From Mobula hypostoma (taxonomy: Eukaryota): a stretch of 64,000 bases of DNA. The translations under genes and the position numbers were made by a program. The DNA lies in NCBI RefSeq assembly GCF_963921235.1, contig NC_086097.1:82772001-82836000 (forward strand). Direction: 5' to 3'. Each line of letters opens with the position of its first letter. Position 1 is the stretch's first letter. This document shows positions 1 through 64,000 of the stretch, piece after piece. The notes beneath the pieces were generated by a model. It was not told the origin of the DNA, made no database searches, and was given only the letters and a program-made list of their open reading frames with translations.

Positions 1-575
1 GCAGGCATGGCTAGGGCCCATGGGGGTGCCCACCTAGAGTCTATTGTTTCTGCTGCTCCTGATGCGGCCTCATCTACATTGGGGTGCTGCTTTGTCGAGC
101 ACCTCTGCCCCATCTGCCAAAACATTCCAGTGGCCAACCATTTTAATTCTTATCTCCATTCATATTCTGTCTAAGCAGCCACCAACCAGATGCCACGAAC
201 ATTGATTTCTCCAACTTCTGTTAATTTTTTCTCCTCCGTTTCCTTCTTCCTTCCCTCTTACACCTTCTCCTTGCCTGCCTATTACCTCTCCTGGTGTCCC
301 TTCTCCTTCCCTTTCTCGCATGATCCACTCTCCTCTCCTATCAGATTCCTTCTTCTCCAGCCCTTTACCGCTTCCACCTATCACCTCCCTGCTTCTTACT
401 TCATTTCCCCTCCCCCACCCACCTGATTTCACCTATTACCTTCTAGCTTGTCTTCCATCTCCTCTCCCCCGCTTCTTATTCTGGTATCTTCCTCCTTCTT
501 TTCCAATCTTGATAAAGTCTTGGTCCAGATTCATTTCCATAGCTGATCTGCTGAGTCCCTCCAGCATTTTGTGGA
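1..575. mobile_element. Degenerate Penelope-like element, inverted (head-to-head) junction
   Basis: 1-34 on the - strand encodes VGTPMGPSHAC (RT motif). About 38-575 on the + strand is a GIY-YIG remnant, a pyrimidine-rich 3' region and the terminal CTGCTGAGT..CCAGCATTTTGTG; it is similar to the PLE at 61994-63583. Confidence 0.7.
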
Positions 576-819
576 TTGTCCATGTCCAATTTTGAAGAAC
601 ACATCTATAATATGTACCTGCTGATGTTTGATGAGATAGCAAATAACATAACAAAATAGGTTTGATTTTGTTAACGTGACCTAGCTCTGCCATAATGCAA
701 GAGAATATCACACAGTAATATTTCTTTTGTGGAAGATTATGATCTTCTTAATAAAACAAAAGACATTGTAAAATTAAAAAAAACAAAATAAATCAAACTA
801 AACTGTCTCATGACATAAT

Positions 820-1130
820 GATGCAACTGACTCGCAGGTCCAGTGAAATGGGTTTAATCCTGATGTCCAGTGCTGTTTGTATGAAGTTTCCAAGTTCTCT
901 TGTATTGGCTTTTCTTAGGCGATCCAGTTACCTCCCACATTCCAAAGATATGTGGGTAGTTATGTTATTTGGCCACTCTATATTGCCTCTAGTGTATAGG
1001 TAAGTAATCGATTCTTGAGGGAATTGATGAAGATGTGGAAAGAATAAAACGTGATTGGTGTAGGATTAATGTAAGTGGGTGCTTGATGGTCTATAGGGCA
1101 AGTTTCAAAGCAAAAGGCTAAAGGGCGACT
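820..1130 (+). mobile_element. V-SINE/HE1-like SINE, degenerate
   Basis: Central ...CCAGTTACCTCCCACATTCCAAAGA resembles the V-domain seen in the cleaner copy at 39764. Confidence 0.55.
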
Positions 1131-1689
1131 TTCAATAATGTGTGGCTCTGACTACATTTCTTACCATTTGGTAGATTAGGGTGACTGGTTTGATTACAGT
1201 GGTATGTACTTGCAGTAACTTTATACATTGTGAGTCCATATCAGCAGCTTTAGAAGCATGTTCATGGTGGTGAAGGGGATTGAGTAATTGTAGTTACATA
1301 ATGATAGACAAATAAATCACTAAGTTGATGTAAGCAACACAAATCCATCATCAGCAATAATATTGTCAGAATCACGACAGCAGTATGCTAATAGTTGTAA
1401 ATCATGGTATGTTGACTGGCTGTTTTCATCCTTATTTGCAATGCTGTATAGTATAACACTTACAGCTATGTCTCTGTTTTTATTTAAAGGATTTTCTTCT
1501 CCATTTCCAATTAAAAGACCTTGTAACCTTAGCTATCTTTGGACAGTTTCTTCCAAACACTCTGGATGTCTAGCATTTCCCACTTTTCATCCAGATTCTG
1601 CCATCAGCAGTATCTTGACCTCATATTCGATATTTCAAACCTCCCTCTTTTCCCTATGTCCCAAAGATTAGAGACGTATATGTGTGTCT

Positions 1690-2630
1690 CAGCCACCTTT
1701 GTGACTGGTCTTCTAACAGAACATAACAGTCACCTCTCTCGTCAAGAGACCCTTTTCAGCAGCAGTCTGCTGTGTGGTAAGTCCCACAGGTGGATTGGGT
1801 TTCCCAACGGACGTATCATGTTTTGTTGAAACATCAGCAGGCATCCAATGAATCAGCTCAGCCTGAAGGTTTTCCACCTCGTTCCTCAGAAGCTCCATCT
1901 CTGTGGCATCAGGGGCTACGTTAGCAACAGAGGCTACCACTGAAGACACTGCATGGCTTTTGAAAATGCCCTGCATCTCAAACATGTTTTCCTCCTCTCT
2001 AGCTTCTCTGAGTAACTTGGTAAAAGATAGAGGAGGGGGCATTGACCTGGATGGCCATGGCATTGAGCATTCTGGAAAATTTGGGGGTTCCTGTCACTCG
2101 AGCTACATGACATAACATGACAGGTTTAGACTAGGTGTACCACACAGTTCCTCGCTTCTGCTCGTCATCCTGATTAGGAGGAAATTGCACCTTCTCAAAA
2201 GCAGCTTTGAGCACAGCGTGAATGGACAAGGTTTTCAAAAAGTTCTCTTCATTTCTCTCCTTGCATGCTCCCATGAGTATTCTGACAACAGAAGTATTTG
2301 TTCTCACAAGAATAGAAGCTCCATCATTTTTGACCAGATCTGGGTAGATCAAAACTGGTGTGTCAATAGTCTCAGTTGCTCCAACATCTGCTTCCGAAAA
2401 CGTTGGTTTCAACAACAAGTAACCACCGCATGGGTACTCATCAGTACTAAGCCCTCGACTCTCAAGGGCACTGACCAGTGTCAATGGTAAATGCGTCAAA
2501 AGGGATCTATACAGCAAAGTGACGAGAACCTGGGTCAAGTGTGGCTCTAACATAAGCACCTTCAGTCCTTATTGATACATCAGAGTCCGGTCCCACTCAA
2601 CTTTCAGGAATCACATTTTGCATTTTAGTA
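1690..2630 (-). mobile_element. Gypsy/Ty3 LTR-retrotransposon remnant (PNMA-like gag C-terminus and aspartic protease)
   Basis: PPPLSFTKLLREAREEE (gag). The frameshifted VGPDSDVSIRTEGAYVRATLDPGS/VTLLYRS...GLSTDEYP.GGY is a protease (LDTGS-like). Contains stops and frameshifts. Confidence 0.7.
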
Positions 2631-2724
2631 TTTCATCTGATACACTGATTGGAATGTATCCTCTCCAAACTGCCAGCCTTTTCTTTTATTGGGTCCCTCT
2701 TTTCTTCGCTGTTTGATTGACCAC

Positions 2725-4810
2725 TGAGGTAGTGCACATGGGTGCATTGTCCATTCAGTAATCGGATGGTGGAGGGGAGGGAGCTGTTCCTAAAACATTG
2801 AGTGTGTGTCTCCAGGCTTCTGTATCTCCTCCTAGATGGTAGCAATGAGAAGATGAGAAGGAAGCATGTCCTGCATGATGGGAGTCTTTAATGATGGATT
2901 CCTCCTTCTTGAGGCATCGCAGATTGAAGATGTCCTCGTTGCTGAAAAGGCTAGTGCCTGTGATGGGCTGGTTGAGTTTGCAACTTTCTGCAGCTTTTTC
3001 CAGTCCTGTGCAGTGGCCTCTCTATACCAGAGAGCGATGCAACCAGTTAGAACGTTCTCCACATTACATCTGTAGGAATTTGTGAGCCTCTTTAGTGACG
3101 TACAAATCTCCTCAGATTCCTGATGAAATGTAGCTGCCATCGTGTCTCCATTGTAATTGCATCAACATGTTGAGCGCAGGATAGATTTTCAGAAATGTTG
3201 GCACCCAGGAACTTGAAACTGCTCATCCTTTCCACTGCGAATCCCTCCGTGAGGATTGGTGTGTGTTCCCTTGCTTTCCCCTTCCTGAAGTCCACAGTCA
3301 ATTCTTTGGTCTCACTGACTTTGAGTGCAAGGTTTGTTGCAACACTACTCAACCAGCTATTGTATCTCACTCCTGTACACCTCCTTGACACTATTAGAAA
3401 TTCTGCCAACAACAGTTGTCTCATTGGCAAATTTATAGATGGTGTTTGAGCTGTGCCTTGCCACACAGTCATGGGTATAGACAGAGTAGAGCAGTGGGCT
3501 AAGCATGAATCCTTGAGATGCACCAGTGTTGATTGTCAGCAAGGATGAGATGTTGTTTCCAATCTGCACTCACTGTGGCTTCTCAAGGAAGTCAAGGATC
3601 CAGTTACAGAGGGAGGTACAGCGGCCCAGATTTTGAAACCTGTTGATTAGTACTGAGGGCATGATATTGTTGGACGCTGAGCTATAACCTATAAACAGCA
3701 GCTTGATGTAGATATTGCTGTTATCCAGGTGATCTAAGGCCATGTGGAGAGCCAGGGCGAATGCATCTGCTGTAGACCTATTTTGCCGATAGGCAAATTG
3801 TACCAGGTTCAGGTCCTTACTGAGGCAGAAGTTAATTCTGGCCATGACCAACCTCTCAAACCGTTTCAAAGTTCAAAGTACATTTATTATCAAATATATA
3901 ATACAATAATATATACAACCCCGAGATACATCTCCTTACAGGAAAACAAAGAAATCCAACAGAACCCATTAAAAAAGAAGACCATCAAACACCCAATGTG
4001 CAAAAAAAAGAACAAATTTTGCAAATGATAAAAAGTAAGCAAATAACATTCAGAACTAAAATTCACAAAAGGAAATTCAGAGTTTCAAAGCCACTCACAA
4101 CAGATCTGTGAGCCTGTTATTTGCAGGCCACAGCCTCAGCTCAGCACAGAGATGAAGAAAGCTTGCCGAGCAGTGAGCTGAACATTGGCACATCCCTTGC
4201 CTCTGGCCCTGACACCCAGACCTTTTCAATCTGACCCGGTGCTTAAATCGGCCAAACCTCGACTCCTTCCTCATTCTTGGACCTGAGCCCTGCCGCTTGA
4301 TACTCTCTCGGGCCTGGACTCTGCCTCCTTGATTCGGCCTGTACCCGACCTTTCCAATCTGGCCCAGTGCTTAAAATCGGTCAATCATCAGATATGAGTG
4401 AAACTGAGCAATAGTTGTTGAGGCAGACCACCCTGTTCTTCTTGGGCACTGGTATGATTATCAGCCTTTTGAAGCAGGATGGAACCCTTGTGAAGTAGCT
4501 GTGAAAGATTGAAGATGTCCTTGAACATTCCCACCAGTTGGTTAGTACAGGTTTTCAGTGCCTTATCAAGAACACCGTCAGGGGCCTGATGCTTTGCGAG
4601 GGTTCACCCTCCTGAAAGATGTTCTGACATCAGTCTCTAAGACAGATCACAGGGTCACCAGATGCTGCAAAGATTCACACAGGGGTGTATGTTATTCTCC
4701 CTTTCAAAGTGTGCATAAAAGGTGTTGAGCTCATCTGGGAGTGAAACATCACAGCAATTCATGATGTTAGGTTTTGCCTTGTAAGAGGTAATGGGTTGCA
4801 AACTGTAAAT
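2725..4810 (-). mobile_element. Rex1/Babar-type LINE, 5'-truncated, interrupted by an insertion at ~3866-4384
   Basis: RT fragments FERLVMARIN..QFAYRQNRSTADA, NTGASQG..LSPLLYS, YKFANETT, PSRRRYRSL. LINE sequence resumes at ~4385 (SLPDELNTFYAHFE). Confidence 0.85.
3866..4384 (-). mobile_element. Non-coding retroposon fragment nested in the Rex1 LINE
   Basis: Minus-strand 3' tail AATAAATGTACTTTGAACTTTGAA; internal ~128-bp direct duplication (GACCTTTTCAATCTG..GTGCTTAAATCGG at 4219 and 4347). Confidence 0.55.
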
Positions 4811-7599
4811 TGCAGTAATTGTAATGAGCAATTTCTGTGCCATGTTATCAGGAAGAACCTCCATTAGCTGTAATGCAGTCATAATCATATCTTAGTAGAG
4901 TGCCAGTAATGAATGTACTTTAGATGTGTTGAGATCTATGTGGCCCATTGTCACCACGGATGTACAATCCCTCTGCACTTCTATGTTCTATGTCATGCCA
5001 GGGTGGCCTGAGAAAATGCTTGTCTTCTCTTTGAACAGAACCCCAACTTGACACGGCTAACTTCACTTGGCTGAACTCATTTTCACACTGGAAAAACTTC
5101 CCCTTTATCTCCATTCACTATTTCACGTTTAGTTAAAGGAATCACATGGCTATAGTCTTCTTAGTCCCTGTCTAGTTCTGATGTAATCCAATTTGTCTCC
5201 CTCCACAAGTGCTGCTTGGTTTTACCAGCTGATGCATTAATTTCAGGTTTTCAGCAACTGCTGTAAGTGGGCACTATGGATTATTTTTTCTCTGTTTGTA
5301 GTTCCTGTAGAGTCTTCACTGTCTATCCACTAATATTAATCTCTACCATCCATTTTTCCTTGATCTGTAGTCGCCTGTTCTGTAGATCTCATTAATTATC
5401 TCCACTGCCCCCTTTGCAACTTAAAACTTACTTGTTATTAAAATTCTCTCACTTCAGATCAAGAGGCAGCAAGCTGAAATGTTGGTGCCGTTTTCTGCCC
5501 AAAGATGCTGCCCGAGCTATTTCAAGTACTTTCTGCATTTATTTTGGAAGTGCAGCATTTTCTTTTTTTTTAGCGTCTCGAAGTCTATATTTGCTTACCA
5601 TGATTTACCTGAAGGGCTCTTTTTCACAAGAGCTCTGAAGTTTCATTTATTCCTTTTAATCTTGTTTTGAGATGTAATGGATCAGATCTCCGCTTGCTCC
5701 TTCAAATGGAGCAGCTGAAAAGTGAGCAAGAGAATTCAAGCGCAGCATAAAATCTGCTTGCCTAACTTCTTGCTTAAATACAGAACAATTCTGCAAATTG
5801 ACAGGGGGTCTATTCCTGGTGAACACCTAAGTGAAGGCGGCAGCCAGGCTTGGGTTTTTTTCAACGGAATTTCACTTTGTATTAGACAGAAACACCTGAG
5901 TAAAATAGCCAACAGAGTCTAATCACAAAAATATGTGTATTTCCTTTAACACACAGCAAATCAAACACATAGAATTGAAGGTAGCAATTTAGCCCCAGTT
6001 TGCAGAACCAAGATGGTAGTAGTTGATAAAAATCTGACAAGTTCAGGCAAATGAAACAATCTCCATGAGACACGAATCTCATCCGGATGGTGAACCACTT
6101 AGCCACCAAGATGTGTCAGACTTGCTTTGGTATTTTACTTCAGGAAGTAAAATACCAAAGCAAGTCTGCCAAAGAAATAAACCTTCACTGAGTTCAGATC
6201 CTGAACCAAAGTGCTCAAAACAGAATTCAACTGGAAAGTTTGTAAGATCAGGAAAAATCTGAAAACAAATTGTTCTGCTTAATCTGTAAATGTTGTTCAT
6301 TACAGGCCCACCCTGGATTACGACATCCTTATTGACGAACATATTGAACATTGTGTTTGTCATTGCATATCCACAAACTCCCATTCTTATCATTAAATTT
6401 GAACATGAATCAGTCTGGTGGGGTGTGAAGAAAGCCCTGTTTATATGTAATCTTCCTGCAATAATCAGACCCCATGGTCTTCTGAGAACACACGCTCCCA
6501 GTTTCACCATGGGAGGCCATTTAAGAGATTTGCTTTGGAAATTGACAAGCAATCACTTCTTTTGATACCTATACAATGATACTGTCTTAAACAATGTGAC
6601 AGCCTTTAATTGCAGACACAGAACGTGAGACATACTGATTCTGTAACATTGTAACTGGGTAAGAGGAGATAATTAATTGATGTTGATGAGACCAATTAAT
6701 AGGTACACTTTTACAATATTGTAAAGGTGCAGTTAGCATATCAAGTGACTTATTGTATTTTCCAATTTATGACAAAATTGAGTTATGGGTATCTACAATA
6801 ATGCAGAACACCCATAACCCAGAGAAGACTTGTATCACGTATCATAATGAGTTACTTCCTAACTGAAATGCAGATGGCTCACTCACTTCTATCTTGGGTG
6901 AGAAATGACTGATGCCACAGTTTTACCCAAAGGGAGATGGTGCCAGCAGCTCCCTCTGCCCAAAAATTACCTTTGATATAAAATACTATTGCAGTATCAA
7001 AGGTGTTCCACTGGTTAAGCTGGCCTCAGGACTGTAACCACCACATCATTATATCAGCTAAAAATCCCTTTTCATCATGCTGCCAGTGTTATAAAACATT
7101 TACTGAGCTTCCATAAGTTATGAGTTATTGGAGCACAAGTAAAACGCCTTACAATCTTCTGCAAGGCAACTGCTGTCCTTGCAGGTACACTAAAATAACA
7201 CAATGGACTCAAAATATGTGAAAACTAAAATCCTTTTAAATAAGTTGAAAAATATCTCTGCTATATATTAAAAAAAAGAACCCTGTTGCCCTTATTTTAA
7301 ACACACATTTCTTTTTGTTTCTTCTCTGCCCGCTTTGCTCCAAAATATATAAGCTCAAAACATTGTCTCGTAATGTGATTTAATGTTAAATTTTTGAAAG
7401 TCGCCAGAGGAGTTGTATGATAGATGCAAGAATGATTGAATATACTTTATTTTCCTGCCTACAGTGATAATCATTGTTTTATACTAAACTGTATCACTTT
7501 TTGATCGCTACATTAAAAGATTATACTCATGTGAATTATTTAGACAAAGGAAAGGGATGCAAACTGTAATATTCCATTTGGTGTTTTTGGAGCATCATA

Positions 7600-8006
7600 T
7601 TTTTTACCCCTACACGCCTCTGTGAGCAAACAGAAAGTGACATCACTTAGGCCGATTATTACCATTGGGCTAGGATAAAATAAAAGCCTGATTCATGTGT
7701 AACTTTTCCTAGTGCATGCACTGAGTAGAGCTGAGCTGATAATGGGGCCTCTGCACTGAACTCAGTCAGCTTGGAGGATTATTTTGAGCACGGCGGGATT
7801 CATTCAAGCAAAGCTGGAACACTTTTAACCTGAGAGAGAGGAATTAAAGATCAACCCAGAGGCTCCACCCAGCAGTGCTGTGGAAGTGCATCTTACATTC
7901 TGCTGAACAGCCTGTGAAAATCAGTCTGTCCAGTTCACCTACATACCTCATCAGGAGTGTACAAGGCAATATTCCTCTCTGTATTGGTGACTGAATTTCT
8001 CTACTC
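7600..8006 (+). promoter_or_regulatory. Putative internal promoter/5'UTR of the alternative first exon
   Basis: TGACATCA (7638-7645), ATTGG (7664-7668), ATAAAATAAAA (7675-7685) and TGATAA (7737-7742) lie upstream of ATG 8007 in a stretch with few recognisable TEs. Motifs alone are weak evidence. Confidence 0.3.
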
Positions 8007-8097
8007 ATGTCTGCCCTGTCAGGAATACCTTCTGGTTGCATTGCATCTCATCAGAAGCCTTATAATATCATGGATGGGCGTTTCAAAAAATTGCAAG
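8007..8097 (+). CDS. SPTB: Candidate alternative first coding exon, MSALSGIPSGCIASHQKPYNIMDGRFKKLQ(D)
   Basis: ATG at 8007 with an in-frame upstream TGA (7992-7994). 30 codons + G, then donor AG|GTACAC at 8098. Phase 1 completes G|AT (Asp) with the exon at 29129. The end YNIMDGRFKKLQ resembles the SPTBN1 short-isoform YNQLEGRFKQLQ. Confidence 0.72.
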
Positions 8098-8879
8098 GTA
8101 CACTCTGTGCTGTGTTCGCTACTTTGATTGTAACCTATTTCTTATAGTAAAATGAAAGAGGAGAAAAAACATGTTCGTAATATCCTCAGGTGGTACAGAG
8201 TTTGTTTGTAACACATTCTGAAAATAAAATTGTCAGCTTTAATCGATGGCTTGGCTTGTATGTCACTGTTAATTGTACTTGAGCATAAAGCATTTCTGAG
8301 AATAGATATATTTAAAAAAAACGAGCAAGTGATGTGTCTCGGGACTAGAATTTATACACAAGAGGTAGTTAGGCTTCCAAAACAAGTTTAACAAAAATGC
8401 AAAATGGAATGTGTCACAGATTGCAGGATGAAGAACTACATAAATCAATCTGAGACTGGAAGCAGTTCTTTCATCTGAGTAACAGTCTTAGGCTGAACAA
8501 CGTGTGTTTCAAAAATTAAATAAATAGAGCTTTGGCGAGTTGTGTACCAGGACTGTCAGCACCATGAGTACTTTGGACTGTACACTGTGCTGCTTAGCAC
8601 TGACAGCAGATCAGTGTGTAGCCGTTGACACCAGCTGAATATCTATATCCTCCTTGAGCTGTTTGTGATCCAGCCATAGAATCCCATTTTCCAGAAATCC
8701 TGGGTTCTTTGTATTTTCTGTTCTGCTTTGGAACAAGCTAGAATAAATTATCTGGGTTTCTTCTCTTTCCTGGTAACTCTTTTTTTTTCAATTTGACTCA
8801 CCCTGAAGATAGGTATATGTGTCTAATTTTGGAATCATTATTCAGAATGACATCTTGACATCCTTTTGAGAATGTTGCT

Positions 8880-9200
8880 TGGTAGATTGTGGCCATTGAA
8901 GTAATTTTAAGTGTAGGAAATGCAGAGCAAGCTTTCATAAACAGGGATGTGATGATGATTAGGTAATTTATTTCAGTAATGCTGAATGAAGGTTGAATGT
9001 CAGCCAGGACTTTAATAATGCATCTGATTTTCAGAAGAGTGCCTTGAGACTTTTTCCATCTACTTGAGAGCTGAGGGACCTCAATTTAATGTGTCATATG
9101 GACAAAGAGCTTGGCTCCCTCACCTTACATGGATGTAAATCTTTCTTACAGCATTGTGATCAGAGCTATGCTCAGTACACGCCAGGCACTGCTGCAGACA
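8880..9200 (-). mobile_element. Old DeuSINE (SacSINE1/AmnSINE-like) copy
   Basis: Degenerate match to the recalled Deu-domain (..GTGCC.TG.GA.TTTT.C.TC.AC.TGAGAG..GG.CCTC..TTTAA.GT.TCAT..); similar to 24370-24700. Confidence 0.45.
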
Positions 9201-9739
9201 GTTCCATATTACAGGGAAAAATATGAATGTTTCCTAGGGTTAGAATTTTGTTGGCATGCTTTAATAAGATTAAGTTGTTTTTTTTGGATGAGGGGAGCCT
9301 GAGGAGGGAGAATTGGGGTGCATTAAATTTTGAGAGACATCAGGACCATTCTTGGATAGTCAAGGAGTCAAAACAAGGAATTATTAATGTATAATATCCA
9401 GTAGAAGGAAGACGAGGAAGGAATACTTTCACTAAGCCAGTGATGGGGACTGAAGGGATAGCTGAGACAAAAACCTTTATCATACATAAGATTAACTTAT
9501 GGCTATGGCAGATAAGATTCAGCTGGATAGCCTTTTTTTAAACTTGTACAGACATAATAGTCACATTGGCCTTCCATGTCATAAATTTTCTGTGATAATA
9601 AGAGGGTCAACCTGGATGTATTTTTGCTCCAGTCTCTAGAGTGACACTAGAAGCCGCAATCTTCTACAGAGAGTTGAGTGTTCCTTAGTAATTCTTCAGC
9701 ATCAAAATCTTAATGAAAATTATTCCAATTCTTTCAAAT

Positions 9740-10590
9740 TCAAGTTCAAGTTTAATTGTCATTCAACTCTACATGAATACCCATGAATACAGTCAGACAA
9801 AACAGCGTTCTTCCTGGGCCAAGGCGCAAAACTGATTATCATAAAAGGTGGCAGTAAACATACAGTCACACAAAAAATATAATATAATATAGCCCAGATC
9901 ATTGAGTGTCATGTTCTGTGGCTGATGCACATGGATGTTGTCAGCTATTGTAACATAAGAACATAAGAAATAGGAGCAGGAGTCGGCCATCTGGCCTGTC
10001 GAGCCTGCTCTGCCATTCACTAAGATCATGGCTGATCTGACCATGAACTCCTCTCCACCTACCTGCCTTTTCCCCATAACCCCGAATTCCCCTACTAGGC
10101 AAAAATCTATCCAACCTTATCTTAAATGTATTTACTGAGGTAGCCTCCACTGCTTCATTGGGCAGAGAATTCCACAGATTCACCACTCTCTGAGAAAAGC
10201 AGTTCCTCCTCATCTCCATCCTAAATCTACTCCCCTAAATCTTGAGGCTATGTATCCTAGTTCTCGTCTCACCTACCCATGGAAACAACTTTCCTGCCTC
10301 TATTTTGTCTGCCCCTTTCATGATCTTAAATGTTCCTGTAAGATCTCCTCTCATCCTCTCACAAGCCCACAGCAGTCCACAGATGAAAACAATCCAGCTT
10401 GTCTTCCACCGAGCGAACACTAGAGGGCAGCACAGCTGGGAGGGGCCAGAATGGAATTGCACCACTGCGTCTCCACCGTCTCTTCTCCAGGGCGGCTGCA
10501 ACGGGCAAGCCCGCTGCACGAGGCCTAGTCTGCACTTCAACCGAGGCCATGCAGTATCCTTACCATTGGTCTCGTTAATACACTAGTGAA
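9740..10590 (-). mobile_element. Retroposon fragment with a nested CR1 3' end (9951-10340)
   Basis: Minus-strand tail TTGAACTTGAA at 9740. The nested CR1 3' end encodes NCFSQRVVNLWNSLP and has a (CTTATGTT)n-type tail at ~9952-9970. Confidence 0.7.
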
Positions 10591-11059
10591 CAAGATTTGC
10601 AATAGTCTACATTACCAACATTCAACAGGATTTTGCTATCCACCCCAGTGTCTTTCAATCATAAAAAAATGTTTAAAAAAGACAATAAAAAGTTTTAAAA
10701 ATTCCGAGTGAACTGCCATCTTACCGGTTAATTGATAATTGTAAATTATCCTGTGATGAGACGAGGGATTAGGGTGGGTTCCTGAGTGGCATGGCTCGGG
10801 AGGGCCTGTTCTGCTCTGTGTCCCTAAATACAAGAAAAATTAAAATAAAATATACCCTGTATAGTTATAATAAATGGCTAATAATACTGAAATTTAACTC
10901 TATAAAAATACTTAATCTTACATCCTTTTGGGACAAACTGAAAAAATGCTGAACTTGTATTTTTGCAAGGAAGATCTTCCTTACACAAGGATTATGAGTA
11001 AATGGAAGCGGTTTTAAGGATAGGAATCTGGACATAGCCAGACAGCTGTTTCCTTTATA

Positions 11060-11335
11060 GATGATTTTTTTTATTTTACTGAGGTACAGTGCAGCATAGG
11101 CTCTCCCAGCCCTTTGAGCCACGCCACCCAGCAATCCCCGATTTAATTCTAGCCTAATCATAGTCCTACCAACCAGGAGGTCTTTGGACTGTGGGAGGAA
11201 ACTGGAGCAGCCAGAAGAAACCCACACAGTCATAGGGACAACGTAAAATGCCTTACAGGCAGTGATGGGATTAAACCCAGGTCGCCTGTACTGTAAAGCG
11301 TTGAGCTAACCATTATGCTACCATGCCACCCCATG
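11060..11335 (-). mobile_element. V-SINE/HE1-like tRNA-derived SINE
   Basis: Reverse complement of the head (GTGGCATGGTAGCATAATGGTTAG; GGGTTTAATCCC) and of the V-domain (TTTCCTCCCACAGTCCAAAGAC). A partial + copy lies at ~10690-10850. Confidence 0.8.
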
Positions 11336-11599
11336 GTAAGTGAGGGTTAATAATGGATGGGGCACATTTGACTATGCTACCTCATTTCCTATCCTCATAA
11401 CTTGTAGGTACTCTACCTTAATGAAAGCCAGGCATTAGCATTTTACACAGATTCTCGCCGTATTGGAGGATTTGACTAGTTAAGTGCTGGGGTGGCTGGA
11501 TGGCAGAGGAGACTGACACATGGTCTGGGTCAGATTCCTTACCACTCTTTAACTTCTCATTTAAGACCTATACTGTACCTTTGTGATTTGAAAGTATAC

Positions 11600-11900
11600 T
11601 GCTGTCCGCTCCTCATTGCTATCATCAAGGAGGAGATACAGGAGTGCGAAGACACACATTCAGTGTTGTAGGACCAGCTTCTTTCCCTCCACCATCATAT
11701 TTCTGAATGGACAATAGACCCATGTAAACTGTCTAATTTTTCCCCTCTCTTTTTGCACGCCTTATTAAATTTAATTATATATATATTTAATTGTAATGTA
11801 TAGTTTTCTATTATGTAATTGCACTGTACTTCCGCTTCAAAACAACAAATTTCATGACGTACTGTATGCCAGTGATATTAAAACTGTTCCTGATTCTTCA
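11600..11900 (+). mobile_element. Rex1/Babar LINE 3' end
   Basis: ATCATCAAGGAGGAGATACAGGAG..CAGCTTCTTTCCC..GTGATATTAAA..CTGATTCT, shared with other copies. Confidence 0.7.
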
Positions 11901-12944
11901 CTGACCCTAGAGCTCCCCACTGTAGACCAATAGTCCTGAGGGTAATTTGCGATAGGTAATAAATGTTGGTTTTAGATCTTACAATTTTTAAAAAAAAGAC
12001 AACTCTGTGGGCTATACCACTATTCTATACAATATCCATTGGAAATGGTGATCAGGAAATCACTCCTACTTCTCCCCACTGCCATTTGCATACATCAAGC
12101 AAAGGAAAGAAGGAGAGGCTTGTGGCAATTCCGGCAGAAAGAATGGAAGGAATTCCTAATTGGACTGGTTGGTCTTAGCTCTGTGTAACCGTCTCCATTC
12201 TCTGCCATGATCCTGTCTACAACTGTAACCTGCGGAGGAGCTTAGTCATGATACGGCATCTTTTGTTCTTCAAAATGATGGGCATTTCACCAAAAAGCCC
12301 TTCCATGGCCATACATTTCAAAAGCTTGCTTTCCTATGGTTTCACATATAGGTCATAGATTATCAAGAAAAGGACACATGTTAATTTCTTTTTGTGACAG
12401 AAGTATTTTCTCACTTAATTGGTCTCCATTAAAGAGGCCTCACCAATCTCCATAAAGAAAGCCATTAATCTTTAATTTAATTTTACTGGTTACGAATGGA
12501 CAGCCTGTACATTTGAAGGAGTGTCTGGCAGACCAACAGGATGGATGGTGATGGATTAGTTGGCTTCTACAGGCTGCAAGCATCATCTACCAGGTGGGAA
12601 CGGGCCACTTCTACATGCCTTCTCCTCCATCCCCACCACCTCTCTGAGCCACAACATTCGGGATCAGGGTCAAGCCCAGCAGAGCTGGGGATGTTAAACA
12701 AGCTCACTTGCTGGGTCATGGAGGCCAGCTGGCAGCCGCTCTCCCTGCGCCTACTCACTCTCCCATTGCAGCCGTTTCTGTGGTGCTCTCCCACAGAATG
12801 TCCTTTGTTCTTTTGAACTCACAAACAGCTTGAGTTATCAACAATTCTCAGAACTGGAACATTTTGTAACCTGGGGACTCGGGTATTTTTGAAAGTTACC
12901 AGGATCGGGCTTCTTTCACCATTTGATTTCAATGTTCCATTACG

Positions 12945-13110
12945 TAAGATCATAAGACAAAGGAGCAGAATTAGGCCATTTGGCCCATCAAGTCTGCTCT
13001 GCCATTCAATCACGGCCGATCCTTTTCTCCTTTTCTCCCCTTCTCAGCCCCACTCCCCAGCCTTCTTCCCATAGCCTTAAATGCCGTGTCCAATCAAGGA
13101 CCTATCACCT
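12945..13110 (-). mobile_element. CR1 LINE 3' end
   Basis: ATAAGACAAAGGAGCAGAATTAGGCCATTTGGCCCATC is the reverse complement of the CR1 3' terminus seen at 21730-21797. Confidence 0.7.
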
Positions 13111-16100
13111 TCCATCTATGTTTGCTCCATCAACGTCCTGTCCAGGGAATACTGCTGAATATTAACATTCATTCTACCTTGAACTCCACATTTTATTTCA
13201 AATAGTGTTTTGGACAATACTCGTCTTTGAGTGTCTTTGCATGCGATTTTTAAAAATACAGCTAATAATTAAACTAAGGAATTAGTTAAAATCTACTACA
13301 GTTGCAAGGTCTTGGTCATAAGTGCTTCATATAGCTAAGGCTATAATGCCATAGCATTCACTGAAAGGAACGTCACTGGCTGAACACAATACTGTACTCG
13401 AATGGGAAATGACTGTAAGATGTATATTTACCTATCCCTTGTTTAGATACATTGTCTTATTATGCTGTTTGTATACTGAATATCCTCAGGGAAGTTGTGA
13501 GATGACACAATGTTTCATATCTCCTGGCATTTACTTTCAGCTTTATATGCAGGACAATCCCATAAATAATGGTTAAATTCAACCATTTAACACAAAAGCA
13601 GAGAAAGGATCCATCTCAATTCCATCCCAGTCTTATTGGTTACTGATAACATGGGAATTTAACCAGTTTTCCTTTCCCATTCCATTGTCTATTCACCAGT
13701 TCAGTGCCATTTAGACATCAAACATTTATAATGTCACATGGATTTCCACTGAAGTGTTTTTTCATGTACAGTAAGTAGTCTATTTTCGTCTGCTGCACAG
13801 CATTTGAGTAACTTTATGTGTCCCTGCCACATTCCATCCCGTACCTTGTTGTTTCAGGTACTGGTTGTGATTGGGTAATTTATTCTTCCCTCAAAGCCCT
13901 AGCCAAGTTTTGTCATTTGCATGGAACAGAAAATCACAGAGGCAGATGAGCCTATGCAACAGTGTCAGTTGCACGTCATATGTCTGATGCCACATGCATG
14001 AAAATTTTTACAGCACATCTACATTTGTAGTATTGGCATGAGCCTTGAAAGTTGAAGCAGGCTTTTGCCTGAGGTGATGTGATCTCTTCAACTGATGATC
14101 CTTGCTGTACACTCCTACCTCCAAGATATCAATATCATTGGGCATAAGAAATGCATGGTTATTGACCCTCTAGCACCCTCCTCTTTTCAAGAACAAAAGT
14201 TCACCAAAGTATCAGGATTGTTGAAAGGAATGGTTCATTGACAGCTTTAACTCCCATTTTCAAACATTTTCAAAAATTAGGCAAATGATAAGTGAATCAA
14301 TGCCCGGAAATTTATCGTAGTCAAAATGGTCACCAGTTAGAGGTTTCTTAGTTATCCTTTATTGCACTTCTGTCTATTTATAAAGCTATCTCTGCATCAC
14401 AGTATAGCATGCCTTTGCAGTGGCAATTCAGTTGTTAATTTAGGCTCAGTGTGGTAGAAAGCCCACTGCTGGATGGAAGGGTGATGGAGTGGGAGAACGT
14501 GTCATCAGATGGATATGCTACACGAGAGCCAGAGGTTACCACTGACACTCTGAATTTCCAGTTGTTGCCTCAATGGAAACTTGTGGTTGTTGGTTAGCCG
14601 CTCCTGAACAGCATATCCATCTGCCGACAATATGTCCCACTCCCTCATGTGGAAAGACTGTGAAGATATGGAAACAACAGATAACTGGCAATGGCATACA
14701 CGTGGATTTAGATTTAACTGGAGGGGGTATTTAATATACTCATATGGAAACAAAGGTTTGTTAGAGTCATAGAACACTACAGCACATACACAGGCCCTTT
14801 GGCCCATCTAGTCTGTGCTAAACTATTAATCTGCCTAGTCCCATTGCCTGCACCCAGACCATAGCCCTCCGTACCCCTCACATTTATGCACCTATTCAAA
14901 TTTCTCTTAAGTGTTGAAATCAAACCCACATCCACTACTTACACTGGCAGCTCTTTCCACAGTCTCCCCATCCCCTAAGTGAAGAAGTTCCCCCCTCATG
15001 TTCCCTTTAAACATTTCACCTTTTACCCTTAATGCATGACCTCTAGTTCTAGTCTCACCCAATCTCAGTAGAAAAAACCGCTCATGATTTTGTGTATAAA
15101 AACAGTAGTAGTGAGGATGGGGATCGTATTAAACAGGAAATTAGAAATGTGTGCAATAAAGGAACAGCAGTTATAATGGGTGACTTCAATCTACATGTAG
15201 ATTGGGTGAACCAAATTGGTAAGGGTGCTGAGGAAGGATTTCTTGGAATGTATGCGGGATGGTTTTTTGAACCAACATAGCGAGGAGCCAACTAGAGAGC
15301 AGGCTATTCTGGACTGGGTATTGAGCAATGAGGAAGGGTTAATTAGCAATCTTGTCATGAGAGGCCCCTTGGGTAAGAGTGACCATAATATGGTGGACTT
15401 CTTCATTAAGATGGAGAGTGAAATAGTTAATTCAGAAACAAAGGTTCTGAACTTAAAGAAGGGTAACTTTGAAGGTATGAGACATGAATTAGCTAAGATA
15501 GACTGGCAAATGACACTTCAAGGGTTGACGGTGGATATGCAATGGGAAGCATTTAAAGATCGCATGGATGAACTACAACAATTGTTCATCCCAGTTTGGC
15601 AAAAGAATAAATCAAGGAAGGTAGTGCACCCATGGCTGACAAGGGAGATTAGGGATAGTATCAATTCCAAAGAAGAAGCATACAAATTAGCCAGAGAAAG
15701 TGGCTCACCTGAGGACTGGGAGAAATTCAGAGTTCAGCAGAGGAGGACAAAGGGCTTAATTAGGAAGGGGAAAAAAGATTATGAGAGAAAACTGGCAGGG
15801 AACATAAAAACTGACTGTAAAAGCTTTTATAGATATGTGAAAAGAAAAAGATTGGTTAAGACAAATGTAGGTCCCCTACAGACAGAAACAGGTGAATTAA
15901 TTATGGGGAGCAAGGACATGGCAGACCAATTGAATAATTACTGTCTTCACTAAGGAGGACATAAATAATCTTCCAGAAATAGTAGGGGACAGAGGGTCCA
16001 GTGAGATGGAGGAACTGAGGGAAATACATGTTAGTAGGGAAGTGGTGTTAGGTAAATTGAAGGGATTAAAGGTGGATAAATCCCCAGGGCCAGATGGTCT

Positions 16101-16972
16101 GCATCCCAGAGTGCTTAAGGAAGTAGCCCAAGAAATAGTGGATGCATTAGTGATAATTTTTCAAAACTCTTTAGATTCTGGACTAGTTCCTGAGGATTGG
16201 AGGATGGCTAATGTAACCCCACTTTTTAAAAAAGGAGGGAGAGAGAAACCAGGGAATTATAGACCGGTTAGCCTAATATCGGTGGTGGGGTAACTGCTAG
16301 AGTCAGTTATCAAAGATGTGATAACAGCACATTTGGAAAGCGGTGATATCATCGGACAAATTTAGCATGGATTTGTGAAAGGAAAATCATGTCTGACGAA
16401 TCTCATAGAATTTTTTGAAGATGTAACTAGTAGGGTGGATAGGGGAGAACCAGTGGATGTGGTATATTTGGATTTTCAAAAGGCTTTTGACAAGGTCCCA
16501 CACAGGAGATTAGTGTGCAAACTTAAAGCACACGGTATTGGGGGTAAGGTATTGATGTGGATAGAGAGTTGGTTGGCAGACAGGAAGCAAAGAGTGGGAA
16601 TAAACGGGACCTTTTCAGAATGGCAGGCAGTGACTAGTGGGGTACCACAAGGCTCAGTGCTGGGACCCCAGTTGTTTACAATATATATTAATGACTTGGA
16701 TGAGGGAATTAAATGCAGCATCTCCAAGTCTGCGGATGACACGAAGCTGGGCGGCAGTGTTAGCTGTGAGGAGGATGCTAAGAGGATGCAGAGTGACTTG
16801 GATAGGTTAAGTGAGTGGGCAAATTCATGGCAGATGCAATTTAATGTGGATAAATGTGAAGTTATCCACTTTGGTGGCAAAAACAGGAAAACAGATTATT
16901 ATCTGAATGGTAACATACATCAAAGTTGCTAGTGAACGCAGCAGGCCAGGCAGCATCTATAGGAAGAGGCGC

Positions 16973-17008
16973 AGTCGACGTTTCAGGCCGAGACCCTTCG
17001 TCAGGACT
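16973..17008 (-). ncRNA. Minimal type I hammerhead ribozyme motif (antisense arm)
   Basis: Reverse complement reads AGUC-CUGACGA-AGGGUCUCGGCCU-GAAAC-GUC-GACU. Confidence 0.7.
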
Positions 17009-17009
17009 T

Positions 17010-17045
17010 AGTTCTGACGAAGGGTCTCGGCCTGAAACGTCGACT
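17010..17045 (+). ncRNA. Minimal type I hammerhead ribozyme motif
   Basis: AGUU-CUGACGA-A-GGGU-CUCG-GCCU-GAAAC-GUC-GACU: stem I AGUU/GACU, intact CUGANGA and GAAA core, GUC cleavage triplet, palindromic ACGU in place of stem III. Confidence 0.7.
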
Positions 17046-19435
17046 GCGCCTCTTCCTATAGATGCTGCCTGGCCTGCTGCGTTCACCAGCAACTTTGATG
17101 TATGTTGCTTGAATTTCCAGCATCTGCAGAATTCCTGTTGTTTGCATTTAAATTATCTGAATGGTGGCTGATTAGGAAAAGGGGAGGTGCAATGAGACCT
17201 GGGTGTCATTATACACCAGTCATTGAAAGTGCGCATGCAGGTACAGCAGGCGGTGAAAAAGGCGAATGGTATGCTGGCATTTATAGCGAGAGGATTCGAG
17301 TACAGGAGCAGGGAGGTACTACTGCAGTTGTACAAGGCCTTGGTGAGACCACACCTGGAGTATTGTGTGCAGTTTTGGTCCCCTAATCTGAGGAAAGACA
17401 TCCTTGCCATAGAGGGAGTAGAAAGAAGGTTCACCAGATTGATTCCTGGGATGGCAGGACTTTCATATGATGAAAGACTGGATCGACTAGGCTTATACTC
17501 GTTGGAATTTAGAAGATTGAGGGGGGGATCTGATTGAAACATATAAAATCCTAAAGGGATTGGACAGGCTAGATGCAGGAAGATTGTTCCTGATGTTGGG
17601 GAAGTCCAGAACGAGGGGTCACAGCTTGAGGATAAAGGGGAAGCCTTTTAGGACCGAGATTAGGAAAAACTTCTTCACACAGAGAGTGGTGAATCTGTGG
17701 AATTCTCTGCCACAGGAAACAGTTGAGGCCAGTTCATTGGCTATGTTTAAGAGGGAGTTAGATATGGCCCTTGTGGCTAAAGGGATCAGGGGTATGGAGG
17801 GAAGGCTGGTGCAGGGTTCTGAGTTGGATGATCAGCTATGATCATACTGAATGGCGGTGCAGGCTCGAAGGGCCGAATGGCCTACTCCTGCACCTATTTT
17901 CTATGTTTCTATGTATAAAGCCTCTCTAAACCTCTCATGATTTTGTATACCTCTAACAAATCTCCCACCATTCCTTTATGCTCGAGGGAGTAAAGTCCTA
18001 ACCTATCAAGCTTTCCCTATAACACAGGTCCTTAAGTCTTGGGAACATCCTTGTCAATTTTCTCTGTACGCCTTCAAACTTACTGACATATTTCCTATAG
18101 ATAGGTTATCAGAACTGTATATAATTCTCCAAATTAGATCTTATCAATGTCCTATATAACTTCAACATACAATCCGAACTCCTGTACTCAATACTTTGAT
18201 CTGTGATGCCATTTTCAAGTAATTGCATTCGTAGATCCCTCTGTTCTCCTGCACTCCTCAGTGCCCTATCATTCACCATCGAAGTCCCACCCTGGTTTGT
18301 CCTCCCAAAGTGCAACACCTCACACTTGTCAGCATTAAATTCCACCCGTCATTTTTCAGGCTGATGCAAATCCTGCTTCTAGTTTTGATAGTCTTCCTTG
18401 CTGTCCACTATACCTCAAATATTGGTATCATCTGCACATTTGCTGATGCAGTTTACCACACCATCATCCAGATAGTTGATATGGATGACAAACAACAATG
18501 GATCCAGCACCGATATCTGTGACACAACGCTAGTCTCAGGCCTCCAGTCAGAGAGGCAACCATCTGAAATCAATATCTGATCCAATTTACTAACTCATCT
18601 TGAATGCAAGCAACTGAACCTAGCTCCTATGTAGGACCTCGTCAAAGGCCTTGCTGTAGTCCATGTAGACAACATCTGCTTCCTTGCTTTCATCAACTTT
18701 CCTGGTAACTTCCTTGAAAAACTCTGAAATATTGGTTAGACCTACCATATACAAAGCCTTGTTGACTATCCCTGTCTGTCCAAATACTTCAATACCCTGT
18801 CCCTTAGAGTGAAACTGAAGGAGAGATTTTCTTCACTGAGTCTGTGCTAGTCCTTTTTATGCTTAAACACACATGCACATACTTGTGTATACTTAAAAGT
18901 ACATGGTTATTAGGATCCAGGTTTCTCATTACTCACTACAGTACAGATCATTTGTAACTGGTTGATTACTGTTTCTCCTAGCCTATCTGGCACAGGAAAA
19001 ATATGCCAGATAGTGTCTTTTTTTTCTAAATTGTCTCAAGACTATATAATGTAATTATATATGTATGTGTGTGTAAAACAAGTAATTTTCGTACATTATT
19101 CTCTGAATAAATGGCTGACCATTGTGCTTTGTGTTGTTCAAAAAGCAATGTTAAGTCTAAATCTCAGAAGGGTTTGGATGCATTCAGATATTTTTTTAAA
19201 TTGTGCATTCTTCCTGTAGCAATGACATGATAATGCAATAGGTAAGTTATTTCATTTGTTCACATATTTTGTTATCTTCAGCTTGAACAAAAGCTGTTTT
19301 TTAATTCTACTATTTATTACAGCCATACAAATGCCTTGTAATGCTTATACGTTTAATCTATGTCAATGGACTTGGCTTGGTCATTAAAAGGAGACTGTCC
19401 ACTACCCTCTGCTCAAATAATGATCCATACCATCT

Positions 19436-21797
19436 TCAGAAAGGAAATTATAGACCAATTAGCCTGAACTCAGTGGTTGGGAAGATGTTGGAGTTAATTG
19501 TTAAGGATGAGGTGATGGAGTACTTGCTGACTCAGGACAAGATAGTACAAAGTCAGCGTGGTTTCCTTCAGGTAAAATCCTACCTGACAAACCTGTTGGA
19601 ATTCTTTGAGGAGATTGCAAGTAGGATAGATAAAGGGGATGCAGGGAATGTTGTATATTTGGAATTTCAGGAGACCTTTGACAAGGTGCCACACATGACG
19701 CTGCTTACTAAGTTAAGAGCCCATGGTATTACAGGAAAGTTACTAACATGGTCAGAACATTGGCTGATTGATAGGAGGCAACAAATGGGAATAAAAAGAT
19801 CCCTTTCTGGTTGGCTGCCAGTAACTAGTGGTGTTCTGCAGTGCTCGGTGCTGGGACCACTTCTTCTTATGCTGTATATAAATGATTTAGATGATGGAAT
19901 TGATGGGTTTGTTGCCAAGTTTGCAGATTGGTGGAGGGGCAGGTAGTGCTTGTACCTTTGTGGCTAGGCATAGCTCAAATACCACCTATAAATTTGCTGA
20001 TGATACAACCATCGTTGGTAGAATCTCAGATGGAGATGAGAGGGCGTACAGGAGTGAGATACGCCAACCAGTGGAGTGGTGCTACAGCAACAACTTGGGA
20101 CTCAACATCAGTAAGACGAAAGAGCTGATTGTGGCCTTCAGGAAGGGTAAGATGAAGCAACACATACCAATCCTCATAGAAGGATCAGAAGCGGCAAGAG
20201 TGAGCAGCTTCAAGTTCCTGGGTGTCAAGATCTCTGAGGATCTAACATGGTCACAACATGTAAAGAAGGCAAGATAGCGGCTATACTTTATTAGGAGTTT
20301 GAAGAGATTTAGTATGTCTACAAATACACTCATAAACTTCTATAGTTGTACCTTGGAGAGCATTCTGAGAGTCTGCATCACCGTCTGGTGAGGGCTGGGT
20401 GAGTGGATTATTACACAGAAAGAAGCTGCAAAGAGTTGTAAATTTAATTGGCTCCATCTTGGGTACTAGCCTACAAAGTACCCAGGGTATCTTCAGGGAA
20501 CGGTGTCTCAGAAAGGCAGCGTCCATTATTAAGGGCCTCCAGCACCCAGGGCATGCCCTTTTCTCACTGTTGCCATCAGGTAGGAGGTACAGAAGCCTGA
20601 AGGCACACACTCAGCGATTCAGGAACTGCTTCATCCCCTCTGCCATCCAATTCCTAAATGGACATTGAACCCTTGGACACTACCTCAGTTTTTTAAAATA
20701 TATATTATTTCTGATTTTTGCACAATTTTTAATCTATTCAACATATGTATACTGTATAAAGTACACTGAATAAGATTTACTTATTATTATTTTATTTTTT
20801 TCTTCTATATTATGTATTGCATTGAACTGCTGCTGCTAAGTTTTATTTTACAAATTTCATGACACATGCCAGTGATAATAAACCTGATTCTGATTCTGAA
20901 TTCTGAATAGTGTTGAGGAAGTAGGTAGGATGCAGAAGGACGTAAACAGATCAGGAGAATGGGCAAGAAAGTGGCAAATGAAATACAATGTTGGAAAATT
21001 CATGGTCATGCACTTTGGTAGTAGAAATAAATGAGTGGATTATTTTCTAAGTGGGAGAGAAAATCCAAAAATCTGAGATGCAAAGGGACTTGGGAGTCCC
21101 GTTGTGCAGAACACCCTAAAGTTTAACTTGCAGATAGAGGTTGTGGTGAGGAAGGCAAATGCCATGCTAGCATTCATTTCAAGAGGTCCAGAGGATGTGA
21201 TGCTGAGGCTTTATAAGACACTGGTGAGGCCTCACCTTGAGTATTTAGAGCAGTTTTGTGCCCCTCATCTAAGAAAAGCAGTACTGGCTTGGAGAGGGTC
21301 CAGAGGAGGTTCACAAAGATGATTCCAAGAATGGAGGGGGTTATCAGACGAGGAACGTTTGATAGCTCTGGGTCTCTACTCACTGGAATTTAGAAGGATG
21401 AGGGGGATCTCATTGAAATCTTTCGAATGTTGAAAGGCCTTAGACAGAGTAGACGTGGAAAAGATTTTTCCCGTGGTAGGAGAGTCTAGGACAATAAGGC
21501 ACAGGCTCAGGATAGAGGAGTGCCCTTTCAAAGCAGAGGTGCAGAGAAATTGCTTTATCAAAAGGGTGGTGAATTTGTGGAATTTGTTGCCACATGCAGC
21601 TGTGGAGGCCAGGTCATTAGATATATTTAAGGCAGAGATTGAAACGTTTTTGATTGGACATGGCATCAAAGGTTATGGGGAGAAGGCCAGGAAGTGGGTT
21701 GAAGGGAAGAAAAGAAAAAGGATCAATCATGATTGAATGGCAGAGCAGACTCGATGGGCCAGATGGCCTTCTTCTGCTCCTTTATCTTATGGTCTTG
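19436..21797 (+). mobile_element. CR1 LINE RT/3' fragment interrupted by a Rex1 insertion
   Basis: GNYRPISLNSVVGK...FVAKFAD, resuming at ~20908 through LYKTLVRPHLEY and RVVNLWNLLP to the 3' tail. Confidence 0.88.
19950..20907 (+). mobile_element. Rex1/Babar LINE 3' part nested in CR1
   Basis: YKFADDTTIVG, KTKELIV, FKFLG, LPSGRRYRSL; tail (GATTCT)n. Confidence 0.88.
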
Positions 21798-22040
21798 ACC
21801 CCAGGGCCTTGTACCATTGTACTTAGAGTTCGTTGGATTGTATTTTTTAGTTATCAGTGTCTCAAATCTCTCCATAAATAAACAGAAAATAACTCAGTGG
21901 TCACAAGTAATGTAGTTCTTCTGGGGTCTCTCAAGTTAGCAGCTTTTGCTTTTTACTTTCACAGTCCTTTTTTTGCAGCAAAAGTCATTGTGATCAAACA
22001 GGAAGTCAGCTGCAATGTCAGCTGTAAAAGTTGTATTTTG

Positions 22041-22634
22041 TGTAACTCTTGGTTCAGCTAGCAGCTTAATATAGGGGATGATAGCACCCAGCTCGGTCAA
22101 ACCTAAGAAATCTCATTTGGGTGGATGCTGTGTGATGTGTCCACTGTTATAAATCAGTACCATGAAATAACAAACAGTACACCATATGCGATTAAACGGT
22201 TGAGCTTTATAATTCTGAATTTGACTACATGGTTAGTAAAGAAAACAAAAAAAGGAAAAGGGCACATTCTCATGAAACAGTCTATTGCGCAAGGTTGGAG
22301 CTCACTGATGAGGTCGTTCGTCCACCATCGACCTCCTCCAATCGTCACTGACCTTCGAACCCTCACTCCAGGTCCACTCTGTCCGGTGGTCTACCCACTC
22401 TCTCCATTCGCGTCTTCCCTCCTTATCTCTCCCCGGCCAAAAGACCATGAAAATCTCTCTTCCAGAATCTCAAGAAAGAACAATATTTCTCTCATTGGAT
22501 AGCCCCCACATTCCAAAGCTCTGTTATCTCTAGTCATAACCCTAACATTGCTGCTACAGAGAAACCACTACATTAGCAGTGAAAAATTACAGAGAGGCCA
22601 TTACATTAGCAGTGGAACCTTACATCGTGTTACA
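22041..22634. mobile_element. Solo LTR
   Basis: Termini TGTAAC...GTTACA (6-bp inverted repeat); 4-bp TSD TTTG (22037-22040 / 22635-22638); related to 33012-34009. Confidence 0.78.
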
Positions 22635-22994
22635 TTTGATATCAACAACTGTCCCACATTATTACATGGAAACAACAAACCACGTCCAAATAGGAAGGAA
22701 TGGGGATTGAGTTGAAAAATTGTCAAACAAAATAACAACTATATAAGATCTTGTAAAATGATGTTAGCTCATACAGAATTCTCAAAAAATAATTCTAAAT
22801 ATGTTCTAATTGTTTTATATATGTAAAAAAAGGTAGTACATTGAAATTATGTAAACCAAGACCATCATTATTTTGAGATAGATACCTGTGCTAAGGCACT
22901 TAAATATATAATATGTATCTGCTAACTAGTTTATTTTTTATTATTGGTGTATTCTGTTTATTAATGCCACATATTACACTGTATGTACATTTGG

Positions 22995-23190
22995 CGGGCC
23001 CTCAGAATCAAGGATAGTTTGCTCCACTCTAATTTTGTGTGCTGAGAGGTAACTGATGAGATCTATGTAGGAAATCTGGACCCTTCTACAGATGGGACAG
23101 GAGCTGCCTATCGAAACGGGCAGGCAGGTAGTTTGTGGAGCATCGCAGTCCTTCCACTGTTTGAGCCTTTGCATATCCTTCCACTATGTA
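22995..23190 (-). mobile_element. RTE-type LINE 3' end
   Basis: SSCPICRRVQISYIDLISYLSAH resembles the RTE C-terminal CPxCxRxCxSxIGLxSHxRxH motif. Confidence 0.6.
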
Positions 23191-24369
23191 CTGCCCTCCA
23201 AACAAAAATTTAGGAGGATTCAATATTTTTCAACAGATTTTTGAACTTAATTGGCCTGCATTCAGTACAACATTTTGACTTGACTAGAGTGTTGGTATTG
23301 ACACTTTTGGGGTCATGATCCAATTGTTTGCTTGGATCATTTTTAATATGTGGTCTGTATCAATGATGTCATAAATATGTGTTCATAGCTTTAAAGCAAG
23401 TATCTCCTTTGGATTGCAGGTGGCATTCAAAAAAGGCAGTACTTTTTCCATTGCTCATAGCACCATGCATTAAAGATAATCTGTTCTGTATGTTGACTGG
23501 ATTGATTAGGAATGGTTGATTTTATTAATTAGTGACTATAAGTGGCCATTTCCTGTGGCAGCTAACAAATTGATGGACTTGTTTTGAGTGCCTGACCTTT
23601 GTGCTGCTAGACCAATATCGTAAATAAATCATTAGGAACCATGTGGCCTCCATTGAATCTTCCTTTCATAATAATTTTCTTGGGTTAATCCCTAGGACTG
23701 TTGATTAGTTCACAACACCAATGGATTTCGAAGAACCTCTGCCATAGATCAATAATCTGAAAGCAGGAGATCACTGACTGTTAAACAGACGTATTTAATC
23801 ATTACACCATAGTCTAAAATGGGTATTGGTGTAACAATAGGTAACCTATGACATAATCAATTTCAACTGATCCATTTGAACTTCCAATTGTTTTACAAAA
23901 ATAATTGCAAATATTTGTGTTGGTACTTCTGCAATGAATCATCCTTGCGTGTAACATGATGTCTACCGAAGTTTGAATAACACATCTTATCTTGGAATTT
24001 GCCTCAATATATGCTAGTCAGTCTGTGCCTTGGGGACTATTGTTTAGTTTTGTTTTAAGGAATGATGCCTTGTATAATATGCAAATATCTGATGTCCTGC
24101 TGATCTCAAAATGCATGTATCTCAATAGTGGATACTGAGTTGTGTTCCCTTCCACTATGCTCTTCAGAGTTCAGGCGAAGAATGAACTGCATTTAGTTCA
24201 ATCTGTCTCTCTCCAGTCCTCTAATAGTCAGAGTGTTACAATGTTGATTCTTTATTGGCAAAATGTTACTGGGAGATATTAATTAATCAGCTGTAGATAG
24301 TAGTAACGGAATGATCAAAGTAAAAATCAAACTGAAGAAATAGTTATTTCTATAGTTTACAGATCAATA

Positions 24370-24700
24370 CAAAGTGCATTCGAGGTCATGAATGGTTTTT
24401 GCTGTTGTAACGAAGGAGATTGCACACAGTAGGGTTGCACAAGCACAGATTCTATAAATTACCAGATAAACTGTTTAGATCTATTTGTGGAGGGATAAGT
24501 ATTCACCAAGCAACCTGGAAGACCTTTCTCTCAGTTCTTTGACTGCCACCATTGGATCCATTGTGTCCACCTGAAGGATAAATGAAACCATTGCATCAGC
24601 ATCTCATCCAACATTTGGCACAGCTCTTTCTTCTCCTTCATCCCCTAAAGTGCAACAATCCTTTAGTACTGAGTTAGTGTCATCTTAGATTGTATCTATA
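24370..24700 (-). mobile_element. Old DeuSINE (SacSINE1/AmnSINE-like) copy
   Basis: GGATCCATTGTGTCCACCTGA..CATCTCATCCAA..GGCAC..AGTGCAACAATCCTTTAGTACTG resembles the recalled reverse Deu-domain consensus. Confidence 0.5.
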
Positions 24701-24994
24701 TGTCTACAATAAGACAATGGAAACAAAAATTTCTTATTGAGCTACAGTTGCAACTCAAGAAGATTTTCAGATAGCAAGCAGAAAAGATACTTTTTCCCAT
24801 TGAACTGAAGACAGAAGTGGACACTTTTACTAGTTTCTGTTGGATTAATGTGCCCAAATTATGTCATTTGTTCTAATTGCAGCAATTTCAGACTCTGTGC
24901 ACATTTAGCTAGGATTGTCTAGCTGACATATATTATATTAATGGACACAATTTCATAATTTTTGATTAATAATTCTGTTACATATATTGATCTA

Positions 24995-25242
24995 CAGGAG
25001 CCAGAAACACATACTCAACATTTTAGGAACAGCTTCTTCCCTTTGCCATCAGATTTCTGAATGGACAATGCACTCTAGTACACTAAATCGCTTTCTTCTG
25101 TTCTCTTTTGACACTGCTTATTTCATTTAATTTTGTATGTTTTTTTTATTGTAAATTATAGTTTTTATATTATGTATTGCGATGTACTACTGTCACAACA
25201 TATTTCATGACATATGCCAGTGATATTATACATGATTCTGAT
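24995..25242 (+). mobile_element. Rex1/Babar LINE 3' end
   Basis: TTTAGGAACAGCTTCTTCCC..GCCATCAGATTTCTGAATGGAC..TGATTCTGA. Confidence 0.7.
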
Positions 25243-25395
25243 CTATCAGAGAGGATAACATGTTCGTTGATCTAGTGCAGGCTTATTTAACAGTAGCTCA
25301 TAAGCTTAAAATCTGCCTTGAACAAAGAAGCAAAATCCTATTTGTTTATCTTGAAGCCAAGACTTTCTGATATCTAAAAGTATTTAATATTGAAT

Positions 25396-26066
25396 AGAAT
25401 TGGGTGTCAAGATCTCTGAGGATCTAACTTGGTCCCAACAGTTATAAAGAAGGCAAGGCAGCAACTATACTTCATTAGGAGTTTGAAGAGATTTGGTATG
25501 CCAACAAATACACTCAAAAAATTCTATAGATGTAGCGTGGAGAGCATTCTGACAGGCTGCATCACTGTCTGGTGAGGGGTGGGGGGGGGGGTGTGGATTA
25601 TTACACAGGACCGAAAGAAGCTGCAGAGGGTTTAAGTTTAGTCAGCTCCATCTTGGATACAAGCCAACAAAGTACCCAGGACAACTTCAAGGAGCAGTGT
25701 CTCAGAAAGGCAGCGTCCATTATTAAGGACCACCAGCACCCAGGGCATGTCCTTTTCTCACTGTTACCATCAGGTAGGAGGTACAGAAGCCTGAAGGCAT
25801 AAACTCAGCGATTCAGGAACAGCTTCTTCCCCTCTGACATCCGATTCCTAAATGGACATTGAACCGTTGAACACTACCACACTTTTGAAATATATATTAT
25901 TTCTGTTTTTTGCACAATTTTTAATCTATTTAATATATGTATACTGTAATTGATTTACTTATTTATTATTATATTTTTTCTTCTTTATTATGTATTGCAT
26001 TGAACTGCTGCTGTTAAGTTAACAAATTTCACGACACATGCTGGTGATCCTGATTGTGATTTTGAT
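25396..26066 (+). mobile_element. Rex1/Babar LINE 3' part
   Basis: Close match to 20220-20900; CLRKAASIIKD..HPGH.LFSLLPSGRRYRSL. Confidence 0.85.
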
Positions 26067-26839
26067 GCAGGATATAGGCTAGGTTTTGCTTTGCTTAACA
26101 ACTCCAGATGAAATAGTGGATAGAAGATGTAGAGGGGAAGTTTACAATTGAAACTTTGTTCTTCGTTCAGTTCTGCAAAATACTTTCTCATTTTTCCACT
26201 TCTTTCTTTTCCATCACAACTAAATCACGAACTCCACATTATTCAAAAATCCTGTTGGGGCGCAAAGGATTTTGCCTCATTTTCCTCAACTCACACTACA
26301 CTGTGAACTCTCATTTCCAGTTCAGATTTCTGACATCTTTAGCCTTACCCTGAAAACTGAACTTGGTCTCAATTTCCTGTGTCATTCATGCCATGGGAGT
26401 GAACTAATATTTTATAATGATGCACTATATATTACATAATGTAAGACTTCAGATGTTATTAAACAAAATTTATCTGTTTTATCATGAGAAGTGAAAGACA
26501 AACATTTTAATGCCTCCAGGATATTCAACTCTAAATTGTATCTTTGAAATATAGTAAATATTAAAACTCTGAAAAAGTTAAGGCATCATTACATCCTAAT
26601 CGGTAAGATAGGAATATGTTGAGAATGGCAATTAGAAAATTTGCAAGGAACATGGAAGATGTATGTAGAATTAATGGAATGTCTTGAAACCTATTTAAAT
26701 GTTAATAAATGTTGAATGACATGATTGAAAATTAGCTAATCTGTACACCAGCCTTTACTGTAATCATAGTGTATGTACAATTATGCGAGATACTTAATAT
26801 CAGAGCTTAATGGACCATGTTAAATTCTAGTTCAGGATC

Positions 26840-27941
26840 ATTACATTACAAGACCCAAAACCTGGGCCTCTGTATCTCCCTCTGCAAAAGGTTCCTTGAC
26901 TTCCTCACTGGGAGACCACTCTCTGTATGGGTCGGAGGTAGCATCTCCTCCTCGCTGACAATCAACACCGGCGCACTTCAAGGATGTGTGTTCAGCCCAC
27001 TGCTCTACTCCCTCAAAAACCATGAATGTTGGGCTAGGCACAGATTAAATGCCATCTATAAATTTGCTGATGACGCAACCATTGTTGGCAGAATTTCAGA
27101 TGGTGAGTGGGAGCATACAGGAGCGAGATATACCAGCTAGTTGAGTGCTGTCACAACAACAACTTTGCACTCAATGTCAGTAAGACCGAGGAATTAATTG
27201 TGGACTTCAGGAAGGGGAACTCAAGGGAACACACGCCAGTCCTTATCAAGGGATCAGTAGAAGAAAGGGTGAACAGTTTCAAGTTGCTGGGTGTCAACAT
27301 TTCTGAGAATCTATCCTGGGCTGAATGCATTGATGCAATTACAAAGAAGACATGGCAGTAGCTATATTTCATTAGGAGTTTGTGGAGACATGATATGTCA
27401 TCAAAGAGACTCACAGATTTCTACGGATGTACCTTAGTGAGTATTCTAACTGGTTCCATCACTCTCTGGTATGGAGTGGCTACTACAAAGGATTGGAAAA
27501 AGCTGCAGTAAGTTGTAAACTCTGCCAGCTCCATCATGTGGATTAGACTCCATAGTATCGAGGTACTTTCAAAAGATGATGCCTCAAAAATGCATCATCT
27601 TTCATTAAGGACCCCCACCACCTAGGACATGCCCTCTTCTCATTGTTACCATCAAAGAGGGGATACAGGAGTCTGAAGGCACACACTCAATGTTTTAGGA
27701 ACAGCTTCTTCTCCTCTGCCATCAGATTTCTAAATGGACAGTGAACCCATGAACATTACCTCACAATAATTTCCTCCTCTTTTGCACTACTTATTTAATT
27801 TTTAAAAATATATACACTTATTGTAATTTATAGTCTATTATTATTATTATTGTTATTATTATTATTATGCATCACAATGTACTGCTACCACAAAACATAA
27901 ATTTTACAACATATGCGAGTGATATTAAATCTGATTCTGAT
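26840..27941 (+). mobile_element. Rex1/Babar LINE RT/3' part
   Basis: LDFLTGRP..NTGALQGCVFSPLLYS..YKFADD; (TTA)n at 27836-27867; tail CTGATTCTGA. Confidence 0.87.
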
Positions 27942-29128
27942 AAACTGAAAAATTCAATTTTGGAGACAATTCCTGGCCGTCATTGTAAAATGCAAATGAA
28001 CAGAGCTATGATATCCAGCTCTTACAACTGATAGAAATCAATATTGTTTTGATTCCAGTTCAGCAAAGATGAATTCTTGATGCCTTTTCTCTGTAAATAA
28101 ATTCAATGTGTTTGTATTAATACAAATTTCAGTATTATTAAAAAATATCAATTTCATTATCTTTATGCTCTCAAAGCTATACAAAATGTCCGGTTCTTTG
28201 ACAGTATTGAGTAAACCTTTAAATGTGATATTTGGCTGATAGATACCCAGATAAAGCTTTAGCCATCTATAAGTTACATGGCTGAGTTCAGGAACTATAT
28301 GGGTAATTGTATTCTGACATAAACTGACAACATTTAATGGATTGTTTGTATTTGAAGCAAGGATCACAACTTTGAGCACCACTTTTTGTAATTCAACATT
28401 TTCACAATAACGTTACTTTAGAACAGCATAATCCTTAAATCACTGGATGTTAATAAGCGATCTGCTTCCTATCTCCTTTCCTCCTGCAATTAAGAAGGCA
28501 TTTGCCAATTCCAGCATGCCTCTGTCCATTGATGTTTGCAGCCCAGCAGCTGCACATCTTGCATTTCAGCATCTTTTGTGCACAATGCTGCAAGGATATA
28601 ATAGCCTGGGACTTTTGGCAGGAAGGCTGGTACCTGACGTAAACCAGCAAATTGTTCCTTGTCACAGATCATTAGTCTTCCGCCATCAGGAACTGATCAG
28701 CTGCATCACAACGCGAGCTTCTTAACCATTTCCAGACTGGTTAAGATCACTGTGTAGTCACTTGGCATTCTGAGATAATCCAACCAGTAGTGACAGAGCA
28801 TCCAAGCAACAGGACACATTATGATAGCCCACTCGCCAGGTTGGTTTGGGCTTCACTACATCACCAGGAACAATGGCTCTTGCAGCTTTAAATATAAAAC
28901 TGATCAACTTCCAGTTTGATTTTTGCAGCTGGCTGAAGGCAGGAGAGAAATAATGAGCTGCTTTAAAATATTTTCTGTCTGGTGAAATAATGACTTGAAT
29001 TTGTACCATTTATTTCTGCCACCAGTAATATGCAGAGCAAACTATGACCAGGTACCAGCAGTAAATAAGTGTAGGAGCCAAGTACAAAGATGGCACACAG
29101 GAAACTGATTTGGTTGATCGTTTTGCAG

Positions 29129-29280
29129 ATGAACGTGAAGTTGTGCAGAAGAAGACCTTCACCAAATGGGTGAACTCTCATTTGGCACGTGTGACTTGCC
29201 GCATTACTGACTTGTACACTGACCTTCGGGATGGCCGCATGCTGATTAAGCTGCTGGAGGTTCTGTCTGGGGAGCTACTG
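29129..29280 (+). CDS. SPTB: Spectrin beta exon, CH1 ([14 protein letters not shown]...LSGELL), 152 nt
   Basis: Acceptor ttttgcag and donor gtatgt; classic spectrin CH1 sequence. Confidence 0.96.
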
Positions 29281-30450
29281 GTATGTTCTCCACTCTAATG
29301 GAATTCATGATTTATGGTTTTGACTGTAATGGAGTGTTGAGGATTGATTTTGACATTGGAATACTTAAATTCAGAATATCTCTGCAACCATCTATAATCT
29401 GTGTGACTTTCCAAAACCACATGAAAATTAAGTGGTTTTATACAACTGTGCTTCAGAATTGGTCTAATAATTGTGAAAGATTAGCACTGAAAATATATAC
29501 TTGATAATAGAACAGCTCTATCTATTCACCTTACATGTTGCTTAATTGCTTCAGTCTTACTTTCACGAAATATAAAGTTCCAACCAACGCATGGCTATGA
29601 AAATATTTGGCCCCGAAGTTTAAGGATTGGCCGGAAGGATGTTACATGTTGGTCAGTGCTCGGGATACAGATATCCTGCACACCTTAATGTGAGAATAAG
29701 TTTCTTGTTACACTTGAAGTACAGCAGCCAGCTAAATTGATTGGTTGGTCACTTTCCAGGCAGGAAAACATACTTCGGGCATCATCTACAGAAACTGGTA
29801 GGCTGTAGACAAGTGAGAAATATGGACATGGCAAAGATGGAGGCATTAGAGAATGCTGCAGTATTCTCTAACCATCTTGCTCCAGCACAACTCTTATTTG
29901 CCTTTCATACATGGGTTTCCTGTGCTTTGAAAAATCCCAAGAGTAAATATTAATTTTGAATAAGGCTCCCAATTGCATTAGGTGCTGAATTAAATGTATT
30001 AATGAATTTTTTATGGTAGGATGTAGGATCATGCATAAAACACACAAGCCATAAGACTGACAGCAGACACACACATTGAATTGAGTAAGGGTTCGCACTT
30101 TTAAATTTCCCGTCACTTGGCCTTTCCCTGTATGTTGTTGGGAGGAGTATTTAACATGGTGAGGGGAAACGCAATTCATACCCTCTTTGTAGAGTTGAAA
30201 CAGTAAGAACAGAAACTTGGTGGTAGACAATACTGCCTCGAGGAGTGGTGGAGGCATGAAGTAGACTAAGTGGTTGGTGGTTAGCGGTTGGGAGTTTGAA
30301 TGATGAGAAAGCTCGGTTTTGTATACAACGGCATGGAGATGGACATCATCATTCAATAACCACCGGTCTTTATACAGCTTTCCTTTAAGTTGATTATAGA
30401 CAGCGATGAATATTTCTTTGTACTGAAAATATTCTTTTCTACCTAATTAG

Positions 30451-30624
30451 CCAAAGCCAACGAGAGGTCGGATGCGTATACATTGCTTGGAAAATGTTGA
30501 CAAGGCTCTCCAGTTTCTCAAGGAACAGAAGGTGCACCTGGAAAATATGGGGTCACACGATATTGTTGATGGGAGCCACAGACTGACACTAGGACTTATT
30601 TGGACCATCATTCTTCGCTTCCAG
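30451..30624 (+). CDS. SPTB: Spectrin beta exon, CH1 ([15 protein letters not shown]...IILRFQ), 174 nt
   Basis: Acceptor aattag and donor gtaact; phase 0/0. Confidence 0.96.
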
Positions 30625-31284
30625 GTAACTGGGAATATAAAAACTGGGGATTATTCTGGGAAAATGTATCTGTGGAATGGGATATCTAACTGACCTGTTG
30701 TCAGTGAGTATTTTCCAATACTGTATTTTATTCCTGAGCTCTGCTATTTGCATCTTAGAAGAAAGCTTTAAAGCAATGCCAATTGTAAGTCAGTTGTTCT
30801 TCCCACAGTCCTTATTTCAAGGAGATTGAGATCCATGCTACTGTCTCAACCATTCATCATATTCTCTTGGATGATAGGAGATTAGAATGCTAATGATAAA
30901 TCTTTACTATTGACACAGACATTTGCAGCTCTGATTTTCCTTTTTTCTAAATTCCTTCCCAATATTCTATTCTTGTGCTTTTTCTCAGCCATCCCTCCTC
31001 TTTTTCACCCTCAGATTTTTCTCTTTTCTGATGTCCATTTACCATTTTTCCTCACTCCCTTGTCTCTTCCCTTCACTTCATTTTCCTTCTCCCATTCAAT
31101 TCATTGCCTTCTTCTCCACATTGTTTCATCTTATTAATGTCCTCGCTTTGCTAAATTCCTTTTATTCCTCTCCTCTACCCTCCACGTCCCACTCTTCCAT
31201 TCACTGTATCCTTCTTCACCTCTCCAGGCTACCTTCCTCATCCAGTTTTCTCCAAGCTCTCATACTGAAATTTCGTGATGAAGT

Positions 31285-31527
31285 CTTTTTCATGGCTTTT
31301 TACAAGGCGTGGCGCGAGAGAGAGAGCGAAAGAGAGAGACTGTGTGGCGCACCACTCCTCACACAGACATTTTCACAGTATTCTTCCCTTTACGAAGTCG
31401 AGTTGCGATCTCAACACTCAACCCGGCACGGATGGAAAGCGAACTCGGGAGTGGACCCGACTGGTTTCGAACCCAGGAACCTCTGCTCCCGAGTCCGGCA
31501 CCAATGTCATTGCGCCACCAGCCAGCC
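31285..31527 (-). mobile_element. tRNA-derived SINE (family distinct from the V-SINE)
   Basis: Minus-strand head GGCTGGCTGGTGGCGCAATG (A box) ... GGTTCGAAACC (B box), followed by a non-tRNA body; CpG-rich and so probably young. Confidence 0.7.
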
Positions 31528-31857
31528 CCCCTTTCCTCATCTTCTGTACCCACTATCCCATATTTCAGCTTTCCACTTTCCCTCCGTTTGTTACCCTTCT
31601 CCCTCACTTGCTGTTTTCCCTCATTCCCTTCATAATCTTTAAGTTGTTGACTTCCTAGACAGTTTGACCTTCAGTTTGCAACACAGTAAAAATTAGATTT
31701 GTTTTAATTTTTTAATTTTCCAGAGTTTTAAATGGAGATTGGACTACAAATATATTTTCCACTTCAATTGTTCTTGCTAGAGTTCTTGTGAATGCAGTTC
31801 AAATGTCACTTTAATCTTTTTTTTAAAAAACGGCTGTTGATTAATCTGTTATTTCAG

Positions 31858-31949
31858 ATCCAGGATATCACAGTGGAAACCGATGACTATAGTGAGACTC
31901 GGTCAGCAAAGGACGCACTTCTCCTTTGGTGTCAGATGAAAACAGCAGA
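31858..31949 (+). CDS. SPTB: Spectrin beta exon ([30 protein letters not shown]), 92 nt
   Basis: Acceptor atttcag and donor gtgagt; translated by hand (not in the ORF track). Confidence 0.95.
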
Positions 31950-32102
31950 GTGAGTTACTACTGCTGCTTCATGTGAAGCTTTCAGTGAACCTGACCTTTA
32001 ATGCAAATACCTGCAAACTTTGATCTGAATTTCCATCAAAGATGAAATGTAAAATAATCTCAAATTAAATTTATTTCTTTTTTTCTTTTCTATAATACCT
32101 AG

Positions 32103-32183
32103 ATATCCTAATGTAAACATCAGAAACTTCACATCAAGCTGGAAAGATGGCTTAGCATTTAATGCCCTTATCCACAAACACAG
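32103..32183 (+). CDS. SPTB: Spectrin beta exon, CH2 ([27 protein letters not shown]), 81 nt
   Basis: Long polypyrimidine tract with cctag acceptor and gtaatg donor; 153-nt upstream intron. Confidence 0.95.
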
Positions 32184-32299
32184 GTAATGTGTGGCTTTGT
32201 CTATCACTAGTTAGGAGAATGTAACTAACTTTAGTCAGGGAGCAATTGTTGGAGGTCACTAAATATGAGAAATTGATTCATCAGGATCATTTCAAATAT

Positions 32300-32460
32300 A
32301 CTTATTTATTATTTATTGAGATACAGCACGTAGTAGGCTCTTCCAGCCCTTTGAGCCGCGTTGCCCAGCAACCCCCGATTTAACCCTAGTGTAATCATGG
32401 GACAATTTACAATGACTAATTAACTTATCAAATGGTACGTCTTTGGACTGGGAGGAAAAT
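32300..32460 (-). mobile_element. V-SINE 3' half
   Basis: (TTAT)n tail and GTCTTTGGACTG..GGAGGAAA, the reverse complement of the 39764 copy. Confidence 0.75.
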
Positions 32461-33011
32461 TACTTGGAACTAAATGAACTTTAAGGATGTGGAGCTTGTA
32501 ATGAAATAAAGGACTTTAAAGCTGAATTGCCCGTTCTGGTTTTCACAACACATGTCACATTGAGAGGGAAGCAAGCACGAGCAGCTTCATTTCTCTGATC
32601 TATGTTCTCTTCCTGTACGAAAGGGCAAACAAATGTACAATTGGATGAGGACAGGACTTCAATGGGAAGGAAAAGAGAAAATAAGTAACACTGGGAACCT
32701 ATCGGATCCAAGATTTCATTCTGAAACTTAATTCCATTTGCTTCTCAGATACTGCTTGACCACTGAGGTCCTCCAGCAAATTGTCTATTGCTCCAAATTC
32801 CAGCACCTACAGTCTTTTGTGTCTCCATTGTATAAAGCATGAGCAAAGGTTCAGCTATGTGGGATAATCAAGAAAAAAACTATCAAAGTTAACTTGTATT
32901 TGTTGAATTTAGAAGATGCAAAAGTAGTATAGCTGGGTTTTTCAGAGAACATCTCACAGGAGATGACATGAATTTGTCTAAACAGAGGAAATCATCTTTT
33001 TCTATAATTAT

Positions 33012-34009
33012 TGAAACCACCCCGCCCCCCACCCCCGGTTTCCTTGGCTGCATAAGTCGAGGGAGACAACCTCCAGCCCCAACAAACTTGTGAGATTGAG
33101 GTGCTGTCCCACCCCAAACTGCTGTACGTGTGGATGCTGTGTAATTTGCTTCCCGTTACACATTAGTGCCATGAAATAGCAGAGAGTACACCGCATACGA
33201 TTTAAAGATTATATTTATCAATCTTAATTTGAATAAGGGTTGAATAATCAACGACACGACCCACCCAGCCAACACACTTTTCGTCCCTCTTCCCTCCGGG
33301 AGAAGGCTCAGGAGCTTGAAGACTCGTACGGCCAGATTTGGGAACAGCTTCTTTCCAACTGTGATAAGACTGCTGAACGGATCCTGACCCGGATCTGGGC
33401 CGTACCCTCCAAATATCCGGACCTGCCTCTGGGTTTTTTTGCACTACCTTACTTACCACTTTTCTATTTTCTACTTATGACTTATAATTTAAGTTTTTGA
33501 TATTTACTATCGATTTGTAATCCAGGGAGCGGGAAGGGCAGAATCAAATATCGCTGTGATGATTGTACATTCTAGTATCAATTGTTTGGCGACAATAAAG
33601 TATAAAGTATAAAGAACAAAAAAAAGAAAAGGGCTCATTTTAATATAACAGTCAAATGTGTACAAGTTGGAGCTCAGTTTCTCCATAGTTAATGGTCCTT
33701 AATCAATCTTGCCCCTGGCTTCATCAAATCGTGGTCCCACTCTGGGTCAAATCCTACGACCTCTTCTCTCTTGCGTCTTCCCTCTTCATCTCCTCTCAAA
33801 CAAAAGCCCCAAGCCCAATCTTAGTGTCCCTCACCAGAGAAACCTCCCCTTAATTCTACCATCCTAATTGGATTGCAGATATATCTCCTCATCTCTTATC
33901 TTCAGCAATAACCTAAATAAGCTGAAATAAGCTGAACAGACTGCTCTTACAGAACTGCTAAATAAAATAAATACAGCGTAAGAGTGAAAATATGAACCAG
34001 GACATTACA
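33012..34009. mobile_element. Solo LTR with a nested LINE 3' fragment (~33243-33612)
   Basis: TG...CA termini, near-TSD TTAT/TAAT and homology to 22041-22634. The nested Rex1-like piece has LPSGRRLRSLK and a (TAAAGTA)n tail. Confidence 0.65.
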
Positions 34010-34702
34010 TAATAATTTAAGAACCTTTTAAAAATTGAGACTTAATGTCATTTCAGCAAATAATATCTATATCTTAAATTTCCTCTCAAATATTAATTTC
34101 TGCTTGATTAATCTATCTTTGTGTGCCCAGTTCACTGTTGTCCAACTCCGGTCCAAATATCTGATGCAAAATCATCATAACATTTTTATTGGTATAATGG
34201 TACCCTGATTTTTAAACCAAAGATGTTGTTGTGTTTTAGATAATGCCATAAACTGTAGTGAACACCTATGCTGAGCCAATAAGTACTGTCAGTGGGCTAA
34301 GCTTCTATCCTTCTGTGTCATCAGTGATAAAATATATACTAAGTAGAAAAAAGCCACTCATGCTAGATTTTCATTCATTTGTTTATTTGAGTTATTTAGA
34401 TTTTATGCTCATGTTTGAACTTGTGCTGTAATAAAGGAAAGAAGAGTATTTGGGTTCAAACTTGGTTTAAACCACTTACAATAAGTCACTGTTGCCAGTG
34501 GGGTGCATGACTTTTAGTTTCAGGAGCTGGCTTTTGGAATTGTGTAGACAACACAGTAAGGTAGTTTTAAAATGGATCTGGATTGTCTTTTGGGCATTTT
34601 GGCAAAATGTCAGAACACTATGAAAATTCATGCATAGCTTTATTCGACAATAACAAACAGTAGAAAATCAGAAATACTTACAATGTGTTTTTCCTTCTTC
34701 AG

Positions 34703-34818
34703 GCCTGATTTGATTGAGTTTGACAAACTGAAAAAGTCTAATGCCATGCACAACTTACAGAATGCCTTTGATGTCTCCGAGAGGCATCTGAATGTGACCA
34801 AACTGCTGGATCCCGAGG
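34703..34818 (+). CDS. SPTB: Spectrin beta exon, CH2 ([13 protein letters not shown]...LLDPE), 116 nt
   Basis: Acceptor cttcag and donor gtaagt. Confidence 0.95.
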
Positions 34819-35634
34819 GTAAGTTTCATGAAAAACTTGCCAGACAGTTATGGGCGTATATAGCCAAATGAGCTTCCGTGATGTGAAGCTTGCAATGGAA
34901 CAGTGGGCTGTAACATACATTCCATATCAGGTGTTCAGAACACACACCACATTGAAAGGGAAGCAATATTTAGAAGCCCCAATTCTCTTTTCTAAATTCT
35001 CTTCATATATGAGGTGATTAATGGTGTATAATTCAATGAAGACTGTTAGTCTAGGATTGCTTTAAATTTGTTTGTATTTACAAGGTTGAAGTAATGTGAC
35101 ATAAGCAGCCTTTTGTCTGAATGCTTTGTGAGTAAAACCACCAGATGTAAAATTTATGGGCGGCAACAGTAGCATAATGTAGTAATCTAATGTGTTAATA
35201 ATAAGTTTCTGGATTTGCATCCAGAATTCTTGGCAATAATACATGGGCATGAATTTGATTCCCACCATTCAAGTAACTAAGTAGATATGTAATTTAAAAA
35301 TAAAAAGGAAGTCTTAGTAATGGTACTTACAAAACCACCGGATTATAGTTAAAACTCCACCTTTTTCATTGAGATCTCCTTCAAAGAAGGAAACCTGCCT
35401 TCTTTACTCCATCCTAAGTGTCAGTACAGACCCATTCCTTAGTGCTCTTGAAGTGAGCACATAAATATTCATCACTGCCGACTCAGGGGCAGTTAGGAAT
35501 GCACAATAAATGTCGGCATATCTCAGAACAACACATCCTATTGTTTAAAAAACCTAGTTTTGTCATCTTGCAAAACTCTGGCTTTCTTTTCCTCATTGAC
35601 CACGGAATTGAAAGGCTTTGTTCAACTTTAGGTA

Positions 35635-35899
35635 CGCAAACACAAGGAAATCTGCAGATGCTGGAATTTCAAGCAACACACATAAAAGTTGCTGGTGAAC
35701 ACAGCAGGCCAGGCAGCATCTCTAGGAAGAGGTACGGTCGACGTTTTGGGCCGAGACCCTTCGTCAGGACGAACGAATGTCCTGAACGAATAACTAACTT
35801 AGTTAGTCCTGACGAAGGGTCTCGGCCCGAAACATCAACTGTACCTCTTCCTCGAGATGCTGCCTGGCCTGCTGCATTCACCAGCATCTTTTATGTGTG
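35635..35899. mobile_element. PLE-derived fold-back insertion
   Basis: Inverted arms around a 30-nt spacer (35771-35800), tail on the left. TSD TTGTTCAACTTTAGGTA (35618-35634 / 35900-35916; the first bases are microhomologous to the element). Confidence 0.9.
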
Positions 35900-36092
35900 T
35901 TGTTCAACTTTAGGTAATGTGTTTAGGTTTTTATCTTATCTAATCTTTTGGATCCAATTCAGATAGAAATCTGCAATTTGCATGATTGTTTGAATAACAT
36001 ATTCTTCTGATCGAAGTGCATTTTCCCCTTTATTGAGTGATTTTGAAGAAAAAGTAAGCATTCTCTTTTTTCCTATTTCTTTCCCCACCCAG

Positions 36093-36205
36093 ATGTCTTT
36101 ACAGAGAATCCAGATGAAAAATCAATCATTACCTATGTGGTGGCATTTTACCATTATTTCTCCAAGATGAAGGCATTAGCAGTGGAGGGGAAAAGGATTG
36201 GCAAG
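36093..36205 (+). CDS. SPTB: Spectrin beta exon ([38 protein letters not shown]), 113 nt
   Basis: Acceptor cccag and donor gtttgt; translated by hand. Confidence 0.95.
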
Positions 36206-38409
36206 GTTTGTGTCGTAAAGAATGTCTGTTTAGGTAACAGGCTTCATCCAATAAAGTAATGGTAGCAGAATACAATTCTGGAATGAGAAGATTGATCTCC
36301 CATTACCTGTGAGAAATTCCTGAGAGTTGGCACTTCTGCCTTTTCCTGGAAAACTCTTACTGTTTAAGATGCTAGTCAGAGAGCACTCAAGAAAATGGGA
36401 TTTATTTTTTGTTCCTGAGGGCAGTGAAAGAATAAAGCTGTTCAATACAATGCCATTTTGGTAAGAGGAGAATAAACAGAACTTATTTCCACTGAAAGAA
36501 TGGTCAATTGCTGCAGGAAGCAGGCAGAAAAATGTGGCAAAAGAGACAGGGGGAAGGACCTCTTTCAATGCAGGGAGTTGAGATCTAGAATGCATAACCT
36601 GAACTGGCAGTGGAAAAAGGTTTAGTGGTAATTTTCAAAAGTGAATTGGTGCAATAGCTATAAAAAAAAATGGAGAACTGTTTAAAGAGGATGATTTGGA
36701 TAATTTGGATGATTTCTTTACAGATTCCATGCCAACAGTTTGCTGCATCATTATAAACAGAGTGAAGTTTCAACACACATTTCTCCTGATGGTCACAAGC
36801 TCACTTTTTTTCATTCGGGAGGGATGGAGGTTATGGATTAGGAAATGTGATCAAGAATTAGTAACTATAATCAAACATTTTCATAAAAACAGCTCAGTTG
36901 TTAGCTGTTAGTGCTGACATCAAGTCAGTATTGAATTGATGATTTGGGGTCACGGTCTGCCTGCTTTTGCTGTATTTCGGAGATCAGTTGCTGTGCAAGT
37001 CCATTTTCTCATCAGTTTTCTGTCAGGCTGTGACACAACAGTATTCAAGCATGTATGACTGTATATTTGATATCATTGGTGCTCAAAAATTGTGGCTGGA
37101 AAATTCAAATTTTGCGTCCTTTGCTTCCACTGTTCAGAACTGTAGAACAAATTTAATGTCACAGCGGAAATTATTCTCAACCAAGTTTTGGATGAGAAAT
37201 GCAAAACCTCATTTGATGCAATCAGATATTGTGATCAGTAATATAAATATTGTATTCATACTCATACATTCAGTATAAAAGTTATTCCTTTTTTCAATTA
37301 TTGGCTATATCTCCCGGGTCTTAGAAGATACAGTAACAAAGAGTAGGTTGAAAGAGCTAAACCCTTCATAATACAGTTTGTATGGAAAGTAAGCCAAGAG
37401 TGGTTCCTATAGGATCAGCTATCTCTCCATTTTCCCCATCCTCACAATTTGCTTGGCCCTGCCCACCTCTGGACAAATCTGACCATCTGTTCCCTCAAGT
37501 ACCCTAGAACATTGTTGAGCAGGAAGGGGATTCCCCATCACCTTTTCCCTTCAACCTGCTCCAAAGACTATCATTGAAACCACCTTCACAATCACGACCT
37601 GTTCACCATCCACCCCCCTCACCTCAATAATTAGGTACCCCATGATTCCTTCTAACCCCTCTGTACCTCCCATAGCAAACTTTCCATGTTACTGCATTGA
37701 GCTATGGATGTTCCCTCTTGATGGCCCTGTCCCATTAGGATAGCAGGCACAAAGCCAGCAGTGGAAAGCAAAAACTGAAAGGAAATCCTACTCGAGAAAC
37801 AATTGCTTTCAGGTCTTCTGGTCTCAAAATAATCTCACTTTGAGCACTCTTCACAGCAACACTCCCGGCCATGGTTTCTATATCCCAACGATTGTTAAAG
37901 CTTTGTAGAACACATTTATGGCCTGGTGACTCAGATGACTAGTGAATCATTGAATCACACAGACAAAACCTCCCAATGCAATTTATATTCTGCTGAATTA
38001 GCTCTAACCAACCTGGTAGCCTTGTGGAAACAGGTAGCTTGTACCAGTTGCAATGACACCAATGAATTTTGCCTGTTACTTTGCCTCTTTTTGGATATTA
38101 GACCAAGACTGCAGGGGTATTAGAACAAAGCTTTAATTGAAGTTTGTAACTTGTAGTTTTTGTGTACATGTGGTTTAGGCCTCTACACAAGCCAAAACTA
38201 AATCATATCTGGCTGCCTTAAATCCCTTGTAGACCAATACACGTATCAGGAGCAGTTTTAAACCAGCTGTTCTTAAATTATTAACTGCTCTTGTATCTCC
38301 TCCCCCATGGTAGTAACAAGACAATGGCTTGTCCCACATGGTGACGGTCCTTAGTGATGGATGCTGTTTGAAATCTGAAAACAATCCTGTGATGCCAAAA
38401 CTGTTTAAA

Positions 38410-38650
38410 AGGCACCTTAACAACATTTTAAAAGTGATGGTTCTGCCTTCTTTGAGGTACTGCCTCATGAAGATATTCTTCGCAGTAGGGAGGGCAGTGT
38501 ATATGATGGAGCTTGGGGGTGTCTACAATCCTCTGCAGCCTCTTACAATCCTATGCATTGGAGCCTCCATACCAGGGTGTGATGCAGCCAGTCAGAATGC
38601 TCTCCACTGCACGCTTGTAGAATCCTGCAGGAGTCCTTGCTGATGTACCA
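38410..38650 (-). mobile_element. Rex1/Babar-like LINE fragment; a related 3' end lies at ~39025-39220
   Basis: Reverse complement of the CLKKA..I / SILTGCI regions; tail AGAATCAGAATC at 39024. Confidence 0.6.
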
Positions 38651-39264
38651 AATACTGGAGCTGCCCTAAAAACAGTCCATACTAACCCTTACATGCCATG
38701 TAACTGCCAGTATCAAAAGTGAGGTTTTTGTAGAGCAGCAGTTTGCTGAAGCCTGTTTTTCCAGCACAATGTGGATATGTTTGTACATCTTGCAGTCAAT
38801 CAAATTGCAGCAGGAGGCAGGTATCATGGCAGCACTGAGGCATCTTGAAAAGATTGCTTCTTTCCCTCTGAGTTACCTTTTTCCCAGACAAGGTCATAAC
38901 AGGCTAACTTGCAAATGCATTTTCTTGAAGATAGAAATTCACTTCACTACTTTTTATCTCAATTGAAGCCAACCCTTATGCTATTATGATCAAATACCTG
39001 TCTGTGAGCTCATAGTGTGTGAAGAATCAGAATCTGGTTTAATATCGTTAGCATATGTCATGAAATTTGTTTAGTGACAGCAGTCCGTTGCAACAAATAA
39101 TAAAAATCATAAATTACAAGAAGTATGTATAAGAAGTAGTGCAAAAAGAGAGGAAAATTACTGAGGTAGTGTTCATGGGTTCATTGTTGATTCAGAAATC
39201 CGATGATGGAGGGGGAGGAAACATTGAGATGTGTATGCTTACCCAGATGTTGTACTTTTCTTAG

Positions 39265-39452
39265 GTGCTGGATAGTGCAATTGAAACCCAGAAAATGATC
39301 GAGAAATATGAAGAGTTGGCATCTGACCTGCTAACGTGGATCGAGCAAACCATCATTGTCCTGAACAGTCGGAAGTTTGCCAACTCATTGACTGGGGTGC
39401 AGCAGCAGCTGCAGGCCTTCAACACTTACCGCACAGTGGAAAAACCTGCAAA
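39265..39452 (+). CDS. SPTB: Spectrin beta exon, repeat 1 ([15 protein letters not shown]...VEKPAK), 188 nt
   Basis: Acceptor ttcttag and donor AA|gtcagt. Confidence 0.95.
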
Positions 39453-39763
39453 GTCAGTTGTAGAATCGGGATGTTAAATGTTTTCGCTTACAGCTAGTAT
39501 TTTTATGCACTTTCTCATATCTCACTGAAGGGGGTCATTATAGACCTATGATCACGCTGTGGAGTTATTGAATATGCATTGTCTGAGAACGGCACTTCTG
39601 CATTAGATAATAACAGACTGACTGATTCATAGGTCATAGATTCACCAAGTTAATTCCTGGTATGACACAGCTGACCTAACAAGAGGGGTTTAACAGATTG
39701 GAATTATATTCTTTGGAATTTAGAGATTAAGGGGTGTCCTTATCGAGGTATATAAAATCCCAA

Positions 39764-40044
39764 GGGTAGCACGGTAACGTAGTGGTTAGCACAACACTTT
39801 ACGGTACTGGAGATCCAGGTTCAATACCCGTCACTGCCTGTAAGGAGTTTGCACGCTCTCCCTGTGACCACGTGGGTTTCCTCTGGGTGCTTCGGTTTAC
39901 TCCCACAGTCCAAAGAACTACTGGCTAGTAGGCGAATTGGTCATTGTAAATTGTCCTATGATTAGGCTAGGATTAAATCGGGGATAGCTGGATGGTGCAG
40001 CTCGAAGGGCCAGAAAGGCCTATTCTGAACTGTGTCTCAACAAA

Positions 40045-40075
<31 letters not shown>

Positions 40076-40077
40076 AT
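39764..40077 (+). mobile_element. Full-length V-SINE/HE1-like SINE inserted in an old CR1 3' fragment (~39600-40350)
   Basis: A box GTAGTGGTTAG, B box GGTTCAATACC, V-domain GGGTTTCCTCTGGGTGCTTCGGTTTACTCCCACAGTCCAAAGA, CR1-like 3' end and (TAAA)n tail. Confidence 0.88.
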
Positions 40078-40389
40078 ATAGTAACTGCGTAGGTGTGAAA
40101 ATGCTTTCACCAGTAGGAGACTATCAAGTGAGAGGATGTAGTTACCAGATAAGCGTCCGGCCATTTAAAACAGAATTTTATTTTTGTACAGGGTAGTGAA
40201 TCTCTGGATTTCACTGCCCCAGGAGGCTGTGGAATTCAGACTTCTGGAAGTATTTATAGTGGAACTGGGTATAGTGAAGAGAAGAGGAATTGAGGTCAGC
40301 ATAGATCAGCCATGATCATTAAATGGTTGAGCAAGCTTGAGAGGGCCAGATGTTTCAAATTCAGACTGTGGTCAGGGACAAGAGCTTTT

Positions 40390-41545
40390 GACTCTGAGTG
40401 AAGCAGGTAGGTGTATCCTGAGAGGAAGAGCTGGAGGACCCTTAGTCCTGGAACTTGTCCAACAGGTTGAGATTCTTATTCCCTGTGCAGATAGGAGTGG
40501 GAGCTGTAGTAAGGATAAGCAACTGAACTGTGATTCAGGGAGAAAAGAAAAATATAGTTGTAATTGGGGTTAGTATCGGCAGGGGAATAACACCATTCTC
40601 TGTTGCAAGGATAGAGGGTCCCAAATCTTTACCCAGGGTTGAGACAGCTCATTTGACTTGCAGAGGAGTTTGGAGTTGGAGAGGAGAAATCTAGTTATTG
40701 TAATCCATGTGGCTGCCAGCAACATAGGAAGAACAAGGAAAGAGGGTTCTGCTGTGGGAATTTGTGCAGCTAGGAACTAAATTAAAATGCAGAATCTAAA
40801 AGCTAATAATTCCTGGATTGTTACCCGAGGCATGTAAAAATTGACACAGGGTTAATTAGATCAGAGATTGGTGTGGGAGAAGTGTCTTTGAATTTGTGGG
40901 ATATTGGCACCAGGATTGGGGAAGGAAGGAGCTATTTTAATGGGACAGGCTACAATATGATGTTTTGGGCATCACAAAGTCATAGTGAAAGAAGAACACA
41001 GCTGGGTACTGAACACCCAAGGATACATATCTTATAGAAGAGATGGAGGTGGCCAGAGTGGGGGGGGGGGGGGGTTGTCTCTGCTGGTAGAAAATAAAAT
41101 CAAATCCTTTACAAGAAGAGACATAAGATCAGAAGATCTAGAACTCCTGACGTTAAAGTTAAGAAAATGCAAAAGTAAAAAGACTCTGATGGGAATTATA
41201 GACAGGCCTCTAAATAGTAGCCAGGATGTGGGGTACAAATTACACTGGGAGATAGAAAGGGCAAGTAAAAAGGGTAATGTTACATTAGTCATGGGAGATT
41301 TCAGTATGCAGGTAAGTTGGATATGTCAGGTTAGTACCAGATACCAATACAAGGAATTTGTAGAATGGCTGTGAGATGGTTTTTTTACGGCAGTTTGTGG
41401 TTGAGCCCATTAGAGAAAATGCAATTCTGGATTTTGGTGTTGTGTAATGAACCAGATTTGATTAGGTAGTTTAAGGCAAAGGAACCGTTAGGAGACAGTG
41501 ATTATAACATGATAGAATTCACCCTGCAATTTGAGAGGAAGAAGC
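40390..41545 (+). mobile_element. Degenerate CR1 ORF1-end/APE endonuclease fragment
   Basis: GYISYRRD..GGG.SLLV, MGIIDRP, VMGDF; homologous to 60557-61150. Confidence 0.7.
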
Positions 41546-42229
41546 ACAGAAAAAGGTTTGATTGTGACCTCCAGTGCTATCTCAGTGGAGTCTGAACATT
41601 CCACTTGTGACTGCTTACATTTCCCCAGATGCACCAGTTTCCACTCATAACCCAAATGGTGTGCCAATTTGCAAGTAAATTGGACACTGTAAGATGCCCT
41701 GAGTGTAGGTGGATGATATGAGAATCAGGCTATCAATAGGCCTAGTGATACTGGGTTGCAGGAAGATTAGTAGGGAAATGGGATGTTGGGGTTGTTCTCA
41801 GAGCCATTCTTGACTCAGTCGGACAAATGACCTCTCTCAGCATCAGTTCACATTTCAAGAACAAATAGTTAAAAACAAAACTTAAATCACATCATTGCTA
41901 ATTTCTGATTCTGTTTGATTAAACCGTTGTTGATGCTGGCTTGTATTTTTAATATTAGTTAAAGTATCTGTCAGTAGAATCTTGAATATCACTTACAATG
42001 ACCTAAAAATAGATTTTAATAATAACAAAGCTAAGCTGGTGAAGCTGCACAGCATTGCTTTGGCATCTGCGGCATCTCTTTCTATGCTTTGTGACTTTCT
42101 TCTACGCAACACTGACAATGCTTAATTTCCAGTGCACAGCACTCTTTTCACAGTTGTATTGCCGATGCCAACTTTCCGAAGCTCCGTTTAATTTGCAAAA
42201 CAGCTACTGAAGTTGCGATCTCTCGACAG

Positions 42230-42347
42230 ATTCCAGGAGAAGGGTAACCTTGAAGTACTGCTGTTCTCCATCCAGAGCAGGATGAGGGCAAACAACCAGA
42301 AAGTGTACACACCACATGAGGGCAAACTTATCTCGGACATTAATAGA
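42230..42347 (+). CDS. SPTB: Spectrin beta exon ([39 protein letters not shown]), 118 nt
   Basis: Acceptor tctcgacag and donor gtaaga; translated by hand. Confidence 0.95.
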
Positions 42348-42619
42348 GTAAGAAGTTAATTCTCTCTGTTTAATAAATTCAATAAGCTTTAACCCTGTTT
42401 AACTGTTGGATAAATATGTCTTCTGTTGTTGTTCTGGATGAAGTTTTTTTTACTTGCAGAGGGTTTATGACACAGCAATCAGTGGCCTTTTTGTAGTTGA
42501 TTTAAGTAACTTGTGCGAGAGCCTTTACTACTCCTCTCCATGTGCAATTCATAGATTAATGAACCATTCAGCAGTGTTTCACGTAAAACTTCAGTTTTGC
42601 ATGCTATGTCATCTTTTCC

Positions 42620-42932
42620 ACTGAGGTTGGGTGGGACTGCAACTAGAGGTCATGGGTTGAAGGTGCAAGGTGAAAGGTTTAAGGAAACACGAGGGCAAAC
42701 TTCTTTACTCAGTGGGTCGTGACAGTGTGGAATGAGTTGTCAGCACAAGTGGTGCATACAAGCTCAATTTCAATGTTTAAGAGAACTTTGGATAGGTACA
42801 TGGATGGTAGGGGTATGCAGGTCTATAGTCCTGGTGCAGGTCAATGGGTGTGGGCAGTTTAAGTAGTTCACTATGGACTAGATGGACTGAAGGGCCTGTT
42901 CCTCTGTGCTATACTCCTCTATGACTCCATGA
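42620..42932 (+). mobile_element. CR1 3' end
   Basis: ACTAGAGGTCATGGG..TTCTTTACTCAG..GTGTGGAATGAG..GAAGGGCCTGTT..(CTATGACT) tail. Confidence 0.75.
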
Positions 42933-43537
42933 TGCTATTTATAAGATTAACCAGTCATCATGAGGACATTTCATGAACAACTTTGGAATGTCGTTAATTA
43001 GGCACATCATTGGTAATACAGAGAAACAGGAACTTAGGTAATGTTTTGATTACCACCTGTAAGTCCTGAAGTAATTGAACAGCACAGGAGATTTTGGTTT
43101 ACTTTTATGTTTGAAAAAACAAGTAAATTGAACATGAAATTACACACAGTCGCAATAACTATAACAAGAAAAATTTTGGATTATCCTGAATACTTACGTA
43201 TTTTTACAGTTTATTTATGAAGTCAGAAGCTAGAATCCTCCTGTGTTGCTCTACAGCAGCTCGTAAAAGCTTTGGAGTTTGGAATTTTCCTCAATGATCA
43301 TAATGAACTGTATGGAAGACCGGCAGTTGCCCATGCTGCAAGTCTCCCCTCTCCACACCACCGGTGTTGTCCAAGGGAAGGGCGTTAGGACCCATACAGC
43401 TTGGCCCCAGTGTCGTCACAGGAGCTGCCAGAACAAGGCTGAAGACAACATCTGACTGCCTTAGAGCCATATAGAGAAAGTAAATACTTTTCAATAAAAT
43501 TAATTTCAATGTCTCATTAACTGTGATTTTTGAATAG

Positions 43538-43696
43538 GGCTGGGAAAGACTGGAGAAGGCAGAGCATGAACGTGAGCTGGTCCTCAGGAATGAACTGATC
43601 AGGCAGGAGAAACTGGAGCAGCTTGCCCGCCGTTTTGATCGCAAGGCCTTTATGAGGGAGACCTGGCTGTATGAGAATCAACGACTGGTGTCGCAG
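43538..43696 (+). CDS. SPTB: Spectrin beta exon ([13 protein letters not shown]...NQRLVSQ), 159 nt
   Basis: Acceptor gaatag and donor gtaaag; translated by hand. Confidence 0.95.
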
Positions 43697-44459
43697 GTAA
43701 AGCAGAAATCCATTATGTTACAGAAATGTGCATGCGTAAGCAGGAGTCAGTAACTAGTGAGTGCAGCCTTATCAATAATGTTCAAAGATGCCTCTTCAGC
43801 TCATTTCAAGCTTATTGTTATCCGCACAAGTATGTGTATGCAGAGGTGCAATGAAAATCTTACTTGTTGTGGCATCACAAGCACATAACATTAGAGACAT
43901 AACATTCATGAGAAAAACATACATTAAATATAAATTATACAAAATTATATTTTCAAATTGTATAAGACAGGGAAATTAATTTTTTTATAATGACCTCTCC
44001 CTCTGTCTAATTATGGTATGAAATCTATTCTTATGATTGTGCTCTCTTTTAACCTTACTGTACTTTGCAATTCGCGTCCTGGTCTGATAATGGAACAAAT
44101 CGTGAATTCCCTACAACATTGAAATATTAACATATACAAAACCTGATTTGAAATATGAAAATAAAAACAAAGGTGTGATGCTGGAAATTTAAACTGAAAG
44201 CAGAAAATTGTAAAAGTAACAAACAGGTTAGGCAGTAACTGTAGAAAGAGAAATAGAGTTTAACTTTTAGGTCAAAGTTCCTGTGTGGTTCCAAACCAAG
44301 AATTATAATTATAAAAAATACACACAGAACTTGCACGTGTTACTTACTTCTAAAATTGTAAATTAGTGCATCTCCTCAGGCAAAATATTTATTGAGCAAA
44401 CAGCCATCTCACATATCTCTACCCGTGCTGTAAATACCAGGAATCTAGTTCTAGTAATT

Positions 44460-47137
44460 CCAGTCTCCCCTTCCCCCACCACCAATTTACAGTTCTGTGT
44501 CTCTCAGGTCCCACCATCAGCTCTTGGTTCCTCCCACCCCACCTTCCTTGAAAACCCCAACCATCCCCTCTCCTCAGTTACTACTAACCCCCTTCCCCCC
44601 TCTGATCCCAACTCTCATCTGTGCTGGATCTTCACAATTGCCTCTGACCTTCCCCTCTGTAAGGCAAAACATTCTGTCCCCAGTAAGGGCCTCACCTTTG
44701 TCCCCCTGCACCCACACCGCAGCGCGTTCTGCGCCCGCCATGACGCTGAGCTCTTCTTCTGTCGCCTCTGCCTCCGTGCCTACTTCTTTGGCAAGGACCC
44801 TCCACCCCACACCAATGATCCCTTCTCCCATCTTCAGCCGTCCTCCTCTTCCTGGATACCACACCCTGGTCTTCTGCCTGCTCTGGATCTTTTCATTGGT
44901 AACTTCCAATGAGACATCAACCGTCTCATCTTTACATCTCCTCTCTCCAAATCAAACCTCACTCCCTCTGAGTGCACTGCTCTCCACTCTCTCTGCACTA
45001 ATCCTAACCTCACCATCAAACTCGCAGATAAGGAGGGTTCTGTAGTAGTCCGGTGGACTGACCTCTACCTTGCTGAGGCCAGGTGACAACTCTCAGACAC
45101 CTCCTCTTACTGACCCCTCGAACAGGACCCCACTAAGGAACACCAGGTTATTGACTCCCACACCATCACTGACCTTATTAACTCTGGGGATCTCCCATCC
45201 ACTGCCACCCACTTCACAGTTCCCGCACCCCACACCTCCCATTTCTATTCCCTACTCAAGATTCACAGAACCACTTGTCCAGGTAAACCCATTGTGTCTG
45301 CTTGTTCCTGCCGCACTGAATGTATATCTGCATTTCTTGACTCTGTTTTATCCCTGCTGGTTCAGTCCCCTCCTACCAACATCTGTGACACTTCACATGT
45401 TCTAGATCTTTTCAATTACTTTGAATTCCCTGGTCCTGATCATCTTATTTTCACCATAGACATCCAGTCCCTATGTACCTCCATCCCCTACCAGAAAGGC
45501 CTTAAAGCTCTCCGTTTCTTTCTAGACAACAGACCCCACCTGTTTCCCTCCACCACCACTCTCCTCCATCTGGTGGAACTTGTCCTCACTCTCAATAATT
45601 TCTCCTTAGGCTCCTCCCACTTCCTTCAAACAAAAGGTGTAGCCGTAGGTACTCGAATGACTATGCCTCATATGGGCACTCGCACCATGTCTGCCATTTC
45701 GTGGGCAACGTGGAACTGTCTATGTACCAAGCCCACAATGGTATTACTCCCCAACTTCTCCTATGCTCCAACAATAACTGCATTGGTCCTGCTTCCTGCA
45801 CCCACACTGAGCTCATCAACTTCATCAACTTTACCTCCAACTTCCACCCTGCTCTCAAATTTACCTGGTCCATTTCCAACACCTCCCTCCCCTTTCTCAT
45901 TCTGTCTGTCTCTATCTCTGGAGACAGTTTATCTACTGATACCCTTTATAAACCCACTGATTCTCACAGCTGTCTGGACTATACCTCTTTCCCATCCTGT
46001 CACTTGTGAAAACGTCAGCCCCGTCTCTCAGTTCCTCCCCCCCCCTCCATATTTGCTCCCAGGATGAGGTTTTTCATTCCAGAACTAATGAGATGTCCTC
46101 ATCCTTCAAAGAAATGGGCTTTCCTTCCTCCGCCACAACGCTGCCTTCTTGTCCTCATTTACCACCCATTAGCCTCTGCGTCCAGCTCATAATTCTCCAT
46201 AACTTCTGCCATCTCCAATGGGATCCCACCACCAAGCACATCTTTCCCTTCCCCCACCCCCACCCCACTTTCTGCTTTCCATAGTGATCGCTCCCTACAC
46301 GACTCCCTTGTCCATTCATCCCTCCTCACTGATCTCTCTCCTGGTACTTATCCTTACAAGCGGAACTAGTGCTACACCTGCCCCTACACCACCTCCCTCA
46401 CTTTCATTCAGGACCCCAAATAGCCCTTCCAGGTGAAGCGACACTTCACCTGTGGGTCTGTTGGTGTCATCTACTGTATCCGGTGCTCCCAGTGTGACCT
46501 CTTGTATATTGGCGAGAGCCAACACTGATTGGGAAACCACTTTTCTCTGTCCGACAGGAAAAGTGGGGTCTCCGAGTGGCCACCCATTTCAATTCTGCTT
46601 CCCATTCCCATTCTGACATGTCAGTCCATGCCCTCCACTACTGCCGCGATGTGGCCACACTCAGGTCACAGGAGCGATACCTTATAAACTGCCCATGTAG
46701 CCTCCAACCTGATGACATGAACATTGACTTCTCAAAATCCGGTGATTGCCGCCCCCCCCCCCCACACCCCTCAACATTCTCCATTCCCGCTTCCCCCCTC
46801 TCATCTTACCTGCATCAACCCCCTTCTGGGGGGCCCTCCCCCTTCCCTTTCTTCCATGGTCTTCTACCCTCTCCTATCAGATTCCCCCTTCTCCAGCCCT
46901 TTATCTCTTTCACCCATCAACCTCCCAGATCTTTACTTCACCCCTCCCCCTCTCCCGCTTTCACCCATCACCTGCCACCTTGTACTACTTCCTCCCCTCC
47001 CCCCACCTTCTTGCTCTAACTTCTCATCTTTTGTTTCCCAGTCCTGATGGAGGGTCTCGGACCAAAATGTCAATTGTTCAGTCTTTTCCTTAGATGCTGC
47101 CTGGGCTGCTGAGTTTCTCCAGCATTTTCTGTGTGTA
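44460..47137 (+). mobile_element. Penelope-like element, long degenerate copy (RT + GIY-YIG + 3' hammerhead remnant)
   Basis: Frameshifted ADKGG, FTIDIQSLCTSIP, LTLNNF, FHPALKFTW, GVIYCIRC..LYIGE, VATHFNS. Degenerate GTCCTGATGG..CAAAATGTC at 47041. Possible TSD CTAGTTCTA (44445 / 47139). Confidence 0.87.
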
Positions 47138-49653
47138 GCTAGTTCTATTTTCAAATGCACTTTTGGCAAAAGTACCTCTAAATAAATTATGTTGTCTTAA
47201 AGAGTGCTTTGTGGCATTAGTCAAAACCTCCCTTCATCAAATAGCTCACTCTGAGGGAGATAATAGTTAAGCCAAGAAGATTTTGTCATCTGTAGTTAAT
47301 ATTTTTCTAATATTGACAAGTATTTCCTTCAGACTTTAAGAAGTAAAAGTAGTGGAATAATGCATTCTTCCCAAAACGAAGACATTTAGCGAAAGCTGTA
47401 CTGTGCATGATGTGCTTCAAACAAAATTAATACACTTGGCTGAAAAATTATAGACATCCTTAACTTGTTATATATGTTCTGGAAAAATGTTTTGCTTTGG
47501 CTGTGGAGCAGTCATTCATACAAAACTGTTAAGTGCAGATGAGTGCAAAATTTTCACAAAGGACCTTAGAGTCAGATATTTGAAGGAAATGTATTATCAA
47601 TGTTCTTCCATTTTGTTTTCTAACCATTTTCCAACACTGACCAGTCTTGCCTCTTCTAACCAAATGTCTGTGACTGTTCTGATGAGAAATAGGAAGGTGA
47701 ACATGTGGAACAGAACCTAGGTGCAGATCAGCTGAAACCAGCTGCTACTTCTGTCTTGCTGTTGCTGAACAATGTGAATTGATCATCATAAATTGTATTG
47801 AAGCCACTCAGATTGTGGAGGTTGTCAACATGATTAAACCTTAATATATTTGTTGCATTAGCTTCGATTTACATTAATAGCGAATACCTTTAATATTGGT
47901 CTGGTTTGGTTTCAATTGAATTCTGTATTATTGTCTTGTCTTTAACTCTTTGTCCTTACCCAGAGATTTTTTCACAACAAATATTATTTTGTGTAGCAGC
48001 AATTCAGGATGGTGAAGGCAAAGTATTAATAAAGTTCTTTGTCAGTTTTAAATGAAGCTGTATTTTGCTTTACACTAGTAGATAGTTGATTGGAATTTAC
48101 TAATTTGACTGGCCCCATAGGTTGCATTCCTAACATGAGTCATATAATTTAGTATAATTGACTAGATCTTGCTGGACCATGGCATAATGTGATGCATGTC
48201 ACTAATTACACATGTCCTGCAACTTACAGTTGAATGCAGACTTACACAGAATGTATGAGTTGGTAAGGCTGTAGTAAGACAAAAGGTAATCTTGGATCCC
48301 AATAAAAGTTCAGCTGGATACGTGCAGTAGTGGGGTGAAGAGCATGTGCTTGGCTCACCCCCAATAACCATTAAGCATATTAAAAATGTACAAGTATGCA
48401 AATGTGCACATTACATTGTGTATTTTAATATGCCCCACAAAAAATGTTAAATTTATATTCTCATACATGCCAATGACAAAATCATTAATTTTTCATTAAG
48501 CTATTTTGATTCCCTTTGCTCCATCCTGATCCCATATTCTTTTCCTTCTTATTTCTCTATATATCTCCTTAACAGTGAAATTTAAAAATTGAATAGGAAG
48601 CAGAGGAATACAGGGTACTGGAGCTGGGTGACTGAATTAGAGTGAAATCAGCTACAGGAGGGAGAATACAGGAATGAAATTGAACAACTTAAATTGTTTC
48701 CTTTTTGGCAAGCATAGTCTTGACTTGCATTAACAGAGGTCAGATTGTCTAAAAAGTGTTGTTGAATATTAGCTTAACTTTCTGAGATGAAGCTAATGAA
48801 TGGTCAAGTTATATGGAAATTCAGTACATTACCTAAGTTGAGTTCTGTGAATTTGCTAGCTACTTTTCATTTTAATATTCTAGCATCTGCTGTTAAATAT
48901 GTTACTTTTCCAGCAATATCTGGCCCTTTGTGCTTTTAAAATGCCTTTTAAACACTTACGGCATTACAGAAACTTGTCAGATTCCAAATAGTAATGAAAA
49001 CATTCTAATACAACTATCTACTAGAGGTTATATTGTCTGGATGTAAGCTCAATTCTGGGCCGGGATCTGGAGCTGATCATGGCATTTGGGTGTTGAATGA
49101 TGCACAGATCAGCTGTCCTTCCTGTTGTCACTGCAGAATCCGTTCATTCAGACCCTATAACCTGGATAAAGGTGCTTTGTATTTATTTTAGTTTCATTAC
49201 ATTGGCTGAGGTACTAAATGCATATATTCAATTATTCAGGTCTGGAAAGTATGTATTTTGGTTTAGAAAAACTTTGCTTTTAAAATATTCTTATCTTGTA
49301 GTCAGTGTTGTGTTTCATAGCTGTGCTGAGTTCTTTCTTTACCCAATTATTTCTAATGGCTGTTTCAGTCTGCTGATGTTTCTGGCTTCTAATGCCTTGC
49401 TCTTGCATGTTATTAAAAAATTAGAACCAAAAGTAATGGACGAGTGTTTAAGATTCTTATCATTGTACTATAGCACCAAGCATGGTTCCAATATATTGCC
49501 TTCCAAGCATCTTTCTCCTTGCTTGAAAAGTTCCCATAGTCCATGTACATGCCTGCTTTCTCTAGTAGGATACTGTCATTGGAATGTGACTTGTCCCCGA
49601 GTTCTTGCAGTCACTTATGTATTTATTGTTCGCTTTGTACAATTTATCCACAG

Positions 49654-49956
49654 GATAATTTTGGCTATGATCTTCCAGCTGTGGAAGCAGCAATGAAGAA
49701 GCATGAAGCAATTGAGACAGATATCGCTGCCTATGAAGAACGTGTGCAAACCCTTGTGGATGTGTCTCAGGAGCTGGAGGCTGAGAATTATCACGACATT
49801 ACACGTATTAATGCCAGAAAAGAAAACATCATGCGCCTATGGGAGTATCTTTTGGAGCTGCTTAATGCTCGGCGAGCGAGGCTGGAAATGAATTTAGCCC
49901 TTCAGAAGATTTTCCAGGAGATGCTTCACATTATTGACTGGATGGATGAAATGAAA
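49654..49956 (+). CDS. SPTB: Spectrin beta exon ([13 protein letters not shown]...WMDEMK), 303 nt
   Basis: Acceptor ccacag and donor gtatgt. Confidence 0.96.
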
Positions 49957-50053
49957 GTATGTAAAGATAGCAGACTTTTATGTTTCTGTAACATCTGATT
50001 TTGTTATTTTTAAAGTGAAATGAAGACGAAATATAGAGGTAGGAGAGATTTAT

Positions 50054-50548
50054 GAATTGAATTGAATTGACGTTATTACTTACATCCTTCATATACATGA
50101 GGAGTAAAAATCTTTATATTACATCTCCATTCAAATATGCAATGTGCAATTATAGTAATTTATAATAAATATTACGTACAACAGGATAGTCAATATAGCA
50201 TAGAAATACAGTAGCGTCAGCATGAATTAAGCAGTCTGATGGCCAGGTGGAAGAAGCTGTCCCAGAGCCTGTTGGTCCTGGCTTTTATGCTGCGGTACCA
50301 CTTCCCAGATGGTAGCAGCTGGAACAGTTTGTGGTTGAGGTGACTCGGGTCTCCAATGATCCCTTGGGCCCTTTTTGCACACCTGTCTTTGTAAATGTCC
50401 TGAATAGTGGGAAGTTCACATCTACAGATGCGCTGGGCTGTCCGCACCACTCTTAAAGTCCTGCGAGTGAAGGAAGTACAGTTCCCATACCAGGCAGTGA
50501 TGCAGCCAGTCAGGATGCTCTCAATCGTGCCCCTATAGAAAGCTCTTA
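50054..50548 (-). mobile_element. Rex1/Babar LINE 3' end (second subfamily)
   Basis: LFQLLPSGKWYRSIKARTNRL; (CAATT)n tail at 50054-50070. Confidence 0.8.
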
Positions 50549-53185
50549 GTACACAGTTAGGAAAATTTTATGGACAGCAGCATGAATAGGAAATGTAGAG
50601 GAATGGAGGGATGTGGGCCAGACATGGGAATATGGGACTAATTAAGATAGGCATCTTAGTCTTCTTGGATGAGTTGGACCAAAGGGCCTATGTTCTTGCT
50701 CTATTCATTGTGATTCTATTTCAAAATAGTAAAACAGCAATAGCACTAGAGAAGAAGTTTTTCTGAAAGCGTTGCTTCCGCAGAAATTTTTTTTTTTGGT
50801 TATGATAGATTGCTTGAAGCTGAACACAAATATAATTTCAGACGTCTTGTATCTTGTTTGGAGAAACAAGAAATTAACTCTTATAGAATGTAATGCATTT
50901 AATTGGATAATGGTGCTGACGCTTTGCAATAGTGCAACTAAGCTAAAATGTTTTGTTGATGGTTTTCATTTGAACTCAGTGTCTGAGGCTTCTTGCTTAA
51001 ATGTCCAATGATAATCAGCCAGCATTGATGGATTCCAATTGCCCTGTTACAGTTTCTCCATGACCACAATGTCCTAATGAAACCTTTCACTGTGTTCATC
51101 ACTGACAGTGGCAAGATTTGCAGGGAAGGAATCTAAATGGGAATGCCGAAATGAATCTTTAGTGACATATTGCTCTTCATAGTTTCGTATGCTTGAAGCA
51201 TGCTGTCAACCAACTGCATGTAGTTTGGTGCTCTGTAGTTGCCAAGGAAATTTTCAACATCCTTCAATGCCTTCCATTTGACTTTCTCTGATTCCCACTA
51301 GAAGTTCTTCATATCGCCAGTCATTGATGATCTGTTTGATTTATGGACCAACAAAAATACCTTCCTTAATCTTGACACCAGTTATTCTGGGAAACACCTG
51401 TCTCAAATATTAAGATCCTTCATGGAAATTCATAGCCTTTCTAAAACCTGTCCTGCTATGCAGCATCTGTCCTGCCTAAGCCTGTCCAGGCAGGTCTGGA
51501 CAAGATGGACAACTTTTCAGCTTACATTGCGGGCAACATTTTACTTGACTTGAATTATGAATTAAAATAACCAATATAGGCAATTTTAAAATAATGGTGA
51601 GCGATAAGGAAATTTCATGATTTTCATGATCAGCAGCCCAAAATCCACAAGTATTCAGGAAGCAAAATCTTTGTTGTCCAGTGTAATCCAGGATGTGACG
51701 CAGGGAATCCAGACTGTTAGTGGGTATGTGGCCAGAGCCAGGGAGATTGAATGCAGTGAGTCTGGGGTCCAGACTGTAGGCTTGGTTTGTGACTGGAACT
51801 GTGGCTGGAGTCTGAAATGTTGAATAGGTTTGCAACTGTGAATTGGTGCCCAGGGTGTCTGTATATATACCATTCCCTTTGAACTTTTTACATGTTGCCA
51901 AAGTCCTGTGGGTGGAGATTATCAGAGTTTTACCAACAACATTTATCAAAAATAAACTTCCATTGCACCTGTTTGTTTTTTTTAATATTATTTACATTAC
52001 AATTGTTTTTATACTGTAAAGAACTACATGCAGTAGATTCAGTGGCTGAGAAAGTTTTACAAGTAACACTGTTCAGTGCTGTGTGTAGATTATTTCCCAT
52101 TACTCAGCACCCTCAGAGTGTCTATGTTATAATAATGCTGCTCCCTGGCAAGGCCAAGCACCCCATGAACCCATCATCCAGTGGGTTTTGAATTTGGCAA
52201 TCCTGTAGTTTTTTGTGAAAATGAGTTTATTCTGAGCAGCTTGATTCTTCTTTATTGATGGTCTCTGCTTTTCGTCCAACTAAAAATTGTGTAATTAGGA
52301 ATATCAAGCTACTATTCATGTCCCTGAGGTATATAACACCATCATCCATAAGCATATGCAGCCTCCTTTCAATTACTATCTTCCAAGGGGTGTTTGCTTT
52401 GCCTTCCAAATTCTCTCTTTTTTTTGCTTTAGTTTTTTCACATTTGCTTTTCTTCCTTCCGAATGCTTGCTCAGCTTCTTGTTACCCTCCAATCCAGTTT
52501 ATTCAAACCTCCATACAGCACTAACAATCCTGCTCGTCAGGATCGTAATCCTGATTCTTTGAGGTGGAACTTGTCTGGTTGTGTCAGATCCTATTTTCTC
52601 TGAACCACTCTCAACAGGTCCAAGACTTTAATGTTCATCTTCAAGCTCCATCCCTCTTGCCATCAACAGTACTGTCCACCTTTTATGGTCACCGGCACAT
52701 AACTCGGGAAATTATCCACAGATTATTACTTTTGAGCTTTTGGTTCTTAATTCTTAATCACTTTCTTAACTCTGTAAAATCTACTCAAGGACCTCATCCC
52801 TTTTTCTACCTATGCCATAAGTGTCAATGTATCAGTCTGGTTCTTCACCCTCCTGCCTTGAAATGTTCTCCTGCAGCCTGTTGGTTTTCTTGATCCTGGT
52901 ACTAGGGAGATAACATACTATCCTCTGATCACAGAAATGTTTAATGCTCCCAAGGTTATATATAGTCTCAGATAACTGCATATCACCTGCTTTCCCCTCT
53001 GCCCCTCTCCCACCAACCCGTACACTTGAACTAACAGGGGTGCTGTAGTGTTTGCTCTAGCTGCATGCCCACAAAACTGGTTAAGAGCAAAATACCCTCT
53101 GGTCTCCAAAGCTACCGTTAAGTATAAAGTATAAAGCACCTGCCTGGTCTTTTTTTTCCACACAGTAGATATCCATTCCTTTTTT

Positions 53186-53322
53186 GGTCCTGATGAAGGG
53201 TCTCAGCTCGAAATGTTGACTGTTTACTCTTTTCCATAGATGCTACCTGGCCTGCTGAGGTTCCCAAGCATTTTGTGTGTGTTGCTTTGGATTTCCAGCG
53301 TCTTCAGACTTTCTTGTGTTTG
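53186..53322 (+). mobile_element. Solo ~137-bp PLE 3'-end unit starting at the hammerhead motif
   Basis: GTCCTGATGAAGGGTCTCAGCTCGAAATGTTGACT...TTGTGTTTG, flanked by TSD TCCATTCCTTTTTT (53172-53185 / 53323-53336). Confidence 0.85.
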
Positions 53323-53837
53323 TCCATTCCTTTTTTTTTGTCTGGATCCTCTTAAGCACAAAAAGTGCCATCTAAAATTCTCAGCTGGAGCTCCTCCATT
53401 TCATGACACTGCAGCATCCAGTGAGTTCCCACAAGGCTCAGAATTTGAATTCCATAGATCTGAGACATCCTGCCATGCTTGTTTGTGAGGTTAACCAATA
53501 ACAAATGACTTAAAATATCTCTTTCTATGAATTACTTATTTTACTTCCCTAAGTGAATTTGCTGGATTTTTCTTCAAGTATACTGAGCCTCAATATCCTA
53601 CACTGTTCACTTCATGGAGTCTCTGCTTCCTATATTGTTGTTAAATAAATTGAAATATTTGCATTGGCAGAAGCATTAATAACCAGGTTACTTAGAGTTC
53701 AAGTGATTAGAAAAAGAGCCAAAGAAGGTTTGAGGAAAAAACTTTTATTTTCATGCACCAAATAGTTCTGACCCTGGAATTCACTGCCTGAAAGGATGCT
53801 GCAAGTTGATTAGTACCGGCTTCCTCAACAATCTGAC

Positions 53838-54576
53838 CTGGTCGCCTCACTATAGGAAGGATGTGGAAGCACTGGAAAACGTACAGAGGAGATTTACCAG
53901 GATGCTGCCTGGTTTAGAGAGTATGAATTATGATCAAAGGTTAAGGGAGCTAGGGCTTTACTCTTTGGAGAGAAGGAGGATGAGAGGAGACATGATAGAG
54001 GTAAAGAAGATATTAAGAGGAATAGATAGAGTGAATAGCTAGCGCCTCTTCCCCAGGGCACCACTGCTCAATACAAGGGGACATGGCTTTAAGGTAAGGG
54101 GTGGGAAGTTCAAGGGGGATATTAGAGGAAGATTTTTTACTCAGAGAGTGGTTGGTGCGTGGAATACACTGCCTGAGTCAGTGGTAGAGGCAGATACACT
54201 AGTGAAATTTAAGAGACTACTAGACAGGTATATGGAGGAATTTAAGGTGGTGGGTTATATGGGAGCGCAAACACAAGGAAATCTGCAGATGCTGGAATTT
54301 CAAGCAGCACACATAAAAGTTGCTGGTGAATGCAGCATGCAGCATCTCTAGGAAGAGGTACAGTCGATGTTCTGGGCCGAGACCCTTTAGGCCTGAGAAA
54401 GGGTCTCGGCCCGAAATGTCGATTGTGCCTCTTCCTAGAGATGCTGCCTGGCCTGCTGCGTTCACCAGCAACTTTTATGTGTGTTGGTTATATGGGAGGC
54501 AGGGTTTGAGGGTCAGCACAACAATGTGGGCTGAAGGGCCTGTACTTTGCTGTACTATTCTATGTTCTATGTTCTA
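53838..54576 (+). mobile_element. CR1 3' end interrupted by a PLE hairpin
   Basis: WSPHYRKDVEALENVQRRFTRMLPG; (CTATGTT)n tail. Confidence 0.87.
54266..54485. mobile_element. PLE-derived fold-back insertion
   Basis: Inverted arms centred at ~54390 with the tail on the left; TSD GGTTATATGGGAG (54253-54265 / 54486-54498). Confidence 0.9.
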
Positions 54577-55229
54577 ATCTGGATTGGTACTTGAAGAAAG
54601 CAAGTTTGTAAGGACACGGGGAAGAGTCCATGAATGGAATTAACTGGATTCTTCATGAAAAGACAACATGGGCTTATTGTGCTGAGCAGCCATCTTCCCT
54701 GTTATTAGAATTCTATATAAAATGATTCTTCTGTTGTCCAAGACAGAGCTGGAGCACGGCAGTTAGTAACACTATTACCAGAACACAATTAATAGTTGTT
54801 ACACCTGCACTTTGAAATGCAACTTATTTCTTTCTTATCATTTCCCATTCAGACCTGATGTCATATTTAGGTAATTCCAAAATCTTTTCTGCTGTCTTAG
54901 AGTAAGCTTAATTTTTTAAACAGAAGAAGCATTGTACTTCAAAACTGTGCAACTTAGTGACTACTTCTACATGTGGTGTATCTGGCAGATACTGAAAACT
55001 TGTCCCAACTAACTGGCTATAGTGTTCAAGGACATCTTCAAATTCTCAATGCTGAAGTCAAAAGGTTTCCACGTGCTTCAAAAGAACATTAATCATACCG
55101 TTGCCCAAGAGGAGCACTGGCAATCGGCTGTGATGAAGTGCCCTGACAAGTTTATCATAGATACAATTAATTCCTGCCCAAGCAAGCACCTGCACCCACT
55201 GCAGTTTGCCTAGAGCCACAATAAGTCCA

Positions 55230-56578
55230 CAGTGGATGCAATCTAACCTGGCTCTCTTCTTGGCCATGGATCACCTGGACAACAGCAATGCCTTTGTCAG
55301 GCTGCTGTTCATTAATTACAGCTCAAGATTCAACACCATCATATTCTCAGTACTAATCAACAAGCTTCAAATCCTGGGCCTCTGCAGTTCGATCCTTGAT
55401 TTCTCCATCAAGAGACTATAGTCGGAGCGGATCAGAAATAACATCTCCGCCTCACTGACAATCAACACAGATGCACTTTAAGGGCGCTTGTTTAGCCCAC
55501 GACTCTACTCCCTCTGCCCTCAAGATTCAGTGGCTCAGCCCAGCTCAAACACCATCTATAAATTCACTGATGTCACAACTGTTGTTGGCATAATCTCAGA
55601 TAGTTACAAGGCGGTGTACAGGAGTGGGATTGAGTTTAGTTGCAACCTCGCACTCAAAGCTGGAAGATTAAGGGGTTTATTGTGGACTTCAGGAGGGGGA
55701 GATCAGTACTGTTGAATACACAGCAGTCCTCATTGAGTGGTCAGCAGTGGAGAAGGTGGGCACCTTCAAGTTCCGGGTTGTCAACATCCCTGATGCAATT
55801 ACAAAGAGGGCTATATTTCAATCGGAGTTTGAGGAGAGAGACAGCATTCTGGCTGTTTGTATCACCCTCTGGTTTGGAGGGTACCAATGCACAGGATCAG
55901 AAAGGTTGCAGAGGGTTGTAAACTCAGCCAGCTCCATCGTGGGTAGTAGCTTCGCAGCCATCAAAGAGATCTTCAAAAGACGATGCCTGAAGAAGGTGAC
56001 ATTCATTATGAAGGACAATCATCACCCAGGACATGCCCTCTTTTAATGATACCATCAGGGAGGAGCTATCAGAGCTTGAAGGCACACACAATGTTTTCTG
56101 AATGGCTTCTTCTCCACCACCATCAGATTTTTGAATGGCTCACAAACCCATGAACACTACCTCATTATTTTGTTCTCTTTTTGCACCAAGTACTTTTTTT
56201 ATGTTTCTTGTTGTTAGTTACAGAGCTATAATTGCTCTGAACCAATCGATCAAGCATCATCCATAAATTTGTTATATTGCTACTTTAATACTGGTTTTAT
56301 GGCCGTCATGCATCTGAGTTGTGCTTTTGTACTGCTGGACATTGCTTGTACTGGCTGGTTACTTGATTTTATTTATTGTTTATTTACTTTATTTGTTGTT
56401 TTATAGCATTGAGTACGAGAGTTGCAAACTCATTTTCACTGTATTGGTGCGTGACAAATTGCACTATGCAATGACAATAAAGATATTTCATTTACTTTCA
56501 CTTCAGTAATTTTGTTATGTATTGCCACAAAACAGCACACTTCGTGACAGCAATAACAAGCCTGATTCTGATTCTGAC
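55230..56578 (+). mobile_element. Rex1/Babar LINE RT/3' part, degenerate
   Basis: [34 protein letters not shown]; tail CCTGATTCTGATTCTGA. Confidence 0.82.
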
Positions 56579-56847
56579 ACTTGTCATATTTAAAACATTT
56601 GTGAACTATTTCAATTTAGCAGCCTATTCTTGGAAACATCAGAATCCAGATATGAGGACGAGATAAATAAATGGATTGAGCCACATTGTTCAATCAGCAA
56701 ATGTGACAGGGAAGCAGATAAATTAAACTAACTAAAGTATTGCTCAGCAATATTTGTAGCACGTCAGAGCAATAGTATTTAGAAATAATTAGCTGCTCAG
56801 AAGTCTGAAGATCTTTGTAAATATAGGTTATTTAAATAATACATTTT

Positions 56848-57140
56848 GGGGTGCCACAGCAGCGTAGTGGTTAGAGCGATGGTATTACAGCTTGGGGCGT
56901 TGAAATTCAGAGTTTAATTCTGTCTTCCTCTGTAAGGAACTCGTATATCCTTCCAGTGTGTGGGTTTTCTCTGGGTGCTTTGGTTTCCTCCCACAGTCCA
57001 AAGGTGTACCGGTTAGTAGATTAATTGGCCATGGTAAGTAGTCCCGTGATGAGGCTAGCATTAAATCAGGGGTTGCAGGGTTGTTGGCAGTGTGTTCAAA
57101 GGACTGGAAGACTCTATATGCTGCTTTTCCAAATAATTAG
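56848..57140 (+). mobile_element. V-SINE/HE1-like SINE
   Basis: GTAGTGGTTAG head and GGTTTCCTCCCACAGTCCAAAG V-domain. Confidence 0.8.
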
Positions 57141-57225
57141 AAACAATGACAATTCTGATATAAAAAATATCATGCCCTCAAATGGCAAGTTGTTTTAGAA
57201 AGCTAATGAATATTTCTTCTTTCAG

Positions 57226-57376
57226 ATACGACTTTTATCAGAGGATTGTGGTAAACATTTGATGGGTGTCGAGGACTTGCTCCAGAAACATGCGCTGCAG
57301 GAAGCTGACATTGTGGTTCAAGCAGACAGAATGAAAATCATCAATGCAGAAGCACTCAAGTTTACTGAAGGAGAAG
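57226..57376 (+). CDS. SPTB: Spectrin beta exon ([22 protein letters not shown]...KFTEGE), 151 nt
   Basis: Acceptor tttcag and donor G|gtgcat. Confidence 0.94.
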
Positions 57377-58108
57377 GTGCATTTTTAACCTTCTGTACTG
57401 TCCACCCCTCCTCTGCATCACCTTGCACATACTGTTTAGCCTTATTGTAATCAGCCTGAATGGAAAAAAAACTTCTCAAATAATTGACACAAGCATTGAT
57501 TTTATATTTACATGACTTTGCCTGTTGTGTGTGTCTCTTTGTGTATGTGTGGATAACATGACATGTCCAAAACTCAAGTCTTAAAACAGATACTTTCTGC
57601 TGGGCTTTTCCATAGTTAGATATTACTGGGGGAACAAATGGAATACTTTAGCTATACTTCAAAGTCTCTTTGGGGATAAAAAACACAACATTCCCACTGA
57701 TTGCTGTGAATCTCTCACACACGACCATGAAAGTGGAGAAGGAATAATTGAGGTTCCCTTGAGAACCTCAAGGCCACATCTGGGGAGCACGAAAAGGCCA
57801 TGTTCCTCCTACAGAAGAAGCAGACGATGACACAAACTGCCCATTCTGCTATTATGTCAGACCCCATCTGACACATCTGTGGAACAGCTGGCAGTTTCCA
57901 CATTGCCATCATCAGCCGCCTCAGAACTCACAGTGCAGTCTGCATGGAATATTCCAAATGGTTAATGCAATGCTGCGACTCCTGTCTTGAAGTAGATGTA
58001 ATGGAGGTCCTGAAATTGATATCAGTTTCATAGAATGACCATAGAGAACGCCGTTTGTTTATGACCATCCTTATGGCAGAATCCGGTCCATTATATGGAG
58101 AGACTCTA

Positions 58109-58292
58109 ACGACACTGATGCTGGAGGAACTCAGCAGATCAGGCAGCATCTATGGAAAAGAGTATGAAGGGTCTCACCCTGAAACGTCGACTGTTCACTC
58201 TTACCTGTAGAAGCTGCCTGACCTACTGATTTCCTCCAGCATCTTGTGTGTGTCGCTTTGGATTTCCAGCATCTTCAAATTTTCTCATGTTT
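58109..58292. mobile_element. Older asymmetric PLE fold-back insertion
   Basis: GATGCTGGAGGAACTCAGCAGATCAGGCAGCATCTA..AAGAGT is inverted against ACTCTT..TAGAAGCTGCCTGACCTACTGATTTCCTCCAGCATC. A partial hammerhead (TGAAGGGTCTCACCCTGAAACGTCGACT) sits in the centre. Confidence 0.75.
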
Positions 58293-58542
58293 CTCTCTAC
58301 TGATATGCTTATTACTGAACCATTGCCTGTGCATTAAGTACTGTGTATAAATATTCTTAGCATTATTTAGTACCTTTCCATTGTGTTATGACATTATATT
58401 ACGATATTATCTCATTTGGTGATTACAGCTTAGAGGAGGTTGTGCCAACCTAAATGTATTTCTCAGATCTGACCAAATTAAGATAATGTCAGTGCAACTT
58501 CAATAATAAAACCATTGATTACCAAAGATTTTCTTTTTCCAG

Positions 58543-59413
58543 GTTACACACCCTGTGATCCCAATATAATCAGGGATCGTGTCAATCATCTGGAACTGTG
58601 CTATGAGGAGCTTTGTACGTTGGCAGCTGAAAGGAAAGCCCGCCTTGAACAATCACGCCGGTTTTGGTCATTCTTCTGGGAGATGGCTGAAACTGAGAGC
58701 TGGATCCGAGAAAGAGAGCAGATCTTCTCATCACAAGATTATGGGAAAGATATTACCAGCATTATGATTCTGCAAAACAAACATAAAACACTGGAAGATG
58801 AATTAGTTGGTCTCAGGACTCAGTTGCAGCAAACGATTAAACTGGGCAATGATATGATTACAGAGAACCACTTTGCTTCACCTGAGATCAAGAAACGCAT
58901 TGAGGAAGTCCTTGCGATGTGGAGGGATTTGGAGGAATTGGCGGCTTTCCGCAAGCAAAATCTTCTGCATGCTCAAAGCTTCTTCCAGTATCAAGTGGAT
59001 GCAGATGATCTCAAAACTTGGTTACAGGACACTCACCGTATTATGTCTTCAGATGATGTCGGCCATGACGAATTTTCAACACAGACACTGGTGAAGAAAC
59101 AAAGAGACCTTACAGATGAAATCATGAAGTCTGCGACAGCAATTGATGGTCTAAATAAACAGCTTCAGAGCCTCCCAGATGAATTCAGAAAATTACCAGA
59201 GATAGTGGACCGACAGAGGGAGATAAAGGAGCTCTATACAGACCTTGTGGCCCTATCAGATCTACGGAGGCAACAGCTCCAGGATGCTCTTGCTCTCTAT
59301 GTGATGTTTCGTGAAGCTGATGCATGTGATTTGTGGATGACTGAGAAGGAGAAGTGGCTGGAGGGAATTGATATTCCAAATAAAATAGAGGATTTGGAAG
59401 TAGTACAACACAG
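58543..59413 (+). CDS. SPTB: Spectrin beta large exon (GYTPCDPNIIRDR...DLEVVQHR), 871 nt
   Basis: Acceptor ttttccag and donor AG|gtacaa; several spectrin repeats with typical Trp periodicity. Confidence 0.96.
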
Positions 59414-61993
59414 GTACAAGCTGATTATTTATCTTGTACTTCCAGTAAGACTGTTCAGATCAAACATATCAGTCTCACAGTCAGTTAAATGACACATTTA
59501 AAGTCCTGAATATTTTGCAAGTGCAGATAAAACAATACATGGGCTCTTCAGAATGCATTTCTGTGTCAGTAACATCTTCTCTGGAATATGAATGGTTAAG
59601 ATGGGAACTAAAAGAGATTTTCAAATTTATGACGTGGAAGGATAAATAGTGAAACCGTATTTCCACTTATTGGAATATTTTGCCTCAAAGTGCTTTTATA
59701 GAGAAGCAATTTAAAATGAAATTGGATAAGCATTTGGAAAGAATGCATTTGAAAGGCTGCAAGGATAAAGTAGATCTAACTGCAGAGCTTCTATTGAAAA
59801 AGCACAATATGGGTATTTCAGGCTAAATCACTTGGTGGGGAACCAGCGCGTTTTCCTCTCCACCCAATATGACTCCCCATTTACTTGAATGGGAACAAAA
59901 TCAACTAGGATTTAAGGCTGGTGTTATACCCAGTTTAATCCATGTTCTCATGGGTGCATTGGGTTCAATTGCTCTATGTGAAGGCACATACTTTTAAATT
60001 TTATGTTTTAGAGATCCTATATCCTTACACCTATACCAAAAGGCATTCCTTCTCTCTGCTAGCCAGCAGGCCTTTCTCAGGCAAGGTGTAGCACTTGCTT
60101 AGTTTCCCCCCCCACCCCAACCCAAACAGGGTCACATGAAGCCATAGCAGCATCTGGTGGATGGTCCTACAAGCAGCAGGTGCATACCTTTGGCAGGCAG
60201 ACAATATCTGAAGAGTATAGATAATGGCTGAGGTCACCCGTCTTGTAAAGACACTGCCCAGAAGAAGGGAATGGAAAACCATTACTGCAGAAAAATTTGC
60301 CAAGATCAATCATGGTCATTGAACATGATCGCCCACATCATACAACACAGCTCATAATGATGGTGATAGTGATGACATCCTTAAATATTTGTTGACTGGG
60401 TATAAATTATTCCATGTTTAATACAGATTTACCTAAAGTAATTCTGCTGCCTAAATTATTCTTCACATACAGTGCAAATTATGTAAGCCTCAGGGGTACT
60501 TAGGAACTTCAAATGTTTCAGAATCTTAAACAATTATCACATAGATAGTCAGTGGTTTGAAAGATTATGATATAGTTGGGATCACAGAGACATGGCTCCA
60601 GGGTGACCAGGGATGGGAGCTCAACGTTCAGGGATATTCAATATTCAGGAGGGATAGACATGAAGGAAGGGGAGGTGGGGAGGTGTTGCTGGTTAAAGAA
60701 GAGATTAATGCAATAGAAAGGAAGGACATAAGCCGGGAAGATGTGGAATCGATATGGGTAGAGCTGCGTAACACTAAGGGGCAGAAGACGCTGGTGGGAG
60801 TTGTGTACAGGCCACCTAACAGTAGTAGTGAGGTCGGAGATGGTATTAAACAGGAAATTAGAAATGTGTGCAATAAAGGAACAGCAGTTATAATGGGTGA
60901 CTTCAATCTACATGTAGACTGGGTGAACCAAATTGGTAAAGGTGCTGAGGAAGAGGATTTCTTGGAATGTATGCGGGATGGTTTTTTGAACCAACATGTC
61001 GAGGAACCAACTAGAGAGCAGGCTATTCTAGACTGGGTTTTGAGCAATGAGGAAGGGTTAATTAGCGATCATGTCGTGAGAGGCCCCTTGGGTAAGAGTG
61101 ACCATAATATGGTGGAATTCTTCATTAACATGGAGAGTGACATAGTTAATTCAGAAACAAAGGTTCTGAACTTAAAGAGGGGTAACTTTGAAGGTATGAG
61201 ACGTGAATTAGCTAAGATAGACTGGCAAATGACACTTAAAGGATTGACGGTGGATATGCAATGGCAAGCATTTAAAGGTTGCATGGATGAACTACAACAA
61301 TTGTTCATCCCAGTTTGGCAAAAGAATAAATCAAGGAAGGTAGTGCACCCGTGGCTGACAAGAGAAATTAGGGATAGTATCAATTCCAAAGAAGTAGCAT
61401 ACAAATTAGCCAGAGAAAGTGGCTCACCTGAGGACTGGGAGAAATTCAGAGTTCAGCAGAGGAGGACAAAGGGCTTAATTAGGAAGGGGAAAAAAGATTA
61501 TGAGAGAAAACTGGCAGAGAACATAAAAACGGACTGTAAAAGCTTTTATAGATATGTAAAAAGGAAAAGACTGATAAAGACAAATGTAGGTCCCCTGCAG
61601 ACAGAAACAGGTGAATTGATTATGGGGAGCAAGGACATGGCAGACCAATTGAATAATTACTTTGGTTCTGTCTTCACTAAGGAGGACATAAATAATCTTC
61701 CAGAAATAGTAAGGGACAGAGGGTCCAGTGAGATGGAGGAACTGAGCGAAATACATGTTAGTAGGGAAGTGGTGTTAGGTAAATTGAAGGGATTGAAGGC
61801 AGATAAATCCCCAGGGCCAGATGGTCTGCATCCCAGAGTGCTTACGGAAGTAGCCCAAGAAATAGTGGATGCATTAGTGATAATTTTTCAAAACTCGTTA
61901 GATTCTGGACTAGTTCCTGAGGATTGGAGGGTGGCTAATGTAACCCCACTTTTTAAAAAAGGAGGGAGAGAGAAACCGGGGAATTATAGGCCG

Positions 61994-63583
61994 CAAACAA
62001 CAGGAATTCTGCAGATGCTGGAAATTCAAGCAACACACATCAAAGTTGCTGGTGAACGCAGCAGGCCAGGCAGCATCTATAGGAAGAGGCGCAGTCGACG
62101 TTTCAGGCCGAGACCCTTCGTCAGGACTAACTGAAGGAAGAGTGAGTAAGGGATTTGAAAGCTGGAGGGGGAGGGGGAGATCCAAAATGATAGGAGAAGA
62201 CAGGAGGGGGAGGGATGGAGCCGAGAGCTGGACAGGTGATAGGCAGAAGGGGATACGAGAGGATCATGGGACAGGAGGTCCGGGAAGAAAGACGGGGGGG
62301 GGGGTGACCCAGAGGATGGGCAAGAGGTATATTCAGAGGGACAGAGGGAGAAAAAGGAGAGTGAGAGAAAGAATGTGTGCATAAAAAAGAGTAACAGATG
62401 GGGTACGAGGGGGAGGTGGGGCCTAGCGGAAGTTAGAGAAGTCAATGTTCATGCCATCAGGTTGGAGGCTACCCATACGGAATATAAGGTGTTGTTCCTC
62501 CAACCTGAGTGTGGCTTCATCTTTACAGTAGAGGAGGCCGTGGATAGACATGTCAGAATGGGAATGGGATGTGGAATTAAAATGTGTGGCCACTGGGAGA
62601 TCCTGCTTTCTCTGGCGGACAGAGCGTAGATGTTCAGCGAAGCGGTCTCCCAGTCTGCGTCGGGTCTCACCAATATATAAAAGGCCACATCGGGAGCACC
62701 GGACGCAGTATATCACCCCAGTCGACTCACAGGTGAAGTGATGCCTCACCTGGAAGGTCTGTTTGGGGCCCTGAATGGTGGTAAGGGTGGAAGTGTAAGG
62801 GCATGTGTAGCACTTGTTCCGCTTACACGGATAAGTGCCAGGAGGGAGATCAGTGGGGAGGGATGGGGGGGACGAATGGACAAGGGAGTTGTGCAGGGAG
62901 CGATCCCTGCGGAATGCAGAGAGAGGGGGGGAGGGAAAGATATGCTTAGTGGTGGGATCCCGTTGGAGGTGGCGGAAGTTACGGAGAATAATATGTTGGA
63001 CCCGGAGGCTGGTGGGGTGGTAGGTGAGGACCAGGGGAACCCTATTCCTAGTGGGGTGGTGGGAGGATGGAGTGAGAGCAGATGTACGTGAAATGGGGGA
63101 GATGCGTTTAAGAGCAGAGTTGATAGTGGAGGAAGGGAAGCCCCTTTCTTTAAAAAATGAAGACATCTCCCTCGTCCTAGAATGAAAAGCCTCATCCTGA
63201 GAGCAGATGCGGCGGAGACGGAGGAATTGCGAGAAGGGGATGGCGTTTTTGCAAGAGACAGGGTGAGAAGAGGAATAGTCCAGATAGCTGTGAGAGTCAG
63301 TAGGCTTATAGTAGACATCAGTGGATAAGCTGTCTCCAGAGACAGAGACAGAAAGATCTAGAAAGGGGAGGGAGGTGTCAGAAATGGACCAGGTAAACTT
63401 GAGGGCAGGGTGAAAGTTGGAGGCAAAGTTAATAAAGTCAACGAGTTCTGCATGCGTGCAGGAAGCAGCACCAATGCAGTCGTCGATGTAGCGAAGGAAA
63501 AGTGGGGGACAGAGACCAGAATAGGCACGGAACATAGATTGTTCCACAAACCCAACAAAAAGGCAGGCATAGCTAGGACCCAT
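61994..63583 (-). mobile_element. Young 5'-truncated Penelope-like element (RT C-half, thumb, GIY-YIG endonuclease)
   Basis: Uninterrupted 386-codon ORF 63583-62423 (MGPSYAC, RYIDD, LPFLD, GVIYCVRC..LYIGET, CxxC linker). TSD ATTATAGGCCG (61983-61993 / 63584-63594). Confidence 0.94.
62093..62128 (-). ncRNA. Minimal type I hammerhead ribozyme motif in the PLE 3' terminal repeat
   Basis: Element-sense AGUC-CUGACGA-AGGGUCUCGGCCU-GAAAC-GUC-GACU with an intact core. Confidence 0.72.
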
Positions 63584-64000
63584 ATTATAGGCCGGTTAGC
63601 CTAACGTCGGTGGTGGGGAAACTGCTGGAGTCAGTTATCAAGGATGTGATAACAGCACATTTGGAAAGCGGTGAAATGATCGGACAAAGTCAGCATGGAT
63701 TTGTGAAAGGAAAATCATGTCTGACGAATCTCATAGAATTTTTTGAGGATGTAACTAGTAGAGTGGATAGGGGAGAACCAGTGGATGTGGTATATTTGGA
63801 TTTTCAAAAGGCTTTTGACAAGGTCCCACACAGGAGATTAGTGTGCAAACTTAAAGCACACGGTATTGGGGGTAAGGTATTGGTGTGGGTGGAGAATTGG
63901 TTAGCAGACAGGAAGCAAAGAGTGGGAATAAACGGGACCTTTTCAGAATGGCAGGCGGTGACTAGTGGGGTACCGCAAGGCTCAGTGCTGGGACCCCAGT

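Follow-up and report, generated by a model that had tools for sequence, protein, structure and literature searches.

An alternative first exon of the beta-I spectrin gene (SPTB) of Mobula hypostoma, with counterparts in SPTBN1 and SPTBN2, that is predicted to exchange the segment preceding CH1

In dystrophin and utrophin, whose genes are distinct from beta-spectrin, CH1 is preceded by alternative first exons. In plectin 1a, also a different gene, variable N-termini are likewise spliced to a constant tandem-CH domain (PMC5676748). Among the beta-spectrins, the role of this region is best documented for beta-III-spectrin. According to PMC8810934, CH1 of this protein begins at D53, a helix made up of S37-A52 lies on actin and is continuous with CH1 helix A, and function and SCA5 toxicity in flies both depend on the N-terminus. 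Deletion of residues 1-51 of beta-III-spectrin abolishes actin binding (PMC5676748). The structural and actin-binding work cited here deals with the canonical N-terminus only. For human SPTBN1, an alternative promoter with tissue-differential use has been validated by RT-PCR (PMC2875023), and the accessible portion of that report does not state the resulting protein end. The SPTBN1 and Sptb isoform papers concern, in their accessible portions, C-terminal isoforms (PMC12041481, PMC2764345, and PMC5889275). In a literature search that covered main texts, few of them from subscription journals, we found no study of an alternative N-terminus of SPTB or SPTBN2 and none of its sharing across paralogues or its actin binding; a search with the peptide sequence as the term returned 0 papers. 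An alternative beta-spectrin promoter is already known, from human SPTBN1, and an orthologous SPTB isoform is already predicted in RefSeq.

The window analysed here is a stretch of 64,000 nucleotides of M. hypostoma contig NC_086097.1. An ATG at 8007 opens a coding segment that extends to 8097 and reads MSALSGIPSGCIASHQKPYNIMDGRFKKLQ. The acceptor of the shared exon downstream is TTTTGCAG/AT at 29129, and the joining of 8097 to 29129 keeps the frame and leads into DEREVVQKK, the start of CH1. The features of the locus are as follows.

7796..8006, + strand: 5' UTR of the alternative exon, minimum extent (covered by the X3 contig, which has no loose 5' end)
7992..7994, + strand: in-frame TGA upstream of the ATG at 8007 (window sequence)
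8007..8097, + strand: coding portion of the SPTB alternative first exon, 91 nt = 30 codons + 1 nt, final residues DGRFKKLQ
8023..8097, + strand: candidate internal cassette form with an open phase-1 acceptor at 8022/8023 (15/20 pyrimidines; no RNA support seen)
8098..8103, + strand: GT donor, phase 1, AAG/GTACAC (the loose end of the X3 contig begins exactly there)
29129..29280, + strand: shared exon opening CH1 (D-EREVVQKK), 152 nt (sequence, protein match, and X3 contig)
30451-30624, 31858-31949, 32103-32183, 34703-34818, 36093-36205, 39265-39452, 42230-42347, 43538-43696, 49654-49956, 57226-57376, and 58543-59413, + strand: eleven further SPTB coding exons, all AG..GT

The arrangement that the preliminary description had proposed, i.e. 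a 91-nt exon with an ATG, an upstream in-frame stop, and a phase-1 donor that joins in frame 21 kb downstream, is confirmed in the sequence, and no ATG occurs in 7743-8006. The canonical exon (ending in RSRIKALA), which that description had not found in the window, was again absent from it, both in a six-frame reading and in a tblastn search with the Callorhinchus canonical N-terminus. The exon ends at its phase-1 donor with [ED]GRF[KR]xLQ, the pattern that defines the alternative exon of beta-spectrins. When all 1547 GT sites in 1-29128 were ranked with a profile built from SPTBN1 and SPTBN2 alternative ends only, with SPTB rows excluded, the donor at 8097 took first place with a score of 40.2 (runner-up 9.2, mean -17.1, sd 8.4). 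The match of the exon to the alternative ends is therefore not due to chance. The Kozak context of a second in-frame ATG, at Met22 (8070-8072), is better (A at -3 and G at +4) than that of the ATG at 8007 (C at -3 and T at +4). Since Met22 is kept in Callorhinchus, leaky scanning could yield a 9-residue N-terminus. Generic searches with the exon gave little: phmmer with the 30-mer against 1.84 billion representatives returned 11 matches, nearly all of them multi-stretch repeats (the one inspected, P0124, was a chance repeat), the scores in the ESM Atlas were all <0.9, and a homologue search with the exon extended into the intron, among proteins of up to 2000 aa, yielded no candidate. No Rfam match was found in 5500-18000.

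The gene that carries the exon is SPTB. The 13 exons give an uninterrupted reading frame of 869 aa in which spectrin repeats come after the tandem CH domains, and the CH1 exon finds its best PDB match in 8iah_M. The window protein shares 85% identity with Callorhinchus SPTB (839 aa compared) and 63-76% with the other 25 rows. In midpoint-rooted trees of 27 and 13 rows, built without SPTBN4, chondrichthyan SPTBN1, or an outgroup, its sister is Callorhinchus SPTB (100/99), within an SPTB clade (100/100) that also holds mammalian, squamate, and ray-finned SPTB. Placement as an SPTBN1 or an SPTBN2 orthologue was rejected (AU p 6.7e-47 and 9.1e-49, respectively), so the assignment to SPTB made in the preliminary description holds. 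The tree contradicts two sets of names: a later RefSeq release calls the Callorhinchus SPTB orthologue 'non-erythrocytic 1' (P0246, XP_042193997.1), and chondrichthyan SPTBN2 orthologues are named 'non-erythrocytic 1-like' in RefSeq. At the CH2 junction 31947-31949/32103, the window reads KTAE, compared with KTAG in Callorhinchus and the alignment consensus, which may reflect either a genuine substitution or a mistake in the assembly.

Splicing of the exon was looked for in contigs of 4 of the 14 listed sequencing runs (X1-X4), whose RNA status was guessed, none being on record as RNA, and which were aligned to 6600-9000. A 331-nt contig of X3 (depth 21.5) spans 7796-8097, and its remaining 29 nt are the same as the first 29 of the exon at 29129. 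This contig shows the predicted 8097^29129 splice. X3 comes from a related species, with 6 differences in 302 nt (about 98% identity to the window). All 6 lie in the 211-nt UTR and 0 in the 91 coding nt, a distribution that is weak alone (p about 0.12, calculated by hand). Of the 4 RNA-like runs, 1 thus carries the junction, in one contig that extends only 29 nt beyond it and stems from a different species. The X1 contig (7505-8158) passes unspliced through the donor into the intron, and the X2 contig (8012-8184), which has zero differences from the window, is also unspliced at the donor, as would be expected of pre-mRNA or DNA. For X4, no contig aligned within 6600-9000. The contig data reveal neither start site, strand, nor level. 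Low-depth contigs of X1 and X2 also fall together on one 200-nt intronic stretch at 6677-6886, which has no Rfam match. The segment 8007-8097 is confirmed as a real alternative exon of the beta-I spectrin gene, most likely a starting one.

The intronic parts of the window contain several repeat elements. At 16912-17106, a short interspersed repeat that is common in the window lies in two copies placed head to head, whose 97-nt arms, 98% complementary and 1 nt apart, form a near-perfect hairpin in the intron. The long intronic ORFs 45114-46067, 60545-62134, and 62423-63595 are, judged by eye, reverse-transcriptase/endonuclease-like pieces that resemble LINE-type and Penelope-like retroelements.

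The closest counterpart of the new isoform is SPTB isoform X2 of Callorhinchus milii (XP_007886307.1, taken from its EukProt copy), a product of the orthologous gene with a 30-residue alternative N-terminus joined at the same junction. It is identical to the window exon peptide in 18 of 30 residues and in 11 of the last 12 (tblastn E 1e-5), in agreement with conservation of the exon in another chondrichthyan SPTB, and the Callorhinchus SPTB cluster also has a canonical-start isoform. The two differ in that Callorhinchus is a holocephalan and has QLQ where the window has KLQ; X2 is a RefSeq prediction for which no study was found. In ray-finned fish, sptb models (zebrafish XP_005158906.1, bowfin XP_066550926.1, and sturgeon) carry the end [LV]LDGRF[RK]QLQ on the same CH1 exon. 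The alternative N-terminus of teleost sptb is 140-270 residues long and Ser/Pro-rich, and that of bowfin has 28 aa. In most teleost sptb models (P0130-P0178), the extended N-terminus ends in a conserved MRRARWLS..SNI.FNSILDGRF. The exon had been described as hidden and tied to one lineage, which does not stand, as RefSeq already models its counterpart in Callorhinchus, zebrafish, bowfin, and many teleosts.

The same end is found in two paralogues. The alternative N-terminus of SPTBN1 (beta-II; primate P0012 and rodent XP_005070396.1) is identical to the window in 8 of the last 12 residues and has the same splice position; human NM_178313 presumably carries this N-terminus. The preliminary description had likened the exon to the start of a short SPTBN1 isoform, and this is correct for the N-terminal ends but not for the rest of the protein: rodent SPTBN1 models of 2154-2156 aa combine the alternative end with a short PH-less C-terminus, whereas most SPTB versions are long-tailed, with the long KK-type tail in 52 of 63 alternative-start models among the selected rows. 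SPTBN2 (beta-III) models (skate XP_055520757.1, lungfish XP_043916434.1, and loris XP_053417070.1) have [IV]LEGRFKQLQ at the same junction, together with the LSPAA..N..QY signature that is this paralogue's own, and the alternative SPTBN2 end was found in sharks, rays, ray-finned fish, lungfish, frogs, marsupials, and a primate.

A search that took the first 40 residues of an Astyanax sptb model as the query gave 556 matches, the best 120 of which were listed, and the invariance of GRF..LQ is partly a product of the way in which rows were collected. In total, 219 of 286 proteins had a usable N-terminus and were classed by best score as alternative, canonical, or other: 63/29/1 for SPTB, 11/31/6 for SPTBN1, and 65/12/1 for SPTBN2, the rows being redundant and selected, so that the counts are not frequencies. 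Rows with the alternative end occur inside the SPTB, SPTBN1, and SPTBN2 clades, and those of each clade have a signature of their own. Compared between paralogues, these ends resemble one another: in each of the 3 pairings, 0 of 300 shuffles reached the observed score. The conservation across paralogues is confined to the last 8-12 residues, and the part upstream ranges from about 20 to >250 residues. Alternative and canonical ends did not exceed shuffles (11-31 of 300 ungapped and 243 of 500 gapped, at low power with 14-20 residues). An origin of the exon by duplication of the canonical exon is unsupported, since the similarity between the two lies within the shuffle range. Among tetrapods, the clusters of the 10 proteins that were looked up contained no SPTB bearing the alternative end, and the 3 tetrapod SPTB N-termini compared (2 from bear and 1 from jaguar) are all canonical.

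The presence of the [ED]GRF[KR]xLQ exon in SPTB, SPTBN1, and SPTBN2 models from across the jawed vertebrates indicates that it predates the duplications that separated these genes, in a comparison whose rows contain no lamprey, invertebrate, or SPTBN4 sequence. The idea that the design is older than the SPTB/SPTBN1 split is thus supported and can be widened, since SPTBN2 models carry the exon too. The SPTB family has been placed in a vertebrate paralogon (PMC6298421). In the simplest history, the two-exon layout would have existed in a single ancestral vertebrate beta-spectrin and would then have been copied with the gene.

When the window protein is aligned with beta-III-spectrin, D53 falls opposite the residue that opens the shared exon at 29129. 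The phase-1 splice falls in the codon of the D53-equivalent Asp, so the choice of exon replaces the whole module in front of CH1 and nothing else. The replacement of the N-terminal extension beside CH1, suggested earlier, therefore has a precise structural correlate in the boundary between the helix and CH1 of beta-III-spectrin. Counted back from the splice, the alternative end agrees with the canonical end at four positions (Leu at -2, basic at -4, hydrophobic at -5, and Arg at -6), and it differs in Gly at -7 and in an acidic residue in place of Arg at -8. The last 16 residues carry a net charge of +3 in the window, equal to the canonical +3, and +1 in four other alternative ends checked; a simple argument from charge thus fails for this species. 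In an AlphaFold model of the alternative-start actin-binding domain, a helix covers residues 14-49 with a mean pLDDT of 47.7, and the canonical control was at <50 over 1-298, values too low for either model to be informative. No PDB chain matched the exon peptide at E up to 10.

We consider it probable, although well short of certain, that transcripts from what is likely a second, internal promoter of SPTB carry this exon joined to the first CH1 exon, and that the swapped segment would retune actin affinity or its regulation. The alternative end is predicted to still bind actin because the four positions -2, -4, -5, and -6 are retained. It would do so as a short helix, shorter than the canonical one or kinked, and the affinity for actin would be different and probably lower. 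The acidic, phosphorylatable stretch upstream in the canonical form would be dropped. The choice of promoter would in this way exchange the segment with which the protein grips actin in front of CH1 and alter the affinity or its regulation. The broader proposal, that beta-I, beta-II, and beta-III spectrins inherited an ancestral promoter-driven switch of actin binding between a canonical helix and a GRF-type end of differing affinities, is offered tentatively and as somewhat less probable than its negation.

Several other explanations account for part of these data. The exon might merely serve a second promoter, for use in particular tissues or at particular times, with a peptide that forms an equivalent helix and leaves actin binding unchanged. 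This would be in line with the conservation of just the last 8-12 residues between paralogues, with a variable part upstream, and with the canonical net charge of the last 16 residues in the window. It is less easily reconciled with an alternative motif that departs from the canonical end in the same way in three paralogues while resembling it no more than shuffles do, a combination which suggests a distinct constraint, and we regard this explanation as unlikely. An end that binds actin poorly or not at all, so that spectrin is held off actin or switched by a ligand, is very improbable. Loss of the canonical N-terminus abolishes binding and the N-terminal helix of plectin binds calmodulin in competition with actin (PMC5676748), and Gly -7 would be expected to break a long helix, but the helix-face residues at -2, -4, -5, and -6 agree with the canonical end, and fly spectrin with a truncated N-terminus is non-functional and mildly toxic (PMC8810934).

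Two further explanations concern the exon itself. If it were an internal cassette, with the canonical exon spliced to the acceptor at 8022/8023, the protein would contain both pre-CH1 modules in tandem. The pyrimidine content of this acceptor is within the range of 12 true acceptors (11-18), both modules occur in 13 of 65 SPTBN2 and 16 of 63 SPTB alternative-end models among the selected rows, and tandem SPTBN2 models exist in RefSeq for Heterodontus, Hypanus, and Hemiscyllium. However, the X3 contig extends 211 nt 5' of the ATG with no joint, Callorhinchus SPTB X2 begins at the corresponding Met, and many of the tandem SPTB rows are UniRef models that resemble read-through of the canonical donor, which makes a cassette in this gene quite improbable. 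Together with the open acceptor, several SPTBN2 models in RefSeq that have the two modules in tandem (P0212, P0260, P0262, P0235, and P0290, from sharks, a ray, and frogs) suggest a hybrid first/internal exon. That the exon is a decaying relic no longer spliced in this species is scarcely credible: X1 and X2 are purely unspliced across the donor, as a relic would be, but the ATG, frame, and donor are intact, the identity to Callorhinchus is retained, and the junction is present in the close relative.

Since RefSeq already predicts orthologous isoforms, the annotation of the exon is by itself ordinary. Its value lies in the comparison, in which three paralogues share one motif, maintained from sharks to mammals, in place of exactly the segment that is needed for actin binding and for SCA5 toxicity. 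The purpose of the second N-terminus of spectrins is thereby reduced to one binding experiment, and attention is drawn to an SPTBN2 isoform that is beyond the scope of the cited SPTBN2 studies, as far as their accessible sections go. If the proposed switch is true, then cell types with the alternative SPTBN2 start would react differently to SCA5 mutations, the toxicity of which depends on the N-terminus.

What the first reader, a model, noticed from the sequence alone, without database searches (positions are those of the whole stretch)
16912..17151. Near-perfect 97-bp fold-back PLE insertion carrying an intact hammerhead motif on each strand
Seen: a TSD-flanked 240-bp insertion that is a 97-bp palindrome (2 mismatches, 1-nt loop) made from the PLE 3' end, with back-to-back hammerhead motifs at its centre. 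Both arms share a variant (AACATACAT) that the otherwise near-identical PLE end at ~62032 lacks (AACACACAT), so both arms probably came from one template. Established: PLEs carry minimal hammerheads and often insert with an inverted partial terminal repeat. Inference: this is the smallest such product. It is either a repeatedly generated fold-back of the cDNA or a self-standing non-autonomous MITE/retrozyme-like unit with ribozymes in both polarities. In SPTB pre-mRNA it would form a ~100-bp dsRNA stem.
Basis: partly seen in the sequence, partly recalled or inferred. Interest (0 to 1): 0.7.

Follow-up and report, generated by a model that had tools for sequence, protein, structure and literature searches.

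The report
Two-armed Penelope retroelement insertion hairpin
This 240-base hairpin is a young, heavily shortened insertion of a Penelope-like jumping gene whose copying step leaves two head-to-head copies of the element's end; the self-cutting RNA motif on each strand comes along with that end and is predicted to stay locked in the hairpin, so this is a clean example of a known pattern.

Summary
In detail: 97-nt arms with 2 mismatches, a 1-nt centre, a 14-bp target duplication, a minimal hammerhead motif on each strand, and one variant shared by both arms. It is the 3' end of a Penelope-like element (PLE) inserted into a CR1 LINE, probably in a beta-spectrin intron. One arm carries the 39-nt PLE 'tail' and the other stops at the tail boundary, as in both other hairpins of the window. 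Head-to-head PLE insertions with a one-sided tail, and hammerheads on opposite strands, are already published. Most likely both nicked target strands primed cDNA at the two tail-defining sites, and the two cDNAs were then joined. It is not the smallest such product (54266-54485 is 220 bp). A replicating hairpin family is unlikely: the three junctions differ, and this hairpin is closer to the ORF-bearing PLE at 62 kb than to its sister hairpins. Each hammerhead is predicted to be buried by more than 60 kcal/mol. One open lead: the short copies start at the 5' edge of the hammerhead, at a splice-acceptor/initiator-like site and not at the cleavage site, which may mark a fixed RNA 5' end. The scan has reported this kind of insertion before elsewhere in this genome.

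The parts
16898..16911 (+). Left copy of the 14-bp target-site duplication (CR1 sequence)
16912..17008 (-). Short arm: PLE 3' end without the tail; on the + strand it reads as cDNA from the left target end
16973..17008 (-). Minimal type-I hammerhead motif, - strand; predicted cleavage after 16977
17008..17009 (.). Head-to-head junction, fully templated with 1 nt of overlap; the long arm starts directly after the CAG that precedes the hammerhead in the long PLE
17010..17045 (+). Minimal type-I hammerhead motif, + strand (U-G pair at the core end of helix I); predicted cleavage after 17041
17008..17145 (+). Long arm: PLE 3' end with tail, 98.5% identical to 62130-61993
17107..17145 (+). 39-nt one-sided 'tail'
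   Evidence: definition in PMC8557442 and PMC11167929
17146..17151 (+). 6 bases between the PLE end and the duplication; origin unexplained
17152..17165 (+). Right copy of the target-site duplication
15101..17915 (+). Host LINE (CR1-type by recall); its RT frame is interrupted by the insertion; ends approximate
   Evidence: RVT_1 84.8 bits; 95% identical to the LINE at 60818-64000; frame resumes after the duplication
61993..63584 (-). Reference: 5'-truncated PLE with RT C-terminus, CX4CxxC linker, GIY-YIG domain, pyrimidine-rich 3' region, hammerhead and tail; 11-bp duplication; no inverted arm
35635..35902 (.). Sister hairpin, older; long arm on the left; complex junction with templated pieces; 14-17-bp duplication
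54266..54485 (.). Sister hairpin, 220 bp; long arm on the left; 13-bp duplication
53186..53322 (+). One-armed short copy of an older subfamily, starting at the hammerhead's 5' edge; 14-bp duplication
58117..58292 (.). Older two-armed copy with a short inverted arm that lacks the hammerhead; no duplication longer than 6 bp found
29128..59420 (+). Beta-spectrin coding exons (erythroid-type more likely); the finding lies upstream of the first exon seen, in an inferred intron

Best explanation
A dead, newly formed product of one integration event by an endonuclease-bearing PLE (Neptune/Nematis type by motif). Shown in the sequence: a 14-bp duplication, two outward-facing copies of the PLE 3' end, one with and one without the tail, and a templated head-to-head joint. 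Inferred: the endonuclease cut both target strands 14 nt apart; each 3'-OH primed reverse transcription on PLE RNA, one at the outer and one at the inner tail-defining site; both cDNAs stopped near the 5' edge of the hammerhead, were joined through 1 nt of overlap and filled in. The hammerheads are passengers of the terminal repeat. In any transcript they are locked in a ~97-bp stem, so the likely effect of the locus is inert or silencing-prone dsRNA in an intron, not ribozyme activity.
For: All 3 of 3 hammerhead-bearing hairpins have a one-sided tail, and their short arms end within about 1 nt of the same place, abutting the duplication; chance is about 0.002-0.005 under uniform nulls of 60-100 nt (post hoc, null assumed). 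A purified Anolis PLE protein cleaves and extends both target strands, initiates at two adjacent internal sites that bound the tail, and does not need hammerhead cleavage for insertion (PMC11167929). An adjoining inverted 5'-truncated copy and a 30-40-bp one-sided tail are standard PLE features (PMC8557442; PMC3846280). The three junctions differ, and this hairpin is nearer the ORF-bearing PLE (1-2 of 87 sites) than the other hairpins (7-13 of 82-87). The parent ORF has full-length relatives with RT domains: the best is 53% identical over 99% of the query, and P0063 and P0068 carry both PF00078 and PF01541. It has the CX2-5CxxC and GIY-YIG motifs. A hammerhead-open fold costs 66.1 (+) and 60.9 (-) kcal/mol.
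Against: Only three hairpins could be studied; no genome is held. None of the 15 of 253 joints displayed in the read-laying changed strand, so junction diversity was not measured genome-wide. The biochemistry comes from a Poseidon-clade element, while this one has the Neptune/Nematis linker. PMC3846280 reads the same head-to-head palindromes as self-priming on an antisense template. The Pfam GIY-YIG score (21.6 bits) is just under the curated cut-off of 22.6. The 6 extra bases at 17146-17151 are unexplained. The variant shared by both arms fits single-template copying equally well.
Confidence: 0.72

Rival explanations
1. Same origin (a by-product formed anew by the PLE) but by self-priming or fold-back: one cDNA, or an antisense template, turns back and copies itself, as proposed for rotifer Penelopes.
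For: Both arms share a variant absent from 5 other young copies. PMC3846280 proposes self-priming for head-to-head palindromes.
Against: The junction here has only 1 nt of overlap, and the cDNA-sense DNA around it does not fold better than shuffles (z 0.63, 147 of 200 as good). Fold-back does not by itself explain why 3 of 3 short arms end at the tail boundary. The other two hairpins have 0 private shared variants.
Confidence: 0.19
2. A self-standing non-autonomous hairpin family (MITE- or retrozyme-like) that is copied as a unit and has ribozymes in both polarities.
For: Similar size and layout in three window copies. The family end is extremely abundant (201,087 contigs laid in run X1). Animal retrozymes derive from PLE terminal repeats (10.64898/2026.07.22.740005).
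Against: Three different junctions and no sequence grouping of hairpins. Duplications of 13-17 bp vary in length. No head-to-tail tandem units at this locus. The hammerheads are buried, and no pair changes on both sides in 7 distinct window copies (too few and too alike to be a strong test).
Confidence: 0.05
3. An assembly artefact, or a later rearrangement of a one-armed insertion.
For: Near-perfect palindromes can arise as read or assembly chimeras (general knowledge). I did not lay reads on this locus itself.
Against: A perfect 14-bp duplication flanks the whole two-armed unit, and the host frame resumes after it. The arms differ at 2 sites. Two older hairpins whose arms differ at 8 of 87 and 9 of 82 sites have the same layout.
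Confidence: 0.04

Closest known systems
Inverted or head-to-head insertions of endonuclease-bearing Penelope-like elements with a one-sided 30-40-bp tail (Craig et al. 2021, PMC8557442; Arkhipova et al. 2013, PMC3846280)
   Same: Inverted 5'-truncated copy adjoining the 5' end, palindromic junction, tail on one side only, a single duplication around the whole unit.
   Different: Here nothing lies between the arms: no ORF and no direct repeat, only two terminal-repeat pieces. Host is a cartilaginous fish by earlier scan notes (not tested here).
Minimal hammerheads (min-HHR) of metazoan PLEs (Cervera and De la Pena 2014, PMC4209133)
   Same: Type-I layout, 4-bp helix I, an extra base between positions 9 and 10.1, palindromic 15.2-16.2, no helix III loop. 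That paper already reports dual motifs ~100-700 bp apart on opposite strands, and an intron 3' end at the 5' edge of helix I in D. virilis.
   Different: The two motifs here are 1 nt apart. Pair 10.1-11.1 is G-U in this subfamily (G-C in 5 of the 7 distinct window copies). Helix II is 4 bp.
Anolis Poseidon PLE in vitro (Frangieh et al. 2024, PMC11167929)
   Same: Cleaves and extends both strands, has two adjacent internal start sites bounding the tail, prefers AT-rich/ATT targets (two duplications here begin ATTAT), and needs no hammerhead cleavage for insertion.
   Different: Different clade by linker motif. The parts I read (1 and 2 of 4) do not derive head-to-head hairpins or a fixed 5' stop from this activity.
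Animal non-LTR retrozymes (Li, Clavereau and Pollet, bioRxiv 10.64898/2026.07.22.740005)
   Same: Short, non-coding, hammerhead-bearing, derived from PLE terminal repeats.
   Different: Defined as head-to-tail tandem units thought to move by rolling circle; this locus is a single head-to-head pair.
L1 twin priming (recalled, not read here)
   Same: Both target strands prime on the RNA, giving an inverted piece within one duplication.
   Different: In L1 the two pieces are non-overlapping parts of the RNA. Here both start within 39 nt of each other and copy the same stretch, which gives a palindrome.

Membership tests
Endonuclease-bearing PLE insertion | Derived from an element with an RT plus C-terminal GIY-YIG ORF | tested here: met
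   The arms are 98% identical to the end of 61993-63584, whose ORF has YIDD, CX4CxxC and GIY-YIG with internal cysteines; relatives with PF00078 and PF01541; Pfam GIY-YIG E 2.6e-4, just below the cut-off
Endonuclease-bearing PLE insertion | Target-site duplication of variable length | tested here: met
   14 bp here; 11-17 bp at four other copies
Endonuclease-bearing PLE insertion | Inverted 5'-truncated copy adjoining the 5' end | tested here: met
Endonuclease-bearing PLE insertion | 30-40-bp tail at one end only | tested here: met
   39 nt, 17107-17145; same in both sister hairpins
Neptune/Nematis clade | CX2-5CxxC linker between RT and endonuclease | tested here: met
   62827-62801; definition
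Neptune/Nematis clade | Placement in an RT phylogeny with named references | not tested
   The relatives returned carry no clade names
PLE minimal hammerhead (min-HHR) | Core CUGANGA, GAAA and UH with helices I and II, and palindromic 15.2-16.2 | tested here: met
   Both strands
PLE minimal hammerhead (min-HHR) | Extra base between positions 9 and 10.1 | tested here: met
PLE minimal hammerhead (min-HHR) | Highly conserved G10.1-C11.1 pair | tested here: not met
   G-U in both arms and in the 62-kb copy; G-C in the older copies. A conserved trait in PMC4209133, not part of its search descriptor
PLE minimal hammerhead (min-HHR) | Covariation in helices | tested here: inconclusive
   91.1% of 56 cells paired, 0 pairs changed on both sides, not above shuffles (251 of 500); only 7 distinct rows
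PLE minimal hammerhead (min-HHR) | Self-cleavage as a dimer or with protein help | not testable with these tools
   Folding predicts burial in this locus
Rfam hammerhead families | Reaches a family's gathering score | tested here: not met
   0 hits; no hammerhead at E<=5
Non-LTR retrozyme | Head-to-tail tandem units | tested here: not met
   A single head-to-head pair at this locus
Non-LTR retrozyme | Circular or unit-length RNA | not testable with these tools
   No raw RNA reads were offered
MITE | Many copies with the same internal junction, uniform ends and a fixed short duplication | tested here: not met
   3 of 3 junctions differ, ends are asymmetric, duplications are 13-17 bp; window only

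The most novel reading that the evidence does not exclude
The hairpin centres record a fixed 5' end of the PLE RNA. The longest arm of five short insertions starts at -2, -4, -2, +2 and +8 relative to the first base of helix I. Two hairpins of different subtypes start at exactly -2, right after a CAG that follows a branch-point-like motif and a pyrimidine tract and overlaps an initiator-like CAGT. All five start 24-36 nt upstream of the predicted cleavage site. If the enzyme binds its start sites near the 5' end of its own RNA and both target strands copy to the end of the template, these ~140-nt arms are PLE 'strong-stop' run-off products. The very many copies in this genome would then map the RNA end and the two priming sites at base resolution, and would test the unresolved PLE integration model directly. 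I found no such statement in two searches of a library that lacks most subscription papers.
Probability: 0.3. Interest if true: 0.6.

Novelty: new member of a known kind. Interest (0 to 1): 0.24.

Why it matters
As a locus it matters little: it is one young copy of a published insertion pattern in a very large family. Its value is as a clean specimen. All 12 CpGs in the arms are intact and both junctions can be read exactly, so it fits the idea that two-strand priming at the tail-defining sites builds the head-to-head structures of PLEs, which papers describe as still unexplained. If the clustering of 5' junctions at the hammerhead's edge holds genome-wide, it would locate the template's 5' end and argue that ribozyme cleavage does not define it.

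Tried and rejected
No whole genome is held, so junctions could not be collected genome-wide. Rfam gave no hammerhead; the microRNA and sRNA hits are generic long-hairpin matches and were rejected. Junction-pattern scans returned 39 metagenome and 2 viral loci; 0 of 41 matched the PLE end by blastn, so they are chance matches. A second viral scan gave 1 locus (not compared further), and the prokaryote genome scan gave 0. Read-laying on the 62-kb PLE end was inconclusive. Depth halves just past the hammerhead (X1 11.1M to 5.2M; X5 7.6M to 3.4M), and the largest listed loose-end pile is at 62128 (287 in X1, 273 in X5). But the loose letters are purine-rich with 0.37-0.38 agreement, and a similar pile at 62092 (272, 243) looks like an older subfamily, so sequence divergence explains these signals as well as truncation does; I do not count them as support. 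Only 15 of 253 joints, 18 of 1857 loose ends and 40 of 180 variant rows were shown. None of the shown joints changed strand or had intron-type ends, and the arm variant was not among the shown rows. X21 laid 0 reads, and X12 is only guessed to be RNA. Editing and expression of this locus were not tested. The high word shares (0.93 at best) may come from the source sample and from repeats, so they are not independent support. My first constrained fold used a 3-bp helix II register; one search ran both registers with the same conclusion. The unit's translation does not match the first 120 residues of 120 relatives (best hits are on the wrong strand, E>=0.004). The sigma-70 scan is not relevant to a vertebrate. 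The Lunse et al. dimer paper is not held; I know it only from the review PMC6765202 (passages). One paper search returned only shark zoology. No supplements were read; the supplementary figures of PMC11167929 and PMC4209133 may bear on junction positions and on opposite-strand motifs.

Full report
Observation. The palindrome is real: arms 16912-17008 and 17010-17106, 97 nt, 98% complementary, with mismatches at 16931/17087 and 17005/17013. It folds at -211.3 kcal/mol, better than all 200 shuffles. A perfect 14-bp duplication flanks the 240-bp insertion. The host is a LINE RT frame (RVT_1; 'CR1' is my recalled label) that resumes after the duplication and is 95% identical to a second LINE at 60818-64000. 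All 12 CpGs in the arms are intact, so the insertion is young. The right arm continues 39 nt past the palindrome, followed by 6 bases I cannot assign.

What the arms are. The long arm matches 62130-61993 at 98.5% over 138 nt. That stretch is the end of a 1.6-kb, 5'-truncated element with its own 11-bp duplication. Its ORF holds the RT C-terminus, a CX4CxxC linker and a GIY-YIG motif with internal cysteines. Pfam GIY-YIG scores 21.6 bits against a cut-off of 22.6. A search of longer proteins found 170 relatives among 3712 candidates; the best is 53% identical over 99% of the query and carries PF00078, and P0063 and P0068 carry both PF00078 and PF01541. By the definitions in PMC8557442 (passages) this is an endonuclease-bearing PLE of Neptune/Nematis type; no tree was built.

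Other copies in the window. A profile search gave 14 hits at E<=0.004. They belong to ten insertions: three hammerhead-bearing hairpins (this one, 35635-35902, 54266-54485), one older two-armed copy (58117-58292), one short one-armed copy (53186-53322), two long copies (ends at 61993 and 47140) and three decayed pieces (536, 5472, 32746) whose 5' ends cannot be read. In 3 of 3 hairpins one arm has the 39-40-nt tail, and the other stops within about 1 nt of the tail boundary, next to the duplication. Simulated chance is 0.002-0.005 (null assumed, statistic chosen after looking). The three junctions differ: 1-nt overlap here, a complex templated insert at 35.8 kb, and unequal arms with 1-nt overlap at 54.4 kb. 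This hairpin differs from the ORF-bearing PLE at 1-2 of 87 sites and from the arms of the other hairpins at 7-13 of 82-87, so the hairpins do not form their own lineage. The variant shared by both arms is private among the 7 young sequences compared; the other hairpins have none. It fits one template, two RNAs from one source locus, or conversion. The 54-kb hairpin is 220 bp, so this one is not the smallest.

The hammerheads. Both strands carry the minimal type-I layout of PMC4209133 (passages and parts 1-2 of 4 read): 4-bp helix I, intact core, an extra A, 4-bp helix II and palindromic 15.2-16.2. Rfam does not score them. Pair 10.1-11.1 is G-U in this subfamily, and the + strand copy has a U-G pair at the core end of helix I. 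In 7 distinct window copies 91% of cells pair but no pair changes on both sides, which is no better than shuffles; the test is weak. On either strand the motif is transcribed after its own complement, and partial transcripts already fold into the long stem. A hammerhead-open fold costs 66.1 (+) and 60.9 (-) kcal/mol, against 4-5 for the motif or the long arm alone. The same paper reports no cleavage for a single motif, low cleavage for dimers, and dual motifs on opposite strands 100-700 bp apart. 'Ribozymes in both polarities' is therefore a consequence of the inverted duplication and is already in print.

Mechanism. PMC11167929 (parts 1-2 of 4 read) shows a purified PLE protein cutting and extending both target strands, starting at two adjacent internal sites that bound the tail, with no need for hammerhead cleavage. 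The geometry here matches. From the left target end the top strand reads as cDNA starting at the inner site; from the right target end the bottom strand reads as cDNA starting at the outer site; the two meet head-to-head. The cut, the two primings and the joining are inferred; only the product is seen. The main rival is self-priming, proposed in PMC3846280 (passages and discussion read). It explains the shared variant but not the fixed short-arm end, and the cDNA-sense DNA at the turn has no special fold.

The open lead. The longest arm of five short insertions starts at -2, -4, -2, +2 and +8 relative to helix I, 24-36 nt upstream of the predicted cleavage site. The chance that 5 of 10 lengths fall within 13 nt is 0.026, 0.002 or 0.00006 for mean lengths of 100, 200 or 500 nt (post hoc, and three of the ten have unreadable ends). 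In both long copies this point follows a branch-point-like motif, a pyrimidine tract and CAG (motif labels from my own knowledge), and the same CAGT fits an initiator. In D. virilis the intron's 3' end maps to the 5' edge of helix I, 46 bp plus a 75-bp intron downstream of the start site (PMC2377424, passages). A fixed RNA 5' end, giving run-off products, would explain the clustering. RT stalling or junction choice by short matches would too. Public data did not settle it: 201,087 contigs of run X1 were laid, depth halves past the hammerhead and loose ends pile at 62128, but subfamily divergence gives the same signal, and none of the 15 of 253 joints shown changed strand or looked spliced. Two paper searches found no statement of a PLE strong-stop product, in a library that lacks most subscription journals.

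Gene context. Ten beta-spectrin exons lie at 29128-59420 on the + strand. Over residues 99-784 of the joined query, proteins named erythrocytic are about 70% identical (P0020-P0026; P0042 67%, P0022 64%), and those named non-erythrocytic are 58-66% over their own matched spans, so SPTB-like is likely but not proven. The exon for residues 1-47 is not in the window, so the insertion probably lies in a long upstream intron. A ~97-bp stem in pre-mRNA follows if that holds; expression and editing were not tested.

Earlier scan notes. The scan has reported the same kind of fold-back insertion at several other places in this genome. These notes are unchecked and not counted as support; one gave me the id of PMC4209133.

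Verdict. A real, young, well-preserved example of a known PLE insertion pattern; not a new element and probably not an active ribozyme locus. Interest 0.24. The possible fixed RNA end is worth a genome-wide count (probability 0.3, interest 0.6 if true).

Noticed in passing
window 15101-17915 and 60545-64000: Two LINE copies that are 95% identical were each hit by near-identical PLE ends (98.5%), and both target duplications begin ATTAT; this may reflect a shared burst or a target preference.
   Followed up: partly
window 60545-61992 and 63586-64000: The second LINE keeps long open frames for its endonuclease and RT on either side of the PLE, so it was probably young when hit.
   Followed up: partly
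window 62094-62128 (runs X1, X12, X5): Joints that go back 35 nt (3, 1 and 1 contigs) suggest rare head-to-tail duplications of the hammerhead motif itself, which could supply the dimer these motifs need.
   Followed up: no
window 62129-62160 (- strand) and 47005-47041 (+ strand): Branch-point-like motif, pyrimidine tract and CAG directly upstream of the hammerhead in two divergent subfamilies; on the other strand the young copy reads as donor-like GT motifs.
   Followed up: partly
window 16931, 17013, 16916/17102, 17146: Both arm-specific changes are C-to-T in PLE sense at non-CpG sites while all 12 CpGs in the arms are intact; the shared variant is G-to-A. Too few changes to interpret.
   Followed up: no
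window 17146-17151: Six bases between the PLE end and the duplication; not found at the other copies' ends.
   Followed up: partly
window 35771-35800: The junction of the 35-kb hairpin holds short templated repeats of both arms, resembling end-joining scars.
   Followed up: partly
window 17008-17145 vs 61993-62130; 45687-46760 vs 62409-63570: Oppositely oriented PLE copies (99% over 138 nt; 77-81% over about 750 nt in three pieces) could also pair within one spectrin pre-mRNA.
   Followed up: no
window 53184-53187: The one-armed copy has one extra G at its 5' junction, which could be cap-templated or a substitution.
   Followed up: no
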